DNA of 64,000 nucleotides from Patescibacteria group bacterium. GTDB lineage: Bacteria; Patescibacteriota; Saccharimonadia; UBA4664. The translations under genes were made by a program, and so were the position numbers. Of the stretch, positions 1-64,000 are shown piece by piece (positions within the stretch are counted from its first letter, which is position 1; the number at the start of each line of letters is the position of its first letter). The notes beneath the pieces are model-generated. The model saw nothing but the letters and a program-made list of their open reading frames with translations. It did no database searches and had not been told where the DNA came from. The stretch covers positions 72,047 through 136,046 of the forward strand of contig JAQGHG010000019.1 in NCBI GenBank assembly GCA_028288925.1. Reading direction: 5' to 3'.

Positions 1-204
1 CACTTCGTAGTATAGCCGGTTGTTCGAACCATCCGACGACACCAGCCCCACCGACAGCAAATTGGCCAATTCCCGTCGCACCGAGTTAATTTGTTCGTCA
101 ATCTTGCGAGTAATCTCACGCACATAAAACGGCCGGCCCGGGTTGTTAAAAAACAAACTCAGGAGCTTTACCCGCGTCTTCGAACCAAAGAGTTGTTCGA
201 CCAT
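1..204 (-). CDS. winged-helix/HTH-type transcriptional regulator, 3' end cut by window edge
   Basis: Own translation of minus strand from ATG at 204..202: MVEQLFGSKTRVKLLSLFFNNPGRPFYVREITRKIDEQINSVRRELANLLSVGLV...; HTH-like spacing; AAGG 7 nt upstream; absent from ORF track because it runs off the window. Confidence 0.4.
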   Translation of the reverse strand, partial: MVEQLFGSKTRVKLLSLFFNNPGRPFYVREITRKIDEQINSVRRELANLLSVGLVSSDGSNNRLYYEV

Positions 205-253
205 GATGTTGCCTTACGAACCTCATTACACTTGTTGCCCAAAGTATACCAGA

Positions 254-314
254 GGGAGGCTCCCGGGGGTAGGGAGGCTCCTGCCGCGAGGAGGCTCCCC
301 GCTAGAGGAGGCTC
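254..314. repeat. tandem array of 4 copies of near-palindromic 9-mer GGAGGCTCC with 8-bp spacers (17-18 bp period)
   Basis: Read directly: GGAGGCTCC at 254, 272, 289, 306; lies between partial regulator gene start and 3' end of mntH. Confidence 0.8.
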
Positions 315-1660
315 CGCAGCAGCGCCACGCCCGCCGCCAGCATCACCGCGAAGCACACCCACAAACCGAGCTGCGACAGCCAGCCGCTGCGGTAGTCGCC
401 CATCACATCCCGCCGCCGCGACACCCGGGCGATCAGGAAAATCAGCGGCACCGCCGCCACCCCATTGAACACAGCGGTAAAGATCAAAGCCTTAATCGGA
501 TCCAGGCCAATAAAATTGAACACCAACCCGGCCAACGTCCCAAATATAATCACAAAGTAAAATTCGCGGGCCTGCTTAAACTTCCGGAACAGCCCCTCGC
601 GCCAGTTAAACGTCTCGGCGATCGCGTACGACGATGACCCGGCCAACACCGGCACGCTCATCAGTCCAATCCCCACCACACCAACCGCGAAAATCACCTT
701 GGCCACGTAGCCGGCATTATTGAAACCATGCACCAACGGCTCCAAGGCCTTGGCCGCGTCTGCCGCCGAATCAATGTTGGTCACCCCGGCTCCACCCAAC
801 ACCACCGCCCCCACCACGATAATGAACCACGCCGTCACATTCGAAAACAACATCCCCAGCGCCGTATCAATCCGCAGCCGCTTCAGGTACGGCTTCGTGA
901 TCCTAGGCACGCCGCCCCGCTGGGCCAGCCGGTGCGCCGCGATTTCGTCCTCCACCACCTCGCTCGTCTGCCAAAAGAACAGATACGGCGAAATCGTGGT
1001 GCCCAAGATCGCCACCACAATGTACAAGAACTCCACATTCAGCTCGATATGCGGCACAAACGTCGCCTTCAGCACCTCCAACCACGGCACATTCACCAAG
1101 AACGCCGTGATGGGGTAAGCCAATAGCGCCACTGCTAACCACTTCAAGATCCGCACATACGTCTTGTACGATACGAGCACCTCGAGCATCAGCATTACTA
1201 CCGCGAAAAACACCGCGAGCAGCGCGAACGGCGCCTTCACGATCAATTGCATACTCGCCGCCATCGCCCCGATATCCGCGCCAATATTGAGCGTGTTGGC
1301 CAGCACTACCAAGAGCACCACCGGGTATAGCACCCACCGCGGATAATGCTCGCGGATCACCGCCGCCAGTCCCTTGCCCGTCACCGCGCCGATCCGCATG
1401 CAAGCCTCCTGCACCGCCGTCATCAACGGGTAGGTAAAAAGCATCGTCCAGGGCATATGGAAGCCAAACTGGGCCCCCGCCTGCGAATACGTCGCTATAC
1501 CTGAGGGATCATCGTCGGCCGCGCCGGTAACAATCCCCGGTCCCAAAATACGCAAAAACCGCCCAAACCCACGCTTATTCGCGTGGCGCTTGGACCCTTC
1601 CGGCGCCTTGGTGGCGTCAAGCTCGGCCTCGGTAATCGCCTCGTCTGGTAACTCAATCAT
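302..1660 (-). CDS. mntH: NRAMP-family divalent metal (Mn2+/Fe2+) transporter
   Basis: 452 aa, polytopic; GPGIVTGAADDDPSGIATYSQAGAQFGF resembles NRAMP signature; multiple TM segments. Confidence 0.85.
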   Translation of the reverse strand: MIELPDEAITEAELDATKAPEGSKRHANKRGFGRFLRILGPGIVTGAADDDPSGIATYSQAGAQFGFHMPWTMLFTYPLMTAVQEACMRIGAVTGKGLAAVIREHYPRWVLYPVVLLVVLANTLNIGADIGAMAASMQLIVKAPFALLAVFFAVVMLMLEVLVSYKTYVRILKWLAVALLAYPITAFLVNVPWLEVLKATFVPHIELNVEFLYIVVAILGTTISPYLFFWQTSEVVEDEIAAHRLAQRGGVPRITKPYLKRLRIDTALGMLFSNVTAWFIIVVGAVVLGGAGVTNIDSAADAAKALEPLVHGFNNAGYVAKVIFAVGVVGIGLMSVPVLAGSSSYAIAETFNWREGLFRKFKQAREFYFVIIFGTLAGLVFNFIGLDPIKALIFTAVFNGVAAVPLIFLIARVSRRRDVMGDYRSGWLSQLGLWVCFAVMLAAGVALLRSLL

Positions 1661-1765
1661 CAGTACCTATAAGCATAAGCACCGTGAGGCCTGTTTGTCC
1701 AGATCAGAACCAAAAAAAGAATCGAGGGGAAACCGGCCGGTAAGCCACCCGAAATTTGTAAAAAG

Positions 1766-2488
1766 CTACCGCGGCCGCCCCGCCGCCACCCGCGCCGCTG
1801 CCAACTCCCGCCGGTCATCCAGCGGCTCCAGCTCGGTCACTTGCCACCGCCGCCGTACCGCCGCCAGCAGCAGGTGGTCCGCCAGCCCCGGATTCTTCGG
1901 CAACACCGGCCCATGCAGGTACGTCCCGATGGCATTCTCGCTCACCGCGCCCTCCTGCCGACTCTTGGGGTTATTCCCGTGACCCTTCCGCACCTCGCCC
2001 AGCGCCGCCTGCCCCGGCTCCAGTATCGTCTGGCCCGAATGATTCTCGAAGCCCACCAGCTCTCCAAAGGGGCTGTCGATCACCACGTTGCCGATCATCC
2101 GCGTCCGGCCGCCAATCGTACTCGCCCGAAACACATCAATCCCCGGAATCTCCTGCCCTTCCAACGTCGTAAACCCGCGCCCAAAGAGCTGATACGTCCC
2201 GCAAATCACCAGCATTGGCACGCCGTCAAACGCCATCTGCCGCAGGTCATTTCCGCGGCTTATCAAATCTTCACCCATAATCAGCTGGCCCGAGTCCTGA
2301 CCGCCCCCGCCGAACACCAGATCCACTTCCCCAAAATCAAATGGCTCCCCGATCTCCACCGGCCGCACCTCTACACCGTAGCCGCGCCACTCCAGCCGCT
2401 TCTTGAGCGTAATAACATTGCCCAAATCACCATAAATATTCATTTCGCGCGGGTATAAATGCGCGATAACCAGCTTTTTCACTTCCAC
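1766..2488 (-). CDS. gatD: lipid II isoglutaminyl synthase, glutamine amidotransferase subunit GatD
   Basis: 240 aa class-I GATase (CobB/CobQ-like) directly downstream of and overlapping murT (2479-2488); ICGTYQ nucleophile region. Confidence 0.8.
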   Translation of the reverse strand: MEVKKLVIAHLYPREMNIYGDLGNVITLKKRLEWRGYGVEVRPVEIGEPFDFGEVDLVFGGGGQDSGQLIMGEDLISRGNDLRQMAFDGVPMLVICGTYQLFGRGFTTLEGQEIPGIDVFRASTIGGRTRMIGNVVIDSPFGELVGFENHSGQTILEPGQAALGEVRKGHGNNPKSRQEGAVSENAIGTYLHGPVLPKNPGLADHLLLAAVRRRWQVTELEPLDDRRELAAARVAAGRPR

Positions 2489-3855
2489 ACCTCCTGCATC
2501 TTAGCCTTGCGCGCCAGCAGCTTGCGAATCGCCAGCATCGCTGTATACGTCGGCAGTATGTAAGCCGTCTCGCCCTGGGGCGTCGCCTGCAGCAGCTCAG
2601 CCAACGCCGCCTCAAACTCCTCTACCACCCGCGCTTCCATGCCCGCGTAATGCAGCCGCACCGCCATATCCGTCGCCCGCACGCCCGTCGCCAGCACCGT
2701 CGGTCCGCTCGTCTCCAACGCTTCCAAAGGCACATCCCACAACCAGCTCACATCGCGGCCATCGGCGTCCAGGTCATTAATCGCGAATAATACCTTCAAA
2801 TCCTTCCGCCCGATCAAAAACGTATCCAGCACCTGCGCAAATCCGGCGGGATTCTTGATCAGCAGCAGGCACAATGTCCGCCCCTCTATCTCTACCTGCT
2901 CCACCCGGCCGAAGGCCGCCTCAGTGCGCTCCAGCGTCCGCGCGACCTTGGCCTGCTCCAGCCCCAAGCCATGCGCCAAGCTCATCGCCGCCAGAGCATT
3001 GTAAAGATTGTACGTACCCGGCAGCGGAAACTTCACCTCGCTACGCTTACCACTCACCGCCACCGTAAAACGCGCGCCTCCCAAGCCCGCCTCTTCCACG
3101 CTCGTGATAGCCACGCTCGGCTGCGGCCGCGCGAAGTGCCCTTTGGGGCACCGGTAATGCCCGATGTGCCCATAAAATACCCGGCTAAACACCAGCCGTG
3201 TCCGGCACACCGGACACCGGTCCGAATCTGTCGCCGTCTGGTGCGCCGTCTTGCCCGCCACCGGCAGCCCCTCCACGCCGAAGTAGTTCACCAATTCCGG
3301 CGCGGCCGCGTACTTGGCCAGGCTCGCCACCAGCGGATCGTCGGCATTCAGATACAGCCGCGCCTTGGTAGCCGCGATCCCCTGGCCGATCAGCGCCGCC
3401 GTAGTATCCAGCTCGCCATAGCGGTCCAGCTGGTCGCGAAACAAATTCAGCACCACAATGTGCTCCGGCAGCAGCTCCGGCGCCACCTGCCGCAAGCTCG
3501 CCTCATCCACCTCAAACAGCCCGATCGTATAGTCCCCCAGCCGTCCGCGCCCATCCGCCGCCGCGATCAGCGCCGAGGTCACCCCGCGCTTCAGGTTCGA
3601 TCCGGTGCTATTGGTAAGCACCCGCTCGCCACCAGCCTCCAGCGCCGCCGCGATCAGCTTGGTCGTGGTAGTCTTGCCGTTGGTCCCGGTCACCACGATC
3701 ACCCCATGCGGCAGCCCAGCCGCCAGCTTCCGGGCCAGATGCGGATCCAGCCGCTCAGCCATCAGCCCTGGCAGCGCCTGCCCCCCACCGCGCCCCAGTA
3801 CCCGGCTCAATCTGGCCGCTGTCTTGGTAATCGCAAGCGTGAGTAGTACTGACAT
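2479..3855 (-). CDS. murT: lipid II isoglutaminyl synthase subunit MurT (Mur ligase family with Cys4 zinc ribbon)
   Basis: GTNGKTTTT P-loop of Mur ligases, CPVC...CPKGH zinc ribbon, DUF1727-like C-terminus; start chosen at MSVLL (GGGGG SD) rather than upstream in-frame extension. Confidence 0.8.
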   Translation of the reverse strand: MSVLLTLAITKTAARLSRVLGRGGGQALPGLMAERLDPHLARKLAAGLPHGVIVVTGTNGKTTTTKLIAAALEAGGERVLTNSTGSNLKRGVTSALIAAADGRGRLGDYTIGLFEVDEASLRQVAPELLPEHIVVLNLFRDQLDRYGELDTTAALIGQGIAATKARLYLNADDPLVASLAKYAAAPELVNYFGVEGLPVAGKTAHQTATDSDRCPVCRTRLVFSRVFYGHIGHYRCPKGHFARPQPSVAITSVEEAGLGGARFTVAVSGKRSEVKFPLPGTYNLYNALAAMSLAHGLGLEQAKVARTLERTEAAFGRVEQVEIEGRTLCLLLIKNPAGFAQVLDTFLIGRKDLKVLFAINDLDADGRDVSWLWDVPLEALETSGPTVLATGVRATDMAVRLHYAGMEARVVEEFEAALAELLQATPQGETAYILPTYTAMLAIRKLLARKAKMQEVWK

Positions 3856-3933
3856 ACCCCCATTATACGTGCGATCCCGCCCGCCCGCGACCATAGGCAA
3901 AAATTGACAAAAATTACGTATATATCGGCCCGC

Positions 3934-4815
3934 CTAACCCCTCGCCAGAAACTCCCGCACTAGTTTGTCCGCCTCGTCCACATCCTCCAGCCACTGGATC
4001 GCCGGATTGCGCTTAAACCATGTTTGCTGCTTCTTCATCAGCGCCATGTCGCCTCGCACAAAATCCGCCACGCCTTCCGCCGCCGATTTCGTTCCCAACA
4101 CTACGTCTTTAAAGGCCCTGTAGCCAATCACATCTAACGCCGCGGAGTCCCAACCATACGTCACGCCAATATGCCGCACTTCTTCAGTAAACCCTCTGCC
4201 AAGCATTTTTTGCACTCTTTGTTCAACTCTAAATTGAATAATTTCTTTGTTCAAAGCTAGTCCCAGCACCAATACTCCCGGCCGCACAGCTTGCCGCCGT
4301 CCGCGCCCTTGCCCGGCTGTTTCAACCGCCCGGATCACCCGCCGCCGGTTCGCTAAATCCACCCGCTCGTAGGCCGCGGCATCCTCCGCCGCCAGCAGTT
4401 CGAGCAGCTCCTCATCGCTCATCGCCTCCAACTGTGCCCGCCGCTCCGGCTCGGCCTCGGCCGGAAACTGGTAATCAAATAGCACCGCGTCCACATACAA
4501 CCCGCTCCCGCCCACCAGAAACGGCAGCTTGCCCCGGGCAACAATATCCGCGATAGCCGCCTCCGCCAGCGTCTTAAACGCCGCCGCGCTCAGCCGCTCG
4601 CCTGGGTCCACCACATCGAGCAGATGGTGCGGCACCCGCGCCCGCTCCCCGGCCGTAGGCTTAGCCGTCCCGATATCCATGCCCCGGTAAATAGTCCGGG
4701 AATCCGCGCACACAATCTCGCCGTTAAAGCGCTCGGCCAGATCCAGCGCCAGATCGGTCTTACCCGAAGCCGTCGTGCCCACGATCGCGATTAGCCTTGG
4801 CTCCGCAGCCTTCAT
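3934..4815 (-). CDS. miaA: tRNA dimethylallyltransferase
   Basis: IAIVGTTASGKT P-loop and LVGGSGLY motif typical of MiaA; ATG overlaps TGA of upstream gene (ATGA). Confidence 0.85.
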   Translation of the reverse strand: MKAAEPRLIAIVGTTASGKTDLALDLAERFNGEIVCADSRTIYRGMDIGTAKPTAGERARVPHHLLDVVDPGERLSAAAFKTLAEAAIADIVARGKLPFLVGGSGLYVDAVLFDYQFPAEAEPERRAQLEAMSDEELLELLAAEDAAAYERVDLANRRRVIRAVETAGQGRGRRQAVRPGVLVLGLALNKEIIQFRVEQRVQKMLGRGFTEEVRHIGVTYGWDSAALDVIGYRAFKDVVLGTKSAAEGVADFVRGDMALMKKQQTWFKRNPAIQWLEDVDEADKLVREFLARG

Positions 4816-5117
4816 TGTTGTGGCCACCACAACAAACTATCAATATCCACCAGATAATCCTCGGCTACTTCCACGCCCTCGGCTCGCAATAATTCCGCCT
4901 GCGCGCTCCGCCCACCATAAAACCCGGCCGCCAGCCCGCCGCGCTTGTTTACTACCCTGTGCCAGGGCAAATTCTCGAGCCCAAAGTGTGCCACGCCGCC
5001 CACCATGCGCGCCGCCCGTGGACTCCCGCACAACGCGGCTATCTGGCCGTACGTCATCACCCGGCCCTCCGGTATTCGCGCCACGTATTCATATACCCGA
5101 TCGGCAAACTCACTCAT
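4812..5117 (-). CDS. alkyltransferase-like protein (MGMT DNA-binding domain with Trp replacing active-site Cys)
   Basis: 101 aa; MTYGQIAA...PWHRVV where canonical O6-alkylguanine transferase has PCHR; Trp variant is hallmark of ATL proteins. Confidence 0.7.
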   Translation of the reverse strand: MSEFADRVYEYVARIPEGRVMTYGQIAALCGSPRAARMVGGVAHFGLENLPWHRVVNKRGGLAAGFYGGRSAQAELLRAEGVEVAEDYLVDIDSLLWWPQQ

Positions 5118-5715
5118 ATGCTGGTTTAAAGCCTCTCACCCGCTCCGCCCACACCGGCGTCGCCTCAATGTATCGCAAGTATCCCAATACCTCGTCTACC
5201 CACGCCGGCGGATTGTATTGCGCCAAGAGCAGTTTGCGTAGGGCGCCAAGGGTCGGGCCGGCTATCAAGTAGCCTGCGATTATGCCGTGCCACAACGCCG
5301 CGTCCTCCGGCCGCACTCCAAAAGTCAGCTCCTCTTCGCGCGTCCGCCACAACCCGGCCGCCGTATCACGCGGATTGCCCGCTTGTTCATACAGCGCCAC
5401 GTCGCTCAGCAATTTCACCGCGTTCGAAAACGGCTTCCAGACATCGTACGAGGGGTCTACCTTGTAGCGCCGCACCCAGACGTTCCATTGCAAATCAAGA
5501 TAGCCATGGAACGCGAACCCTGCCCACCAAGAGCTCTTCTCCGCCAGTACATCCTCAAGCCGCGGCCGACCCGGATGCGTCCGGCTCCGCTCTACCACAC
5601 CCAGCACTCGAATATCCGGAAAAATCGTCCCGGACAAAAATTCCTGCGGTTCATACTCCGGATGGAGGGCCAGAAACCGCTGGGCATGAACGATGTGGGA
5701 AATCTCAGAGGGCAT
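5110..5715 (-). CDS. hypothetical protein (possibly zinc-dependent phospholipase C-like fold)
   Basis: Start taken at MPSEISHIVHAQ 4 nt after thrS stop; H..H, GTIFPDI and HGYLDLQW motifs faintly resemble Zn-PLC family; weak. Confidence 0.5.
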   Translation of the reverse strand: MPSEISHIVHAQRFLALHPEYEPQEFLSGTIFPDIRVLGVVERSRTHPGRPRLEDVLAEKSSWWAGFAFHGYLDLQWNVWVRRYKVDPSYDVWKPFSNAVKLLSDVALYEQAGNPRDTAAGLWRTREEELTFGVRPEDAALWHGIIAGYLIAGPTLGALRKLLLAQYNPPAWVDEVLGYLRYIEATPVWAERVRGFKPAYE

Positions 5716-5719
5716 ATCT

Positions 5720-7573
5720 CTACAATACGCTCTTGGACGCCCGCTCACTCACCTCGCGCCGCAGCGCCGCCGCGAACTCATTCACGCTCAAGTCGCCGTC
5801 AAACTCGCCATGACCCTGGCGTAACCGCGGGCTCACCCGGCCGCTCTCGCGCTCCTTCTCGCCCAGCACCAGCGTGTACGGCACCTTGGCCAGCCCGCCG
5901 GCCCGGATCTTCTTGCCTACACTCTCGGCGGTGGCGTCCACGCCTACGCGCAGGCCCACCGTCTCCAGCGCGGCCTTGAGCTGGTAGGCGTAGTCCATAA
6001 TCTCCTGGGAATCGTTGATCGGCGCGAGCCGCACCTGCTCCGGCGCCAGCCATAGCGGAAACGCTCCGGCGGTACTCTCGATCACCAGCACCATAAACCG
6101 CTCAATCGAGCCCATGATGGCCGCGTGAATCATCACGATTCGCTCGCGCTCACCGGCCTCGTTATTGCAAGTGAGGTCGAAGCCTTCCGGCTGCCCAAAG
6201 TCGAGCTGGATCGTTCCGGCCTGAAACTCCCGGCCCAGCGCGTCGCGGCCCATAAAGTCGATCTTGGGACCATAAAAGGCCGCTTCGCCTGGGCCATCCA
6301 TATACTCCACGCCTTTGCTCTCGATCACCGACTTCAGCTGCGATTCCGCCCGGTCCCACATCGCCTGGTCGCCAATGTAATTATCCATCTTGTCCGGATC
6401 ATGCCGGCTTAGCCGTACTTTGAGATCAACCCCAAACGTCGCGTTCAACTTGTTGATAATATCCCAAATCTTGCCAATCTCGCCCTCAATCTGCGCCGTC
6501 CGGCAAAACACGTGCGCGTCGTCCTGCGTAATCGCCCGCACCCGGCTCAAGCCGCTCAGCTCACCGCTCTGCTCGTCGCGGTATACCACCGCCGTCTCGC
6601 GGTAGCGAATCGGCAGGTCGCGGTAGCTCCGCGTCTGCGAAGCATAGATTTGGGTATGATGCGGGCAGCTCATCGGCTTCATCGCAAACTCATGCCCTTC
6701 GCGGGTCTTAACCTTAAACAGGTCTTCACTAAACTTCTTCCAGTGGCCGCTCTTAATGTAGAGCTCCTTCTTGGTGATATGCGGGGTCGTCACTTGCTGG
6801 TACCCGCCACCAATCGTCTGCCGTAGCTCCTGCACATACTTGTTCAACTCTTCGCGAATTATCGTTCCACGCGGGGTAAACAGCGGCAATCCCGGCCCCA
6901 CCAGGTCCGAAAATACGAACAAGTCCAGTTCCTTACCCAGCTTCCGGTGATCGCGCTTCTCGGCCTCTTTGATCATCTCCAATTGTTTGTGCAGCTCGTC
7001 TTTCGTTGTAAATCCTACACCATAGATCCTCTGCATCATCGGGTTTTTCTCGTTGCCCCGCCAGTACGCTCCAGATACGCGCATCAGTTTGAAGGCCCCT
7101 ACCTTACCCGTGGACTCCACATGCGGCCCGCGGCACAAGTCGGTGAACGGCCCGTCCGAGTAGATGCCCACTTCGTCCACTTTGGCGCCCTCATCCACTC
7201 CCAGCTGCGCCCGGTCAATATCTTTCGCCACCGTCGTGCCGTGTTCTTTGAGGTCGTTCAGGAGGTCCAGTTTGTAGTCCTGCTTTTGCGCCTTGAAGTA
7301 ACTTATGGCTTCATCAAGCCCCATAACCGAGTGTTCAAATTTATAGTTCGCCTTCACAACCTCCTTCATCTTTGACTCTATCTTAGCCAAATCATCGGCG
7401 CCTAGCTTCTGCTCCAGGTCCACATCGTAGTAAAACCCATTCTCCACCACCGGCCCGATCCCAAACTTCACACCCGGGTACAGCTCCTGAATCGCCGTCG
7501 CCATAATATGCGCCAGCGAATGCCGCATCGCGAATAATTGCTTCTCGTTATCGTTCTCTTCGTGCTTACTCAT
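5720..7573 (-). CDS. thrS: threonine--tRNA ligase
   Basis: 617 aa; class II aaRS motifs, editing-domain HxxxH region, MRHSLAHIMA N-terminus typical of ThrRS. Confidence 0.9.
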   Translation of the reverse strand: MSKHEENDNEKQLFAMRHSLAHIMATAIQELYPGVKFGIGPVVENGFYYDVDLEQKLGADDLAKIESKMKEVVKANYKFEHSVMGLDEAISYFKAQKQDYKLDLLNDLKEHGTTVAKDIDRAQLGVDEGAKVDEVGIYSDGPFTDLCRGPHVESTGKVGAFKLMRVSGAYWRGNEKNPMMQRIYGVGFTTKDELHKQLEMIKEAEKRDHRKLGKELDLFVFSDLVGPGLPLFTPRGTIIREELNKYVQELRQTIGGGYQQVTTPHITKKELYIKSGHWKKFSEDLFKVKTREGHEFAMKPMSCPHHTQIYASQTRSYRDLPIRYRETAVVYRDEQSGELSGLSRVRAITQDDAHVFCRTAQIEGEIGKIWDIINKLNATFGVDLKVRLSRHDPDKMDNYIGDQAMWDRAESQLKSVIESKGVEYMDGPGEAAFYGPKIDFMGRDALGREFQAGTIQLDFGQPEGFDLTCNNEAGERERIVMIHAAIMGSIERFMVLVIESTAGAFPLWLAPEQVRLAPINDSQEIMDYAYQLKAALETVGLRVGVDATAESVGKKIRAGGLAKVPYTLVLGEKERESGRVSPRLRQGHGEFDGDLSVNEFAAALRREVSERASKSVL

Positions 7574-7575
7574 AA

Positions 7576-7893
7576 TTACTCCTTACTCTTCTCGTCATGC
7601 ACTCGCACGTGATGACCATTATGCTCCACATACTGACGCTTCTCGTTCTTTTCCAGTTTGGCCGCCACCTCTTGCTCCAGATCAACGTCCAACATCCGTG
7701 CCAGGCCCACCACAAACAACATTACATCAGCCAATTCTTCGCCAACGTCCGGTTTGGCTTTACGATGGGCTTCGTACGCCTCGGCCAATTCTGCATAAGT
7801 ATAGTTAAACTCACGCTCAATATTAGTCGTATTAAAGCCCCTGGCCACTTTATTGGCCCACACGCGCTCCTCTAGCTCCTTCATATATCCCAT
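7576..7893 (-). CDS. MazG-like nucleotide pyrophosphohydrolase (small NTP-PPase)
   Basis: 105 aa all-alpha with EExxE(L)xDxxxF pattern (GEELADVMLFVVGLA); 3 nt after thrS start, same strand. Confidence 0.65.
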   Translation of the reverse strand: MGYMKELEERVWANKVARGFNTTNIEREFNYTYAELAEAYEAHRKAKPDVGEELADVMLFVVGLARMLDVDLEQEVAAKLEKNEKRQYVEHNGHHVRVHDEKSKE

Positions 7894-8109
7894 AAGTCAC
7901 TCCTTATATAACCAAACAACGCGCTATTACTAGCGCGTCTGGACCCACGAATGTGGGCGGTTCCACCAGACTTCCTTGGGAATTGCCCAAGACTCTCATC
8001 GGAGCCGGCGTACGCCACCGGCAGCGGGGCTGGCAGGTTGGTGAGGCCCGCGTCAAAACGCCCTATTCGAATGCTGTGATTATATCACGACCACGGACAA
8101 TTCAGACTC

Positions 8110-8598
8110 TTAGTGCTTCCAAAACTGCCACCACGGAGCCTTGGCTGGGACTTCGCCCGGCTGGACAGGAGCTGCTTGGGCGGCATCAGCCGACTGCTGC
8201 ACAGCAGCAGAGGGCGCGGACGGTACGGCTGGAGCCGCTACGGGCTCACTACTAGCGGGCGCCGCTTCTGGCGCTGTGGGAGACGGAGTCACCGGGGCGG
8301 CCGGTTCTGAGTCGGGTGCGGGCGCCGGGTCGGGCACGACTACAGGCTCCGGATCGGGAACAACAACGGGATCGGGGGCGGGATCAGCAGCCGGGGTGGC
8401 CTCTTCGGCCTTCTCTTCTGCCGGTTCTTCCGGTTTTATATCGTCTGCCGGCTCAGATTTGGGCGGTTCAGAGACAGTTGCCCCACCTGCCTCGGCCGCG
8501 GCCTGCTTAGCCGCCTCTTCGGCGACTCTCGCGAGCTCTTCTGGACTGGTAGCCGAACTGCTAGCCTCGGGCTGCTTGATAGAATCAACGTCTGGCAT
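8110..8598 (-). CDS. low-complexity Pro/Ala/Glu-rich protein
   Basis: Start at MPDVDSIK with AAGGAG SD; repeats PDPVVVPDPEP/PAPAPDSEP; C-terminal WWQFWKH. Confidence 0.5.
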   Translation of the reverse strand: MPDVDSIKQPEASSSATSPEELARVAEEAAKQAAAEAGGATVSEPPKSEPADDIKPEEPAEEKAEEATPAADPAPDPVVVPDPEPVVVPDPAPAPDSEPAAPVTPSPTAPEAAPASSEPVAAPAVPSAPSAAVQQSADAAQAAPVQPGEVPAKAPWWQFWKH

Positions 8599-8743
8599 TA
8601 TTTTGTTGCTCCTTTTTTGTTTTTGGACCTTAATGGACAAACCATAGCATAAGAGCTTTAAAACTTCAAGTGCCTTATTTTTACCCACAAAAAAGCCCGC
8701 TATTCCGCAGGCCTCTTCAGACTAATCGCGTCAAAATAATTGC

Positions 8744-8820
8744 TGGTGGATCCTAGAGGACTCGAACCTCTGACCCCCTCAACGTCAATGAGGTGCTCTA
8801 GCCAACTGAGCTAAGGATCC
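8744..8820 (-). tRNA. tRNA-Val (anticodon GAC)
   Basis: Hand-folded cloverleaf: GGATCCT acceptor, anticodon loop TTGACGT, TPsiC GGTTCGAGTCC, encoded CCA. Confidence 0.85.
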
Positions 8821-8932
8821 GGGCGTTACAAGTGCATAATATACTGCAATTCACCGTCAAAGGCAATGAGGGGCTTTTCTCTCTACTCAAAATAAGCTAT
8901 TATCTCCTGGTTAGACCCGCCCATTACACCAT

Positions 8933-9009
<77 letters not shown>

Positions 9010-9023
9010 AAGCATTTATACGT

Positions 9024-9050
9024 AAAAAGAGACCTCTAGGTCTCTTTTTA
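9024..9050. terminator. bidirectional rho-independent terminator
   Basis: AAAAAGAGACC-TCTA-GGTCTCTTTTT: 7-bp stem, A-run 5' and T-run 3'; between tRNA-Val(+) and convergent minus-strand hydrolase gene. Confidence 0.75.
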
Positions 9051-10028
9051 CTGTCCAACCGCCCGTTCTGCCTCTCGTTGCTGCAATAATTGGCTCGTCT
9101 CCCGCACGGCCCGGCGATTAAACCCAAATCCATGTCGTCCCCAGTTAGTTTCGATCAAGGCAACTCTTCCAGGGTCGCGAATATTGTTGCGAAGATTGTC
9201 TACCCGAAATGCCTTATCGTTCACATCAGCCAAGATAGTAGCGCTTTGATCCGGCCCCATGGGAATATGGCTCAAATCATCATTCATTTGAGCCCTTGCT
9301 ACCGATACTTGCTCCCTACGCCAGCCCAGAGGATCACGCAGTAGCCGGCCACCCCGAGGTTTCTCAAGTTCCTGTGACGCTGGATCGGTCTCGTCACTGC
9401 CACGCATTCTTCGATAGGCATTATTGACGGCCTGCCGCGCCGCATCAACATGGGTGCCCAAATATCTTCGGCCATCCTGGCCCGCCGGCTGAGCAAGCAC
9501 CACGTGCCGGAATAACTCTGGGTGCCGCGCCCAAGCCGCCACTAGTCGAATCGCGCCGCGCGACTCACCCACGGCATCGGCCTGATCGATACCCAGCCGG
9601 GCCATGACCTCAACAATATCATCGGCTTGCGTTGCGTCCATATCGGAGATTGGCGCGCTTACACCTTCCATTTCCGTAAGCTTGGCGGCCCCTGGAAGCT
9701 TGCCCGTATAACGCAGGCCGATTACCTCCCGCTGATCTTCCTCGGCGAACGTCGCCAGACTCCAAGGTAGCTTTTGGTCGCCATTAATACCCTGTACGAA
9801 TACCAGAGGAATAGCGGGTTCACCTGTGCTGGGGTCGATCCGAATACGCTCCGGCCTGTATCTCAGAACCTCGCCATGCGCAAATTCCAACGTATCTACC
9901 CGAAACTCAGGATGCGAGCCTTCCGGGCTGGGAGTCTCATCCACACCTAGTTGATCCTTCATCTCCGCGGGGGAGGCAGCAGAAAACGGCACAGGTTCTT
10001 GAGATGACTCTTCTTCGTGTGACACCAT
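9048..10028 (-). CDS. alpha/beta-hydrolase fold protein
   Basis: 326 aa; GESRG nucleophile elbow (G-x-S-x-G) plus downstream Asp/His candidates. Confidence 0.55.
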   Translation of the reverse strand: MVSHEEESSQEPVPFSAASPAEMKDQLGVDETPSPEGSHPEFRVDTLEFAHGEVLRYRPERIRIDPSTGEPAIPLVFVQGINGDQKLPWSLATFAEEDQREVIGLRYTGKLPGAAKLTEMEGVSAPISDMDATQADDIVEVMARLGIDQADAVGESRGAIRLVAAWARHPELFRHVVLAQPAGQDGRRYLGTHVDAARQAVNNAYRRMRGSDETDPASQELEKPRGGRLLRDPLGWRREQVSVARAQMNDDLSHIPMGPDQSATILADVNDKAFRVDNLRNNIRDPGRVALIETNWGRHGFGFNRRAVRETSQLLQQREAERAVGQ

Positions 10029-10172
10029 TATGCCTCCAAGTCTACCATGCTTATCCTGCGGTGCAGCACGGGTATGGCATCAAGCAAAGAGCTCCAAACG
10101 TGGCTCTTCTTGGTATGCCGCTTATGCTCTATACTGGTCACAAGACTATTAGCGAATACTGAGCAAATCATC

Positions 10173-10706
10173 ATGCCTCGCGTTAAACCCAAAAACGACA
10201 CCACTCTCCTAGCCTCGATGCCCGTCCGGCTGGCTGTTGCCACTTTGTCCCTCGGAGCCGTGGCTATCATCGCGGTCTGGGCGATCAATCAACCGCGTCA
10301 AGCCTCCGAGGCTCAGCTCTACCAGGACACGCTCAAGCAAGCCGCCGCCGCCGAACACGATCAAAACTTCTCCAGGGCCGCCGCCGTGTACCGCGACTAC
10401 CTCAAGACCGGCCACAGCCGTCCCCAAGACCATCAGCGAATTGTTTACATCCAGCTCGCCAGCGTGGAAGGCGAAGACCAGCATTATCAGGCCGCGATTA
10501 CGGCGCTGCGAGCCGCCGCCAAGCTACCCCCCGGCGAAGACCAGGCCATTATCCAAGGTCTTGCTAGCAACTATGATCTCGTGGGCGACAAGGCCAAAGC
10601 TATTACCTATTACAAGCTCGTTGTCGAGGATCTCAGAAAAAACCCCGCGCCCGGCAGTAGCTCCAAAGCCGACTCGCTGGAACTGCATATGAAGGACCTG
10701 CGATGA
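10173..10706 (+). CDS. membrane-anchored TPR-like helical repeat protein
   Basis: Start at MPRVKPK; N-terminal TM (VRLAVATLSLGAVAIIAVWAI) then helical repeats; stop overlaps ATG of downstream secreted-protein gene (ATGA). Confidence 0.5.
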   Translation: MPRVKPKNDTTLLASMPVRLAVATLSLGAVAIIAVWAINQPRQASEAQLYQDTLKQAAAAEHDQNFSRAAAVYRDYLKTGHSRPQDHQRIVYIQLASVEGEDQHYQAAITALRAAAKLPPGEDQAIIQGLASNYDLVGDKAKAITYYKLVVEDLRKNPAPGSSSKADSLELHMKDLR

Positions 10707-12637
10707 CCATGAAGCGTGTCGCCTTAACGTTATTCTCACTGGTAGCCGTCCTCGTGCCGCTCTTCGCCGCCAACCCAGCCTCCGCCGCGACCAAATCCAC
10801 CCACACCGATCCCGGCTATTTTCTACACCAAGTCGTCACCAACTGCGGCGGCAACGTCATCCAGGAAGGCTACGACGAATGGGGCCCGAGCCAAGGCCGC
10901 CAGCTGACCGCCGCCAAATTTATCAGCCTCACCCACGCCTACCTCCGCGATACCGGCAACGGCGGCCAAAACCAAGTCGGCGCCGCCTTCATCATAAACA
11001 CCATGCTCGGCGAACCCCAAAGCCGGTGGGGCGGCGCCAGCGGCCGCTCCCGGGGCATCAAAAACGCCTTCGACCGCGAAGAAGAATGGACATTGCTCGT
11101 GCGGGCCTACGACGCCAACGGCTGGGTCAACTGGGGCAACGCCGGCCATGTCTATAACGAGCCCGGCACCCACTACAAATCCACCCTCTGGCAAGGCAAC
11201 AACGACTGCGGCAGCGGCACCGCCTGGGTCCCCAGCAAGCCCAACGACGTCGCCGAGTTCCAATACTACTACGACCTCACCGGCCTCGAGCTCATCACCT
11301 TCTACAACCGCAACGGCACCCGCTACCGCATCGACCGCCACTGCGGCAACCCGCTCGGCAGCAACTCGCCGCTCCAAAACCCTTTCAGTGTCAGCCTTTC
11401 GGCCGACCACGGAGGTTCACCGACCATATTGGGCCAGGGCCAAACGTACAACCTCGCCGTCCACCTCCAAAACCACGGCCCCGGCAAATCCTTGCCCGGC
11501 CAACTCCAGGTAGAATGGCCCACCAGCAACATCTGCAAGCCCGGCGCCAGCTGCCCGCTGAACATGTCCGATCTCTCCAATGGCTACTCATCTTCCAAAG
11601 GCTTCTATAACGGCGTGGGCATATCCGACCCCATAGTGCCACCCAATCAACCAAACTGGCGCTGGGACACCAAATCTATCGCCAGTTCGGGCAAGACTAC
11701 CGCGAACGGGGTCCTCACCTTTACCACCCTGCCCAACGCCACTCCCGGAGCCACCATTACCTTTGTCGTCTTTTTCTATCCTAGGTCAGGATTCGAAAGC
11801 ACACCGCTCCGCGTCACGGTCACGTACAAAATCGACATCGTGCGTTACCCTGGTATCCATGGGCTCAGCGGCGATATCCATGCCGGAGGCGCCCTCTGCG
11901 GCCAAACCCCCGGCGCCCACAACATCATTAAGGGTAACGCGCAATCGCTTTCCTTCGGCGAGTTCCTGATATCGGCCAGCGGCCAAGTCTCAGGCGTTGG
12001 TTCCAATAATAGCTCCTCCGGCACCACCGCCACCCTTGGGGCCCACGGTAACTACAGCACGATCTGCCGGCCCGACCTAATAGCCGCCGCCAACCTCTAT
12101 ATCAACGCCAATCCTTCCAGCACTACCGACATCTCAGGGCTCACTGTTGATGTGTCTAGCCTGAATGAAGGTATCTATTACAGTAGGAGCGGGACCTTAA
12201 GGCTTAGCGGGACCTTCACCAAGAAGATAACCATCGTGGCCCTGGGCGGATCAGTCGTTATTACCAAGCCCATCATACTCAACGCGCCCAATGTCCCCCC
12301 CACCCAAGTACCCTCCATGGGCATCCTGGCCGCTAACGACATCAACATCAACGGCGCCGCCAACCGTGTGGACGCCTACCTCTTCTCTAATGGGACAATC
12401 AATACCTGCTCCGAGGGAAAAACCGCGCCCTGTATAAGTACTCTCGTCGTCAATGGTTTCATTATGGCCCATGCGCTGGTGTTTAACCGCCTCGGCCCCC
12501 TAACTGGACCAGCCGCGACTGTCGGCGAGCAAATCAATCTGACCGGCCAGCTCTACATCAACCCCCCTATGCTCTTAGATAACGCCAGCGCGATAAACCT
12601 CCTCGAAAGCCAAGGCGAAAAACCGCCCCTCCTGTAG
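10703..12637 (+). CDS. large secreted protein with conserved C-terminal domain shared with 60646..62901 product
   Basis: Signal peptide MTMKRVALTLFSLVAVLVPLFAANPASAAT; Gly/Asn/Ser/Thr-rich; C-terminal about 260 aa (from 11850) aligns with C-terminus of the pilus-locus secreted protein. Confidence 0.7.
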   Translation: MTMKRVALTLFSLVAVLVPLFAANPASAATKSTHTDPGYFLHQVVTNCGGNVIQEGYDEWGPSQGRQLTAAKFISLTHAYLRDTGNGGQNQVGAAFIINTMLGEPQSRWGGASGRSRGIKNAFDREEEWTLLVRAYDANGWVNWGNAGHVYNEPGTHYKSTLWQGNNDCGSGTAWVPSKPNDVAEFQYYYDLTGLELITFYNRNGTRYRIDRHCGNPLGSNSPLQNPFSVSLSADHGGSPTILGQGQTYNLAVHLQNHGPGKSLPGQLQVEWPTSNICKPGASCPLNMSDLSNGYSSSKGFYNGVGISDPIVPPNQPNWRWDTKSIASSGKTTANGVLTFTTLPNATPGATITFVVFFYPRSGFESTPLRVTVTYKIDIVRYPGIHGLSGDIHAGGALCGQTPGAHNIIKGNAQSLSFGEFLISASGQVSGVGSNNSSSGTTATLGAHGNYSTICRPDLIAAANLYINANPSSTTDISGLTVDVSSLNEGIYYSRSGTLRLSGTFTKKITIVALGGSVVITKPIILNAPNVPPTQVPSMGILAANDININGAANRVDAYLFSNGTINTCSEGKTAPCISTLVVNGFIMAHALVFNRLGPLTGPAATVGEQINLTGQLYINPPMLLDNASAINLLESQGEKPPLL

Positions 12638-12756
12638 GACACGCTCCACTCCAAAGAAACAGGGCCGGCATTCCGCTAATGCTTGCCGCCCACCCGCCAT
12701 ACACGGTAGGCTAGTAATTGAATTGTCCAAAGTACCAGCATAAGAGGTTTGGGAGC

Positions 12757-13893
12757 ATGTTAAGTCAGCAAATCGCCGACAAAATCCGGGCCAAAGTCAG
12801 TGCGCTGGTGAGCCAGGAGTTGCGCGTGACCGATCCGCAGGGTCAATCCTTGTCGCACACTTCTACGCTCAAAGCCGAAAGCGTCGAGATTGCTCAAGTT
12901 ACCTGGGCTATACCGTTTGCCTACGGTGGTAATACCGTGGGATACATCATCCTGGCCGAAGAAATGCCCAACCACGAGGAAATTGCTCCGCTCATCCGCT
13001 CCATCGCCGAGCTCGTAATGCACCAATCGCTCGTGCTAGAGCAAATCCCCCGCCAAGACGAGCGGCTCGACAAGTTTATCTACGATTTGCTCAACCAACC
13101 CCAACCCGAATGGTCGCTGCTCGCCGCCGAGGCCCGCCTCTTCGACATCGAGCTCGACCGACCGCGCATCGCCATCGTCATCCAAGTAGACGATCCAGCC
13201 CTCACCACCCGTTTCCAGGACCCTGCGGGCGACCGGGAGATCCGCCTCACCCGCTACAAGTTCGGCATCAACCGCGCACTCGACTCGTTCTACACCTCCA
13301 GCCGCGAAAACGTCGTGAGCTACCTGGGCGGTACCTCGTTTTGCATCCTCAAAGATCTCATCGGCACCGACGAAGTCGACCTCGGCACCCACCTCGACAA
13401 CTTCAAGAAGAGCCTGGGCGCCATCTACGGCATCCTCAAGAGCGAACTCAAGCTACCCACTACCGTCGGCGTCGGCAACTACCACTCGGGCCTCGAGGGG
13501 CTGCGCCAGAGCTACCACGAAGCCGTCTCGGCCATCGAGCTCGGCGGCCAGACCTGGGACCAGGACCGTATCTACCACATCGACGACTTCGGCGTGGTCG
13601 CACCTTTGCTTTCGGGCGTCGACGAATCCAACATTTACTTCTCCCGCGAGCTCCTGGAGCGCCTGGGCGAAAACCACGAGATCATCCAAACCCTCGAAGC
13701 CTTCTTCAACTTCGATATGAGCCTCACCCGCACCGCCGATATGCTCAAGATCCACCGTAACACCCTCGTTTACCGCCTCGACCGCATCACCGAGACGCTC
13801 GGGCTCGATCCGCGCAAGTTCGACGATGCCGTCCAGATCAAACTCGCCATCCTCTATAATCGGTTTGTGGAGCCCCATCATGCAGCTCAATAA
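12757..13893 (+). CDS. CdaR/PucR-family transcriptional regulator
   Basis: C-terminal HTH IHRNTLVYRLDRITETLGLDPRKFDDAVQIKLAIL matches PucR C-terminal HTH; start at MLSQQIAD. Confidence 0.7.
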   Translation: MLSQQIADKIRAKVSALVSQELRVTDPQGQSLSHTSTLKAESVEIAQVTWAIPFAYGGNTVGYIILAEEMPNHEEIAPLIRSIAELVMHQSLVLEQIPRQDERLDKFIYDLLNQPQPEWSLLAAEARLFDIELDRPRIAIVIQVDDPALTTRFQDPAGDREIRLTRYKFGINRALDSFYTSSRENVVSYLGGTSFCILKDLIGTDEVDLGTHLDNFKKSLGAIYGILKSELKLPTTVGVGNYHSGLEGLRQSYHEAVSAIELGGQTWDQDRIYHIDDFGVVAPLLSGVDESNIYFSRELLERLGENHEIIQTLEAFFNFDMSLTRTADMLKIHRNTLVYRLDRITETLGLDPRKFDDAVQIKLAILYNRFVEPHHAAQ

Positions 13894-15067
13894 CGCCCTC
13901 GCCAAACAGATAGCCGGCAAAGCCCACCAGGTGCTCAAACGCGACATCCTCATCGCCGACCTCTCCGGCCAACTCCTCGCCAGCCACGAGGGTCTCCGCC
14001 ATGGCTTCGTCACCGAGGCTCTGAGCGTCGCCCAAACCGGCCACTCGGTCTCGGCCGACTTCGAAGACCGCTCCACCAAATGGTGGCCCTTCATCTACGA
14101 AGAACAAACCATCGCGGTCTTCGGCCTGCCACTCGATTCCGGCCCCATCACCCAGGAAGCCATCACGCTTCTGCAGGGATTAGCCGAGGTCATCGTTTAT
14201 CAGCACTTCTTGCTCGACAAAATCCAGTCAGCCGAGCGCGTGCGCGCCGATTTCGTACAGCTCGCCCTCACCGCCCCTGCCGTCGACGCCGTCGACATCT
14301 ACCGCCAAGCCGACATTCTCCAGCTCAACCTCCGATCCTCCCAAGCCGTCATGCTCATTCACATCGACGGTCTGGAACGCGATGTGCGCCGGCGGCACGC
14401 CCACCTCTCCGCCGAAGAACAGCAGCTCCAGCTCGATGTCGTCACCGAATCCATCAATACTCACATCCGCGAAGTTTTCAAAAACTTCCAAGACAACCTG
14501 GTAGCCTATTTCGGCGACGACCGCTTCGTGCTCATCAAGGGCATCGGCGGCGACACGCTCACCACCCTCAACACCATCCGGTTCCTCACCGAAAAAGCCG
14601 AATTCGCTCTGGCCGCCGTCCAGAAACTCGATCTCGGACACACTGTCACCGTAGGCGTCGGCCAGTACTACCCCGATCTCGGCGGCCTGCGCAAGAGCTA
14701 CCAGGACGCCAAGCTCGCCCTCGAGGTCGGTTCCAAAGTCTGGGGCTTCGGGCGCGTCTTCCACATCAAGCAAGTCGGCATGTTCATCACCCTAGCCGGC
14801 ACCACCCAGGACCGCAAAGCCGAGCTGGCCCACCAGATCCTTTCTCCCCTCCTGCGCGATGAGCAGCTCTTCAAAACCGTCCAGGTCTTCCTCGCCAGCG
14901 GCCTCAATCTCACCGACGCCGCCGAAAGACTCCACATCCACCGCAACACCTTAATCTACCGGCTCGACAAGACCAAAAAGCTCATCGGCCTCGACCCACG
15001 GCACTTCGATGACGCCCTGCAGATCAAACTTGGGCTGATGTTCTATCAAGATCCCGCGGCGGTTTAG
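13880..15067 (+). CDS. CdaR/PucR-family transcriptional regulator (tandem paralog)
   Basis: C-terminal IHRNTLIYRLDKTKKLIGLDPRHFDDALQIKLGLM; N-terminal MQLNNALAKQIAGKAHQ parallels upstream paralog; start ATG overlaps upstream stop by 14 nt. Confidence 0.7.
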   Translation: MQLNNALAKQIAGKAHQVLKRDILIADLSGQLLASHEGLRHGFVTEALSVAQTGHSVSADFEDRSTKWWPFIYEEQTIAVFGLPLDSGPITQEAITLLQGLAEVIVYQHFLLDKIQSAERVRADFVQLALTAPAVDAVDIYRQADILQLNLRSSQAVMLIHIDGLERDVRRRHAHLSAEEQQLQLDVVTESINTHIREVFKNFQDNLVAYFGDDRFVLIKGIGGDTLTTLNTIRFLTEKAEFALAAVQKLDLGHTVTVGVGQYYPDLGGLRKSYQDAKLALEVGSKVWGFGRVFHIKQVGMFITLAGTTQDRKAELAHQILSPLLRDEQLFKTVQVFLASGLNLTDAAERLHIHRNTLIYRLDKTKKLIGLDPRHFDDALQIKLGLMFYQDPAAV

Positions 15068-15179
15068 CTCACTGTTCAACAATAGTATTCACCCTCTATA
15101 GCCCTCTTATCAGATAACGATCAGACTATGTCACAAAGCACCCGACCCTTTTCGTTGTAATTTTTGTAACATATAGGCT

Positions 15180-15208
15180 TTGACAAACGTGTCCAACGCA
15201 GTTAATTT
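15180..15208 (+). promoter_or_regulatory. sigma70-like promoter TTGACA-N17-TAATTT
   Basis: Read directly; about 75 nt upstream of small acidic ORF. Confidence 0.45.
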
Positions 15209-15286
15209 ACATACATTAACGACGGTGGTCAGGCAATTATTATTGCTACCTATTAAGCGCGTCGAGCTAACTAACCGAGGGTGAAG

Positions 15287-15517
15287 ATGCAAAAACGAAA
15301 TCCCAGCGACTACGACTCTTTTTTCATGGAGCTACCCCAGGCAGATTATTTAAACGACATTGAAATCCAAGACGAGTACGAAGACACACCGGAAGGAAAA
15401 TTACCAGGCCTCAGCGACGAGCAAGTCTCCGAAATAGCCCGCGATTCGCTGAACGCCGTGGGGGAGCAACCTAGCCCCTCCCCGGAACCCGATTTATTCT
15501 CCCAAGAAGACGACTAG
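15287..15517 (+). CDS. small acidic hypothetical protein
   Basis: GAGG SD 7 nt upstream of ATG; followed by clean intrinsic terminator; 76 aa, Asp/Glu-rich. Confidence 0.45.
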   Translation: MQKRNPSDYDSFFMELPQADYLNDIEIQDEYEDTPEGKLPGLSDEQVSEIARDSLNAVGEQPSPSPEPDLFSQEDD

Positions 15518-15540
15518 CCCCATTCCAACCTCATACCCTA

Positions 15541-15567
15541 GCCCGCTCATCGCGGGCATTTTTTTGG
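15541..15567 (+). terminator. rho-independent terminator
   Basis: GCCCGC-TCATC-GCGGGC then ATTTTTTTGG. Confidence 0.75.
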
Positions 15568-15686
15568 TATTGACTGTTCGGTTTCCATTCGGTATTCTCT
15601 AGATCAGAGGGTGATAGATAACACATTTTAAGACGAAGTTCGCACGAACTTTAAGGTCCACACGTGCGACGAAAGGAGTGTCCCAC

Positions 15687-16094
15687 ATGGCAGAATCAAT
15701 CGAACAACTAAGAATCTACAAGTCCGCCCGAGGCCTGGAAGACCAAGTCTATGAGCTGGTCAAACAGTTCCCCGCTGATCAGTTCTACGGCCTCGGCAAC
15801 GACCTCCGCCGCTCCAGCGCCGCTGTCTCGCATCACATCGCCGGCGCGCACCGGCTCTTCAGCTACCGGCTTAAGCTCGACGAGCTAGCAGCCATGCGCC
15901 GCGAAGCCGAAGCCACCCGCAAATACCTCGAAGATGCCCGGGAATTCGGCGCTTCAGACGAACTCCTCAAGGAGTACACGGGGATTATCAAGCAATCCTG
16001 GGGCCTCACCAAGTGGCTGCGCGGCAAGCTCGAGGAAAAGCGCGAGAAGGCCGAAGTGTCCGCCAAGGAAGAGCTCGTAGCCGCTAGATCGTAG
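15687..16094 (+). CDS. four-helix-bundle protein (23S rRNA intervening-sequence protein family)
   Basis: RIYKSARGLEDQVYELVKQFPADQFYGLGNDLRRSSAAVSHHIAGAH matches conserved core of this family; AAAGGAG SD 8 nt upstream. Confidence 0.7.
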   Translation: MAESIEQLRIYKSARGLEDQVYELVKQFPADQFYGLGNDLRRSSAAVSHHIAGAHRLFSYRLKLDELAAMRREAEATRKYLEDAREFGASDELLKEYTGIIKQSWGLTKWLRGKLEEKREKAEVSAKEELVAARS

Positions 16095-16216
16095 CAAAAA
16101 TTACAACGAAACCCAACGGCCGCCCTTACCTGGCGGCCGTTTCTGTTGGAGCTTACCTAGTAGATTTTATGCGTCACAAAAAGACGCCCATAAGTACCCT
16201 GTGTCTAAATCCGCCG

Positions 16217-17503
16217 CTAATCAAAATACCGCACGCTCCCAAACGGCACCTTATCCGGCATCGGATTCTTCGACTTCATCACCGCCGCTGGTACCAGCGT
16301 CAGCTCGCCGTAACGGTCATTCACTATGTTCATCGCGTCTTCGATCCGATCCTGCCGTACATCCTCACTCTCATATAGCGCCAGCTGCTCCGTACGGGCC
16401 GGCTCCACCGCGTAGGCCGTCATAGCCATACTCGCGACCACCTCGCCCCGCGGACCGCGCCAAAACAGCTCCAGAGCCCGCTGGTACAGCTGGTCGGCGC
16501 GGCGCACCGGCGTCCGGTACATCCGGCGCTCACCCCAGGCATACTGCCCATACATCCGGTTCCGGCGAGCCTCCTCGCCCGGTCCGGCCTGCCGCGCATA
16601 CGTCAGCCGCAACATCAGTCCGCGCGCCGCCAGGTTATTCTTGCGCAACCGCCGCGCCACCTTCACGGCCGCCTTGTACAGCAGCGTCGCCAGCTCCTCA
16701 GGATCGGCCGTCCGGTGCTCCAGCACATAGCTGCGCCCCACCGTCCGGATTCCATACTCCACCTCGGTCTCATACCCGCGCAGCTTGAGATACCAATGGT
16801 GGCCATTAACCCCCCGAAACACTTGCTTAGTCAGCACCGCCTCCGACGCCCGAAAAAAATCCAGCGCCGTATAAATCCCCGCCTCATTCAGCCGCAGCTT
16901 GTTACGCTGCTTAATATACGGCAGCTCCACCAGATCCATCATGCCGTACACTACCTCCAGATTATCCGGCCCGATCATATACAGACCGTCGGGCTTCAAA
17001 AAACCCGCCGCCACCTTGGCCAGCCAGCGATTCTGGGCGATGCCCACATTCACCGTCATGTAATCCCCCACTTCCTCGTGCACCCGTTGCTTGAGCTCCC
17101 GGCCCACATCTTCCAACGACCGTCCTTTGAGCAGCCCCCGCATACCCCGAAAATCAATAATTCCCTCATCCACCGACTTCATATACGACACCGGCGAATA
17201 GCTTTCGAAGATCGCCCGCATTTTTTTATTAATATAGCCATACTTGGCACTATCGCTCTCCACCATTACAAACCCCGGCGCCCGCAGCCGGGCCTCCCGC
17301 AGCCGCGTGCCCACGCCCACGCCATGTTTGCGCGCCTCGTATGACGACGTAATGCAAATCGCGAAATCATTATTGCGGTTGGTAATACCCACCGGCTTAC
17401 CGCGCAGCAGCGGATTAGCCTGCTGCTCGGCCATCGCAAAAGCCGAGTTGAGATCCACGTGCATAATCTCCGACGGCTCAGGATTTATGCGCAGCTCCAT
17501 CAT
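16217..17503 (-). CDS. Y-family DNA polymerase (DinB/UmuC-like translesion polymerase)
   Basis: IMHVDLNSAFAMAE (catalytic Asp, steric-gate Phe) and SVDEGIIDF (SxDE) motifs; start set at MMEL overlapping upstream stop. Confidence 0.8.
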   Translation of the reverse strand: MMELRINPEPSEIMHVDLNSAFAMAEQQANPLLRGKPVGITNRNNDFAICITSSYEARKHGVGVGTRLREARLRAPGFVMVESDSAKYGYINKKMRAIFESYSPVSYMKSVDEGIIDFRGMRGLLKGRSLEDVGRELKQRVHEEVGDYMTVNVGIAQNRWLAKVAAGFLKPDGLYMIGPDNLEVVYGMMDLVELPYIKQRNKLRLNEAGIYTALDFFRASEAVLTKQVFRGVNGHHWYLKLRGYETEVEYGIRTVGRSYVLEHRTADPEELATLLYKAAVKVARRLRKNNLAARGLMLRLTYARQAGPGEEARRNRMYGQYAWGERRMYRTPVRRADQLYQRALELFWRGPRGEVVASMAMTAYAVEPARTEQLALYESEDVRQDRIEDAMNIVNDRYGELTLVPAAVMKSKNPMPDKVPFGSVRYFD

Positions 17504-17760
17504 CCGTAATACACTTCCTTCAGCCGCCACTCCAACGTCTCCGGGTCCAGCTCCACCCGAAACGCCGTCTCGTCGCACGAAAAGCTAAAAATATGCACGC
17601 GCTTAGTCCCCCGCCGTTCGGGATGGTACAGCCCCATCGTACTCAGCCGGTACCGCCGCCCCTGCCACTTTAAGAGATGGGGCGTCACCCGCATGGTGTT
17701 ACGCGGCCCCGGCGCGAATGACGCCAGCACGCTCACCGGATCATCACATTGTTCACGCAC
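17500..17760 (-). CDS. small hypothetical protein translationally coupled to Y-family polymerase
   Basis: 86 aa ORF; its TGA overlaps ATGATG start of polymerase (ATGATGA); no recognisable domain. Confidence 0.45.
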   Translation of the reverse strand: MREQCDDPVSVLASFAPGPRNTMRVTPHLLKWQGRRYRLSTMGLYHPERRGTKRVHIFSFSCDETAFRVELDPETLEWRLKEVYYG

Positions 17761-17817
17761 CAGCGTATCCCCTTGATTACACCTCTATCCTATACCGTAC
17801 AGAAGCCGAACGCAAGC

Positions 17818-17862
17818 GCTTGACGATATTATCGAGTAGTATCAACATGCAACTACCTCACG
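17818..17862. repeat. 45-bp conserved intergenic element, copy 1
   Basis: GCTTGACGATATTATCGAGTAGTATCAACATGCAACTACCTCACG; 42/45 identical to copy at 19350. Confidence 0.8.
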
Positions 17863-18341
17863 TCAGGGCGCATCCGCCATACCCGCCGCAGCCCCGCAAC
17901 CGACAATTCCACCCGATAATCCCGCACAAACCGCCCATCCTTCCACTCCGTCCCATTCGTCCATATTTGCAATGGCCGCGCCCGATACACCCGCCGGACC
18001 GCCTCGCCCATAAAACGGGCCGGATCACCAGCCGCCTGGCCCTTCTTCAGCCGCCGGGCCAACCGAATCTGGCCGGGATCAGCCAGCTCGCTCACCCGCG
18101 CCCGAACATACACCCCGGCTCCCTCCCCCTCAGGCACAGTCGAGTCATACACCACGATAAACACCAGCCCGTTCGCCCGTACATTGCGCGAATGCTGGTT
18201 TTCTTTGTCCGAAAACCAATACAAGTTCAGCTCATCATCCACCACTACCCGCACCGGGCTATTCCACGGCTGCCCGTCCGCACTCACCGTCGCCAGGGTC
18301 GCATACTGAATCCGCCGCAAAATCCCAATCGCTTTCTTCAT
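17853..18341 (-). CDS. pyridoxamine 5'-phosphate oxidase-family FMN-binding protein
   Basis: ATLATVSADGQPWNSPV...LYWFSDKENQHSRNVRANG pattern of PNPOx-like split-barrel proteins. Confidence 0.7.
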   Translation of the reverse strand: MKKAIGILRRIQYATLATVSADGQPWNSPVRVVVDDELNLYWFSDKENQHSRNVRANGLVFIVVYDSTVPEGEGAGVYVRARVSELADPGQIRLARRLKKGQAAGDPARFMGEAVRRVYRARPLQIWTNGTEWKDGRFVRDYRVELSVAGLRRVWRMRPDVR

Positions 18342-18381
18342 AACCCCAGCCTACCCGCCACACTCCACACTCGAGAAATAG

Positions 18382-18410
18382 TTGTGCGAAAAAATGCACA
18401 ACATTATAAT
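18382..18410 (+). promoter_or_regulatory. near-consensus promoter TTGTGC-N17-TATAAT, 6 nt before ATG (leaderless transcript likely)
   Basis: Perfect -10 at 18405-18410; ATG of TrmB-like gene at 18417. Confidence 0.5.
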
Positions 18411-18416
18411 CACTCT

Positions 18417-19217
18417 ATGACGCCCAATCTTCCCACCCTCCAGGCCTACTTCACCAAGCTCGGATTAGCCGCCGAAGCCGCCGATATCTACCTCGCGCTC
18501 CACCAGCGAGGCCCCCAAACCATCTCGGCCCTGGCCCGCAATTCCCATATTGAGCGCACCCGGCTCTACCGGCTCCTCCCCGAGCTCACCGCGGCCGGCC
18601 TCATCGAAACCGAAACTCGCTACAAGCATGGCGTCGTCAAGGCCGCCCCCATCACCAACCTGCGCGTTCTCCTAGCTCAAAAAGAGGCCGAACTATCGGG
18701 CCTCCAAGACGAATTAAGCCTGATCGACCAAACCCTCACCCAAAGCCACTCCCTCAACTCCGCTGCCACCAAAGTTCAGTTCTACCAAGGCGCCGAGGGC
18801 CTGCGCCAAATGCGCTGGAACGAACTGCGCGCCCACACCGACATTATCGGCTACGGCCACCGCATCTTCGACGAAGGCACCGGCCGCACCTTTATGGAAC
18901 GCTGGGCCGCCGAATTCGAGCAGCGCGGCTTGCGCAAAAAAATCCTCATCGGCGACGATTTCATCGCCAGCTGGCGCGAAAACCGGCCCAAGGTCGCCAT
19001 CCAACGCCGCATCAAGGGCACCGAGTACAACTACATCGAGCCCGCCGTCCTCAACATCACTCATTCATGCGATATCTACGACAACGTCACCACCAACTTC
19101 GGCTGGAAAGACGGCGAAATATTTGGCTTCGAGATCTACAACCAAGACATCGCCGACACTCAACGCCGGCTGCTTGAGCTCATTTGGGCTCAATCTAAGC
19201 CGGAAACGCGCATATAA
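18417..19217 (+). CDS. TrmB-family transcriptional regulator
   Basis: N-terminal wHTH LGLAAEAADIYLALHQRGPQTISALARNSHIERTRLYRLLPELTAAGLIE; upstream 233 codons of the 17718 ORF are read-through with no coding character. Confidence 0.7.
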   Translation: MTPNLPTLQAYFTKLGLAAEAADIYLALHQRGPQTISALARNSHIERTRLYRLLPELTAAGLIETETRYKHGVVKAAPITNLRVLLAQKEAELSGLQDELSLIDQTLTQSHSLNSAATKVQFYQGAEGLRQMRWNELRAHTDIIGYGHRIFDEGTGRTFMERWAAEFEQRGLRKKILIGDDFIASWRENRPKVAIQRRIKGTEYNYIEPAVLNITHSCDIYDNVTTNFGWKDGEIFGFEIYNQDIADTQRRLLELIWAQSKPETRI

Positions 19218-19349
19218 ATCCCGCAGGGCCGGCTTTCGCAGCAAAGGGAGGCTACGGCCACACACCAAGTATTCGCATAATGATACTAGTCTTATAAATG
19301 CCTTTTAACAGTCCAAATTATGGCTTGGTAGAAAGACTACTAGAGATAT

Positions 19350-19394
19350 GCTTGACGATATTATCGAGTAGTATCAATATGCGACTACTTCACG
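19350..19394. repeat. 45-bp conserved intergenic element, copy 2
   Basis: GCTTGACGATATTATCGAGTAGTATCAATATGCGACTACTTCACG; between convergent 3' ends of TrmB-like and nadD. Confidence 0.8.
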
Positions 19395-19411
19395 CTACGA
19401 CGAAACCACCC

Positions 19412-20005
19412 CTAGCGATACAACCCCTGCTGCCGCACATACTCCCGCACCCGCTCATCCAACTCCACCGACTGCTCACCCCGCCGCAAAGCCTCCCTCG
19501 CCTGCCGCGAAGACGCCTCGGTGTGGTCCGCGAAAGTGAACACCCGCGCGTCCAGCATCGTACCCAGCTCGTCCCCCAACCGCCCGCGCAAAGCCGCTAG
19601 CTCATCGCCCGTTCCTGGTCGTTGGGCTACCGCAAATGATGTATTCCGCACAACAAATTCGAACCCTTCCCAGCTGTCCAGACGCCCAATCGTATCCATA
19701 CCTACAATAAAAACAAACCGCTCGTCCGGATACCGCGCCATCAGCTGCGCAAACCCGGCCATCGTATGCAACCCGCGATAATCCTCCACGCGCAAGCCCG
19801 GCTCGCCCGCCACAGCCAGCTCCGCCATCGCCCGACGGTGCTCATAGGCCGTCACGCCGGCCTTATGCGCCGAGGCCACGTTCACTAGCAACCACACTTC
19901 AGCCAGATCGCACTCGCGCATCGCCGCCCGCGCCAGCGCCACATGCCCCAGATGCACCGGGTCAAAGGTGCCGGTCAGCAGACCGATCGCCGGGCGGCCG
20001 GTCAT
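19412..20005 (-). CDS. nadD: nicotinate-nucleotide adenylyltransferase
   Basis: GLLTGTFDPVHLGH (HxGH nucleotidyltransferase motif). Confidence 0.85.
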   Translation of the reverse strand: MTGRPAIGLLTGTFDPVHLGHVALARAAMRECDLAEVWLLVNVASAHKAGVTAYEHRRAMAELAVAGEPGLRVEDYRGLHTMAGFAQLMARYPDERFVFIVGMDTIGRLDSWEGFEFVVRNTSFAVAQRPGTGDELAALRGRLGDELGTMLDARVFTFADHTEASSRQAREALRRGEQSVELDERVREYVRQQGLYR

Positions 20006-20593
20006 TTACGAACCAAGTACTTGCCGCACCCGCTGTGCCACTTCCTCGGGCGTACCACTCGCGTCCACCTCCACCAGCAGCCCCTTTCCCCGGTAAAACT
20101 CCAGCGCCGGCACCACATCCTCGTTGTACCGCGTCCACCGCTCATCCTGCACGTGCTCCGCGTCGTCCGGCCGGGCGTGCACAGCAGCTCGCTTGGCGCT
20201 ACGCTTACGAGCCTCAGCCTCATCAATCTTGAGTGACACCACGTGCTCCAGCTGCCGCCCGATCGTCGGCAAAAACTCCACCACCCATTGGGCCTCAGCC
20301 AGCTTTTTGGCTCCATCAAAGACGATGGCCCGCTCTAGCGGCACACTGGTCAAAGCTTTGCGAATAAGCTCGCGGATATAATCCGACGGCGCCAAATCGC
20401 CCTTATTTACATCTGTCATTATGCTCGGGTCATTATCGCTCCGCAGCAAATCTCCGGCCGAAAATTGTACCGCCCCCAGATGCTCCGCCAACAATCCGAC
20501 CTGGGTCCCCTTGCCGGCATTTGGCGGCCCCACCACCACAATTACCCGGCCTGCTGTTTGATCACTCACAAGTTCCCACGTTCCTTTAATCAA
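20006..20593 (-). CDS. adenylate kinase-family nucleoside monophosphate kinase (divergent)
   Basis: VVVGPPNAGKGTQ P-loop like ADK GxPGxGKGTQ; lacks typical GFPR motif, so substrate uncertain. Confidence 0.65.
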   Translation of the reverse strand: MIKGTWELVSDQTAGRVIVVVGPPNAGKGTQVGLLAEHLGAVQFSAGDLLRSDNDPSIMTDVNKGDLAPSDYIRELIRKALTSVPLERAIVFDGAKKLAEAQWVVEFLPTIGRQLEHVVSLKIDEAEARKRSAKRAAVHARPDDAEHVQDERWTRYNEDVVPALEFYRGKGLLVEVDASGTPEEVAQRVRQVLGS

Positions 20594-20733
20594 ATGTGTT
20601 GCGACCCATTATAACCAGGCCAAAAGAAACAGACAAACAGATATGCCGGCTAAAGCTTCCACCTCAGCCTTTTCCCCATTTCCGCCAAAGTTATCCACTG
20701 GCAAAAATACCAGTCATATGACAACATGTAGTC

Positions 20734-21177
20734 ATGAAATGTCCTTTTTGCCGCCAAACCAACACCGAGGTCTACAACACCCGCGGCACGAAGTTTGGTA
20801 CTCAAACCTGGCGCCGGCGACGCTGCCTAGACTGCGGCCAGGCCTTCACCACCTACGAGGCGCCCGATCTGCGCTTCCTCAAGGTCGCGAAATCTACGGG
20901 CAAGCCCCGGTCCTACTCCCGCGCCAAACTCTTCTCCGGCCTCTACGCCGCCTTCCTGGACGTACCGCACAAGGACGAGACCATCGACGCCGTCACCGAC
21001 ACCATCGAATCCAAGCTGCTAGATCTTCGCCAGTCGCAGGTCTCCACGCAACAAATCGCCGTCATTGTGTTGTCGACATTAAAACACTTCAATACCGCCG
21101 CCTTCTTGCGCTACCTTACCACCCATACCGATCTAGCATCACCCGGCCAACTCGCCCGCGAGCTTAAGCGGTACTAA
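20734..21177 (+). CDS. nrdR: transcriptional repressor NrdR (zinc ribbon plus ATP-cone)
   Basis: MKCPFC...RRRRCLDCGQAFTTYE zinc ribbon identical in pattern to NrdR, followed by ATP-cone-like region. Confidence 0.85.
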   Translation: MKCPFCRQTNTEVYNTRGTKFGTQTWRRRRCLDCGQAFTTYEAPDLRFLKVAKSTGKPRSYSRAKLFSGLYAAFLDVPHKDETIDAVTDTIESKLLDLRQSQVSTQQIAVIVLSTLKHFNTAAFLRYLTTHTDLASPGQLARELKRY

Positions 21178-21245
21178 GGAGCCTCCCTGGCCGAGGAGGC
21201 TCCCAACGCAAGGAGGCTCCTCGTACGAGGAGCCTCCTTTTTTCC
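21178..21245. terminator. repeat-built bidirectional terminator (GGAGCCTCC / GGAGGCTCC units) with T-run
   Basis: Four 9-mers at 21178, 21195, 21212, 21229 in both orientations forming 9-bp hairpins; TTTTTT at 21238. Confidence 0.7.
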
Positions 21246-21265
21246 GGACCAAAGGGCCGAAGAAC

Positions 21266-21961
21266 CTACTTTTTGTCGCGCCGGTCCTTGGTGCCTTCGT
21301 TCTCTTCGCTCACCACTACCGGCTTCTCTTCCTTCACGCCCTCAGGGAGCTCATTGGCTTCGTCCACCGCCTCATCCAGCTCTTCCATCTCAGCATCGCT
21401 ACGAGGAGGCTCTACGCGCGCCACGAGGGTATCTAGTTCCTCGTTGGTCACCAGCTTCACACCGGCCGGGATCTTCAGGTCGCCCAGCGTAATCGTCTTC
21501 TCGAAGTCATCGAGCACCGTGATGTCGACTTCCAAGAATTCCGGCAGGTCGCCCGGCAGACATTCTACCTCGACCGCCTCGACGTTCTTCAGGAGCGTAC
21601 CTTCTTCCTGGAAGACCGCGATGGATTCGCCCACGAAGTGCAGCGGCACCTCGGCCTTGAGCTCTTCATCCATGCGTACCACGAACAAGTCGACGTGGGT
21701 CAGGCCGCCCTTAAGCGAGTCCCGTTGCACATCGGAGATAAGGACGTTGCGCGCCCGGCCTTCGCCGATCTGCAAATTCACAATCTTGTTGCCGCCGGCC
21801 AAGTGGAAGACCTTCTCGATCACCTTCGACTCCAGCTCCACCGGCTCCGACTTCAACCCCTTGCCGTATACTACGGCCGGAACTTTACCCTCAGCCCGCA
21901 ACCGTTTGGCCTTCTTACCCAGAACTGTACGTTTGGCTGCTGCCAATTCAATTTTTTCCAT
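21266..21961 (-). CDS. rplY: 50S ribosomal protein L25/general stress protein Ctc
   Basis: N-terminal L25 domain (KRTVLGKKAKRLRAEGKVPAVVYG) plus acidic C-terminal extension. Confidence 0.85.
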   Translation of the reverse strand: MEKIELAAAKRTVLGKKAKRLRAEGKVPAVVYGKGLKSEPVELESKVIEKVFHLAGGNKIVNLQIGEGRARNVLISDVQRDSLKGGLTHVDLFVVRMDEELKAEVPLHFVGESIAVFQEEGTLLKNVEAVEVECLPGDLPEFLEVDITVLDDFEKTITLGDLKIPAGVKLVTNEELDTLVARVEPPRSDAEMEELDEAVDEANELPEGVKEEKPVVVSEENEGTKDRRDKK

Positions 21962-22290
21962 TACTTACCTTTCTTCACGAATGTCTTTGATTTAGAGATC
22001 CAGCGGTGAAACTCCGCGATCTCACCGGCAGTAATGGCGCCCTTGGAGGCAAATTTGGCCTCCTCGCTCTGCCGCAAATCGGATTTGCGCTTGGCGCCGC
22101 CCTTGCCATTCACGCTCACTGTGGCTAATACCGGTAGAGAGCAATTATGACAGGAAAGCTGCACAAAGCAATACAAATCGATCTCCCCCAAGAACCGAAT
22201 GTCATCAAAATGATAATTCGTCTCACACGAGGGACACTTATAGAACTCCTGCAAGTTCCGGATAAGTTCCTGTAAATACTTTGGCTGCAT
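21961..22290 (-). CDS. small zinc-ribbon hypothetical protein
   Basis: CPSC...CHNC pairs; stop overlaps rplY start by 1 nt (co-transcribed). Confidence 0.5.
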   Translation of the reverse strand: MQPKYLQELIRNLQEFYKCPSCETNYHFDDIRFLGEIDLYCFVQLSCHNCSLPVLATVSVNGKGGAKRKSDLRQSEEAKFASKGAITAGEIAEFHRWISKSKTFVKKGK

Positions 22291-22419
22291 AGGGTGCTCC
22301 CCCGTTACAATCCCATCTTACCATCCGGGCCCACCCAGCAACAAACATAGGGGTTACCGAAAAAGCCGGGCTTATGGGACGGTTTGTTTGGGGCTTTGCC
22401 GTAGGACTTTACGCCCCGG

Positions 22420-23481
22420 CTACTTCACCACAACCTTGCGGCGGCGCGACCAATCGCGCCAAATGAGGCCTCCGATCGCCGCCGCCATCGAGGCTACCAG
22501 CACCCCCATGGCCACCAGCTTAGCCATTGAGTCGGCCATCACGGCCACGGTGCCAAATACACCAGCCACCGCGTACAGCGTAAGCACCGCCTGGCGCTGG
22601 CTCATGCCGGCATCGATCAGCAAGTGGTGAAAATGCTGCCGGTCAGCCCGAAACGGCGAGGTCCGCCGCGCCAGCCGCCGCGTAGCCGCCCACAACGCGT
22701 CAATGATCGGAAAGCCCAGCACCAGCGCCGCCGTCGCGATCTTGGCGCCCGAATATATCGACAGCATCGCCAGTACCAACCCCAAGAAATACGCCCCCGA
22801 ATCGCCCATGAATATCCGCGCCGGAAAGAAATTATAAGGCAAGAAACCCAGCGCCGCCCCCGCCAGCACGATCGCCAATAACGCCACCGCCGGCTGGTGC
22901 ACCTCCGGCCCCACTGCCACCGCGAACATCACCAGAGCCGCGATCCCACTCACGCCGCAGGCCAGGCCGTCCAAGCCATCCAGAAAATTCACCGTATTGG
23001 CCAGCCCCACCATCCAAATCAAGCTCAACGCGTTGGCGATCGGCATAATGTGAAAATGTACGCCCAGCAGCTCAAAATTAGTCCGCCCCCAGCTCAAGTC
23101 AATCGTCCCGCCCAAAGGGTTGGTAATGCTCGTAATGCCGATGCCGCCCGCCAGCGCCACGCCGGCCGCCACAAACTGCCACGCCAGCTTGGTCCATGGC
23201 GAGAGACCGCGCTTGTCGTCCACTATACCCACCACTACCAGAATCGCGCAGCCCACCAGCAACGCCGCCAGCTGCCGATTGAGCGGCGCCAGCGCCAACA
23301 CCGCCAGCGCGAAGCCCACGAATATCGCCACGCCGCCCAGATACGCCACCGGCCGCTTATGAATCTTGCGCGCCTCGCTCGGCTGGTCCATGACGCCATG
23401 CGCCAAGGCGTACCGCCGCACTAGCGGCGTCGCCACCGCGCTCACCGCGAATGCCAACCCAAATCCCAGCAGGTAGTTCAT
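22420..23481 (-). CDS. glycosyltransferase family 4, polyprenyl-phosphate N-acetylhexosamine-1-phosphate transferase (WecA/TagO/MraY superfamily)
   Basis: VGIVDDKRGLSP and NTVNFLDGLDGLA motifs; about 10 TM; start at MNYLLG with GGAGGG SD. Confidence 0.75.
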   Translation of the reverse strand: MNYLLGFGLAFAVSAVATPLVRRYALAHGVMDQPSEARKIHKRPVAYLGGVAIFVGFALAVLALAPLNRQLAALLVGCAILVVVGIVDDKRGLSPWTKLAWQFVAAGVALAGGIGITSITNPLGGTIDLSWGRTNFELLGVHFHIMPIANALSLIWMVGLANTVNFLDGLDGLACGVSGIAALVMFAVAVGPEVHQPAVALLAIVLAGAALGFLPYNFFPARIFMGDSGAYFLGLVLAMLSIYSGAKIATAALVLGFPIIDALWAATRRLARRTSPFRADRQHFHHLLIDAGMSQRQAVLTLYAVAGVFGTVAVMADSMAKLVAMGVLVASMAAAIGGLIWRDWSRRRKVVVK

Positions 23482-23634
23482 ACTATGCGGCCCTCCCACC
23501 AGCATGAGCCAAAGCGGCCTGAGCGGAGGTACGGACGGACCCACCATTAGCTCTGAGCCAGGATACACTCGTATGCTCCAAGCCGTCCAAGGCGCGAAGG
23601 TCTAATGTGGGCCGATCGTACCTCCGCGAAAAAG

Positions 23635-25323
23635 TCATTTCTTCTTCGTAGCCTTAGGAGTCACATAAAATTCCAAATAGCGCCCAAACATCAACCGCGT
23701 CTGCGCGTTAATCGCCGCGAACGCCGAGAAACACATACTCGTGATCGGCAGCAACGACCACTGGCCGATCATCACCAAGAACCGCCAACCCCGGTAGCGC
23801 TCCGGCTTGGGCGGTAGCGAAATCACGCTGATGAAAATGGTAATCGCAATCGTCACCGAAGCCAGCGTCAGAATCCGCGAGGTGATGATCGGCAGGTTAT
23901 GCGCCAACGACTGGTACGAAAACTGCCGGTTCAAAAACAGCGGCAGCCAAGCCACAAACGTCAAAATCAGCGGCGCCGTCGCCCACGAGAAGTGCCCCTC
24001 GAACAACCGCCCTATCTGCACCAGCTTATTACTCCAGGGGATCTTCTTGTTCTTAATCGCATTGCGTACCACGTACGAAAAATCGCTCACTCCCCAGGCC
24101 CACCGCCGCAGCTGCAAAAACTGCACCTTAAACGTCTTGAGCAGCGTCGAATCCAGGACGGCATCCTGATACACCGGCGTAAACACCGGCACCACCTCGT
24201 GGTCGCCGTCGTACGTAAAGTACGTCCGCCAGAATTGGTGGCCGTCCTCCACGATCGTCGTCACACTCCAGTAATCTGTGGCGATCAGTGCGGCTAGGCT
24301 CTGGGCGTGCGCCGCGAAGTTGCGTAGCCGGTGCGGGCGCATCGTCTCCATCAGCAGCCAAAACGAGTTACCCGTCGCGATCACCCGCATCGGCGCCGGC
24401 ACATCCCAAATATTGTTGTAAAACATCGGAATCGGCTGAAAACTCTTGTGTATGCGATTGGGGTCACTCGCGTACAAGTACGACAGGTACGCGAAATAGT
24501 TTTGGCTCGCCCGGTGGTCACTATCAAAAGTCGTCACCACCACGTGCTCCGGATCAATTCCCCGCTTCTCGACCTCGGCCGTCAGCCTACGCCCGGCGTA
24601 AGTAATGTTTCCGCCTTTGCCAATAATTTCACCTTCTAGCCCGTAGGGATGTTTTACCGCCATCGCTAGCCCAAATTTGTCACCGTAGCGCCTGATCAGC
24701 TCCTTGACGTTCGCCTCGATCTCCGCGCCGCCCCGTTCCTCGTAGGCTATCACCACCATCAGGCGCTCCAGCGGGAAGTCCACCTCGGTAAGCGACCGGA
24801 TCGAAGGGTCCAGTGTGTCCATCGACTCGTTGTATGTAGCTACGACTACCGCGTGGTACACCGTATCCGGGTCCATCAGTGTGGTGCGATGGGCCATTAG
24901 CGTGGCCAGTTGCTCCTGGTCATCCCTGAGCAGCCGGAAATGTTTGCGCGCCGGAGTGTCCCGCCACCACCATCGCCGCCGCGCATGTGGATACTTTTTT
25001 ACCAATGAACGAATCGCCTCTTCATTCTGAACAATAAATTTATCCGGGTCTTTCAGCCAGTCCAACCGGGCACTCCAGTTCAACTTCTGCGCCAAGTGTA
25101 ATCTACGGTAGCCGCGAATCAAATTTATACTCAGACGGAACGACTTGATCATCCAGTACAGATCAAAAGCGATAATAAAGTACGCCACCCACACCGGCTC
25201 TATCAGGCTGAGCACAATCGGCAATGTCAGCGTCAACCACGTCACCGCCCCGGGAAAGATCTCCAAGAGCCGCACAAACCACCGCTCATCTGCCCAGTGT
25301 GTCGTAGCGGTAGAAGTAGCCAT
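23635..25323 (-). CDS. processive family-2 glycosyltransferase (cellulose-synthase-like) membrane protein
   Basis: VVVATYNE, DSD and QLRRWAWG (QxxRW) motifs flanked by TM segments. Confidence 0.75.
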   Translation of the reverse strand: MATSTATTHWADERWFVRLLEIFPGAVTWLTLTLPIVLSLIEPVWVAYFIIAFDLYWMIKSFRLSINLIRGYRRLHLAQKLNWSARLDWLKDPDKFIVQNEEAIRSLVKKYPHARRRWWWRDTPARKHFRLLRDDQEQLATLMAHRTTLMDPDTVYHAVVVATYNESMDTLDPSIRSLTEVDFPLERLMVVIAYEERGGAEIEANVKELIRRYGDKFGLAMAVKHPYGLEGEIIGKGGNITYAGRRLTAEVEKRGIDPEHVVVTTFDSDHRASQNYFAYLSYLYASDPNRIHKSFQPIPMFYNNIWDVPAPMRVIATGNSFWLLMETMRPHRLRNFAAHAQSLAALIATDYWSVTTIVEDGHQFWRTYFTYDGDHEVVPVFTPVYQDAVLDSTLLKTFKVQFLQLRRWAWGVSDFSYVVRNAIKNKKIPWSNKLVQIGRLFEGHFSWATAPLILTFVAWLPLFLNRQFSYQSLAHNLPIITSRILTLASVTIAITIFISVISLPPKPERYRGWRFLVMIGQWSLLPITSMCFSAFAAINAQTRLMFGRYLEFYVTPKATKKK

Positions 25324-25730
25324 TACCGGACCACCCCAAAGGCCATCGAGATAATGAAGCTAAAGATCGCCACAACCCCCGAACCCGTCAGCAAAAAGAA
25401 GCTGGCCAGCCGGCTACGACCGAAGCCATGGTAGGCAAAATAACCGTTTACGAGCGTCACGCCCAGGGCGAAAAAAACGATAAGAAACGGAGAGTACCAC
25501 GGACCGAGCAGATCAAACCCCCCGCCCAGATTCGAATAACGCGTCGGCACCGGCACATCGGTAGGATGCACGCGCAATACCAGGCCCACCAGATTCAGAC
25601 CGTTCACCAGCAAAGCCCCTACCAATATGGCCACACTCAACCGGTCACGAAAAAAGCGCTGTTTCAGCACATCGTTCAGACTATCTTGAAGAGTCCGCCG
25701 AAGCGAGCTCAGGGGCGGAAAGCCATTCAT
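25323..25730 (-). CDS. small membrane protein coupled to GT2 gene
   Basis: Two predicted TM helices; stop overlaps GT2 ATG; start at MNGFPP is a guess. Confidence 0.4.
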   Translation of the reverse strand: MNGFPPLSSLRRTLQDSLNDVLKQRFFRDRLSVAILVGALLVNGLNLVGLVLRVHPTDVPVPTRYSNLGGGFDLLGPWYSPFLIVFFALGVTLVNGYFAYHGFGRSRLASFFLLTGSGVVAIFSFIISMAFGVVR

Positions 25731-25796
25731 ACGCATCATTATACCATTGTCACGTCCGTCCATCGATCTAAGCGTCATCCGGCCATAATGTGCGGA

Positions 25797-25828
25797 GTTC
25801 CGCCCCGGGCACGCACCCGGGGCGGAAC
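25797..25828. other. perfect 13-bp GC-rich inverted repeat with 6-nt loop
   Basis: GTTCCGCCCCGGG-CACGCA-CCCGGGGCGGAAC; no flanking T-run, so not a classic terminator. Confidence 0.8.
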
Positions 25829-26171
25829 CATCGGCAGGCTGGTCAAACACACTGCTTCAGACGATGATTGCCAGTGTTGCCGACCCATACGTCCGGCACT
25901 AGAACAGGCCTCGCGGCTCCCAACAGGCGCGTTATGTGATCGCTCTGGATGCCGTCCCACACCGTTGACCCCTGACCCGCGTCGTTCTGGACGCGTTGGC
26001 CGGTGGTCTGGCACACCACCGTTACAACATCGCCCCGCATGCTCGTATGATCCGAGCAGAAAGGCGCGGTCACACTGTAGGTGGACGTCTAGGGTACGGG
26101 ACTCTGCATTTTTAAATAATCACCATCGCCCAATCAATGAGCATACTTCTAAAGCCCACAACCCTCTATCT

Positions 26172-27257
26172 TCACCGCCGGCCATCAAACTCCTGCAAAC
26201 TTCGCATTAACGCATCAAAATCCCGACTCCCCAGGGACGGGAAATTCGCGATCCGCAAATGTTGCTCCTTGAAAGGTTTATACCCTTTGCCAAGCATTAA
26301 TCCATCCCCTGCTAGCCGCGCGTGAAGCGCCGCGTTGCCCCCGCGCACATCGGCCACTACTACCGTTGTCGAACGCCACAGCGAATCCGCCACAAATGGC
26401 TCCAGATGATCGCTACCTTCCAACACCTCATACAACCGCTTGGCCCGGCTCTGATTGGTAGCCCGCAGCTGCGGCACGCCGCCTGCCAGCATATCCGCGG
26501 CTACCCTGCCCAACAAATAAATCCCCAATACATTGGGCGTGGCCGGGGTTTGAAACTTGGCAGCCCCTTCGGCCAGCTCCACCAGATTATGAAAACTCCC
26601 TACCGCCGCGCCATCCCGGCGCAGCGCCGCCGCCCGCTCAAGCGCCCGCGGGCTCGCCACTACTACCCCCAAACCCGCCGGCAGCCCGAAGGCCTTTTGG
26701 ACCGAGAAAAACACAAAGTCGAGCCCCTCCCAGGGCAACTCCGCTAGCGGAGCAGACGACACCACATCAAGCGCCACCAGCCACCGGTGCGGTGGGCGCA
26801 CCAGACGGGCCAGATCAGCCGCCGCGAAAACCGTACCTGTGCTCGTCTCGTTGTGCGTCAGGCACAGCAGCTCGGTGTCGTCCGGCACTTCGTAGTCCCC
26901 TTGCGCGAACCCCTGCCCGGCCTCGGCCCGGCGTACCGTGGTGGTCTTGCCCAACTGGCCCGCTATCTGCAACCACTTCTCCGCGAACGCTCCGCTCACC
27001 AAATGGTGGCTGCGCCTATCCACCACACCCTGCACTACCCGCTCCATCGCCTCAGTGGCCGAGCCCACAAACATCAATGTGTAACCATCCGGCACACCCA
27101 TCAACTCACGTACCGCGACATCGGCCCGCCGGTAGATGTCCTTGAAAGCCTGCCCGCGATGGGACAACGAAACAATCTGCTCCGACCACGCATCATCCAG
27201 AAATTCCCGCAACCGCGGGTATGGCTCAGACGGCCCCGGCGTCAAATACACCGCCAT
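26172..27257 (-). CDS. serC: phosphoserine aminotransferase (class V aminotransferase)
   Basis: 361 aa; PLP-lysine region FFSVQKAFGLPAGLGVVVAS; operon with serA. Confidence 0.8.
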   Translation of the reverse strand: MAVYLTPGPSEPYPRLREFLDDAWSEQIVSLSHRGQAFKDIYRRADVAVRELMGVPDGYTLMFVGSATEAMERVVQGVVDRRSHHLVSGAFAEKWLQIAGQLGKTTTVRRAEAGQGFAQGDYEVPDDTELLCLTHNETSTGTVFAAADLARLVRPPHRWLVALDVVSSAPLAELPWEGLDFVFFSVQKAFGLPAGLGVVVASPRALERAAALRRDGAAVGSFHNLVELAEGAAKFQTPATPNVLGIYLLGRVAADMLAGGVPQLRATNQSRAKRLYEVLEGSDHLEPFVADSLWRSTTVVVADVRGGNAALHARLAGDGLMLGKGYKPFKEQHLRIANFPSLGSRDFDALMRSLQEFDGRR

Positions 27258-27258
27258 G

Positions 27259-28500
27259 CTAGTACAAAATTCTCAAACGAATAGTCTCCGGCATAGCCCG
27301 CAGCTGCCCGGCCGTCTCCGGCGAATACGACTCGTTGATGTCGGTGATGACGTAGCCTGTATCACCGCTCGTACCGAGATATTGCGCGTCGATATTGGCG
27401 CCCAGCTGCGACAGCGCGGTATTCATGCGGGCCAGCGCCCCCGCCGCGTTCCGGTGAATCCAAATCAGACGATGAGAGCCTTCCTGCGGTGGCAACGCCA
27501 AGCCCGGCATATTCACGCTCAGCGCCGTCCTGCCCTCATTAACGAAGTCCACCAGCTTAGACGCCACGAACCGCCCAATGTCGGCCTGAGCCTCCTCGGT
27601 GCTGCCCGCCACATGCGGGGTCAAGATAACGTTGGGCAGACCCTGCAATTCGGACACAAACCGTTCACCTTTATTCTTAGGCTCTTTCGGAAACACATCA
27701 ACCGCCGCTCCCGCCAAATGCCCGGAGTCCAAATGCCGCCTCAACGCCGCCGCGTCCACCACCATCCCCCGGCTCAAGTTCAAAAACAGCGATCCGGGCC
27801 GCATCAGAGCAAATTGCTCCTCGCCAAACGAACCTTTGTTGGCGGCCCGCCCATCCACATGCAACGTCACGACATCCACCGCCGCCAGCAGCTCCTCCAA
27901 ACTCTCGCACCGCTTGGCGTTGCCCAGGGACAGCTTATCCGCCAAGTCGTAGTAGTACACCCGCATGCCCAAATTTTCCGCCAGCACCGACAACTGCGAG
28001 CCGATATTACCATATCCCACAATCCCCAGCCGCCGGCCCCGCACCTCGTGGCTGCCCACCGCCGACTTGTCCCACTGGCCCGCGTGCGTTTTCGTATTCC
28101 TATCCATCAGCCGCCGGTTGAGCGCGATAATCTCGGCGATTGCCAGCTCCACCACGCTCCGGGTATTGCTAAAGGGCGCGTTAAACACCGCCACGCCCCG
28201 GCCCGCCGCCTCCACCAGATCGATCTGATTGGTCCCAATGCAAAACGCCCCCACCGCCAGCAACCGCTTGGCCCGCGCCAGAACCTTGGCATTCACCGTC
28301 GTATTAGACCGTATCCCCAAAATCGACACGTCCGCGATCCGCTCCACCAACTCCTCTTCCGTCAGCGAGCCCGTCAGCACCTCGGTCTGGTAGCCCTCCC
28401 GTTCCATCACCTCCAGCGCCGAAGGATGAATGTTCTCCAGTAGCAGCACCCGCGTGCGCTCCTTAGGAATTGAGTGCCTGGACTTGGTATGTTCCACCAT
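27259..28500 (-). CDS. serA: D-3-phosphoglycerate dehydrogenase with C-terminal ACT domain
   Basis: GIVGYGNIGSQLS NAD-binding Rossmann fold, catalytic His region TPHVAGST, C-terminal ACT-like segment. Confidence 0.85.
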   Translation of the reverse strand: MVEHTKSRHSIPKERTRVLLLENIHPSALEVMEREGYQTEVLTGSLTEEELVERIADVSILGIRSNTTVNAKVLARAKRLLAVGAFCIGTNQIDLVEAAGRGVAVFNAPFSNTRSVVELAIAEIIALNRRLMDRNTKTHAGQWDKSAVGSHEVRGRRLGIVGYGNIGSQLSVLAENLGMRVYYYDLADKLSLGNAKRCESLEELLAAVDVVTLHVDGRAANKGSFGEEQFALMRPGSLFLNLSRGMVVDAAALRRHLDSGHLAGAAVDVFPKEPKNKGERFVSELQGLPNVILTPHVAGSTEEAQADIGRFVASKLVDFVNEGRTALSVNMPGLALPPQEGSHRLIWIHRNAAGALARMNTALSQLGANIDAQYLGTSGDTGYVITDINESYSPETAGQLRAMPETIRLRILY

Positions 28501-28515
28501 CTGCGCTCCTCCGGC

Positions 28516-28528
28516 TCATGGTCCATGA
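28516..28528. promoter_or_regulatory. palindrome TCATGG-T-CCATGA between putative -10 and SD of serA
   Basis: Read directly on sequence; candidate operator. Confidence 0.3.
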
Positions 28529-28549
28529 CCACTAGTATATATAAATGCT

Positions 28550-28623
28550 TGGAGCGGGTAGAGGGAATCGAACCCTCGACTCAACCTTGGGAAGGTCGCG
28601 TTTTACCTCTAAACTATACCCGC
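28550..28623 (-). tRNA. tRNA-Gly (anticodon CCC)
   Basis: Hand-folded: GCGGGTA acceptor, anticodon loop TTCCCAA, GGTTCGATTCC T-arm, CCA encoded. Confidence 0.85.
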
Positions 28624-28625
28624 AC

Positions 28626-28701
28626 TGGAGCCGATGAAGGGATTCGAACCCATGACCTTTGCTTTACGAAAGCACTGCTCTACCAACTGAGCTACATCGG
28701 C
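28626..28701 (-). tRNA. tRNA-Thr (anticodon CGT)
   Basis: Hand-folded: GCCGATG/CATCGGC acceptor, anticodon loop TTCGTAA, GGTTCGAATCC T-arm, CCA encoded. Confidence 0.85.
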
Positions 28702-28786
28702 CTATGACAAGGCTGAACCAAGTTACAGTAGCAAAAATCAGCCCGTATTTCTACCCTTTGCGCTCTGCCCGAAGCCACCCGCCCCT

Positions 28787-28826
28787 AAAACAAAAAGTCT
28801 AATAGCCGGTACCTACCGACTATTAG
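28787..28826 (-). terminator. rho-independent terminator (13-bp imperfect stem then T-run on minus strand)
   Basis: CTAATAGCCGGTA-CC-TACCGACTATTAG followed on minus strand by CTTTTTGTTTT. Confidence 0.65.
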
Positions 28827-28878
28827 AGGTTCTTCAATGCTTTACGCTCACCGGCTATCCCAGCGGAACGATTCTGAG

Positions 28879-29103
28879 CTAGCTAATCCCTTTGTACTTG
28901 GGAAACCGCTGCTCGTAGCGCTCGGCCAGAAATTCGTACTTCTGCTCCAGTGCCCGCTTCGCTTCGTCCGGACTCATGTAAAACACATCGTACAGGTCTT
29001 GCTGTTGCGTTTGAATATTCGACGACTTTATTTTGCGTATTCGAGATCGCCCCACGGTTCTACCCTCATTAAGATTGTAGACACAGTATGACCGCCGCTT
29101 CAC
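28879..29103 (-). CDS. small hypothetical ORF (GTG start)
   Basis: Sits between SH3 gene and terminator on same strand; coding status uncertain. Confidence 0.3.
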   Translation of the reverse strand: MKRRSYCVYNLNEGRTVGRSRIRKIKSSNIQTQQQDLYDVFYMSPDEAKRALEQKYEFLAERYEQRFPKYKGIS

Positions 29104-29177
29104 CCCCGAGCATTAGGACAACTTACAAAGCTAATGACATCAAGCCCATTACTTTTGGGGATACCGGCAATGCCAAT

Positions 29178-29603
29178 TCAGCGATTAAGGTAGGTCTTAA
29201 AAATATACCCAACCAGACCGTTATATTCGACTTGCTGCCATTGGGCGTCACTGTCGGGCAGTAATCGCACCCGGGTATCGCCGTCCAAGTCAGCCAAGAT
29301 AGCTGTAGCGGTCGATTTGCCGGCCCGCATGTGTACAAATGAGTTCGTAATCGCGGTCGGCCCGTCCGAGGACGGACCAAGCGTAGGCACGGGAGTCGCC
29401 GGCGCCGCTGAAGCCGGCGTAGCCGAAGGAGCCGGCTTGGGTGTGGGCGCCGGAGTCGCGTGGCCGACGGGACGCGACAAAGTATCGTCCATAATGCCAC
29501 CGCGGTGGCCGATCGCCAACGTCGCTTCGGTAAGACCACCGGCCAGCACCGCCAAGGTCAGGATACCGCCAAATATCGCCAGCCCCCTACTCACCGATGC
29601 CAT
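29178..29603 (-). CDS. membrane-anchored bacterial SH3-domain protein
   Basis: N-terminal TM, Pro/Ala/Thr linker, C-terminal SH3b-like LVGYIFKTYL. Confidence 0.55.
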   Translation of the reverse strand: MASVSRGLAIFGGILTLAVLAGGLTEATLAIGHRGGIMDDTLSRPVGHATPAPTPKPAPSATPASAAPATPVPTLGPSSDGPTAITNSFVHMRAGKSTATAILADLDGDTRVRLLPDSDAQWQQVEYNGLVGYIFKTYLNR

Positions 29604-29624
29604 GCGCCAGCTCTCCCGAATTCG

Positions 29625-29993
29625 TTACTGATAATACCGCACGTACAATGCCACGATCGCCGCCGCCACACCTATGATCACGAGCAAGCCGATCACAAAC
29701 TGCGCTACCACGCGCCATCCGCCGCCCCGCCTGGACGAAGCCTGCGGTTGCGATTGAGCCGGCTGCTGCGCCGCCGCGGGACGAGCCATCGGCTGCCGCT
29801 GAACCGGCGCTACCGGCCGCCGTCCCGCCGCCGGACGCGGCTGGGGCTGCTGCGCCGCCATCTGTGGCCTCGGCGCCTGGCCTAGCGGGCGTACCCGGGG
29901 CGCCGGCTGTTGCGGACGCGGCTGAGGAGCCCCGGCTGGGCGGCCGGCAGTCGGCCCGAAACCGTCCATCCGCCGCGGTCCCATGTCATTCAT
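29625..29993 (-). CDS. proline/glutamine-rich protein with C-terminal TM anchor
   Basis: PQPRPQQPAPR repeats; C-terminal VVAQFVIGLLVIIGVAAAIVALYV; start at MNDMG is assumed (track start is a TTG). Confidence 0.4.
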   Translation of the reverse strand: MNDMGPRRMDGFGPTAGRPAGAPQPRPQQPAPRVRPLGQAPRPQMAAQQPQPRPAAGRRPVAPVQRQPMARPAAAQQPAQSQPQASSRRGGGWRVVAQFVIGLLVIIGVAAAIVALYVRYYQ

Positions 29994-30127
29994 TTTCCGT
30001 ATAGGTCGTTGATCCACGCTAAATCGTACCCAGTTATTACGTAGATCATACCACAAAAATTATTCCCGCTTACGCTTACGCCCCATCTCGCCCCGTACCA
30101 TAAGCGGTATTAAGCTATAATACGAAT

Positions 30128-30511
30128 ATGCCTAGCGTTCTATATGTAGAAGACACCGAAACCATGCAAAACATGTACGGCTTCGCCCTCAAGAGAGAGG
30201 GCTTCGATGTCACTATCACCGGCACCGCCGGCGAAGCCCTCGCCCGGATCGACGAGCACCAATACGATATTATCCTCCTGGACATGATGCTCTCAGGCAT
30301 GAGCGGGATGGACTTCCTCCAAGCCGCCAACCTCCGAGCCAAGAGCCCCGGCACTAAGATAGTGGTTCTTTCCAACGTTGATAATCCCAACATCGTAGAT
30401 AAAGTTCGAGCTTTCGGCGTCAGCGCCTACCTCATCAAGGCCGACTACGAGCCGCAAACCCTCGTTGTCTATCTCAAAAACCTCTTAAAGCCCACCCCAG
30501 AAGCCAAATGA
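30128..30511 (+). CDS. single-domain response regulator (CheY-like receiver)
   Basis: D-D...D phosphoacceptor pattern (IILLDMMLSGMSG), conserved T and K positions; overlaps kinase start by 4 nt. Confidence 0.8.
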   Translation: MPSVLYVEDTETMQNMYGFALKREGFDVTITGTAGEALARIDEHQYDIILLDMMLSGMSGMDFLQAANLRAKSPGTKIVVLSNVDNPNIVDKVRAFGVSAYLIKADYEPQTLVVYLKNLLKPTPEAK

Positions 30512-32706
30512 GACTACCCGCCAAACTCATCCTTATCATCTGTGGAATGGGGCTCATTACCACCATCGTCGCCCCTATTGTCGTCTATGTAGCCGTCAGC
30601 GGAACTCTCAAGTCCACCATCTCAGCTAATCAACAAGCAACCGCCAGCACGACACTTGGGAAGATCGACCGCTTCATTTCCGAACGTATGGATGAGCTAG
30701 GCAACGTCGGCCGCGCCCAGCAATTCACCGCCTTGCTGGCCAGCCCGGACGGCACCAACCCGCAACTAGTCGAAACCGACCTCCATAGCGTCGCCCAGTT
30801 GGCCCAGGACTGGAACAACCTCACGCTCCTCGATCTCCATGGCAAAGCCGTGGCGGTTACCACCGAAAGCGATCGGAACAAAACCTTAGCTACGCTGGAG
30901 TCCAGCTTCGCCGGGCTCTACAACCGGGCCCTCACCGGCCAGACCGTCTATTCTGATGTTCTCAGATCCAATGAGGACGGCCCCACCCTCGCCATCATGA
31001 CACCCATCACCGACCGCACGGGTCAACCGGTCGGTGTCCTAGTCGGTGAGATTAATTGGAGCGCCGTACTCAGCATCCTGCACGAGCAAGGCAACGCCAC
31101 CACACTGCTCCTAAATCACAGTGGCTTGGAGATCGGCAGCAACCAAGCCGATACCCAAAATCGTATCCTCACAGCCGACCGGCACGCCTCTCCCATCTTC
31201 CAGCAAGCCAGCCACGGCGGTACCGGCACCATCGAGGCCGCCAACCCCGACAACCCCGAAGTCGCCACCCTCGCCTCGTATACCTCAGAGATAGGCTCAC
31301 GCAGTTACAAAGGTAACGGTTGGCATCTCCTCTTACTCCAGCCCACCAGCATCGCCTTCGCTCCGGCCAAAAATCTGGCTCTAGCCCTCCTAGCCGGCCT
31401 GCTCGTCGCATCGCTTGTCGTCTGTCTCATCATGTTCTGGGTCGCCCACCGGCTCATTACCCTGCCCATCCGCCGGCTCTCCACCGCTATCCAGAACATT
31501 AGCCTGGGCAACCTGGCCGAACGCCTCGAAGTCACCAGCCACGACGAGCTCGGCCAGCTCGCCACCACCTTCAACACCGTCACTACGCAGCTCGCCGCCA
31601 CCACCGTCAACCTCCAGCAAGAAAAGAGCCGCCTCGAGTCTTCCATCAACAGCCTACCCCTGGGGTTCATGCTCACCGACGCCGCCGGCGACATCATTAC
31701 CCTCAACCCCATCATGAACACCCTCCTCAACCTCAAAAACAAACCGCCCAAATTCACCAAAGGCAAGCACCAGACCGCCAACATCGCCTTCCTCCAGCAA
31801 TTGCTCGACCATTGTCAGACTACCCTCGCCAAGCGCCAAGCCTTCCACATCCCCGAGCAGTCCTACGACAACCGCATCTTCCGCCTTTTCTTCTCGCCCG
31901 TCATCCAAAACGACACGGCCATCGGTGTGGCCGTGCTAGTAGAAGACATCACCGAAGCCAAGCTCCTCGACCGCTCCAAGGACGAATTCTTCTCCATCGC
32001 CTCCCACGAGCTCCGCACTCCCCTCACCGCCATCCGCGGCAACACCTCCATGATCCAGCAATACTACGGCGAGAAGCTCAAGGACCAAGATCTCAAGGAG
32101 CTCGTCGGTGATATCCACGAATCCAGCCTGCGCCTCATCACCATCGTCAACGACTTCCTCGACGCTTCCCGCCTGGAGCAAGGCAAGATGAAGCTCACCC
32201 TGGAGCAATTCGATCTCAAACCCGTCATCGAGAGCGTCATCTACGAACTCGGCGCCCTGAGCCACGAAAAGAAAATCTATATCCGCACCGATAACACGCT
32301 CGGCACCCTCCCGCTGGTGTACGCGGACAAAAACCGTGTCAAACAAATCATCTACAACCTCACCGGCAACGCCATGCGCTTCACCGAAAAAGGCGGCATC
32401 ACCATCAAGCCCGAGGTCCAAGGCGACCAGCTCAAGGTCTACGTGACCGACACCGGCGACGGCATGAGCCCCGAGAACCAGCAGCTACTCTTTCACAAGT
32501 TCCAGCAAGCCAGCGATAACATCCTCACCCGCGACACCACCCGCGGCACCGGCCTGGGCCTCTACATTTGCCGCCTGCTTCTCGATAATATGAATGGCAA
32601 AATCAAACTCGAAAGCTCCGAGGTCGGCAAAGGCACCACCTTCAGCTTCACCCTGCCGCTCAACCCGCCCAAAAGCATCAAGGCTCCACAAGCCCCCAAG
32701 TCCTAG
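30508..32706 (+). CDS. sensor histidine kinase (TM, extracytoplasmic sensor, HAMP, HisKA, HATPase_c)
   Basis: H-box FFSIASHELRTPLTAI; N, G1 (DTGDGM) and G2 (GTGLGL) boxes. Confidence 0.85.
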   Translation: MRLPAKLILIICGMGLITTIVAPIVVYVAVSGTLKSTISANQQATASTTLGKIDRFISERMDELGNVGRAQQFTALLASPDGTNPQLVETDLHSVAQLAQDWNNLTLLDLHGKAVAVTTESDRNKTLATLESSFAGLYNRALTGQTVYSDVLRSNEDGPTLAIMTPITDRTGQPVGVLVGEINWSAVLSILHEQGNATTLLLNHSGLEIGSNQADTQNRILTADRHASPIFQQASHGGTGTIEAANPDNPEVATLASYTSEIGSRSYKGNGWHLLLLQPTSIAFAPAKNLALALLAGLLVASLVVCLIMFWVAHRLITLPIRRLSTAIQNISLGNLAERLEVTSHDELGQLATTFNTVTTQLAATTVNLQQEKSRLESSINSLPLGFMLTDAAGDIITLNPIMNTLLNLKNKPPKFTKGKHQTANIAFLQQLLDHCQTTLAKRQAFHIPEQSYDNRIFRLFFSPVIQNDTAIGVAVLVEDITEAKLLDRSKDEFFSIASHELRTPLTAIRGNTSMIQQYYGEKLKDQDLKELVGDIHESSLRLITIVNDFLDASRLEQGKMKLTLEQFDLKPVIESVIYELGALSHEKKIYIRTDNTLGTLPLVYADKNRVKQIIYNLTGNAMRFTEKGGITIKPEVQGDQLKVYVTDTGDGMSPENQQLLFHKFQQASDNILTRDTTRGTGLGLYICRLLLDNMNGKIKLESSEVGKGTTFSFTLPLNPPKSIKAPQAPKS

Positions 32707-33440
32707 CCCTCAAACTCCACCAGCACCGGCAGATGATCCGATAATTCCGTCGGCACCACCCGCGACCGCACCGGCCGCAACGCGCCTTGGTACAGCACAT
32801 GATCCAGGCGCCATTTGAGCTCGTCATAGCGCCACGGCCCAATCTCAAACGGCTTGGTCGTCCAAGTCTTTTGACTCAGTGCCGGCCCGGCATGCTTCAG
32901 CCGGCCGCGCAGCGCCTGCACCGCCTTAGAGCGCGGGGTCGCGTTCATATCACCCGCCAAGATATACGGCCCCTCCGACGTCTCCTCCAGCAGCCGCCCA
33001 ATCATCTCCAGCTTATGCGCCGACGTCCGAAAGCGCGGGTGGAACGGCAAGTGAACGCTACCCACTTTTAGCCTTATGCCAGATGGTAGTTTTACCCACA
33101 AGCTCACATAAGAGCGTTCGTCGTGTACCACCTTTCCCTGCTTCACCAAACCCTCCTGCAACACTACCCGCTCGCCTCCAAACCCGCCGAACCGCGAAAA
33201 AATACCGCACCCTACCCGTGCCGGCCCACCGTCCGGCAGCGTCATAATTCCATAATCCCAAAATCCCTCGTAACCCAAGGCAGCGGCAATATACGCACCC
33301 GCATCCGGAGTAGCCTCCTGGTAACCCTGAGTTAGCTCCTGCAAACACACCACATCCGGGTTGAGCTCCTTAATAAAAGCCGCCACCGCCTCCACATTCT
33401 CGGAGTACATGATATTCCACTGCAGGACCGTCAAAACCAT
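32703..33440 (-). CDS. endonuclease/exonuclease/phosphatase (EEP) family protein
   Basis: VLQWNI start motif, LQE, GDMN and SDHLPV catalytic motifs of EEP fold; upstream in-frame extension rejected. Confidence 0.65.
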   Translation of the reverse strand: MVLTVLQWNIMYSENVEAVAAFIKELNPDVVCLQELTQGYQEATPDAGAYIAAALGYEGFWDYGIMTLPDGGPARVGCGIFSRFGGFGGERVVLQEGLVKQGKVVHDERSYVSLWVKLPSGIRLKVGSVHLPFHPRFRTSAHKLEMIGRLLEETSEGPYILAGDMNATPRSKAVQALRGRLKHAGPALSQKTWTTKPFEIGPWRYDELKWRLDHVLYQGALRPVRSRVVPTELSDHLPVLVEFEG

Positions 33441-33574
33441 GCCCTCAGTATAAGGCCCTCCAAACAGAAATGCTCTCGACGAAATTGGGAGCATCTCCGT
33501 CAAGAGCATAGCAGCCGGTAGTAAAGAAGCCCTAGAGCGGGCCTCCCAGATACCTCCAGCGCAGAATGGGCCTT

Positions 33575-33910
33575 TTACTTCCCTCCGCCCAAGCGCGATC
33601 GCCGGCGCTTGATTGCGCCCGGAGTACGCCGCCCGAGAAAAAGTTTGAAAAGCGACGATATGCTGAAACCCGAATACTGCAGCACCGTGTCTTCGTCTTC
33701 CGTCCATCGGCCCTTCGGCCCTTCAGGGCGGCCTCGAAGTCGGGACCGCTGGACCCGAATAGAGTTCTCGCTACGACGACCTAGAAGAATATTAGCGATT
33801 ATACTGTCACGAAAAGGCGCCCATCGGATGATCCTGTTCTCTTCTTCGCTCCACTCGGGAGCCCGACCCCTGGAACCAGGCTTTTTCGGAGTTGGCGTCA
33901 ACCCAACCAC
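33575..33910 (-). CDS. small protein with two SANT/Myb-like repeats (putative DNA-binding)
   Basis: Repeats EWSEEENRIIRWAPFRDSIIANILLGRRSENSIRVQRSRL and RWTEDEDTVLQYSGFSISSLFKLFLGRRTPGAIKRRRSRL fit W-x-EE-x(n)-LGR-x-x-x-x-[IC]-[KR]-x-R Myb pattern; GTG start after AAGGAAAG SD assumed. Confidence 0.5.
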   Translation of the reverse strand: MVGLTPTPKKPGSRGRAPEWSEEENRIIRWAPFRDSIIANILLGRRSENSIRVQRSRLRGRPEGPKGRWTEDEDTVLQYSGFSISSLFKLFLGRRTPGAIKRRRSRLGGGK

Positions 33911-33983
33911 CTTCTTTCCTTGCGGCAACTGAGTACATACGACTATAAAACAAGTTAGCCCAGGCGTCGAGTATAATAGAAGT

Positions 33984-34745
33984 ATGAAAAAACTCGTTGT
34001 AGTCGCGGATGATTTTGGTCTGTGCGAATCGGTCAACACCGGCATCGTCAGATCACATCAGCAAGGGATCGTTACCGAGCTCTCGTTCATGCTGGGATCG
34101 CCTGGTACCAATCATGCCCTCCGGCTCGCCGGCGAGGAGAACATAGCCAATATCGGCATCCATATGCTGCTCAAAAACTGGCGCGACACCGGCACCCTCG
34201 TCCACCGCGCCGATTACATTAAGCTCTTTGATGAAACCTCCGAAGCCGGGATCGCCCGCCTCGTCGAAAACGAGCTCCAGGAGTTCGAAACCGTCGTCGG
34301 CCACAAACCCAGCCACATCACCTCGCAGTTCGGCATCGCGGCGCATGCCAAAGCCATGCCCAGCGTCCTGGCCTACGCCCGCCGCCACGGCATTCCGCTA
34401 CGCCAACCCGTCATGACGCTGTACGGCGACGAGCCCGAGCAAAACCTCGCCAGCCTCAGCCTCATGAAGCAAAGCGGCGCCACCACCACTGACTATTTCT
34501 TCGCCCGCATAATGGAACCGGATTACGATACATTACTAAAGCAATACCAAGATGACTTCTCTACCATCCCAGACGGCCAATCCGCCGAGCTCGCCATCCA
34601 CCCGGGTCTCGTCGGAGCCGACCTCGCAGCCATGAGCAGCCTCGTTCACGAGCGCGCCCGCGACCTTCGGCTAGCCACCGACCCACAGCTGAGATCCTGG
34701 CTCGACAATCACGGCATCAAGCTCGTTCCCTACGACGAAATCTAG
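33984..34745 (+). CDS. ChbG/YdjC-family carbohydrate deacetylase
   Basis: N-terminal VVADDFGLCESVNTGI and HxxH metal-site pattern typical of YdjC family. Confidence 0.75.
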   Translation: MKKLVVVADDFGLCESVNTGIVRSHQQGIVTELSFMLGSPGTNHALRLAGEENIANIGIHMLLKNWRDTGTLVHRADYIKLFDETSEAGIARLVENELQEFETVVGHKPSHITSQFGIAAHAKAMPSVLAYARRHGIPLRQPVMTLYGDEPEQNLASLSLMKQSGATTTDYFFARIMEPDYDTLLKQYQDDFSTIPDGQSAELAIHPGLVGADLAAMSSLVHERARDLRLATDPQLRSWLDNHGIKLVPYDEI

Positions 34746-34817
34746 TCACATTACACATACCAAGAAAAAGCCCCGGGCTTAACCGCCAGGGGCTTCATTT
34801 CAAAGTCCGGCCGAAAA

Positions 34818-35123
34818 TTACATCGGCAGCGCTTCGTACACCTCTACGACAGCCGTCTCCGACGACTGCACCAGCGGGCAAGTCTTGGCCAGCTCCACGG
34901 CCTCGTCCATGCTGTCAGCCTTCACAATCGTGTAGCCGGTCACCGGCGAGCTCGTCACGTCGCTCACGCCACCCTTAGTCACGCTCCGGCCGTCGCCGAA
35001 CGGATTACCGGCGTCTACCACCTTGGCGCCCAGCTGGCCAAACCACGCGCCCCACGCCGCGGTAGTATCTTCCGTAGCGCTCGTGTCGGTAGTCTCGCGA
35101 TAAACAAATACGAAATTCTTCAT
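34818..35123 (-). CDS. YciI-like (YCII-related) protein
   Basis: 101 aa; MKNFVFVY...GNPFGDG...IVKADSMDEAVELAKTCP pattern. Confidence 0.6.
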   Translation of the reverse strand: MKNFVFVYRETTDTSATEDTTAAWGAWFGQLGAKVVDAGNPFGDGRSVTKGGVSDVTSSPVTGYTIVKADSMDEAVELAKTCPLVQSSETAVVEVYEALPM

Positions 35124-35181
35124 AGAACCTTCTTTCTGCCCACATCAAGCAAATTATTTAAACAAACGTCGAACACAAAAG

Positions 35182-35517
35182 TTATGGCCGCATAGAGGCA
35201 ATGTAATTTTCCAATGTCTCTTCATCATTACCCCATTCGGTATGGTACTGCATGATCCAGCCTTGCACAGCCCGCCACTGACGCTTATTAAGCGCCACAA
35301 AGTTGGTCCGGCCGGCCTTCTTGCGAATCACCAGCTGAGCCTCCTCCAGCACCTTCAGGTGCTTGTAGATGCCCGGCAGCGATAGTCCGTGGTCCTCCGC
35401 CAAGACCGACACCGTCGCCGGCCGGAACGCCAGATCGTGCAAAATCGCCCGCCGCTTCTGGTGGGACAAGGCGGCAAATACCGCGTCGAGTTGGACTGGG
35501 TCGTGTAGTTTAGGCAT
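35182..35517 (-). CDS. ArsR/SmtB-family transcriptional regulator
   Basis: FAALSHQKRRAILHDL...VSVLAEDHGLSLPGIYKHLKVLEEAQLV HTH_20 pattern. Confidence 0.75.
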   Translation of the reverse strand: MPKLHDPVQLDAVFAALSHQKRRAILHDLAFRPATVSVLAEDHGLSLPGIYKHLKVLEEAQLVIRKKAGRTNFVALNKRQWRAVQGWIMQYHTEWGNDEETLENYIASMRP

Positions 35518-35658
35518 AATAGTTAACCAACTCGTTAACCTTATACCTTCCCAAACGACGGGTCAAGTACCACCAGGAGGCTAGGACATGCGTAAGGGCC
35601 ACCAGGGTGGCCCTTACGGGTAGCCCAGTGGCCCTTGGGAGCAGAGCGAGTGCTCTGG

Positions 35659-36150
35659 CTAGGGTCGGCGGAAGTTGCACGTCGAGTAGCTGTCTTTACC
35701 GTTCGTCGCGCGCGTTGCGTAGTCGCGATCAGGGTAAACCCGAACCCACGTCCGCCGTTGACGGTTGGTGATCTTGCCGAGGTCGATCGCCATCTCGCCG
35801 CCCACGAATGATGCGGGGAGAGTGACGTCGGGGTCGGTGATGGTGATTGTGCGGGTTCCCGCCACCGCATCGGTTCCGATGGTCTCGTCGAAGTACAGCT
35901 TGCCGAATCCAAGGTATCCACCGTCACCGTGGAAGTCGTCCCTGCAGGTCTCCTCCAGGGGCACTAGCCCCATCATGAAGGCCTGGAGTTCGGCGACCGA
36001 GTACAGGCCGCCCTCGGGAACGACGATGAAGTCGACTGTATGTGTCCAGTAGCCCCAGGGGTCAGGGAAGTACGTGTGCTCCTCGACGGCGAGGATAAGA
36101 GCCTCACCGTTCGAGCCGAGCGCCCTGTGTACAGTGGCCAGTTTGCTCAT
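35659..36150 (-). CDS. hypothetical protein
   Basis: 163 aa with ordinary composition; heads putative operon with ArsR and YciI-like genes. Confidence 0.45.
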   Translation of the reverse strand: MSKLATVHRALGSNGEALILAVEEHTYFPDPWGYWTHTVDFIVVPEGGLYSVAELQAFMMGLVPLEETCRDDFHGDGGYLGFGKLYFDETIGTDAVAGTRTITITDPDVTLPASFVGGEMAIDLGKITNRQRRTWVRVYPDRDYATRATNGKDSYSTCNFRRP

Positions 36151-36208
36151 GAGTGCGACACCTCAATCTCTAGGAGTACGTGAGCAAACGCATTATGACA
36201 TAAAAATT

Positions 36209-37015
36209 CTAGGAAGCATAGGGTTTACTTTTTGCTAATAAAGTCCCCAGCCCCCGGTAACAAGCAGCCGGATCATCCAGCAGCATAAAGTGGCCCGCAC
36301 CCGGAATCTCCGCCTTCTCTACCAAGTCGGACACCACTTCTGCCTTGTAAGCATTCTTCTCACCGTATATGAACAGGCGCCTTACCTCCGAACCATTAAA
36401 GAGACCAAGCAGCTTCTCGCTCTGGGACCACTCCACGATCGAAACCGACGTCTTATAAAACACAAATGCCGGAATCATCTCGAGCCAGCGGCTCCGGAAA
36501 GACGCGCTCTTCTCGCCCGAGCCCTTAACCTTGTCCTTCATCTGCGCGTATCCCGTCTGCTCAAACTTGCCCAATGAAAGCTGGGCCACATCCTTGCTCG
36601 CCCCGCAGTCGGCCAGTACCAAGTTGCCCTCCAGATTGGAAAACGACATCACCCGCCCTCCGAGTTGTTTCAACAGCAGCGTGCCCACCATACCGCCCAA
36701 ACTATGACCAATCAAATGCAGCCGCTTCACTCCCAGCTCATCCAGCACCAGCTTCACCACCCCGGCCTGATCCTGTACGTCATACGAAAAGTCTTCCGGC
36801 TTGCCCGAATCGCCAAACCCGACAAAGCTTATCGCCAAAAGCGAATAACCGGCCAAAAACTCCTGCTGGAACAAATCCGCGAACAACTCTCCATTCGACT
36901 GGACCCCATGCAAGGCCACTACCCACTCATCCGAGCGCCGGGCCATAAGCACCGAAACCTTCAGCCCCTGACCCTTAAAACGAACGGTGATTGCTCGGTT
37001 CTCGAGAGTTATCAT
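36209..37015 (-). CDS. alpha/beta hydrolase
   Basis: HLIGHSLGGMVG nucleophile elbow; 268 aa. Confidence 0.75.
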   Translation of the reverse strand: MITLENRAITVRFKGQGLKVSVLMARRSDEWVVALHGVQSNGELFADLFQQEFLAGYSLLAISFVGFGDSGKPEDFSYDVQDQAGVVKLVLDELGVKRLHLIGHSLGGMVGTLLLKQLGGRVMSFSNLEGNLVLADCGASKDVAQLSLGKFEQTGYAQMKDKVKGSGEKSASFRSRWLEMIPAFVFYKTSVSIVEWSQSEKLLGLFNGSEVRRLFIYGEKNAYKAEVVSDLVEKAEIPGAGHFMLLDDPAACYRGLGTLLAKSKPYAS

Positions 37016-37026
37016 GTATTAACTAT

Positions 37027-37057
37027 ACCAAACAAAAAAGAGGCTTCGCAAAGCCTC
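37027..37057 (-). terminator. rho-independent terminator downstream of tRNA-Asp
   Basis: GAGGCTT-CGCA-AAGCCTC with TTTTTTGTTTGG on minus strand. Confidence 0.75.
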
Positions 37058-37075
37058 AAATTTATAAATAAGAAC

Positions 37076-37151
37076 TGGCGGGCTCGACCGGATTTGAACC
37101 GGCGATCTCCTCCGTGACAGGGAGGCGTGTTAACCGCTACACTACGAGCCC
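37076..37151 (-). tRNA. tRNA-Asp (anticodon GTC)
   Basis: Hand-folded: GGGCTCG acceptor, anticodon loop CTGTCAC, GGTTCAAATCC T-arm, CCA encoded. Confidence 0.85.
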
Positions 37152-37226
37152 ACGGTTTCAATAACCGTCAAATAGTATCAGGTTTACGGCTACAGGGCAA
37201 TACTTGGACGGGTAGAGCGAGTCGTC

Positions 37227-37796
37227 CTACTTATCAGGCTTAACGTTCCCTCTCCCCCACTTGAGCACCCGCGCCATCCAGATCAGCTCATCGTACGAGC
37301 TCTGCACCAGCTTGCGATACACCGGCTCCAGTAGCTCGCCCTTCTCATCAAATAATGTCGGCACATTCGGGAAGTGTACATCGGTGAAGGTCGAAACCAG
37401 GCCCAGCTCCCGCACCGTCTGGTTCAGCGCCTCGATGGCCCGTACGCCACCCCAGCGGGTGCTCGACACCCCCGCGAACGCCACCGGCTTGTGAACGTAA
37501 TTCTTGAGCTCCGAATCCAACATCCGCTTGAGCGACCCCGGGAAGCTATGATTATACTCCGGCGACACGATGAAAAACGCGTCGGCCTTAGCTGTAATCG
37601 CCGTATATCGCGGGTCTTTGCCCTCAGGATCGTTACCGTCTCCCGGAAAATGAAAATCATTGGGATCTACGAAAGTAATCTCCACCCCCTTCTGTTCCCG
37701 GCCTACCTCGGCCACCAACCGCGCAGCATGAATCGAATCGCGCCGCACCCGCGTGGTACCTTCCAGCACCACGATCTGTAATGGTTGCACCCTCAC
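37227..37796 (-). CDS. NAD(P)H-dependent FMN reductase-family flavoprotein
   Basis: IVVLEGTTRV..., FFIVSPEYNHSFPGSLK motif of NADPH-dependent FMN reductases. Confidence 0.75.
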   Translation of the reverse strand: MRVQPLQIVVLEGTTRVRRDSIHAARLVAEVGREQKGVEITFVDPNDFHFPGDGNDPEGKDPRYTAITAKADAFFIVSPEYNHSFPGSLKRMLDSELKNYVHKPVAFAGVSSTRWGGVRAIEALNQTVRELGLVSTFTDVHFPNVPTLFDEKGELLEPVYRKLVQSSYDELIWMARVLKWGRGNVKPDK

Positions 37797-37881
37797 CTCC
37801 TATTGATTCTAACTTTAGCACAAAGCCCGGTCATTTAGACCGGGCTCGGAGCAGTCGCCATCAGAATAAAGTACTTAAGCG

Positions 37882-39027
37882 TTAGACCTTCAGGTAGGTC
37901 TTGATCTTTGCCTTCTTCAACTGGTCCTGGAAGTACTGGTTGAAGTCGACCGTCTTGATCAAGATGTGCTGGGCGTGGATCGAGCCATCATCCTTCTTCT
38001 CGATCACTTTCAGCACCTCGTAGCCGTACTGGGTCTTGATAGCGTCCGAGACCTGTCCTGGCTGCAACGCCTCGGCCGCGGCCTGTACGTTGTCCGGCAG
38101 CTGGCCTTTGCTGAAGAAGCCTAGGTCGCCGCCGCTGGCCGCGTCCGAAGCCTGCGAATACTGCTTGGCCAGCGCCGCGAAGTCGCCGCCGTCCTTCACC
38201 TTCTTCAGCACGTCCTGAGCCTTGGCCTTGGCCGCGGCGTCTACGGCCGGGTCGGACGTCACCTTGGCTTCGAGGTTCTTGGTGAGGAGCTGCTTGCGCA
38301 CTACCCGCTTGAGGTCGTCCAGCTTCCAGCCGTAAATCTGGCTCAAGGTCTTCAGTAGTGTGTCCTTGCCGCCATAGCGCGTGTAGAGCTGGTTGACGAG
38401 GTCGTTGACCTCTTTGTCGGTCACTTTCACCTTCTTCTGATCAGCTAGCTGTGCCACCAGCGCGTCGCCCTGCAGCTTCTGCAGCGAATGCTGCTTGATC
38501 TGCGTTACCAGCTTCTTGCCGTCGGCCGACTTAAAGTCCACCGCCGGCTGATTGTTCAGCTTGGCATTGTTCTGATAAGCCCGTTCGTTCGCGTCGACTT
38601 CAAACAAGTAGTCCTTGTACGACACAAACTGTCCGTTCACATTCTGCACTGGGTACGGCAGCACCTGGGCAACCACCTTTACGGCTGGATTATCGCTCTT
38701 GTAAGCGTAAATCAGAACGCCGAACACCACGATTACCACTGCCAAGAGGCCAACCACCACAGCCGCCGCCATGATGAGCGTGCGCTTGAGATTACGCTTC
38801 TTCTTCGCGGGACCGTCAGGGGTTACCACCGCTACCGGCTCGGGCTCAACAGCCGCCTCAGTCTTCTCCTCGGGCACGACCTCATCTTTTGGCTCGGTCT
38901 TCACCTCGGCCTTCTTTGGCTTATCGGTCTTCTCGGTCTTCTTTTCCGGAACTTCCGGCTGAACCTGATCTTTGGCCAGCCCCTCATCGCTATTCGGCAA
39001 AATAAACTCCTCTATGGGACCAATCAC
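37882..39027 (-). CDS. membrane-anchored PpiC-type peptidyl-prolyl isomerase (PrsA/SurA-like foldase)
   Basis: N-terminal acidic/Lys-rich region, TM, SurA-N-like helices, parvulin domain GGDLGFFSKGQLPDNV...GYEVLKV. Confidence 0.8.
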   Translation of the reverse strand: MIGPIEEFILPNSDEGLAKDQVQPEVPEKKTEKTDKPKKAEVKTEPKDEVVPEEKTEAAVEPEPVAVVTPDGPAKKKRNLKRTLIMAAAVVVGLLAVVIVVFGVLIYAYKSDNPAVKVVAQVLPYPVQNVNGQFVSYKDYLFEVDANERAYQNNAKLNNQPAVDFKSADGKKLVTQIKQHSLQKLQGDALVAQLADQKKVKVTDKEVNDLVNQLYTRYGGKDTLLKTLSQIYGWKLDDLKRVVRKQLLTKNLEAKVTSDPAVDAAAKAKAQDVLKKVKDGGDFAALAKQYSQASDAASGGDLGFFSKGQLPDNVQAAAEALQPGQVSDAIKTQYGYEVLKVIEKKDDGSIHAQHILIKTVDFNQYFQDQLKKAKIKTYLKV

Positions 39028-39058
39028 TAGCCCCAGCTTTATATGGTTTAATGCTAGC

Positions 39059-39604
39059 TTAGTTCGGCGATTGTGTCGACCCGCCGCCGTATTTACTCAG
39101 TACCCGCACCAGCTGCTCATGCACCTCCACCGGCTTGTGAACCGTCTTCATTTCCAGCGTACCGAGGTACGTCCGCGCGGTAATATCCCCAAATCCAAAC
39201 AGCACCGCCTGAAAGCCGTTAATATGGTAATTTACATTCGAAATATCATCGAGCTGCCACTCGTCCACTTTGCGGTTAAAAAACCCTTTTTGCTTAATCG
39301 CCAAGATCCGCCGGTCGGTCACGATATACATCGTGTAATACCACCCCACCCAGCGATAAAACCACGCCAGGAACACTATCACGGGTATCCCCAGCGCGAT
39401 CTTCGTCAGGAAAGCCGCAGCCGCCGGTGAGCTGTAAATCTGCGGGAAATCCAACGGCAACACGCCCACCAAGATCACCAACAACCCTAGAATGAGTGCT
39501 TTGCGCATCACCAGCGGATGCTGACGGAACAAAAATATAACCTCTTCGCCATCGTGCTGGCCGGGAAACTGTTGGTCGGATTGGGTAGGCTCTTTTCCGC
39601 TCAT
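39059..39604 (-). CDS. bacterial PH-domain (YdbS/YdbT-like) membrane protein
   Basis: Two TM then YIVTDRRILAIKQKGFFNRKV bPH_2 signature. Confidence 0.7.
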   Translation of the reverse strand: MSGKEPTQSDQQFPGQHDGEEVIFLFRQHPLVMRKALILGLLVILVGVLPLDFPQIYSSPAAAAFLTKIALGIPVIVFLAWFYRWVGWYYTMYIVTDRRILAIKQKGFFNRKVDEWQLDDISNVNYHINGFQAVLFGFGDITARTYLGTLEMKTVHKPVEVHEQLVRVLSKYGGGSTQSPN

Positions 39605-39619
39605 GGTTTGATTATAGCA

Positions 39620-39662
39620 GGAGGCTCCTCCCGCGAGGAGGCTCCTGCCGCGGGGAGGCTCC
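39620..39662. repeat. three direct copies of GGAGGCTCC with 8-bp spacers
   Basis: Copies at 39620, 39637, 39654; immediately upstream of both PH-domain gene start and tRNA-Arg. Confidence 0.8.
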
Positions 39663-39685
39663 CTATGCTACAATGCTACCGCCCA

Positions 39686-39761
39686 GCCCCAGTAGCTCAG
39701 TGGATAGAGCGTCTCCGTCCTAAGGAGAGCGTCGGGGGTTCGATTCCCTCCTGGGGTACCA
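39686..39761 (+). tRNA. tRNA-Arg (anticodon CCT)
   Basis: Hand-folded: GCCCCAG/CTGGGGT acceptor (G1-U72), anticodon stem TCTCC/GGAGA with loop GTCCTAA, GGTTCGATTCC T-arm, CCA encoded. Confidence 0.8.
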
Positions 39762-40101
39762 AAGGATTTATTAGACCATTATCAAACAGCTGGCCGTCAT
39801 CACCCAATTTATCGCCGGTGAGTGTGGGCCAGAATGTTACTATTGACAATATCAGCTATTCGTGTAACAATGTCTCTGTTCATCTCTTGCCCACCGTACG
39901 ACCAGCGTTAGGCTCCGGAAACATCGCGAACTCTAGCGACAACCGGAACCTTATTGCTACCAGCGGCCGGGTTGTTCAATCAGAACATGCTTCTGAGACA
40001 AACTTCCCAACGCTTTCGCTACCGAGGCAAAGCGGCTCGTGCTTCCAAGCTCCATCCATCGGTCCGCTAATGCGGCCACCAAGTAGGAAGAAGGAAACCG
40101 T

Positions 40102-40449
40102 ATGGCCAAATCAGGTACCACTGAACACCAGCGATGGTTCAGCCCGGGTATTACGGTAGTCAGCAACGACTACCAACCGGCAACTGCACCTGAGCGCCAC
40201 CGCGGCTACAAGTCGCTCACGCGCGGAGACCTCACCAAGGCCGGCAAGGATTCGCTCAGGATCCTGGCAATCGGCGACGGCACAGTCCACTGTGTGATCA
40301 CCCAGATCACGGACATCTCCCCGGAAGGGGCTACCGAGTCCGATGTCGCCGTCGAGTTCAAGTGTGCAACCCGCACCGGTCAGCTGCTTCTCGGTCGCGT
40401 GAGTGTGGCCGAGTGCACCAGCTTCAGGCCGAGACAGTCCAACAAGTAG
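40102..40449 (+). CDS. hypothetical protein
   Basis: AAGGAAA SD 4 nt before ATG; preceded by TTGACA-N16-TAACAAT promoter-like site near 39835; no recognisable domain. Confidence 0.5.
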   Translation: MAKSGTTEHQRWFSPGITVVSNDYQPATAPERHRGYKSLTRGDLTKAGKDSLRILAIGDGTVHCVITQITDISPEGATESDVAVEFKCATRTGQLLLGRVSVAECTSFRPRQSNK

Positions 40450-40604
40450 AGATGTACTTCGGCCTCTGACGAACCGGGCAACCAGCCACCGTTCGACGGA
40501 GGCTGTTTGCTTTATAACGGGTTTTTATTGCGAAGACATGGTTACGTCTGTATAGCTTGAGTAATAACGCCTACCATATTTTGCAATCAGCATAATGAGT
40601 AGAC

Positions 40605-40645
40605 ACATAGACACCCCCGACAGGGACGCCCAAAGGTGTCTATGT
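40605..40645. other. 11-bp inverted repeat with 19-nt loop
   Basis: ACATAGACACC...GGTGTCTATGT; downstream of minus-strand Cys-rich protein gene. Confidence 0.6.
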
Positions 40646-40696
40646 CAGGGGTGTAAGCCCCCAGTGTACCGACTGCTTCATCGGCGTCCGGGGGGG

Positions 40697-41305
40697 TCAG
40701 CGAACCTTGCACCTCATGTTGCAGCAGCCGTCGCACGGGTTGCCGCAGTTGCCACTGGTGGTCCAGAGCAGGTCCAGCACGGGGCCGCGCTGGCGCATTG
40801 CGTTCACCGTGTCGGCCATGGTGTGCTCCGGCCGGCCATCGTCGAAGCCGTCCGGCAGCACCAGGCCCGTGGGCTCGTGGTGGAGGAACCGGCCGGCGAG
40901 CACGCGGCTGAGCACGGTGTACTGCTTGGTGGGCGACTTGAGCTGATGCCAGCCCCAGTCCACCAGCAGAGACGGGCCGAGGCCGGAGTTCTCGGCCGAT
41001 GCCTGGAGGAAGCCGAGCGCCTCGTTGAGGATGAGCTCGGCCAGCGCCGTGTCGGGGTCGGGGTCGGCGTAGCCGTGACCCTCGACAATCCCGGCGATCG
41101 CGGGACCCCAGAACTCGTTGGTCTTGTTGTCCTTGATGATGCCGGTAACGCACATGCCCCAGTACTGGTCGACCATAGCGGCCGCCCGGATCGGGTGCTC
41201 GTCGTAGTCGGTCACCAGCAGGCGGACCATCTCGTCACCATGCGTGTCGAGGAGCCCCTTGTAAGCCAGCGTGGCGCCGGCCTGCCTTGCGAGTACAGCG
41301 GTCAT
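40697..41305 (-). CDS. hypothetical protein with Cys-rich C-terminus
   Basis: 202 aa; C-terminal GNCGNPCDGCCNMRCKV; chosen over overlapping Arg/Pro-rich alt-frame ORFs; strong promoter upstream. Confidence 0.55.
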   Translation of the reverse strand: MTAVLARQAGATLAYKGLLDTHGDEMVRLLVTDYDEHPIRAAAMVDQYWGMCVTGIIKDNKTNEFWGPAIAGIVEGHGYADPDPDTALAELILNEALGFLQASAENSGLGPSLLVDWGWHQLKSPTKQYTVLSRVLAGRFLHHEPTGLVLPDGFDDGRPEHTMADTVNAMRQRGPVLDLLWTTSGNCGNPCDGCCNMRCKVR

Positions 41306-41351
41306 GAACCGCTCCCTTCAATCGAGTGCGACTTTCGCACAAGATTGTAAC

Positions 41352-41380
41352 ATTATAATACCAGACACATATTAATACAA
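41352..41380 (-). promoter_or_regulatory. strong sigma70-like promoter TTGTAT-N17-TATAAT
   Basis: Minus-strand reading of 41380..41352; about 45 nt upstream of 40697..41305 start. Confidence 0.55.
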
Positions 41381-41480
41381 TATTTTTGTGATTTTCTACA
41401 TTGAAAACCGCCGCACCCAGAGAATAAGGGTGCGACGGCCAATCACCGGATTTGCCCAACGGCAGCTCCGGAAGCGCACG

Positions 41481-42311
41481 TCACACCTTGCGCTTGCCAA
41501 CAGCAATGAGATACGACCGGCCCACAACGACACCGCTTGTGCCGGCGTGACGCCCGAAGAACGCGAGCAGGGCAGACCACAGTTCGTGCTCGCGATCCGG
41601 ACCCAGCCTAGCTCTCACGGCAACAGTTCGGGGAGACTTCTCCCAAAAAAGCCGCGTAAGTGCCTCCGGCGACTCACCTCGGATCGGACTATCGCCCGTG
41701 AAGAACTGGAGCTGGAAGGCTCCGCCGAGAAGAGAATCCACATACTCTGGATCACCCCACTCGAAGGGCGAGTTCTGGTCGGCCGGACCCCGCCCAGTGA
41801 ATTCCGCCTCGAGGTTGGCCAGCTCCAGAAAGCCCTCTTGCGGAGTCCAGGCGGAGATGGCGGCTTTTCCGCCGGGGCGACAGAGCCGCGTGATCTCGCC
41901 GGCCACTGCTTCATGATCGGGCGCGAACACGGCGCCGTGGGCTGACGTAACGACCTCAAATGACCCATCCGGGTAAGTCATCCTCTGGCAATCGCCGACG
42001 TCGAACGTTACGTTGAGCTCAGCCCCAGCTGCTTCAGCCCGAGCCAGCTCAATCATGCGTGGCGACAGATCTTGAGCGGTGACCTTGGCCCCTTGTCGGG
42101 CGGCCATCAGCGCGATGGTACCGGCTCCGCAAGCCACATCAAGCCACGGAGCGCCCGGACGCACCTGTCCTAGAGCCAGCATCATTCGCGGATGGAGGTT
42201 ACCCCCCAAACGTGCGGCAAGCTCCGGGTAGTCACCTCCACTCCAGTACTGGATTCGAGCTTCCAGCTCATCCTTTGCAGACACTCTGGTTCCTTCCGTG
42301 CGTAAGGACAA
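41481..42311 (-). CDS. class I SAM-dependent methyltransferase
   Basis: Motif I WLDVACGAGTIAL, motif post-I (acidic) and Rossmann-like order. Confidence 0.75.
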   Translation of the reverse strand: MSLRTEGTRVSAKDELEARIQYWSGGDYPELAARLGGNLHPRMMLALGQVRPGAPWLDVACGAGTIALMAARQGAKVTAQDLSPRMIELARAEAAGAELNVTFDVGDCQRMTYPDGSFEVVTSAHGAVFAPDHEAVAGEITRLCRPGGKAAISAWTPQEGFLELANLEAEFTGRGPADQNSPFEWGDPEYVDSLLGGAFQLQFFTGDSPIRGESPEALTRLFWEKSPRTVAVRARLGPDREHELWSALLAFFGRHAGTSGVVVGRSYLIAVGKRKV

Positions 42312-42461
42312 TGACCTTTCAATCGTGCGGCAAACTACTGCACCTGATAATCGCAGGATCGATATGACCTAGCGTTTTTGCCTCACCAAGATGCAAAATA
42401 CATTATGAACTGATTTGGGTAATAATGCAATACTATAGCGTTGGCGATATAGATTATTCGT

Positions 42462-43085
42462 CTATTTATTCTTCGGATACCACTTCTTGGTATAAGCCAC
42501 CTCGGTCAGCACCGTCTCGTAATTCACGACCTCTTCCGGCTTAAACCAAATGGCCACTTCGCGTGCGTAGTTATCGGCGCTATCGCTGCCATGGATGATG
42601 TTCTTCACTGCCCAGTCGCCGGCATTCGAGACCTCGTACGACTCCATGCTGTAATCAAACCCGATCGTCCCGACTTCGGCCTGCAGGGGGCTCGTGTTGC
42701 CGCGGATCTTGCGCACCACCTCGATGACGTGCGCGCCCTCCAGCACCATCGCCACCACCGGGCCGGCCGTCAGGCCTTCCATGAGAGTGCGGCGGGTGTT
42801 AAGCCCGATGTCGCGAGGCTCAGCCGGGGGCGTCATACCCTTGGCCACATAGCTATCATAGGCACGCTTGCCGGAGGACATCAGCCACTCCTCGGTAGCC
42901 ACGTAGTGGTCCCCAGCCATTTTCTCGGTCGGCCACACCAGCTTGAGGGCCGCGATCTTGAGGCCCTTGCGCTCAAACCGCTGCAAAATCTCCCCTACCA
43001 GGTGGCGTGCCACCGCGTCGGGCTTTATCAACACCAAGCTTCGCTCGTGACGCAGCTCTTCTAATCGTTTCTCGTCGGGCTTCAT
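42462..43085 (-). CDS. ndk: nucleoside diphosphate kinase with internal insertion
   Basis: LVLIKPDAVARHLVGEIL, NIIHGSDS active-site His; about 45-aa insertion after the HY motif relative to the 143-aa E. coli protein. Confidence 0.8.
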   Translation of the reverse strand: MKPDEKRLEELRHERSLVLIKPDAVARHLVGEILQRFERKGLKIAALKLVWPTEKMAGDHYVATEEWLMSSGKRAYDSYVAKGMTPPAEPRDIGLNTRRTLMEGLTAGPVVAMVLEGAHVIEVVRKIRGNTSPLQAEVGTIGFDYSMESYEVSNAGDWAVKNIIHGSDSADNYAREVAIWFKPEEVVNYETVLTEVAYTKKWYPKNK

Positions 43086-44377
43086 TATTTCTCCTTTGCC
43101 GTTACTGCTAACTTATTTTTAAAATGCTCAGCCGTCTTGTCCGGCTCGGGCGCGATGATCGCGAAGCGCAGGCGTTCCGGCGCCAGCATCTCGCCCGCCA
43201 CCCGCCGCACATCGGCCACCGTCACCGCCTCAATCTTGGCGATCGTCTCGTCGATCGGCTCCACCCGCCCCTGCAACACCAGCTGCAAAGCGATCCGGTC
43301 GGCGATCGAAGCGTTATTCTCCAAGCTCATCTCCAAACCAGCCGTCAATTGCTGTTGGGCCTTGCGCAGCTCCACTTCGGCCACCGGCTCCTGGCGAATC
43401 AGTTCCAGCTCGTGCAGCACCGAGTCCAGCGCCTGCACGGTCTTATCGAGATTAACCCCCGCGTAAGCCTCGAACAACCCCGTATCCACATATGAGTTCA
43501 CTTCTGAGTACACCGTATAAGCCAGACCCTGGCGCTCGCGCACATTCAGGAACAGCCGCGAGCTAGAACCCCGGCCCAATATCGCCGCCACTACCCGGGC
43601 CGCCGGTTCATCCGCGTCATCGTACGAATACCCCCGGGCCGCCACCATAAAGTGCGCCTGGGCCGTCGCCTTCTCGTGGGTCACCGCCAAGTCCCCCGCT
43701 TCTTCTAAGCTCACCGGCTCAAAAGCCGGCTGTTCCCCGGGTTGCAAGCCGGCCAAGACCTCACTCACTTGCTTCACCAGCTCATCGTGGTCTACCGCGC
43801 CGGCTGCCGCCACCACTAGGTTGTTCGGCCGGTACCGCTCGTGCAAATACGCCACGATGTCGTCGCGGGAAATCGTATTAATCACCTTCTCGGTACCAAT
43901 GATATCCCGCCCAAGGGGGTTATCCGGAAATATCAGCTGTGGCACCAGCGTGGCAATGAACCGCGACGGATCATCGCGAAACACGTTCATCTCCTCGATG
44001 ATCACACCCCGCTCCCGGTCGATCTCGGCCCCGTCCATCACGGGATTCTTCACCATATCGCACAAAATATCCACTGCTAGCCGCCCATGCCGCGCCGGCA
44101 CCTTGATGTAGAAAGAAGTCACATCCTCGCTCGTATAAGCGTTGTTATAGCCTCCAACCGCGTCCACCGCCTCAGCAATCGCCTGCGCACTGGGGTATTT
44201 TTTGGACCCCTTAAACAACAAGTGTTCCAAGAAGTGCGACACTCCGCCGTTCTTGGAATAGTCCTCAAACCGTGAACCAGTTCCGACTACAATATTTACC
44301 GTCAGGCTGCGGGCATCAGCCAGCTGGGCTGTCACGATCCGCAACCCGTTCTCGAGCTTAGTTTCTTTAATCTTCAA
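43085..44377 (-). CDS. M16-family (pitrilysin/insulinase-like) zinc peptidase
   Basis: Inverted zinc motif HFLEHLLFKGS (HxxEH) and downstream Glu. Confidence 0.8.
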   Translation of the reverse strand: MKIKETKLENGLRIVTAQLADARSLTVNIVVGTGSRFEDYSKNGGVSHFLEHLLFKGSKKYPSAQAIAEAVDAVGGYNNAYTSEDVTSFYIKVPARHGRLAVDILCDMVKNPVMDGAEIDRERGVIIEEMNVFRDDPSRFIATLVPQLIFPDNPLGRDIIGTEKVINTISRDDIVAYLHERYRPNNLVVAAAGAVDHDELVKQVSEVLAGLQPGEQPAFEPVSLEEAGDLAVTHEKATAQAHFMVAARGYSYDDADEPAARVVAAILGRGSSSRLFLNVRERQGLAYTVYSEVNSYVDTGLFEAYAGVNLDKTVQALDSVLHELELIRQEPVAEVELRKAQQQLTAGLEMSLENNASIADRIALQLVLQGRVEPIDETIAKIEAVTVADVRRVAGEMLAPERLRFAIIAPEPDKTAEHFKNKLAVTAKEK

Positions 44378-44380
44378 TTA

Positions 44381-45007
44381 TTACTCCTTCGCGCCTTCTG
44401 CGTTGCGCCCCTTGCGACGCTTGCGGTGCTGCTGGACATACCAGATTACAAACAGCACCATCGCCGCCAATACTACCACACCAATCTGCTTAATCCAGCG
44501 GTCGATCAGATCGATGTGGTCCCCCAGCACCGATCCCAGATATACCAGGCCACCGATCCACACGAGTTTACCCACGAATACCGCTATCAAAAAGCGCAAA
44601 TACTTCATCTGAGCGATACCCGCGACGTAGCCCACCAGACCCTGAATACCCGGTATGAACGCTCCTACCACCACCAACCAGCCGCCGTACTTCTCGAAGA
44701 GCTTCTGCGCCGCCTCCAGCTCCCGGTGCGAGATCAAGATGTACTTGCCATACCGCTCCACCAACACGAGCCCGCCAAACCGCGCCAGCAAATAGGCGCA
44801 CGTCACGCCCAGCAGCTGCATTCCCATGGCTACCACCAACAGAGTTACCAGATTCATCCGCCCCTGCGTTACCGCCACTCCGCCCAACGGCAGCAACAGC
44901 TCGCTGAGGCCCGGTACGCTCAAGCCGTTCAAAAACACGCCAATCCCGATCCCGAACACCCCCAGGTGATCCACCAAACTCGTCGCGATCCCCGAAAAAC
45001 TAGTCAT
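44381..45007 (-). CDS. DedA-family (SNARE-associated/TVP38) membrane protein
   Basis: 208 aa, polytopic, G-rich re-entrant loop pattern of DedA. Confidence 0.7.
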   Translation of the reverse strand: MTSFSGIATSLVDHLGVFGIGIGVFLNGLSVPGLSELLLPLGGVAVTQGRMNLVTLLVVAMGMQLLGVTCAYLLARFGGLVLVERYGKYILISHRELEAAQKLFEKYGGWLVVVGAFIPGIQGLVGYVAGIAQMKYLRFLIAVFVGKLVWIGGLVYLGSVLGDHIDLIDRWIKQIGVVVLAAMVLFVIWYVQQHRKRRKGRNAEGAKE

Positions 45008-45083
45008 TTACATAATTCCTTTTAACAAAAGCCATACGAGGCCCATTATACCTAATTCCCCTCAACAAAACGAACAGGCCGGC

Positions 45084-46991
45084 TTACGAACCAGCCAGCC
45101 GCCTCACCTGCACCTCCAACGCCCGCCCCCGCAGACTCTTCGGATCCAACCGCAACGCCCTTTGGGCCGCCCCGCCCGCCTCGCGCAAGTTACCCTGCAC
45201 CAGATAACTATTACCCACCAATGCTTCTAGGTTGGCTAGCTTGGGCCGCAAGCTCTCATCCAGGTTGCGATTACTCACCACCGCGGCCGGATACAGCTTC
45301 AGCATCGCCCGCGCGGTATCCATGCTGCCGCGTGTATCCCCTGCCTGCATCTGGACCGTCGCCAGGTCGAGCGCGTATTCGGGATGGTTATACGGATCCA
45401 GCCGCAGAGCCGCCCGGAAAGCCGCCTCCGCGCCCCTCTGATCGCCCCGCACCGCCAGCGCCCGGCCCTCCAGCTGATGATGCTGGCCGTCATGCGGATC
45501 CAATGTCTCGGCCTGCCGTGCCCGGTCCAGGGCCAGCGCCGCTGCCGTTCGACCGTCCTTACCCCCGCTAACCGCCACCGCGTACAGCGCGATGCCATCG
45601 GCATTTATATAATCCGGATCGTACACCACCCCGCGGTGAGCAGCGGCGTACCGCTCCGCCGCCAGGCTATAATCCCCGTCTTCCTGTGCCACCCGCGCCC
45701 GCGCCGCCCAAATATTACTCTGATACATATTCATCAACGGCACCAGTAGCAAAACCGCTGTCGCCGGCCAACCCAACCGTACCTTCCCCCGCACCGGCCA
45801 CCATTGCCGGTAAATCGTCCCAAACAGAACCGCTGCCAGCATTAGCAGCGCCGGATAGCCCGCATCCACATCCACGCTCATATGCAGCAGTAGGCCGATC
45901 AAGCCGAGTAGCGCCGGTGTCATCTCCGGATGCGCCACCACCCCGCGCAGCGCACCTATCAGCAGCCACAGAAGCACCGCCGCCAACACCACCGCCCCCA
46001 CGATGCCCAGCTCGGCCAACACCTGCACATAGAGATTGTGAGCGTTGGTCGAGGCACTCACCACTCGCTGCTGGTACTGTGGATGCACGTCCCCATATGT
46101 GCCCGCGCCCATGCCGCCAAAGGGACGGTCAAACCACATCTCCAGCCCGCTTTCCATGAAGTTCAGCCGGTCCCTCAAACTATTCGATTCACCTGCCCGC
46201 GCCACCTGCACCGCCCGCGCGCCGGGGGCTAGAGAATTACTCTTGTGAACAAATAAAGTGCTCATGCTTACCAGTCCAAAACTGAGTCCAATTCCCATCA
46301 CCATACTGAACACAAATGTTATCCAAAACCTCCGCGGAGTAGGTACCACCAACAGATATAAAACCATGATTACACCCGCCACCAAAATCGCCGCCCGAGA
46401 GTTCGCCAGCATAAACGTAGCGATGAAAAATACCGTCAACGAGCCCCACATCCACGCCACTTTTCCCCAGCTCCGCCGTAATTTATCCACAGCCAAAACC
46501 AGTGCCGGAATCAAATAAGCCGCCGCCGGATTGGCCCAGTAAAAGGTCCCCGTCAACCGCTCATACGTACCCGTCATGTACATCACGATAGCCACCACCG
46601 AAAACACCGCCGCCGAGGCCAAATACGCCCGTACCAGCCATTCCCGCCCCTTGGGCTCCCCCGCCACTGTATAGGCCAGCCGAAACGCCAGCCCGGCCAT
46701 CAGCCACTGCGTCAGCCATACCGCCGTCGAGTACCGGTTGGCGCTCCACAGCAGGCTCAATACGGCAAAACCCATGAGCACAAACCAGCTCACCACCAGC
46801 GGTCCCCGCCGCAACTGACGTACCTCCGGCTGCCTCCAGGCCAAGAGCGCCCCCAGCAGCAGCGCACCACCGCTCACCAACATCGCAACCGGCTCCTGCC
46901 CGCCGCTCATCCACGGCGCCATCGCCACCGCCACGCACGCCACCAGCGTCCCCAAAATCACCGTCCGCATAGGTGGGCCTGTACGTTCCAT
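45084..46991 (-). CDS. O-antigen ligase-like polytopic membrane protein with C-terminal TPR repeats
   Basis: About 12 TM N-terminal half (Wzy_C-like), C-terminal helical repeats with TPR-type A/L/Y spacing. Confidence 0.65.
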   Translation of the reverse strand: MERTGPPMRTVILGTLVACVAVAMAPWMSGGQEPVAMLVSGGALLLGALLAWRQPEVRQLRRGPLVVSWFVLMGFAVLSLLWSANRYSTAVWLTQWLMAGLAFRLAYTVAGEPKGREWLVRAYLASAAVFSVVAIVMYMTGTYERLTGTFYWANPAAAYLIPALVLAVDKLRRSWGKVAWMWGSLTVFFIATFMLANSRAAILVAGVIMVLYLLVVPTPRRFWITFVFSMVMGIGLSFGLVSMSTLFVHKSNSLAPGARAVQVARAGESNSLRDRLNFMESGLEMWFDRPFGGMGAGTYGDVHPQYQQRVVSASTNAHNLYVQVLAELGIVGAVVLAAVLLWLLIGALRGVVAHPEMTPALLGLIGLLLHMSVDVDAGYPALLMLAAVLFGTIYRQWWPVRGKVRLGWPATAVLLLVPLMNMYQSNIWAARARVAQEDGDYSLAAERYAAAHRGVVYDPDYINADGIALYAVAVSGGKDGRTAAALALDRARQAETLDPHDGQHHQLEGRALAVRGDQRGAEAAFRAALRLDPYNHPEYALDLATVQMQAGDTRGSMDTARAMLKLYPAAVVSNRNLDESLRPKLANLEALVGNSYLVQGNLREAGGAAQRALRLDPKSLRGRALEVQVRRLAGS

Positions 46992-47129
46992 TAGATTATT
47001 GTATCAGGCCCCTGCCCACTTCGAATCGTGCCTCTCGTACCAAATCAAATATTTTAGTCAAACTACGTTATAATGACATCCTCACTTGGCACCAGGCTAA
47101 GTGGGCTTCACGTCAAGAAGGTGACCGTT

Positions 47130-47414
47130 ATGGCTTCAGCCAAAAGGCTGCGCCGGATACCCGCAGCCGCAACATTTGCACTGCTACTCCTCACCGGCTG
47201 CGACCCCAACCCCGACCACCACGCGGGACCGGGAGACGTCTTCTTCAGGAAGCTTTTCCATGGTTCAAATACCAGTCAACCCGCCCCGCCGCGGCCCCAC
47301 CACTCCTCCAAGCCAGCACACACTGGCAAGGGATCGGGCGGCGAATCCAACCACAAGATCCACAGCTGGATCTGTGACCAACCGGTACACGACAAGGGAC
47401 CGTGCGGCGGCTAA
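47130..47414 (+). CDS. small lipoprotein
   Basis: Lipobox LLLTGC after MASAKRLRRIPAAATFA; AGAAGGTGA SD 5 nt upstream. Confidence 0.55.
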   Translation: MASAKRLRRIPAAATFALLLLTGCDPNPDHHAGPGDVFFRKLFHGSNTSQPAPPRPHHSSKPAHTGKGSGGESNHKIHSWICDQPVHDKGPCGG

Positions 47415-47552
47415 ACCGCCATACGCCACACAGTCGCAAGGCACTCGGCCAGAGGGACACCCCCCTCCGGCCGAGTGCTATCGAAGACCTACGCAATTAT
47501 TCTCCTCTTAAAAATTGTGCGACATGGTATCCTATAACCATAAGGGGTACAC

Positions 47553-48479
47553 ATGGCCGAACTACACCTATCCGAACTTGTCACCGACTTCCTAGAGCAC
47601 CTGGAGATCGAACAGAACCGCTCGCAGAAGACAATCTCCAACTACGACCACTACCTCCAGCGGCTCGTCGAATTTTCCGATGATTGCGACATCGCCAAAC
47701 TCGACGCCGAGATGGTCCGCCAATGGCGCTTGCATCTCAACCGCCTGCGCGACAACCAAGGCCAAGAGCTCACCAAGACCACCCAAAATTATCACCTCAT
47801 CGCTCTGCGCAGTTTCCTCAGGTACCTCGCCAAACGCGACATCAAGGCGCTCGACAGTGCCAAGATCGAGCTCGCCAAGGTCGTGCGGCCGCAGGTGACC
47901 TTCCTGGAGACCGGCGAGGTCGAGCGGCTGCTCGGCGCCATCGACACTAGCAACCCCGCCGGTCTGCGCGACCGCGCCGTGGTCGAGCTGCTCTTCAGCG
48001 GCGGCCTGCGCGTGTCCGAGCTCGCCGGCCTCAACCGCGACCAGCTCAATCTCGAACGCCGCGAGTTTATGGTGCGCGGCAAGGGCCAGAAAGACCGCCC
48101 CATCTTCATCTCCGACCAAGCCGCCGGCTGGATCGGCCGCTACCTAGACACGCGCGAAGACACCGGCCGGCCGCTCTTCATCCACTACTCCGGCTCCCAA
48201 AACGACGACGAAGGCGGCATGTACCAGCGCCTCACCGTGCGCAGCGTACAACGGCTCGTCAAGCGCTACGCCAAGGCCGCCGGCATCATCAAGGACGTCA
48301 CGCCGCACACCCTGCGCCATAGCTTCGCCACCGACCTGCTCGTAAATGGCGCCGACCTACGCAGCGTCCAGGGCCTCCTCGGCCACGCCAACATCGCCAC
48401 CACCCAGATCTACACCCACATCACCGACCCCCAGCTCAAATCCGTCCACGACCGCTTCCACCGCAAGAACGAGTCCTAA
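47553..48479 (+). CDS. tyrosine site-specific recombinase, XerC/XerD family
   Basis: N-terminal core-binding LEHLEIEQNRSQKTISNYDHYLQRL; catalytic R...HxxR...Y (LRHSFATDLL...TQIYTHI). Confidence 0.8.
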   Translation: MAELHLSELVTDFLEHLEIEQNRSQKTISNYDHYLQRLVEFSDDCDIAKLDAEMVRQWRLHLNRLRDNQGQELTKTTQNYHLIALRSFLRYLAKRDIKALDSAKIELAKVVRPQVTFLETGEVERLLGAIDTSNPAGLRDRAVVELLFSGGLRVSELAGLNRDQLNLERREFMVRGKGQKDRPIFISDQAAGWIGRYLDTREDTGRPLFIHYSGSQNDDEGGMYQRLTVRSVQRLVKRYAKAAGIIKDVTPHTLRHSFATDLLVNGADLRSVQGLLGHANIATTQIYTHITDPQLKSVHDRFHRKNES

Positions 48480-48586
48480 ATCCACCACCCCGCTTAAGCT
48501 TGCAGGGACAACCTGTTCTCATTTACATTCCTAATTACCGTTTTCGGTAAACGGAAATTAGGTTACGAAAAAGGAAAGGTGCCACC

Positions 48587-48913
48587 CTGAAACAAAGCCC
48601 CACACCCTTACCCAAGGATCCTTACTACAAGCAAATTGCGCCCATCTTAAAAGCGCTGGGCCATCCTATTCGCCTCGAAATCGCCTATACCCTTACGGTA
48701 GACGGCGAGTGCACCGCCGGTGCTCTTGCCGAAGCCCTAGAATATCCCGCAGCCATCATTTCAAAACACCTTACGATCCTACGCCAAGCCGAAATCATCA
48801 GCCTCACAGTCAAGCACCCCTACCACACCTATCGCCTGACCAACCCCTGGGCAAAAAACCTGCTCAAGGCAAATATGGACAACCCGTACTCGTCGAATCG
48901 ATCAACCCGTTAA
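48587..48913 (+). CDS. ArsR-family HTH regulator lacking canonical start codon (CTG start or 5'-degraded)
   Basis: Own translation: LKQSPTPLPKDPYYKQIAPILKALGHPIRLEIAYTLTVDGECTAGALAEALEYPAAIISKHLTILRQAEIIS...; AAAGGAAAGG 7 nt upstream of CTG; no ATG/GTG/TTG in frame; 3' end overlaps pilX-like gene by 50 nt. Confidence 0.4.
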   Translation: MKQSPTPLPKDPYYKQIAPILKALGHPIRLEIAYTLTVDGECTAGALAEALEYPAAIISKHLTILRQAEIISLTVKHPYHTYRLTNPWAKNLLKANMDNPYSSNRSTR

Positions 48914-49922
48914 TCACCCCGAAGTTCTTGCACACATCCTGGTCACTAAAGATCACGTAATCCAAGCCGCTAGCAGCCCCGTTCTTGTACGGCACCTTGT
49001 ACACCACCCGGCGGAATACATCGCCGGCTTTGGCAGTAATATCGATCGTCGCCGTGCCATCCGGCACATTCACCACCGTTCCGTTACCGTTCAGCCCCGA
49101 CATAAACGTCAGCCTATAATCCGTACCCGCATACCGGCTGCGCAGCCGCAGGATAAAGTTCCGCGTATTCGCGTCCATATTCGTAATAGTCAGCTTGCAG
49201 TGATACGAACCCGCTCCGGGGTTACACACCCCTCCCACGGGATTCGCGCCCGCTGCCCCTAGGCCAGCCGGCTTGATCGCGGCAAAGCTCACGGTCCCAG
49301 GGCCACTCGTACGAGGCACCACCAGAGCATTACGCAAGTTGATCGTACCGGCCGCGCTAGCACTAAACGATCCCCTCTGATAATCCACGATCGCCGCCTC
49401 TATCGCCGCCGCGTGATTCCAAGTGCCGCTCGTCGGAAAACCACCGGTGACATTAAAGAAGTTAGCCGCGTATCCACCGGACGGCCGCGGCGTGAGGTCC
49501 CATTCCAAAATCATGCTCCGGAAGGTAGCTGTCGTGCCCAGATCCACCTGCACAGCCTTGTCCGGTATCGGCAGACTCCCCGAGGGCGAACCCGAGTATG
49601 TAATCTGTTGGCAGGTCCAGCCCACCGAGTTGGGGTGAGTCGGATCTAGATCCAAGTTCTGGTAAGTGCTAGGCGCACCGGTACAAGTATGCCCGTTCAA
49701 CGTCCCAGCCGCCAAGTCCGAAAGCACCTTGTCCAGCCCGGCCTCCACACCCGATTGCGCCGCGTAGTACGCCCGCATCGACTGCTCAGAGTCGTTGGAT
49801 TGCCGCAGCTCACTGATCATGAGCGTTATCAGCCCAGTGGTAATAATCGCCAATAAAATACTAATAATAATCGTGGTCAACAGCGCCACCGCCCCCTGCT
49901 CTTCCCTCTGCCAGCGTCTCAT
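48864..49922 (-). CDS. PilX-like minor pilin / pilus tip-associated protein
   Basis: N-terminal hydrophobic helix GAVALLTTIIISILLAIITTGLITL followed by MISELRQS...AYYAAQSG typical of PilX N-domain. Confidence 0.65.
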   Translation of the reverse strand: MRRWQREEQGAVALLTTIIISILLAIITTGLITLMISELRQSNDSEQSMRAYYAAQSGVEAGLDKVLSDLAAGTLNGHTCTGAPSTYQNLDLDPTHPNSVGWTCQQITYSGSPSGSLPIPDKAVQVDLGTTATFRSMILEWDLTPRPSGGYAANFFNVTGGFPTSGTWNHAAAIEAAIVDYQRGSFSASAAGTINLRNALVVPRTSGPGTVSFAAIKPAGLGAAGANPVGGVCNPGAGSYHCKLTITNMDANTRNFILRLRSRYAGTDYRLTFMSGLNGNGTVVNVPDGTATIDITAKAGDVFRRVVYKVPYKNGAASGLDYVIFSDQDVCKNFGVINGLIDSTSTGCPYLP

Positions 49923-50503
49923 AATCCATCTCCTCCCCTTAAGCTAGCCGTACTCGACAAGGTCGTCACCGCGCAAAACTGCGAACCCGCTCCCGGCAAA
50001 CAGTGCGTTTGCGCCAAGTCCAGGGCATTAAGGTTGTTCCGCGAAGCCAACGTCAACGTCACCATCACCGTCCCAAGCCCCGTCTGCACCGGTGTGGTCG
50101 CGGCGGCCGCGAACTGCGTCACCTTCACCATCGGATCATTCAGCTTACGCCAGCCGACGCCAAACAACGGCACCGGGCAACTCCCCGGAGGACTAATTAG
50201 CATGCCCACCTGCAGATTGCCCGTGGCATCCACCGCGTATTCCAGCGTCTGACTGCCGCGCGTCAAACACAGCCGCTGCAAGGGAGCCGTAGCCACCACC
50301 GTCGCCGTCGCCGACTGGCGGATGTCCTTGCTCACGGCGTCGATCAGCAAGCGCGAATTCTGCTGCGTCGTCCGCGACGCGATACCTGCCTGGTGAATCC
50401 GCACCACCTGGATAAACCCAGCCGACACAATCATCATCATGAAGCTAAACACCGCCATCGCCATCAGCAATTCCACCATCGTAAAACCTTGCTCGCGTCT
50501 CAT
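49919..50503 (-). CDS. prepilin-type minor pilin (PilW-like)
   Basis: Class III signal QGFTMVELLMAMAV. Confidence 0.7.
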   Translation of the reverse strand: MRREQGFTMVELLMAMAVFSFMMMIVSAGFIQVVRIHQAGIASRTTQQNSRLLIDAVSKDIRQSATATVVATAPLQRLCLTRGSQTLEYAVDATGNLQVGMLISPPGSCPVPLFGVGWRKLNDPMVKVTQFAAAATTPVQTGLGTVMVTLTLASRNNLNALDLAQTHCLPGAGSQFCAVTTLSSTASLRGGDGL

Positions 50504-51048
50504 CGGCGCAACCTATCAAGATTCACCAACTGCAACCAGAGCGTATTCCTCAAATCCGGGCCACCACCCCGGGCCGGCACACCGTACACAATGGTAAAGT
50601 TGTAGCCGGTGCCCGTCACCAACGGCGCCGCCGAAATCCACATATAGCTCAATCCACCCGCCACCAGCGTGTCATTCCCGACGCCCGCTACCGGCACCCA
50701 TTGATCAGCGCCATTTACCGTCTGGCGCGCCATGTGAAAGCACGTCTGCAACCCCGCCTGAGACGCGTCACAATCGCCCGATCCATTTTGCACATTTATA
50801 CCCGGAATGCTGTTCACCGGCCGGCCCGCTACAAATTCGCTCCACTTGTAGCTATCCCGAAAGCTCTGCAACGCTTCGGCCTGCTGCTGTGCGTCCGAGG
50901 TCAGCTGACTGCGTTCCTTAGCATCCTGGCCCAACGAAAACGCCTTGTTGGCGGTCGTAAACGCTCCCGTCAACACCAATGCCAAGATCGCCAAGGCCAT
51001 CGTGACCTCTACCAGCGTATCGCCGCGTTCACTTCGCAACCATCTCAT
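50500..51048 (-). CDS. prepilin-type minor pilin (PilV-like, degenerate G-D-T-L-V-E)
   Basis: RGDTLVEVTMALAILALVL N-terminus. Confidence 0.6.
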   Translation of the reverse strand: MRWLRSERGDTLVEVTMALAILALVLTGAFTTANKAFSLGQDAKERSQLTSDAQQQAEALQSFRDSYKWSEFVAGRPVNSIPGINVQNGSGDCDASQAGLQTCFHMARQTVNGADQWVPVAGVGNDTLVAGGLSYMWISAAPLVTGTGYNFTIVYGVPARGGGPDLRNTLWLQLVNLDRLRR

Positions 51049-51710
51049 GGGAATACCCTCGTTACGCCGTTATTCGCGGGATCGATCGTCAGATATGCCT
51101 TACGCGGCGGAGACGAAGGGTCCTGAAAGTTCAAACTCTTCGCTACACCGTTGGGCAGAAAGTCATCATAGCGGTACACATTGGCACTCAAGACAGTAAA
51201 ACCACCCGTGCCACTCACCGCCGTCTGAAGCGTACCGTCGGTCGCCGAACGCACAAACGCCACCTGTACCTTGCCGGCGTTTACCGCGCCCACCGGCGGC
51301 CCGGTAACCTGCCAGCTCTTGTACGTCAAACCCCAAGGAATCGTAAACGAAGTCGTCTCACCCGCCACCACAGTCACCTGCTGCGCCGACGCTGGCGCGG
51401 AATTATTAGCCGTGGAGAGCGTCTCTACCTGGACTATCCCCGACCCGACATTAAACGTCAGCAATTTTCCAAACGTCACGCGCGTAATATCGGACCCGCC
51501 CGAAAGCTTCACGGTCGTCAGAGCCTCGGTGCGCTTGGACAGCACCGTCTCCTTGAGCCGCTCCACCGAGTCGCTAAACTGAGCCTGTCCCCGCAAGCTC
51601 GAGAAACCCGTCAGCGCCGCCGCCGCCAGCGCCGCTGAGATCGCCATCACCATGATGACTTCGATCAGGGTAAATCCAGCTGTTCCGTGTTTAGACATAA
51701 GTACTTTCAA
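51045..51710 (-). CDS. prepilin-type pseudopilin (FimT/GspH-like)
   Basis: AGFTLIEVIMVMAISAALAAAAL. Confidence 0.7.
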   Translation of the reverse strand: MKVLMSKHGTAGFTLIEVIMVMAISAALAAAALTGFSSLRGQAQFSDSVERLKETVLSKRTEALTTVKLSGGSDITRVTFGKLLTFNVGSGIVQVETLSTANNSAPASAQQVTVVAGETTSFTIPWGLTYKSWQVTGPPVGAVNAGKVQVAFVRSATDGTLQTAVSGTGGFTVLSANVYRYDDFLPNGVAKSLNFQDPSSPPRKAYLTIDPANNGVTRVFP

Positions 51711-51743
51711 TATAGCACACGCATCGGCTCACGGCCGTCGCGC

Positions 51744-52547
51744 CTACAACCCATTGAGCCGCAAATACCATGCCACGATCTGTTGCCCAAACAAAAACGC
51801 CACCACCGTACTCCCTACCAGATAGGGGCCAAACGCCATCTGGTCCTTACGCTTCTTGCGATGCGATATTATCAAAATCACCGCTACCAGGGCCGCCACG
51901 TCAAACGCGATAAATAAAGCCACCAATAAGCCCTTGATGCCCAAAATCAGGCCCATCAAAAAGCCCAGTTTGATATCACCGCCGCCCATCCCGCGGCCCT
52001 TCGTAGCCGCCACCAGCACATAAAACGCCGTGCCCAAGCCCAGCGCCGCCAAGAGCGGCCCGCGCATCATCAGCGGATGGTGCGTCAGCACCGCCTGCGC
52101 CACCACATACACCAGCGCTAGCACGATAGCCGGCACCATCACCTTGTCCGGCAGCAACATCCAGCGCGCGTCATACACCGCCAACACGATCAGCATCGTC
52201 AATATCACCAGCCACAGTCCAAACAGTACCCCCGTCACCACGGTCACCGGCGCCAGCCACCAGGCGCTCAAGCCAAACAAGCCGGCTGTCACCAGCTCCA
52301 CGATCGGGCTGTCCTGAATCGGCGCTTTGCAATACCGGCACTTACCGCCCAAGGCCAGCCATGATACCACCGGCACCAAATCCTTCGCTGCCAGCTGGTG
52401 CTTGCACTCCGGACACATACTGCGGCCCTTCACCCAACTACGGCCCACGTACAGCCGCCACACGATCGCATTCACCGCCGAGCCAATCATCAGGCCCAGC
52501 AAACTTACCAAAATTACCGTCATCCAAAGCATAAGCAGATTATACAC
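51744..52547 (-). CDS. pilD: prepilin peptidase/N-methyltransferase (A24 family)
   Basis: N-terminal CPEC...CRYC zinc site, catalytic Asp pair in DARWMLLPD and GGGDIKL. Confidence 0.85.
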   Translation of the reverse strand: MYNLLMLWMTVILVSLLGLMIGSAVNAIVWRLYVGRSWVKGRSMCPECKHQLAAKDLVPVVSWLALGGKCRYCKAPIQDSPIVELVTAGLFGLSAWWLAPVTVVTGVLFGLWLVILTMLIVLAVYDARWMLLPDKVMVPAIVLALVYVVAQAVLTHHPLMMRGPLLAALGLGTAFYVLVAATKGRGMGGGDIKLGFLMGLILGIKGLLVALFIAFDVAALVAVILIISHRKKRKDQMAFGPYLVGSTVVAFLFGQQIVAWYLRLNGL

Positions 52548-52592
52548 AAAAACGGCCCCCGAAGGGGCCGTTTTTACAAAACCAGGCGGTGG

Positions 52593-53030
52593 TTATTGGT
52601 TAGTTCGACAAGCCTGACCACCCTGTTCAAGACCCACGCACACCGTGTACGTCCGAGCACCAGACAGAGTGTAGCTTAAACCACCAGGCGAACCCGTACC
52701 CGTCGTAAATGTCAGAGGGCCAGCAGGAGTCGCTGAACCATAAGCATCACCGGTCTGTGGGTCTAAGAAATTAGCCGCGGGAAGATAGGTTTGCAACGCG
52801 GCACCCGCGACTGCAGCGCTGGCCGGGTAGGTACCATTGGTATTAGAAGCATAGTTTTCTAATGCAGCCGCAATCCGGCCAATATCATTCTTCCGTTGCG
52901 TATCCCGCCGGCTCTTCTGCGCGCCTGACACAGCCAGGAATACGATTACCATCAAGAGCCCGGCAATCGCCAATACAAGTACAATTTCTATGAGCGTGAA
53001 GCCCTTTTCTTTTTTGAGGAGATTACTCAC
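52593..53030 (-). CDS. pilA: type IV major pilin
   Basis: Leader MSNLLKKEKG then FTLIEIVLVLAIAGLL; 145 aa, C-terminal Cys. Confidence 0.8.
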   Translation of the reverse strand: MSNLLKKEKGFTLIEIVLVLAIAGLLMVIVFLAVSGAQKSRRDTQRKNDIGRIAAALENYASNTNGTYPASAAVAGAALQTYLPAANFLDPQTGDAYGSATPAGPLTFTTGTGSPGGLSYTLSGARTYTVCVGLEQGGQACRTNQ

Positions 53031-53118
53031 CGTCTATCTCACCTTTCATTAATTTGCTGCTAATAATGACAACTTACTTCTAATATTGCGCTTATGCTCC
53101 CCCGAAGTCAATCCGCAA

Positions 53119-54345
53119 CTACTTGAGGTTGTCGACCCCGCCCGAGCCCACCAGCGAGTATACCGGCAGCAAGATAGCCGCGATTACACCACCCACTACT
53201 ACGCCCATCACTACCATCAGCAACGGCTCGATCGTCGTCGAGAGGTTCTTCACCTCTTCATCCACTTCGTTTTCATAGTAACCGGCCACGCGGTCCAGCA
53301 TCGAGTCGATCGCGCCGGACTGCTCGCCGATCTTGACCATCTGCGGCACCAGCCGCAGGAACGTATCTTGGTTCTCCAGCGTAGACGAGAGTGCTTTGCC
53401 ACCCTTCACACTGCTCATCGAGTGCTCAATCGTCTTGGCCACATGCACGTTGTTGATCGAGTTCGTCACGATCCGCAGTGCCTCCAGCATCGGGATACCG
53501 CTCGCCAGTAGGGTCCCCAGGGTCCGGCTAAACCGCGCCATGTACACCTTGCGGAAAATCTTCCCAAACAACGGCACGTTCAGCTTGAAGCTATCAATCG
53601 CCGACCGTCCGCCCTCCGTCTTGAGCCACGCGCGGCCCGCCATAGTCAGCCCGCCCAACGCGATCGCCGTCAGCCACCAAAAGTGCAAAATAAAGTTCGA
53701 CGCGGCGATCATAATGGTGGTCAAAAATGGCAGGTCCTTGTGTAAGTCCTTGTACAGCGCGCCCACCTGCGGCAGCACCGTGGTAAGCATAAAGATCAGT
53801 ACACCGAAGATCACCAACAGCACGATCACCGGGTACACCATCGCGCCCCGGATCTTGGCCAAGATGGCCGCGTCCTTCTCCTGCTGGCTGGCGATCCGCT
53901 CCAACGCCTTGTCGAGCGAGCCGGAAGCCTCACCGGCCGCCACCAGCGACACGTAGATGTTGTTGAATACCTCCGGATGCGCCGCGAACGCCTGGCTCAG
54001 GCTCGTGCCGGATTCCACGGTCGTCACGATCGTCCCCACCACCGCCGCCAGATTCTTGTTGGTAATCTGCTCCTGCACCGTCCGCAGCGACTGGGTCAGC
54101 GGCAAGCCGGCGTTGATCAGAGTCGAGAGCTGCCGCGTAAAGATTACCCGGTCCTTGGCGCCTACGCCCTTACCTAGGCCGGATTTGGCCAGTAGCCCCG
54201 AAGATTCCTTGCTTTCGATCGAAATCGGAAACAAACCCTGGCTCATCAGCAACTTGGCCGCCGCCTGCTCATTCTCAGCCTGTACATCAGCCTTTACCGT
54301 CTCGCCGGAATCAGTCTTGTGCGCCGTGTAAGTAAAAGTCTGCAT
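53119..54345 (-). CDS. pilC: type IV pilus inner-membrane platform protein (GspF family)
   Basis: Two T2SF repeats, 408 aa, 3 TM. Confidence 0.85.
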   Translation of the reverse strand: MQTFTYTAHKTDSGETVKADVQAENEQAAAKLLMSQGLFPISIESKESSGLLAKSGLGKGVGAKDRVIFTRQLSTLINAGLPLTQSLRTVQEQITNKNLAAVVGTIVTTVESGTSLSQAFAAHPEVFNNIYVSLVAAGEASGSLDKALERIASQQEKDAAILAKIRGAMVYPVIVLLVIFGVLIFMLTTVLPQVGALYKDLHKDLPFLTTIMIAASNFILHFWWLTAIALGGLTMAGRAWLKTEGGRSAIDSFKLNVPLFGKIFRKVYMARFSRTLGTLLASGIPMLEALRIVTNSINNVHVAKTIEHSMSSVKGGKALSSTLENQDTFLRLVPQMVKIGEQSGAIDSMLDRVAGYYENEVDEEVKNLSTTIEPLLMVVMGVVVGGVIAAILLPVYSLVGSGGVDNLK

Positions 54346-54348
54346 AAC

Positions 54349-55419
54349 CTACCCGCGCATTAAGCGCTCTAGCTCCTGCAAATCTACCGCGAAATTTTTG
54401 GCCTCATCGTATGTGATCTTACCGGCTTGGATCTCTTGCACCAACGTGCGGTCCATACTCTGCATGCCGTACTCGCCGCCGGTCTGGATGGCCGCGTCGA
54501 GCTGGTGTGTCTTACCCTCACGGATAATGTTGCGTACCGCCCCTGTAGCTACCAAGATCTCCGTCACTACCGCCCGGCCGCCGCCGATGGCCGGCACCAG
54601 CCGCTGGCTCACGATGCCCTGAAGCATACCCGCCAGCTGCACCCGGATCTGCTGCTGTTGGTGCGGCGGGAATACGTCGATCATGCGGTCGATACTCTGC
54701 GCCGCGCTGTTGGTGTGCAGCGTCGCCAGCACCAAGTGGCCCGTCTCCGCGATGGTCACGGCCGCCGCGATCGTCTCTAGGTCGCGCATCTCACCGATCA
54801 GCACCACGTCCGGGTCCTGCCGCAAGCTCGACCGCAGCGCCGCCGCGAACGAGTAGGTGTCGTAGTGAATCTCGCGCTGTACCACGATCGACTTCTTGGA
54901 ATTGTGCGCGTACTCGATGGGGTCTTCGATCGTCAGAATGTGGCAGGCCCGGTTGGTGTTGATCGAATCCACCATCGCCGCCAGCGTAGTGCTCTTACCC
55001 GAACCCGTCGGGCCCGTTACTAGTACCAAACCCCGTGGAAATTTGGTGAAATCAGTCAGGATCTTGGGCATCTTCAGCTCTTCCAACGTCCGAATCTGAG
55101 CTGGGATCAACCGCAGCGCCGCCGCCAAGTTCCCGCGTTCATGGAAGGCATTTACGCGAAACCGGCCATAATTTCCGAAAGCAAACGAGAAGTCGACTTC
55201 CTTGTCTTTCAACAAAATTTCTTTTTGGTCATCGTCTAGAATCGAGAACGTCAGCCGCTCCACATCCCCCGCGTCCAGCGGAGCCATATCTTCGATCGGC
55301 TTAAGCTTACCGTCCACCCGCAGCATCGGCGCCAATCCTACCTGGATATGCAGGTCCGAAGCATCAAACCGGATCACTTGCTCCAGCAGTAGCTCAATCT
55401 TTAACGCACTTTTTTCCAC
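54349..55419 (-). CDS. pilT: type IV pilus retraction ATPase
   Basis: GLVLVTGPTGSGKSTT Walker A, Asp box, His box (ATLHTNSAAQSIDR), 356 aa. Confidence 0.85.
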   Translation of the reverse strand: MEKSALKIELLLEQVIRFDASDLHIQVGLAPMLRVDGKLKPIEDMAPLDAGDVERLTFSILDDDQKEILLKDKEVDFSFAFGNYGRFRVNAFHERGNLAAALRLIPAQIRTLEELKMPKILTDFTKFPRGLVLVTGPTGSGKSTTLAAMVDSINTNRACHILTIEDPIEYAHNSKKSIVVQREIHYDTYSFAAALRSSLRQDPDVVLIGEMRDLETIAAAVTIAETGHLVLATLHTNSAAQSIDRMIDVFPPHQQQQIRVQLAGMLQGIVSQRLVPAIGGGRAVVTEILVATGAVRNIIREGKTHQLDAAIQTGGEYGMQSMDRTLVQEIQAGKITYDEAKNFAVDLQELERLMRG

Positions 55420-55496
55420 AAAATCACCTCAAGAGTTATCCCTATTAAAGCACAAGGGGTATGGGGATGTACACTGTATGTCCTTTTAATCCCGTG

Positions 55497-56210
55497 TCAT
55501 TTTCCATACCGCTCGGCGCTATAGGCCTCTCCGCGCTCGATCAAAGGCCAATACGGCGCGAAGCGCTCCTCCCAAAACCGGCGCCCAATAGCAAAGCCCA
55601 GACGTTCAAATTCACCCTCACGCGGTTTTTCGCCCTCAGCCAGCCGCCGCACATCAAACTGCGTCTGGTGGCAGGCCATAGCCGCGAAGCGCTTCCGCCG
55701 CACTTGGTCGTCGCTCGGATACCAAAGACCACCCTCGGCGGGGCCAAAAAGCTCCGCCACCAGCCCCCAAACCTCCACCGCCACGCCCGCATCAACCGCC
55801 GCCCAGGCGGCCTCATGAACCGCCTGGTGATCCGGGTGACCATCAAAGCCCTTCGGCCCGGCCGTAAAGATCCGGCCAATCGCATGCCGCTCCACAACCT
55901 GCCCGATCAGTTCGGCCAAAGCCGGCACATGCCCGGCCAGCTCGCCATCCGGAAACCGCGAAGCCGCCAAGCCGAAGCCGTCCGGATACAGCTGGCGCTC
56001 GCGCGGCAGGCCCAGCTCCCGCAATCCCCGCTCCGACTCCCGCCGCCGCAGCCCGGCCAAGCGCTCACCCGGAGTATAGCCCTTCACGGTGCCGGCCCCA
56101 CTATCGGTCACGATCAGCGCGAAACAGCCGGGCTCACCCAGCACCAGAGCCGGATGCATCCCTTCCGGATCATCACAGTGCGCACCGATAATCAGCGAGC
56201 GCATAGGCAC
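55497..56210 (-). CDS. PIG-L/LmbE-family N-acetylglucosaminyl deacetylase
   Basis: IIGAHCDDPEG (AHPDDE-like) and GHPDHQAVH motifs; embedded between pilB and pilT on same strand. Confidence 0.7.
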   Translation of the reverse strand: MPMRSLIIGAHCDDPEGMHPALVLGEPGCFALIVTDSGAGTVKGYTPGERLAGLRRRESERGLRELGLPRERQLYPDGFGLAASRFPDGELAGHVPALAELIGQVVERHAIGRIFTAGPKGFDGHPDHQAVHEAAWAAVDAGVAVEVWGLVAELFGPAEGGLWYPSDDQVRRKRFAAMACHQTQFDVRRLAEGEKPREGEFERLGFAIGRRFWEERFAPYWPLIERGEAYSAERYGK

Positions 56211-56220
56211 TCCTTCGTTC

Positions 56221-57996
56221 CTAATAATCTGCCGCCACCCGCGCTACTTCTTCGAGCGTCGTGAAGCCATTGAGCACTTTTAGATAGCCGTCTTGCTTCA
56301 TCGTCAGCATGCCGTCGGCCGTCGCCTGGTTTTGGATTTCGCTCGTGGTAGCGTGCCGCAACAATAATTTCTCCATATGCTCGGTCATGGAAAATACTTC
56401 GTAAATCCCAATCCGGCCCTTATAGCCCTTCACGCATTTGCTGCAACCCTTGGCCACATAGATCGGAAACTCCGGCAGATCCGCCAAAGGTAGTTCCTCA
56501 TAGCCCAAATCCTTCTTGGCCTTCTCCATCTCTTCCTTGGCCTTCGGCAATACCGCTCCCAGCGTAGCAATGATCGACTTTGTCTCGCTCTCGCCGCTCT
56601 TGGCCTGCACCTTGCAGTGCTCGCAAAGCTTACGCACCAGCCGCTGGCCAATCACCGTGTTGATTGTACTAGCGATCAAAAACGGCTCGATGCCCATATC
56701 CAGCATACGCGGGAGCACCCCGGCCCCCGAGTTGGTGTGCAGCGTGCTCAGCACCACGTGTCCCGTCAGCGCCGCCTGGATAGCCAAATCCGCCGTCTCT
56801 TTGTCCCGGATCTCCCCTACCAGCACAATATTTGGGTCCTGCCGCAGTATACTGCGCAATCCGCTGGCAAACGTCAGCCCCACATCCGTGTTGATCTGAA
56901 TCTGATTAATCCCGTCCATCTTGTACTCTACGGGGTCTTCGAGCGTCACGATGTTTACCGACACATCCTTGAGCTCCTGCACGATCGCGTACAACGTGGT
57001 GCTCTTACCCGAGCCGGTCGGGCCGGTACTAAGCGTCATGCCGTGCGGCTTATGAATACCATCGGCGATCACCCGCAGCGACCGCCCCCGGAAGCCCAGC
57101 GCGTCCAGGGTGAGGATGCTCGAGTCCTTGTCCAGCAACCGGATCACCACCTGCTCACCCCACACCACGGGCGAGATCGCGATACGCAGGTCAATCTCGT
57201 TGTTCTCGGAGCTAATCTGAAACTGCCCGTCCTGCGGTACCCGGTGTTCATCAATCCGCAAGTTCGCCAAAATCTTAATGCGCGAAATCAGCGCCGGCTC
57301 AATACTCTTGGGCAGCGTCATAGTCTCCTGCAAGATGCCGTCGATCCGGTAGCGAATCTTCAGCTCCTTCTCGCGCGGCTCGATGTGAATATCGGAAGCG
57401 TGGCTCTGCGCCGCGTAGTCCAAAATCGCGTTCAATGCACGGGTAATCGGCGCGTCCTGCACCAAATTCTGCAAATCCTTGGGGCTCTTCGTCTCTGCCT
57501 GCGGATGATCGTCCACCCGCTCCACATCCATCGCGGCCGAGAGGTCCGCCGCCACATCGCTGCGAAACTCCGCCAAAATATGGTCGATCGACGCCCGCGA
57601 AGCCAAATACACCGTGACGGTATGCCCCATCTTGCGGCTCAAGAAGTCCACCGCCTGAATGTTCGTCGGGTCGAGCATGCCCACCGCCAACCGGCCCTGC
57701 TGCATACCGAACGGCACGGCCATATACGTCTCGGCCATCTCCCGCGGCAACATCCGGGTAATGTCTTCCGGCGCGCTAATCTGCGTCAAGTTTACATACG
57801 GGAAACCCATAGCCTTGGCCGAAATCCGCGTCAAATCCTCCTCGCCTACCAAGTTTTTCTCGGCGATATAGGCAATAAGAGGCTTCGACTCCTTTAAGGC
57901 GTCGACTTTTGCTACTTCCAGCTGAGCTTTATCGAGCAGCTTGTTAGTGAGCAGCAGTTCTTCAATTTTATGCTGACTCTCAACGGAGAGCATCAA
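56221..57996 (-). CDS. pilB: type IV pilus assembly ATPase (GspE family) with N-terminal GSPII_E_N domain and Cys4 zinc site
   Basis: Walker A TGPTGSGKSTTL, CEHC...CSKC tetracysteine, 591 aa. Confidence 0.85.
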   Translation of the reverse strand: MMLSVESQHKIEELLLTNKLLDKAQLEVAKVDALKESKPLIAYIAEKNLVGEEDLTRISAKAMGFPYVNLTQISAPEDITRMLPREMAETYMAVPFGMQQGRLAVGMLDPTNIQAVDFLSRKMGHTVTVYLASRASIDHILAEFRSDVAADLSAAMDVERVDDHPQAETKSPKDLQNLVQDAPITRALNAILDYAAQSHASDIHIEPREKELKIRYRIDGILQETMTLPKSIEPALISRIKILANLRIDEHRVPQDGQFQISSENNEIDLRIAISPVVWGEQVVIRLLDKDSSILTLDALGFRGRSLRVIADGIHKPHGMTLSTGPTGSGKSTTLYAIVQELKDVSVNIVTLEDPVEYKMDGINQIQINTDVGLTFASGLRSILRQDPNIVLVGEIRDKETADLAIQAALTGHVVLSTLHTNSGAGVLPRMLDMGIEPFLIASTINTVIGQRLVRKLCEHCKVQAKSGESETKSIIATLGAVLPKAKEEMEKAKKDLGYEELPLADLPEFPIYVAKGCSKCVKGYKGRIGIYEVFSMTEHMEKLLLRHATTSEIQNQATADGMLTMKQDGYLKVLNGFTTLEEVARVAADY

Positions 57997-58070
57997 TCAC
58001 CTCCTCTGCGGAGCGGGAAGGAGCGAGCCCCGACGAAGCTATACACCGTCCGCTCATATCGTACCTCCCC

Positions 58071-58325
58071 TTATTGACCGAAGGGCGCGGGGTTATTCAA
58101 GCCGGTCGTCAGATCCAGCGACACCCCAAAATCCCGCACCTTACTACCGTCAGTTACCTTCGCCAGAGCAGCGCTATCAAAATTCTCACTTACCACGCCC
58201 ACCACTTCTACCTGGGGAATCGCCGCTTTCTTATTCTGCGGTACCAGCTGGGTGTAACCTAAATATCCCGCTACCAGCAAAATACCCACCGCCAGCAGCA
58301 TATACATGATGTCTTTGCTCTTCAT
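58071..58325 (-). CDS. small single-TM pilus-locus protein
   Basis: 84 aa, one TM (YMLLAVGILLVAGYL); located between pilO and pilB. Confidence 0.5.
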   Translation of the reverse strand: MKSKDIMYMLLAVGILLVAGYLGYTQLVPQNKKAAIPQVEVVGVVSENFDSAALAKVTDGSKVRDFGVSLDLTTGLNNPAPFGQ

Positions 58326-58969
58326 TATTTCACCGCCTCCATCCTAAACGGCACCGTCGCCTTGTCCTGGTAATACGTCGTGCCTTCGAACTGCACCGCC
58401 AAACTACCACCCGAACCGCTCAGCTGCAATGACGTCACCTTGACCGGTCGGGCCGACGCCTCCAGATTGGCGATCAGGCGCTGAAACGAGGCGAACGTGC
58501 CGTCAAATGCCGCGTTAAAGCTCGATGTCTGAGGCGTAGGCGCGACACCGCGCGTACTGGCCGCGACCGGAGCCGCGCCACCAGCTACCGGCACCGTAGT
58601 CGCCACAGCCGCACCCGAGCTCGGGGCGATCGACTTCAGCGTAATCCCCGATTCCGCGCTCAGATTCTCCATCATGGCTATCAAGCCCGGAAAATCCGGT
58701 TCGGTCGGAAGAGAGTCCGCGATCAACGCGTTCATCGTCCCCAGAGCCTTAAAGTTCTCCACCAGCTTGGGCGCCGCCACCAAATTCTTCTCCAACTGCG
58801 TACTAGCCTTATTCTTGGCCGTCAGAACCTTCCCATCGCGCACAATGCTACCAATCAGCATTTTGGCCCCCACTCCGGTCACGCCAAGCACCAAAAGCGT
58901 TATCAGCAGTATTACGATGAAATAATTATTGTTCGACAATTCCTGCCGGGCTTTAGTACTAGTTGCCAT
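58325..58969 (-). CDS. pilO: type IV pilus assembly protein PilO-like
   Basis: Single TM after N-terminal cytoplasmic tail, coiled-coil, position after pilN. Confidence 0.65.
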   Translation of the reverse strand: MATSTKARQELSNNNYFIVILLITLLVLGVTGVGAKMLIGSIVRDGKVLTAKNKASTQLEKNLVAAPKLVENFKALGTMNALIADSLPTEPDFPGLIAMMENLSAESGITLKSIAPSSGAAVATTVPVAGGAAPVAASTRGVAPTPQTSSFNAAFDGTFASFQRLIANLEASARPVKVTSLQLSGSGGSLAVQFEGTTYYQDKATVPFRMEAVK

Positions 58970-59543
58970 GGGTCACTCCCGCGTCAAGCGTCGCGTTCAA
59001 GGTAAAACTCACCTGATTATTACTCCGGCTCACAGATTGTAACGAAACATTGGTAAAGTAAGCCGCATTGGCCGTACTCGCTTGTTTGCCCAACGACACA
59101 TGGTTAGCTTCCAAGGCTCGGGCAAGCTTCGCTACCGCTTCATACGTCTTACCGGAGCCGTTAACCGTCAGCACATTTGAGGCGTCCATGGTGAGGCTCG
59201 TAAGCGTAATGTCGGCCGGATTAGACTCAGTGTAGACTTCAAAAAACTTAGTCAAATACGTGCGCTGGGCATACAAGGCCGGCAGCGCCGCCAGGTGCTC
59301 CTGCGCCGTCAAGGCGTCTACTAGCCCGGGAGTTGCTTCGAGCTTCGCCTCATTAGCCGTGATCTTCTTGGTCTGCGCGTCAATGATCAACTTCTGACTT
59401 CCCTCGTACAGGCCCATTAGCAATATCGCCGCGCCACACACCGACCAAATGGTCACCGCTATCCCGCCGGCTAGCTGACGCCGCCGCCGGTCGCGCAGCT
59501 TAACCTGCCGGGTATCGGGTAAAAGGTTGATCAAGACACTCAT
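58959..59543 (-). CDS. pilN: type IV pilus assembly protein PilN
   Basis: N-terminal INLLP motif then TM; 194 aa. Confidence 0.75.
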   Translation of the reverse strand: MSVLINLLPDTRQVKLRDRRRRQLAGGIAVTIWSVCGAAILLMGLYEGSQKLIIDAQTKKITANEAKLEATPGLVDALTAQEHLAALPALYAQRTYLTKFFEVYTESNPADITLTSLTMDASNVLTVNGSGKTYEAVAKLARALEANHVSLGKQASTANAAYFTNVSLQSVSRSNNQVSFTLNATLDAGVTHGN

Positions 59544-60580
59544 TACATGTACTCCCGGCCAGCCAGGCCTACCGCGGCCGCGTACTCACTCGAGAGGCCC
59601 AGCAGCTTATCTTGCAAATTCGAGGGATACGATACGTTCACCCAAGCATTACCAAACTCTACCGGCAGGCCCGTCGAGTTGGCCAAGAACGGCCCTAATT
59701 CGGGCAAAATCGAGGCCGAACCCGTCACTACCAGCTTCTCCAGCTTCACGTCGGGGTACCGGGTAGTAAAGAATTTAGCCGAATTCTCAATCTCCGACAC
59801 GAGGTTGTCCAGCGTCGGCTTGATCGCCTTGTATACCTGGCCTTCCAGCTTGCTCTGTGTCAATCCAAACTTGTAGGTAAACTGATTGGCTTGAACCTCA
59901 TCGAGACCGAGATTCTGCGCCACGGAGCGCACTAGCGTCAAACCACCCACCGACACGCTGCGAATCAGCCGCGGCGTGTTGTTGTAAACGATGGAAATAT
60001 CCGAATCCAGCGAGCCCAGATCCACGATCGCCACCGCCAGATTTCCAGTCGGCACCAGCGCCCGTGCCGTCGCGATCGCGTTCGCCTCCAGCGCCAGCGG
60101 CTCCAAACCGGCCTTCTCCAAAATTCCCACATACTTCTCTACCACGCTATTGGGCGCGGCCACCAGCAAAACTTCCAGATTCTTTCCGTCTTTCGACTGG
60201 TCGATTACCGTCCAGTCCAGTTTGACCTGGCCAATCGCCATCGGTATATACTGCTCAGCCTGATAGCGAATTGCCTTGGCCAGCTGCGCGTTATCCAGCT
60301 TAGGAGTAGTTATGGCCGTCGCGAACACCTTCGTGGAAGGCAGTCCCACCACTACATTCTTGGTCGATACATGGTTTTCACGCACCAGCTGGCGCACCAA
60401 CTCCGAAACCTTATCCTGATCCATCTTGGAGTCGCTCGTGGTCACATTATTGGGCGCCTCGACTCCGCCATACGCGAGGAGAGCCGGGTGCGTTCCACCA
60501 CGACGCAACTGCACGAGACGAATCGCACTGGAGCCGATGTCCAGACCAAAATATTCAGTTTCTTTAACAAAGAGACCCAT
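59543..60580 (-). CDS. pilM: type IV pilus assembly ATPase-fold protein PilM
   Basis: Actin-like ATPase fold, N-terminal GLDIGSSAIRLV; 345 aa. Confidence 0.85.
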   Translation of the reverse strand: MGLFVKETEYFGLDIGSSAIRLVQLRRGGTHPALLAYGGVEAPNNVTTSDSKMDQDKVSELVRQLVRENHVSTKNVVVGLPSTKVFATAITTPKLDNAQLAKAIRYQAEQYIPMAIGQVKLDWTVIDQSKDGKNLEVLLVAAPNSVVEKYVGILEKAGLEPLALEANAIATARALVPTGNLAVAIVDLGSLDSDISIVYNNTPRLIRSVSVGGLTLVRSVAQNLGLDEVQANQFTYKFGLTQSKLEGQVYKAIKPTLDNLVSEIENSAKFFTTRYPDVKLEKLVVTGSASILPELGPFLANSTGLPVEFGNAWVNVSYPSNLQDKLLGLSSEYAAAVGLAGREYM

Positions 60581-60645
60581 TACTCAAATTTTACCATAAC
60601 CATTATGTAAGTGAAATATAAACATGTACCGAAGCGCCCAAATCC

Positions 60646-62901
60646 TCAATTTAATGGCGGCCTCTCACCCTGAGTCTGGAGCAAGTTAATCGTCGCGGCA
60701 CTATCAAACAAGATGGGTGGGTTCAAATATAGTTGGCCCGTCAGATTAATCCGCTCACCTACGGTGGCCTGGGAGACCGAAACCAACGGCCCCAGCCGCC
60801 GGAACGATATATCACGCGCCATCAGGAAGCCGTTCACGAGCAACATATTCTGGCAGGCCGCGGCCTGCCCCTCTTTACAGGTATTAATCGTACCGTTAGA
60901 GAACAGGTAAGCATCCACCTGGGTCGCGGCGCCGTCAATGAGCAAATCATTCGCGGCGATAATACCCATCGAGGGAACATTAGCCCCAATGGTACTAGTG
61001 GTACCCAGGGTAAGCGGACCATCAACCTCGACCCTACCGGCCAGCACGACGATCGTAATCTTGTTGTGGAACTGGCCGTGGAGCTTCACCACTTGGCTAT
61101 CCAGCGGCCCAGGCGGGTATCCACCCGTCACGAAGTACGCGCCCGCCGCCAAATTGGTCACATCGATGTTGGGGAAAGTTGAGATCGAGTTCAGCGAAGT
61201 ATACGGCGAACCATTGTTGAGATACATCGTCGCGAGACTCACCAGATCGGGCCGGCAAATCGCGTAGTAATTTCCCAGGTTCCCAGAGTTGCCAAGGGTC
61301 GCTGCCGATCCACCCGGCTTATTATTCGAGCCAAAACCGCTCACCGAGCCGCTCGCGCTTACCACGTACTCCCCCACCGAAGTCGACTGGGAGTGGCCAT
61401 GGATGGTATTGCTGTTGTTTATGAGCGCCGGACCGCACAAACCACCCCCGGCGTGCACATCACCACTCTGCCCAATGATCGCGGGGTAATGAGGCGATGC
61501 CACGTTAAACGAAATGCTGGAACGGGCCGGCGCACCGCCGCTCGGCGTCACGTCCTCATTGAAGGTTATGGTCTGGCCGTCACAAGCCGGGTTCACGGTA
61601 TAGACAAAGGTATTGGCATTCGAATCCGCGCCATTATTTACTTTCCGTGCCGGCCAGGTCAGCACCCCGCCATAACCCGCGCCGTTACGCCCGGTAATGG
61701 CAGCGCCGGGCAGAGGAGCCGACGAGACATATTTGGCGCATATCGGCAACGTCACCTTCATGGTCACCATCTCGCTCGTATCGGGACCATTGTTGTGCAT
61801 CCGCGGATTGAGCGTATATCGTGTAATCCCATCGCCTCGTAGCGGTCCGGGTGGCTGCAGCGTACCCGCGGGCGCCACTATGCGAGCTGTCATTTGGTAG
61901 CACTTCTTGATGTAGTTGTAGCTATCAAACGGCATCCACAGCTCCACCCCATTGCGCGAATCCACATGGTGCCACGTCCAGGTGTATTTATGCCCTCGAA
62001 TAAACGTCTCACTCCGCTTCTTGCCCTGGCTGTTGCCACCCAACTGGGCGTTCGACAGGCTATCCACCTGCTGGTTGAGCGTATCATCATGCAAATCCCA
62101 TGAGATATAACCACTCTGGTTACCGGCGCCGGCATCGGCGTCGTACCACTGCATATCCTTCTTGACCGTAGCGGTGCCCAAGTCACAATCCGGCGCGAAC
62201 TGGAACTTAAAGTCGCTATGCGTGTACGGCGGGCTCAAATCCATCGGCCGCTGAATTACCGCCAACGGGAACGATGCCGTATCCTGAGCGTTGTAGGTCA
62301 CGTAGGCCCCAGCCCCGTTCACATCTACCTTAAAGGCGTTCAAGCCACCGGCGTACTTCCCGCCCGGACTCGGATCCACCCAATACACCTTTACCCGCAC
62401 CAAATGATTCCCTTGGTCATCGGCCGCCACCACCGGCAGGCCCGCCAGGCTAATCGTGCTCCAGCCGTTCACCGTCATATTCCAACCGTTCACCACCTTG
62501 GGGGCGCCTACCAGCGCGCCGTTCGCGTTCAAGGTCTGAAACTCATACTTCACCTGCAATTCCCGCGCCGGCGCCCGGTTGCAGGCGCCCGAATCCGGCG
62601 TGCTGGGGCTGTCGTAGTTACCGCCCCGGCCGCCGCTGCAATACCCGCCGTCGAAGATCCGCACCGAATTCGGATTACCCGGGTAAATCAGCTTCACATA
62701 CGTCGTCGGAGCGTTCAAAAACGAGCTGCCGCCATAGCGCGACACCACCAAGAAGTGGCTGTTGTTATCGTCGGGCAACGTGCCGGAGATGGCCTGCACG
62801 CTCAAGGCTCCCGCCACCGCGCTGGCCACCGATACGACCGCCACCAGCAAAATCTGGGCCAGTCTAGTCTTTGGATGCAATCGTTGCCACAGCCGCATCA
62901 T
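60646..62901 (-). CDS. large secreted protein at head of type IV pilus locus; C-terminal domain paralogous to 10703..12637 product
   Basis: Signal peptide MMRLWQRLHPKTRLAQILLVAVVSVASAVAGALSVQA; C-terminal about 280 aa (60646..61490) aligns with first paralog at roughly half of positions by eye. Confidence 0.7.
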   Translation of the reverse strand: MMRLWQRLHPKTRLAQILLVAVVSVASAVAGALSVQAISGTLPDDNNSHFLVVSRYGGSSFLNAPTTYVKLIYPGNPNSVRIFDGGYCSGGRGGNYDSPSTPDSGACNRAPARELQVKYEFQTLNANGALVGAPKVVNGWNMTVNGWSTISLAGLPVVAADDQGNHLVRVKVYWVDPSPGGKYAGGLNAFKVDVNGAGAYVTYNAQDTASFPLAVIQRPMDLSPPYTHSDFKFQFAPDCDLGTATVKKDMQWYDADAGAGNQSGYISWDLHDDTLNQQVDSLSNAQLGGNSQGKKRSETFIRGHKYTWTWHHVDSRNGVELWMPFDSYNYIKKCYQMTARIVAPAGTLQPPGPLRGDGITRYTLNPRMHNNGPDTSEMVTMKVTLPICAKYVSSAPLPGAAITGRNGAGYGGVLTWPARKVNNGADSNANTFVYTVNPACDGQTITFNEDVTPSGGAPARSSISFNVASPHYPAIIGQSGDVHAGGGLCGPALINNSNTIHGHSQSTSVGEYVVSASGSVSGFGSNNKPGGSAATLGNSGNLGNYYAICRPDLVSLATMYLNNGSPYTSLNSISTFPNIDVTNLAAGAYFVTGGYPPGPLDSQVVKLHGQFHNKITIVVLAGRVEVDGPLTLGTTSTIGANVPSMGIIAANDLLIDGAATQVDAYLFSNGTINTCKEGQAAACQNMLLVNGFLMARDISFRRLGPLVSVSQATVGERINLTGQLYLNPPILFDSAATINLLQTQGERPPLN

Positions 62902-63118
62902 GGTTAGAATGGGTCCTTGCCCACGGTCGGGTTGGGAAAATGCGCCACATAATACTGCCAAGCGGCATAGCCGGCGCCACCGATCAGAAACGACACCAAC
63001 ACCACCCCCACGATAACAATCAAAAACTTATGACTCTTCGCAGGCTGAACTACCTGGGGCATCCCGTTACTCACCTTAATATTCTTATGCTACCACAGGC
63101 CTAGTGCTTTAACAGGCC

Positions 63119-64000
63119 CTAATTCCCCCGGTCGGTTCCTAGTATCACGATAAAATCCGCCGTCGGATATGCCCGCTTCAAAGTATCATCTGTGGCTATA
63201 TGAGGACCAAATAGCCCCTTGAGCAGGCTTGATGTAGCCGGTTTATGCGCCTGTAAATTATCTATAATCTCGCTCGTTGGGTACTCACCTGTTGCCGTCT
63301 CATACGCTATCACCTGTACGCCTTTGGATTCCAGGCTAGCAGCTTGCTGCTTGGCCAGGCCGCTCACCCCGCTACCGTTAAGCACCACCACCTTAGCCCC
63401 CTCCTTTACCACCGGATCACGCGAGGTAAGCTGGCGCAAATAGCGTTGAATATCGCCAAAATCATCCACCCCGGCCGCCGGCGCCAAGGCCGCCTGACCA
63501 TCACTCGTCGTATAGTTCACTACCAGCGGGCTAGTGCCGTCCGTCAGCGCCAACGACTGGATCTTGCCGCTGTCAATCTTGCTGCCCAAGTCGTAGAGCC
63601 GCCGCAGTTCATTAGTCTGAAAATCCGTCTTTACATTACTGCCTAGGGCGTCCAGAAGCTGCCCAATCTTCAGCGGGTTAGACATCACCCCGGCCGACAG
63701 AATCTTGGTCTTAAGCGCCAGGAGCATCAAACGCTGGTTGGCCGCCCGGTCAAAATCGCCCTTCGGCAAGCCATATCCATACCGGCCGTCCGGCGTGGGG
63801 TCGTTACGTGCCCGCGCCAGATTAAGCGCCGTCTGGCCGTCCAAGTGCTGGAGGCCGTTTTTCAAAACCAACGGCCCTTTATCGGCCTTAGCAATATTCG
63901 GGTCGTAAATCCCCCTCGGATCCGCACTCGCGACCGTTATATCAATACCACCCACGGCGTCCACCGACTGCTTAAAAGCCGTATAGTTCACCAAAGCGTA
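63119..64000 (-). CDS. LytR-CpsA-Psr (LCP) family protein, 5' end beyond window
   Basis: FKQSVDAVGGIDI and GQTALNLARARNDPTPDG LCP core motifs plus LytR_C-like C-terminus; reading frame stays open to window edge (track M is a GTG). Confidence 0.7.
   Translation of the reverse strand, partial: YALVNYTAFKQSVDAVGGIDITVASADPRGIYDPNIAKADKGPLVLKNGLQHLDGQTALNLARARNDPTPDGRYGYGLPKGDFDRAANQRLMLLALKTKILSAGVMSNPLKIGQLLDALGSNVKTDFQTNELRRLYDLGSKIDSGKIQSLALTDGTSPLVVNYTTSDGQAALAPAAGVDDFGDIQRYLRQLTSRDPVVKEGAKVVVLNGSGVSGLAKQQAASLESKGVQVIAYETATGEYPTSEIIDNLQAHKPATSSLLKGLFGPHIATDDTLKRAYPTADFIVILGTDRGN

Follow-up and report, generated by a model that had tools for sequence, protein, structure and literature searches.

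A conserved C-terminal beta-solenoid module defines a family of exported proteins linked to type IV pilus loci in Candidatus Saccharimonadia: a candidate family of pilus-linked adhesins

Two exported proteins with a common C-terminal module

The window, that is, the whole 64-kb stretch of DNA analyzed here, carries two large genes, p1 (10703..12637, + strand, 644 aa) and p2 (60646..62901, - strand, 751 aa from the ATG). The original prediction had delimited both correctly, and had described their products as secreted proteins that share roughly 270 C-terminal residues but have unrelated N-terminal regions; our results bear this description out. Sec signal peptides are visible in both sequences and, as had been noted, no known anchor is present: neither protein has an LPXTG or other sorting motif, an SLH, LysM or CWB domain (Pfam, NCBIfam) or a transmembrane (TM) segment at the C-terminus. 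The p1 sequence is identical to the NCBI entry 'MAG: hypothetical protein JWN01_957 [Patescibacteria group bacterium]'.

In the AF2 model of p1 (mean pLDDT 81.5), the signal peptide (aa 1-28, ..ASA|A) is followed by an alpha+beta head (aa ~30-238; 10790..11416, +), in which four helices and a five-stranded sheet carry invariant Tyr and Asp residues and a C-x-N-x-x-G motif, and by an Ig-like domain (aa ~240-378). The C-terminal half consists of a beta-solenoid module (aa ~380-628; 11867..12586, +), with conserved cysteines at positions 455, 569 and 577, and a C-terminal tail (12587..12634, +) ending ..NLLESQGEKPPLL-COOH, which is near-invariant in sequence and modeled with low confidence (pLDDT <50 for aa 629-640). 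The module is predicted to fold as a right-handed triangular beta-solenoid with a flanking alpha-helix (aa 459-469), of the ice-binding-protein (IBP-1)/ComZ type, in agreement with the earlier guess of a beta-helix. Foldseek against the PDB returned matches to the Ig-like domain only. In p2, the signal peptide precedes a head of a different class (aa ~40-350), an Ig-like/DUF11-like domain (aa ~354-465) and, by comparison with the p1 sequence, the module and tail (aa 479-751; 61467..60649, -).

BLASTP aligns p1 242-643 with p2 354-750 at 43% identity (E 7e-87). The module begins at SGDIHAGG in p1 (aa 389, nt 11867) and at SGDVHAGG in p2 (aa 479, nt 61467) and extends to the last residue, over 256 aa and 273 aa, respectively, p1 ending in GEKPPLL and p2 in GERPPLN; the DNA limits first proposed for it were approximately right, being off by only about 20 nt. 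Identical residues occupy 142 of 274 alignment columns (52%), and the global alignment scores 671, whereas shuffled sequence scores -32 ± 18 (z = 38). The blocks ICRPDL, KITIV, VPSMGI, VDAYLFSNGTINTC and INLTGQLY, quoted in the original prediction as identical, were all located in both modules with their positions in register. The module is rich in G, S, L, A and N, and also in T, but the match is positional and is not confined to low-complexity stretches. The two heads are not related to each other (z = -0.1 for the local score), and a weaker similarity covers the ~140 aa upstream of the module, reaching into the Ig-like domain (DUF11-like, E 0.022 in p2). No third copy was found in the window by tblastn.

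Neither p1, p2 nor 98 relatives gave a Pfam, NCBIfam or PDB sequence match for the module (Pfam hmmscan at E<=1 for p1 and p2, and at E<=0.01 or 0.001 for the relatives), and a profile search of PDB sequences likewise returned no match. The fold is thus of a known type, but it comes without a sequence-family match or a known function. Together, these findings support the module as a genuine, conserved and uncharacterized domain that marks out a secreted protein family specific to the lineage.

The family, its anchor partners and the pilus locus

The size of the family became visible only by a full HMMER profile search, which retrieved 801 cluster representatives at E<=1e-10, all belonging to an unnamed family; word-index homologue searches had given only 4, 2 and 3 matches. 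In a genome scan queried with a 6-sequence alignment, all loci that name a lineage belong to Candidatus Saccharimonadia or Patescibacteria, in line with the original suggestion that the module marks a family of surface proteins in this lineage. A metagenome scan with the distant 'GERPPLY' subgroup gave no matches. The module is invariably the last part of the protein, and the near-invariant tail motif G-E-[RK]-x-P-L-[FYN]-COOH forms the exact C-terminus in 137 representatives. As to the variable head on a conserved tail that had been proposed, the conserved end with differing heads fits, but the heads are not freely variable: they fall into recurrent classes, the majority class A, to which p1 belongs, in 52 of 104 representatives, and the minority class B of p2 in 14. 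No fold relative is known for the majority class. Some heads contain PA14, CARDB or Ig-like domains, and hmmscan of the 98 relatives detected no enzyme domains in them. Tandem duplicates of the family gene occur at two loci (L005 and L008), and the window itself has two copies. At two further loci (L011 and L012), the last ~40 residues, including the tail, are carried by a separate secreted protein, which indicates that the tail can exist as a unit apart from the rest. We rejected the explanation that a mobile insertion or an intron splits the gene at these loci, given that the three ORFs there are distinct and that each has a signal or TM segment of its own.

All 25 family genes with enough upstream sequence are preceded by a gene for a small 'MPxV-basic-TM' anchor protein or, once (L013), are fused to one. 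The two genes are usually translationally coupled, the partner gene at other loci ending about 4 nt inside the family gene, and the partner usually has 2-3 TPR repeats. In the window, the partner of p1 (10173..10706, +, 177 aa) probably starts at 10173 (MPRVKPK...), judging from its sequence; it has a basic N-terminus lacking a lipobox cysteine, one TM helix and an extracytoplasmic TPR-like domain (TPR_14, 23.8 bits vs a cutoff of 23.5), and its stop codon overlaps the p1 start (ATGA), so that the coupling described earlier is real. TPR matches were obtained for 10 of 10 partners tested from other loci, most with at least one above the cutoff. The original prediction had named such a partner for p1; p2 also has one, overlooked at the time, in a 52-aa ORF (62904..63062, -) that reads as MPQVVQPAKSHK followed by a TM segment and 17 aa, with AAGGTGA 8 nt upstream and its stop 2 nt ahead of the p2 ATG. 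These two are the only MP[QRKHL][VI]+TM ORFs in the window, and each directly precedes p1 or p2. The TPR part is optional, since it is missing from the 52-aa partner and is replaced by a beta-rich domain at L008, L011 and L012. On BLAST evidence, we reject the idea that the class B heads arose by fusion with the TPR partner; where fusion occurs, as at L013, it involves the MPxV-TM anchor alone.

Downstream of p1 lie two PucR/CdaR-type regulators (12718..13893 and 13826..15067, +; PF13556, PF17853 and PF05651, i.e. HTH_30, GGDEF_2 and Diacid_rec). The regulators of the regulatory unit formerly assigned to p1 are therefore real, but no PucR match accompanies the family gene at any other of the 39 loci. 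We reject them as part of the family unit and regard the pairing as a local accident, because it is not kept elsewhere.

Downstream of p2, a type IVa pilus operon (48864..60580, -) was recognized from Pfam matches (T2SSE, T2SSF, Peptidase_A24, N_methyl, PIG-L) and translations. It comprises, all on the - strand, pilM (59543..60580), pilN (58959..59543), pilO (58325..58969), a small 84-aa gene (58071..58325), pilB (56221..57996), a PIG-L-family gene (55497..56210), pilT (54349..55419), pilC (53119..54345), the major pilin gene (52593..53030), pilD (51744..52547), three minor pilin genes (51045..51710, 50500..51048 and 49919..50503) and a gene for a PilX/GspK-like 352-aa protein (48864..49922). 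Pfam revealed no secretin domain among the pil-locus ORFs scanned. The pilB-pilT gap is a variable slot, occupied by the PIG-L gene in the window and by different DNA (1-3.4 kb) at other loci.

The p2 gene lies 65 nt upstream of pilM, and the interval that separates its stop from pilM contains no terminator-like site; promoter and terminator scans gave matches at chance level and were uninformative. The original prediction that one copy heads the pilus locus extends well beyond the window: in 27 of 39 related loci (12 of 14 from genomes and 15 of 25 from metagenomes) the family gene is directly upstream of pilM. These 27 loci, from divergent genomes, keep the pil gene order of the window, the same strand and short intergenic gaps. 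The remaining 12 copies, including p1, are not beside pil genes. Across loci, PilM identity is 65-92% and module identity only 35-62%. In S. epibionticum, pilM comes immediately after ychF, the family gene being absent, and the pilus locus is functional and essential (PMC10633639 supplement); this, together with the duplicates and the presence of two copies, points to an accessory nature of the family.

Candidate function and alternative readings

Candidatus Saccharimonadia are Patescibacteria and monoderm episymbionts, and type IV pili are essential for the episymbiotic lifestyle of Saccharibacteria and Patescibacteria. The family bears on how these bacteria recognize their bacterial hosts and keep hold of them. 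The known work on their pili, to our knowledge, stops at pilins, and we found no name for the solenoid family in the literature examined. A large exported family linked to the pilus operon, with a presumed conserved docking end and differing heads, has the architecture expected of host-specificity adhesins. We therefore put it forward as a candidate pilus-linked adhesin family of episymbiotic bacteria.

The reading that we favor, tentatively, is that p1 and p2 are paralogues within a previously undescribed family of accessory adhesins of type IVa pili, exported but not themselves pilins, in which solenoid and tail would dock to the pilus machine in the manner of PilY1/MshQ. The head, at times with PA14, CARDB or Ig-like domains, would be the exposed, target-binding end. 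After export, the soluble protein would be held at the membrane by the small anchor protein, as a monoderm lacks an outer membrane that could keep it in place. The pilus priming complex may then capture the free C-terminal peptide, which would most likely add a beta-strand to the GspK/PilX-like minor pilin (48864..49922), and the protein would ride the pilus tip as an adhesin, as for PilC/PilY1 and predicted MshQ; paralogues with different heads could confer alternative tip specificities. In favor of this reading are the synteny with pilM, the anchor partner in 25 of 25 cases, the size of the family with its fixed C-terminal module, its accessory nature, the adhesin-type domains in some heads and the lack of enzyme domains, and the precedent of PilC/PilY1. 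An invariant and always terminal tail that is modeled with low confidence in the monomer is the signature of a docking peptide. Several observations count against this reading. The gene is beside pilM, at the operon end opposite the minor pilins, whereas pilY1 and mshQ are beside theirs; an obligate membrane anchor would suit a protein that remains on the cell just as well; the one or two prolines of the tail are not ideal for a long beta-strand; and 12 of 39 copies are away from pil genes.

A bolder version of this proposal, which we consider doubtful, is that the MPxV-TM mini-protein and the solenoid protein form a new split 'pseudo-pilin', a tip or priming unit of monoderm Patescibacteria that would replace PilY1 and set which host the pilus grabs. 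The anchor helix would act as the pilin N-terminal helix or as a hand-over tether, and the last solenoid rung with the terminal peptide would be a docking element complementable in trans, as suggested by the loci with a separate tail protein.

Only slightly less plausible than the favored reading is a cell-tethered adhesin, or a stationary accessory of the machine, that stays on the cell throughout. The MPxV-TM partner or fused anchor would hold the solenoid-and-tail base at the membrane, with the head and the Ig-like domain reaching out across the wall, and cooperation with the pilus would be only sequential, retraction pulling the epibiont to its host before the adhesin locks on; in a variant, the protein would surround the site where the pilus exits, as a collar or guide. 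The obligate anchor, fused in one case, and the proximity to the alignment genes pilMNO instead of the minor pilins are consistent with tethering, as is the fact that TPR domains commonly bind C-terminal peptides, the tail being a conserved free C-terminus. Yet the tail stays invariant where the TPR part is missing (the p2 partner, L008, L011 and L012), so that its target must be another conserved component, and binding of the tail by the TPR domain was downgraded as a sole mechanism. A core collar is in turn unlikely because the S. epibionticum pilus locus works in the absence of the family gene.

It seems unlikely that the family consists of surface or secreted proteins mechanistically unlinked to pili, the ychF-pilM junction being a tolerated insertion site for an inherited, lineage-specific cassette. 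In favor of this notion, at least one further position in the pil locus varies (pilB-pilT), a third of the copies lie elsewhere in the genome, and the fold resembles that of ice-binding proteins, which have no pilus connection. The solenoid could then serve, for example, to bind polysaccharide or ice-like surfaces. However, random cargo would vary between lineages, whereas the same family holds the same position and strand with short gaps in 27 loci of divergent genomes. Finally, an artefact of low complexity or chance, to which the abundance of G, S, N and T in the module might have pointed, is refuted by the in-register blocks, the z score and hundreds of homologues, and membership in a characterized sequence family, with p1, p2 and 98 relatives all lacking matches, has practically no probability.

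Comparison with known systems

The module shares with DUF3494/IBP-1 ice-binding proteins (e.g. 3wp9, 7bwx and 6bg8) the right-handed triangular solenoid and the flanking helix. It differs from them in lacking a match to their family model (hmmscan at the thresholds above) and in possessing, at its N-terminus, an additional conserved cap (GD[IV]HAGG), as well as cysteines that are conserved and the terminal peptide; there is no reason to expect ice binding. A triangular IBP-like solenoid is also found in the tip pilins ComZ of Thermus thermophilus and PilX of cyanobacteria. There, however, it is a distal insert in a pilin fold with a prepilin N-terminus, whereas here it is the conserved C-terminal end; p1 and p2 have ordinary signal peptides, the N_methyl prepilin motif occurs only in the pilins of the pil locus, and the p1 model has no pilin domain.

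As with the TPR pilotins PilF, Tgl and PilW, the partner is a small TPR protein of the pilus locus, with a large exported protein as its presumed client. In contrast to these, its anchor is not a lipid but a TM helix at the N-terminus, where the sequence starts with a conserved MPxV, there is no secretin client, and its TPR part is dispensable in some cassettes. The family supplies a short defined motif, GE[RK]xPL[FY]-COOH, and an obligate anchor partner of 50-180 aa, which may show how a bacterium devoid of an outer membrane loads a non-pilin onto its pilus.

A close parallel is PilC/PilY1, in which a conserved peptide at the extreme C-terminus docks to a PilK/GspK-like minor pilin, the last ~10 residues complementing PilK-family pilins as a strand, and is required for assembly and tip retention (PMC12918778). 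The conserved domain is a beta-propeller in those proteins and a beta-solenoid here, with no PF05567 match in p1 or p2 (E<=1); the family gene differs, too, in lying beside pilM with an obligate small membrane-anchor partner, in a monoderm host without secretin. Like PilC/PilY1 and predicted MshQ, however, the family comprises large Sec-exported non-pilins of a pilus locus with a variable N-terminal and a conserved C-terminal part. As in PilC/PilY1, there are paralogues within a genome and, at the level of sequence, a near-invariant peptide at the extreme C-terminus, which by analogy would serve for docking.

A C-terminal module common to two exported proteins

Two ORFs, one of 644 aa at 10703..12637 on the forward strand (p1) and one of 751 aa at 60646..62901 on the reverse strand (p2), had been predicted to share a C-terminal module behind unrelated N-terminal heads, and both stand as described. 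Residues 242-643 of p1 align with residues 354-750 of p2 at 43% identity (BLASTP, E 7e-87). The strongly conserved segment, running from SGDIHAGG in p1 (nt 11867) and SGDVHAGG in p2 (nt 61467) to the final residue (256 and 273 aa, respectively), is 52% identical, with a global score 38 standard deviations over shuffled sequence. The alignment score of the two heads is not above shuffles, and tblastn found no third module copy in the window. From these four observations, the p1/p2 similarity is real and positional; confinement to low-complexity G/S/N/T stretches is ruled out by the shuffle-tested alignment. Lower-identity similarity reaches ~140 aa further upstream, into an Ig-like domain, where p2 shows a weak DUF11 match.

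Neither protein has a match in Pfam, NCBIfam or PDB sequences, which speaks against the module being a characterised domain family. A word-indexed search recovered four relatives only. A full HMMER profile search of the module against 1.84 billion cluster representatives returned 2945 proteins at E<=1e-3, 801 at E<=1e-10 and 142 at E<=1e-30, extending the predicted family to hundreds of homologues; p1 (P0006) and p2 (P0005) are both exact entries in the match list, and the NCBI record of p1 is a hypothetical protein from a Patescibacteria MAG. Nearly all members are 600-1000 aa long and have the module as their very C-terminal part; their N-termini are signal peptides, in agreement with the Sec export originally proposed.

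The p1 head class is common to 52 of 104 full-length representatives and the p2 class to 14. Paralogues do carry different heads, as anticipated, but these belong to recurrent classes and do not vary freely. In 98 relatives scanned against Pfam, the only domains to appear, each occasionally, were DUF11, CARDB, PA14 and Ig-like ones; no enzyme domain was among them. One match (P0001, locus L018), encoded on a 1.4 kb contig, has a pirin-like N-terminus ahead of the module, which looks like a gene-calling run-through and not a real fusion. In the full-length AlphaFold model of p1 (100 homologues; mean pLDDT 81.5, pTM 0.69), the module, at pLDDT 90-98, is modelled as a beta-solenoid of the IBP-1 fold, in line with the beta-helix first guessed.

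Terminal peptide and membrane-anchor partner

In the 137 representatives whose C-terminus is complete, the final heptapeptide reads G(126) E(136) [RK] x P(136) L(125) [F72/Y40/N15], and the protein ends exactly there without exception. This stretch has pLDDT below 50 in the p1 model. Being highly conserved, at a constant distance from the free carboxylate and without fixed structure in the monomer, the heptapeptide is a candidate docking peptide. In two loci (L011, 7406-11101; L012, 8915-12444) the module is split between two secreted proteins flanking an MPQV-TM protein: the first stops directly after ...RGPLN (profile position ~226), and the last carries only the final ~40 residues of the module (final strand, NPP, GERPPLY). 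The split form is recurrent, since eleven database representatives end at the same point as the first protein. The tail segment is thus a detachable unit, which a second protein can provide in trans.

The gene preceding p1 overlaps its start (ATGA) and probably begins at 10173 (MPRVKPKNDTT...). Its product has a basic N-terminus followed by a single TM helix and a TPR-like domain, which confirms the coupled membrane-anchored gene proposed earlier. In other loci, ~170-aa homologues with an MPQV, MPRV or MPKV start end ~4 nt inside the family gene, and 10/10 of those tested have TPR matches. Directly upstream of p2 lies a 52-aa ORF (62904..63062, reverse strand) composed of MPQVVQPAKSHK, a TM segment and 17 residues, with an MPQV start, basic residues, a Shine-Dalgarno-like AAGGTGA and a stop 2 nt before the p2 ATG; it is too short for annotation by length. 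Only two MP[QRKHL][VI]+TM ORF starts occur in the 64-kb window, each before a family gene. Across all loci, every family gene with 600 nt or more of sequence upstream (25/25) has the anchor gene (18 by motif, 7 more by HMM); in L013 and several representatives the large protein itself carries the MPxV-TM segment as a fusion. The TPR domain is an optional component: the p2 partner lacks it, and in L008, L011 and L012 a beta-rich domain takes its place. Conservation of the cytoplasmic MPxV start suggests that it takes part in a specific interaction or acts as a sorting signal.

Genomic setting of the family

Between p2 and pilM, the next gene downstream, there are 65 nt and no terminator-like site. 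The operon continues, on the reverse strand throughout, with pilM, pilN, pilO, a small gene, pilB, a PIG-L-family gene, pilT, pilC, the major pilin, pilD, three minor pilins and a PilX/GspK-like 352-aa protein; no secretin gene was found in it. The PIG-L-family gene (GlcNAc-PI de-N-acetylase-like; 55497..56210, reverse strand) occupies a pilB-pilT slot that ranges from almost nothing to 3.4 kb in related loci and, given this variability, looks like a cargo position inside the operon.

A pattern scan in which each GTDB species was represented by one genome gave 14 loci, 12 titled Candidatus Saccharimonadia, Saccharimonadales or Saccharibacteria, one "Patescibacteria group bacterium" and one "uncultured bacterium"; a JGI metagenome scan added 25. 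The family gene stands directly 5' of pilM-pilN-pilO-small-pilB in 12/14 genome and 15/25 metagenome loci, so that co-occurrence with pil genes is seen at 27 of these loci. In the same loci PilM is 65-92% identical to that of the window, the module only 35-62%. Either head class may adjoin pilM, and L005 and L008 carry two partner-plus-family-gene cassettes in tandem.

In S. epibionticum the pilus locus is essential; its last genes encode a GspK-like pilin and a recombinase, as in the window, and ychF (SEML1_0103) is directly followed by pilM (SEML1_0104), with no family gene (PMC10633639 supplement). Because the same locus frame exists there minus the family gene, the family is accessory and not a core part of the pilus machine. 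In the window, a XerC-like tyrosine recombinase (47553..48479, forward strand) adjoins the last pilus gene (48864..49922, reverse strand), matching SEML1_0116/0117; by this shared arrangement, distant Saccharibacteria conserve the frame ychF...xerC. In the window, the gene before the p2 cassette belongs to the LCP family (63119..63994) and is not ychF.

Two tandem PucR/CdaR-type regulator paralogues follow p1 (12718..15067, forward strand); their ORFs overlap by ~68 nt as listed, and the second probably starts further downstream. Their assignment to a p1 regulatory unit does not hold, as no PucR gene lies near a family member in any other of the 14 genome and 25 metagenome loci. Two divergent tRNA-Val genes with GAC and CAC anticodons (8744..9009), 112 nt apart, immediately precede the hydrolase/p1 region.

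Possible docking at the pilus and comparison with known systems

The data show that the protein is exported and has several domains, among them a conserved solenoid, and a conserved terminal peptide; that a small membrane anchor is its obligate partner; that its gene has a conserved place heading a retractile T4aP operon; and that its distribution is accessory, with paralogues. We tentatively favor PilC/PilY1-like pilus docking, in which the conserved C-terminal end would dock and the head would bind targets. Once exported from a monoderm, a soluble protein would be lost by diffusion. The anchor may tether the family protein at the membrane until the priming complex captures its tail, which would explain the obligate partner. 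Somewhat more doubtful is a lasting tether to the cell, with the protein acting there as an adhesin or an accessory of the machine; this accounts equally well for the anchor partner and the pilM adjacency, but gives no account of the invariant tail where the TPR domain is lost. That the gene merely hitch-hikes at a permissive site is unlikely, being hard to reconcile with 27 loci carrying the same family in the same place.

For pilus docking, PilC/PilY1 appears the best-fitting precedent: its last ~10 residues strand-complement a PilK/GspK-like minor pilin and are needed for assembly and tip retention, and MshQ is predicted to dock likewise (PMC12918778). In its proposed mode of action the family comes closest to PilY1, PilC and MshQ, but their defining propeller is missing from it. 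ComZ and PilX have the solenoid fold in common with the family, which lacks their pilin domain. In this regard, the ComZ solenoid has been described as IBP-like and its tip location argued (PMC6561018), and the same solenoid is reported in all cyanobacterial PilX tip pilins, for which a PilY1-like "plug" role has been proposed (preprint, 10.64898/2026.02.12.705559). IBP-1 itself shares the fold, but the family has no DUF3494 sequence match. The Saccharibacteria pilus literature consulted for comparison does not mention the family, of which three elements are undescribed: the GE+xPL[FY] peptide at the C-terminus, the MPxV-TM partner that serves as anchor, and a head whose fold has no known relative. 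Set against these systems, the family is best called a non-pilin pilus accessory or adhesin.

Follow-up and report, generated by a model that had tools for sequence, protein, structure and literature searches.

The window analysed here is a 64,000-nucleotide stretch from the genome of an uncultivated Saccharimonadia bacterium. In it, a short minus-strand reading frame that appears to encode a basic protein with two Myb-type repeats lies between an EEP-family (endonuclease/exonuclease/phosphatase) gene and a divergent YdjC/ChbG-type deacetylase gene. Saccharimonadia are episymbiotic CPR bacteria with reduced genomes and few recognised regulators, and very few transcription factors are known from them. 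The features at and around the locus, in window coordinates, are:

30508..32706, plus strand: histidine kinase gene (dCache-HAMP-HisKA-HATPase), the synteny anchor to metagenome contig L081
32703..33503, minus strand: EEP-family gene, 3' of the Myb-type gene (Exo_endo_phos, E = 7.9e-27; start uncertain, 33440-33503)
33575..33901, minus strand: putative Myb-type coding sequence, 108 aa from TTG 33901 (alternative start GTG 33910, 111 aa), with stop TAA at 33577..33575
33590..33712, minus strand: Myb-type repeat 2 (GRWTEDEDTVLQYSGFSISSLFKLFLGRRTPGAIKRRRSRL), predicted helices 71-79, 87-91 and 97-108 in 111-aa numbering
33737..33859, minus strand: Myb-type repeat 1 (PEWSEEENRIIRWAPFRDSIIANILLGRRSENSIRVQRSRL), predicted helices 22-30, 36-43 and 48-59 in 111-aa numbering
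33860..33901, minus strand: N-terminal basic arm MTPTPKKPGSRGRA, placed by alignment with the related protein P0007
33908..33915, minus strand: Shine-Dalgarno-like GAAGGTGG, 6 nt 5' of TTG 33901
33914..33921, minus strand: Shine-Dalgarno-like AAGGAAAG, the choice of the initial annotation, which would serve GTG 33910
33942..33970, minus strand: promoter-like TCGACG-17 nt-TATAGT, a consensus match only, in the 82-bp divergent intergenic region common with the YdjC gene
33984..34745, plus strand: divergent YdjC/ChbG-type deacetylase gene (E = 1.3e-34), product identical to MDB5179041.1, 'chitin disaccharide deacetylase [Patescibacteria group bacterium]'

Both flanking genes are as the initial annotation described them, and the neighbourhood as a whole (histidine kinase, EEP gene, YdjC, YCII, ArsR, a hydrolase and a tRNA) is an ordinary chromosomal one. 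No phage or integrase genes were found within 6 kb on either side of the Myb-type gene, and the phage or mobile-element setting of PHROG-type proteins was not found at this locus. The kinase and EEP genes converge from the plus and minus strands and overlap by 4 bp at 32703-32706. Because a scan found no terminator-like site between the Myb-type gene and the EEP gene, co-transcription of these two genes is possible. In one genome each of 185,579 GTDB species, the YdjC protein has no full-length relative above about 30% identity, short N-terminal segments alone reaching 35-52%, and a search of the same genomes through this neighbour found no syntenic locus. The YdjC gene seems to be accessory to this Saccharimonadia MAG or to have been acquired horizontally.

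Several other properties of the window can be recorded here. Its threonyl-tRNA synthetase is 100% identical to MDB5179009.1, from a Patescibacteria group bacterium MAG, and the next relatives of this enzyme, 77-85% identical, carry Candidatus Saccharimonadales or Saccharimonadia labels, which together with the identity of YdjC to MDB5179041.1 marks the genome as CPR/TM7-type. GC skew on the plus strand is strongly negative between 30000 and 38000 (-0.1 to -0.42 in 300-bp windows) whichever strand the genes occupy, for example in the plus-strand kinase gene and the minus-strand EEP gene, which points to a pronounced replication-strand asymmetry. This skew lowers the codon scores of plus-strand genes when the model is trained on minus-strand genes. 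GC content dips to about 0.50 at 33750-34050, against 0.57-0.64 around it, a stretch that takes in the divergent promoter region together with the 5' part of the Myb-type gene. The ORFs at 60646-62961, 10703-12637 and 23635-25323 (771, 644 and 562 aa) have no Pfam domain at E <= 1e-5, and neither does a 163-aa ORF at 35659-36150, near the Myb-type gene, at E <= 1e-3; CPR genomes typically contain such unannotatable proteins. Genes for a T2SSE ATPase (E = 4.7e-127) and a T2SSF platform protein at 53119-57996, of a type IV pilus or type II secretion system, fit the pilus-dependent episymbiotic lifestyle described for Saccharibacteria.

The minus-strand frame, by sequence inspection, is free of stop codons from 34057 to the TAA at 33577..33575, and no in-frame ATG occurs between 33577 and 34045. 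As first reported, a GTG at 33910..33908 is preceded by AAGGAAAG at 33921..33914, and translation from this GTG yields 111 residues that contain the originally quoted repeat peptides verbatim. An in-frame TTG at 33901, with GAAGGTGG upstream, is nevertheless probably the true start instead of GTG 33910, because the start and Shine-Dalgarno sequence of the positional ortholog P0007 (see below) align there. The window context, GAAGGTG followed after 6 nt by TTG-ACG, corresponds in this alignment to GGAGGTG-N7-GTG-ACG in P0007. Counted from TTG 33901, the protein has 108 residues, 19 of them Arg, with a computed mass of 12.4 kDa and pI of 11.7. A longer product of 156 aa, started at an ATG, was ruled out since it would run 62 bp into the opposite-strand YdjC gene. 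Further upstream, a promoter consensus scan found two sites where 0.3 were expected, both of them predicted sites only, and the block TTGYTTTATAGT of the promoter-like region recurs 5' of P0007 in a DNA alignment with L081.

The composition of the frame argues against coding status. GC by codon position is flat (0.58/0.57/0.58, compared with about 0.62/0.41/0.74 in neighbouring genes), and the synonymous-codon score, -0.20 per codon, falls below all 51 equal-sized pieces of Pfam-supported genes taken from the window. Codon usage this unusual would fit a foreign origin. Despite this composition, homology decides the question, and the relatives recovered by phmmer indicate that the ORF at 33575..33901 is a real gene. 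In an exhaustive search of 1.84 billion cluster representatives, 82 proteins reached E <= 1e-3 and 10 of these reached E <= 1e-10; the top match had E = 3.2e-21, and single proteins aligned in as many as seven separate stretches. A word-indexed search of 5.8 billion proteins gave no match, pattern scans with tblastn confirmation found none in GTDB genomes, JGI metagenomes or IMG/VR, and tblastn against phage and plasmid records was likewise without a match. Viral contigs were not amenable to a pattern scan with the alignment A2 (the ORF plus 40 two-repeat segments of its relatives), which is too variable.

Of the start variants of the ORF, four were looked up (108, 111, 117 and 156 aa; in-frame starts further upstream would also allow 153 and 154 aa), and these four and the antisense product are absent from a 15-billion-protein collection. 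The same collection does contain the neighbouring YdjC protein, and so the Myb-type gene was probably never called in the source annotation. The third codon positions of the two opposed frames coincide, so that composition cannot tell the frames apart. The opposite-strand ORF 33609..33932, which the initial annotation had raised as the possible real gene, has no family match in Pfam whereas the minus-strand product has homologs; it was rejected as a gene and reads as the usual shadow frame.

A single close relative of the window protein was found. P0007 has 171 aa and three repeats, is 37% identical to the window protein at 91% coverage, and is encoded at 118-633 of L081, a 1,140-bp JGI metagenome contig on which it was called as a gene by JGI. 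Because L081 also bears the C-terminal end of a histidine kinase akin to that at 30508..32706 in the window (tblastx: 78% identity, 82 residues; protein alignment of the C-terminal ~100 residues: 76%), P0007 is a positional ortholog of the Myb-type gene in a related organism. Repeats 1 and 2 of the window protein match repeats 1 and 2 of P0007, and the third repeat of P0007 is absent in the window copy. P0007 has its own Shine-Dalgarno sequence (GGAGGTG), a GTG start and a terminator with a 14-bp stem. On L081 no EEP gene lies between P0007 and the kinase, and the linkage of the EEP gene to the Myb-type gene is not conserved there. At L081 633-835 the Myb-like gene, with its strong terminator, abuts the kinase in the place held by the EEP gene in the window. 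The presence or absence of the EEP gene is an insertion or deletion difference between close relatives, and the region is fluid, given that L081 lacks the EEP gene and has a terminator and a third repeat.

Conservation beyond this pair is narrow. Neither synteny nor a Myb-like ORF was found at any of 79 other metagenome loci that share the kinase C-terminus at 53-72% identity, which suggests that the Myb-type gene is, as far as sampled, confined to a narrow lineage. The conservation of the ORF that the initial annotation proposed to check is seen in P0007, whose start aligns with TTG 33901, and not at the other kinase-anchored loci. JGI labels P0007 a 'transposase'. The sole support for this label is an HTH_23 match below threshold (24.5 versus 24.6 bits), and no transposase catalytic domain was found in the window protein, P0007 or the flanking genes; the label is probably an over-annotation. 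Separately, L081 carries 5' of P0007 a 24-nt direct repeat (41-64 and 98-121, 71% identity) that has no counterpart in the window, one copy lying over a TATAGT promoter-like box and the other over the Shine-Dalgarno sequence and start.

The two repeats of the window protein are related to each other, as was first proposed. Their local BLOSUM62 score is 84 compared with 20.0 +/- 3.8 in shuffled sequences (z = 16.7), a value that none of 5000 shuffles reaches, and 15 of 43 residues are identical without gaps, each half being 41 residues long. At the DNA level the repeats are 48% identical overall, with values of 0.49, 0.60 and 0.35 at codon positions 1, 2 and 3. The order 2 > 1 > 3 is what a coding duplicate should show, and it marks the repeats as an old duplication kept at the amino-acid level rather than a recent DNA repeat. 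A basic linker of nine residues separates them, and the protein ends directly past repeat 2.

Pairwise alignment shows that the arm motif KPGS(R/K)GR(A/P)PEW is common to the window protein and P0007, and the arm region is 54% identical over 39 aa by tblastx. The core of the arm in P0007, KGRP, is AT-hook-like; in the AlphaFold2 model of the window protein the arm has low confidence (pLDDT 57-69). Only the first tryptophan of each repeat is kept (W20 and W69 in 111-aa numbering), the second being Ile or Leu and the third Arg or Ser. The hydrophobic core of three tryptophans (or aromatic residues) that marks Myb/SANT domains is absent from the ORF and likewise from the consensus of the prokaryotic family.

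Standard profile searches, which the initial annotation had proposed, are not significant for the ORF itself. Pfam PF00249 gives E = 0.4 and 11.3 bits, below the gathering threshold of 24.4, PF13921 gives E = 1.2, and a search of NCBIfam, including the RsfA model, returned nothing. The homologs of the ORF, on the other hand, pass Pfam Myb_DNA-binding PF00249 with E = 1e-12 to 3e-36 (123.9 bits for P0005, 59.9 for P0003). PHROG 323 ('transcriptional regulator, D5-like') matches the ORF at a borderline E = 7.9e-4 over residues 19-108, matches homologs down to 3e-84 and matches the ortholog P0007 at 3.9e-14. Searched alone against 177,635 PDB sequences, the ORF finds c-Myb R2R3 best (1h88_C, E = 3.2e-4), in an alignment that covers residues 16-99 of the 108-aa protein and so both repeats, and the top five matches are all Myb proteins. 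Profile A2, built from the alignment described above, matches c-Myb at E = 1e-17 and further matches B-Myb, Trichomonas Myb3, WER, CDC5 and SNAPc4, whereas it reaches a GcrA structure only at E = 0.48.

Structure prediction agrees with these matches. AlphaFold2 with A2 returns a model of mean pLDDT 76.9 in which six helices form two predicted three-helix bundles, each with a helix-turn-helix made by its helices 2 and 3. The top Foldseek matches in the PDB are all Myb DNA-binding domains, with E-values that are not significant (best 0.67), and the matches in BFVD are consistent but also non-significant; such E-values are to be expected when two mobile domains make up a query of 108 residues. 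Superposition of one repeat on c-Myb R3 (1idy) gives an rmsd of 2.5 A over 45 columns. Taken together, the Pfam and PHROG matches of the homologs, the c-Myb sequence matches, the A2 profile and the predicted fold argue that the ORF is a divergent member of the Myb/SANT superfamily. The original description of a compact two-repeat helix-turn-helix protein of Myb/SANT type is upheld by these results and by the ortholog. Standard Pfam thresholds miss divergent short members of this kind, and exhaustive HMMER and PDB sequence searches recover them.

We consider it probable, from sequence comparison, modelling and analogy with c-Myb, that the 108-aa basic two-repeat protein is the product of a real small gene of Saccharimonadia, a minimal stand-alone member of the PHROG 323 type, and a small DNA-binding regulator. 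Its two-repeat layout with a basic linker would be the same as that of the R2R3 DNA-binding domain of c-Myb. By this analogy helix 3 of either repeat (…SENSIRVQRSRL and …TPGAIKRRRSRL) may sit in the major groove of adjacent DNA sites, and the KPGSRGRAP arm could add contacts to the minor groove or the backbone. On this model the protein would read DNA sequence as a small transcription regulator. Its most economical targets would be its own promoter and the divergent YdjC promoter, both in the 82-bp intergenic region, or the downstream EEP gene. No repeated operator-like motif was found in the 82-bp region.

Several other accounts of the same locus have to be weighed. The most radical is that there is no gene: the open frame would have arisen by chance or as a shadow within 480 bp of intergenic DNA, or the true gene would be the opposite-strand ORF 33609..33932. 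The codon statistics are poor in both frames, the coinciding third positions cannot separate them, and the sequence is absent from the public protein collection. Against this stand the 82 significant homologs of the minus-strand product and its direct match to c-Myb, the plus-strand product without a family match, the internal protein repeat at z = 16.7, and a syntenic ortholog called as a gene by JGI; the non-gene reading is close to refuted. An unlikely account, although a much more plausible one, is that the frame is a decaying remnant: a P0007-like gene with three repeats would have lost the third on insertion of the EEP gene or in another rearrangement, leaving a functionless or weakly expressed relic. 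P0007 does have three repeats followed by a terminator and the kinase, in the place that the EEP gene occupies in the window. The synonymous codon usage of the ORF is also the worst of the tested stretches, with low GC3, and the gene was likely left uncalled in the source annotation, four start variants being absent from a collection in which YdjC is present. Against a relic, the frame is unbroken over its 108 codons, each repeat stops where a complete domain should (…RSRLGGGK-stop), the family-invariant W, E, L and R are kept in both, the repeat-to-repeat pattern shows constraint at the amino-acid level, and the gene is preceded by a promoter-like site and a Shine-Dalgarno-like sequence. Two Myb repeats suffice for specific DNA binding in c-Myb R2R3, which further counts against the loss of a third repeat having left a relic.

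The fold could also be that of a protein that does not read DNA sequence, either a protein-interaction module or a basic protein that coats the nucleoid or binds RNA non-specifically. Domains of the SANT branch bind proteins, not DNA, for example in chromatin complexes, and a pI of 11.7 with 19 Arg in 108 residues favours non-specific nucleic-acid binding. No operator-like repeat was found upstream of the gene. The best matches, though, are to DNA-binding Myb R2R3 and not to SANT domains, the third helices of SANT domains are acidic whereas those of the window protein are strongly basic, and relatives are fused to enzymes that act on DNA (helicases, HNH nucleases and methylases); we regard this alternative as quite improbable. 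A more ambitious reading accepts the gene and its DNA binding and sees in it a lineage-specific, minimal 'R2R3-only' Myb protein with an AT-hook-like arm, descended from a phage-type repeat protein and domesticated in Saccharimonadia for chromosomal regulation or as a nucleoid-associated protein. We hold this to be rather unlikely. If true, it would offer a tractable prokaryotic model of the two-repeat Myb mode of DNA reading and one piece of evidence that eukaryotic R2R3 Myb domains came from prokaryotes or phages.

The preferred reading, a small two-repeat DNA-binding regulator, would add a likely missed small gene to a CPR/Saccharimonadia genome and illustrate, in a minimal form with two repeats, the Myb branch found in bacteria and phages. 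Knowledge of prokaryotic Myb domains as such is unchanged, as Pfam, PHROGs, phage annotations and the literature already contain this family. Two qualifiers of the initial annotation prove overstated. The domains are not especially 'eukaryote-type', given that the nearest relatives form a family spread widely over prokaryotes and phages (PHROG 323, replication modules of phages, enzyme fusions), and they are hardly 'rare in bacteria', the family being common in bacteria and phages. Myb-type helix-turn-helix factors of firmicutes and phages have already been described, those of jumbo phages as an expansion related to firmicute RsfA (PMC7824862).

Relatives of the window protein are tandem arrays of a unit of about 47 residues with the consensus WTxEEDxIL-(12-15)-LPxRTxxAIxxRAxxLGL. 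The repeat is usually present in 3 to 13 copies or fused to helicases (ResIII/Helicase_C), HNH nucleases or methylases. Members occur in phage early/replication modules beside RusA, ERF, SSB and DnaC-like genes. Two separate Myb-like genes of ~200 aa per such module (RusA, ERF, SSB, IstB/DnaC-like) are seen on two phage-like contigs, at 4309-5766 of L163 and at 5152-6609 of L164. Named phage members include Listeria phage B025 gp44 and B054 gp65, and the 'Myb-like DNA-binding domain protein' of SPbeta-like Staphylococcus phages; mycobacteriophage members are annotated as HNH endonuclease or methylase. One member is encoded on a bacterial chromosome, next to a type VI secretion cluster. P0122, a short Myb-like relative with 36% identity, is found just 3' of a gene with weak OLD-like TOPRIM and DUF3226 similarity (E about 1e-3) on contig L082 (1-930 and 1141-1641), a setting that may be a defence or mobile-element context. 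We know of no member of this prokaryotic/phage PHROG 323-type Myb branch with a tested function.

Among known systems, GcrA (PF07750) and the firmicute RsfA-like factors share with the ORF a bacterial three-helix helix-turn-helix and the pattern W-T-x-E … L-G-x-x-R-x-A-V-x-x-K-x-x-R-L-G-L. Some relatives of the ORF match PF07750 (P0018 at E = 1.8e-11, and also P0100). Membership of the ORF itself in either group was rejected, since it matches neither PF07750 nor the NCBIfam RsfA model. GcrA, moreover, has a single such domain and a sigma-70-binding C-terminal part that the ORF lacks.

Eukaryotic R2R3 Myb proteins (c-Myb, B-Myb, Trichomonas Myb3 and plant WER; PF00249) resemble the ORF in having two tandem three-helix helix-turn-helix repeats joined by a short linker. 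Both begin helix 1 with WT-EED and enter helix 3 with LPGRT-x-x-AIK. The ORF repeats, in contrast, are about four residues shorter between helices 1 and 2, end helix 3 with R-x-R-L-G instead of W-N-x-x-L, and keep only the first of the three tryptophans, and the ORF is without the transactivation or regulatory region of eukaryotic Myb. The short helix 1-2 spacing, the single tryptophan and the R-x-R-L-G end of helix 3 are common to the whole prokaryotic family.

The PHROG 323 proteins have the same repeat unit as the ORF, W-[ST]-x-E-E-[DEN]-x-[IVL]-[ILV] … L-x-G-R-[RT]-x-x-[AS]-[IV]-x-x-R-x-x-x-L, and like it are basic, retain the first tryptophan and have another residue in place of the third. 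Most of them carry 3 to 13 repeats or are fused to enzymes and reside in phage modules, whereas the ORF stands alone with two repeats, an extra KPGSRGRAP N-terminal arm and an ordinary location in a CPR chromosome.
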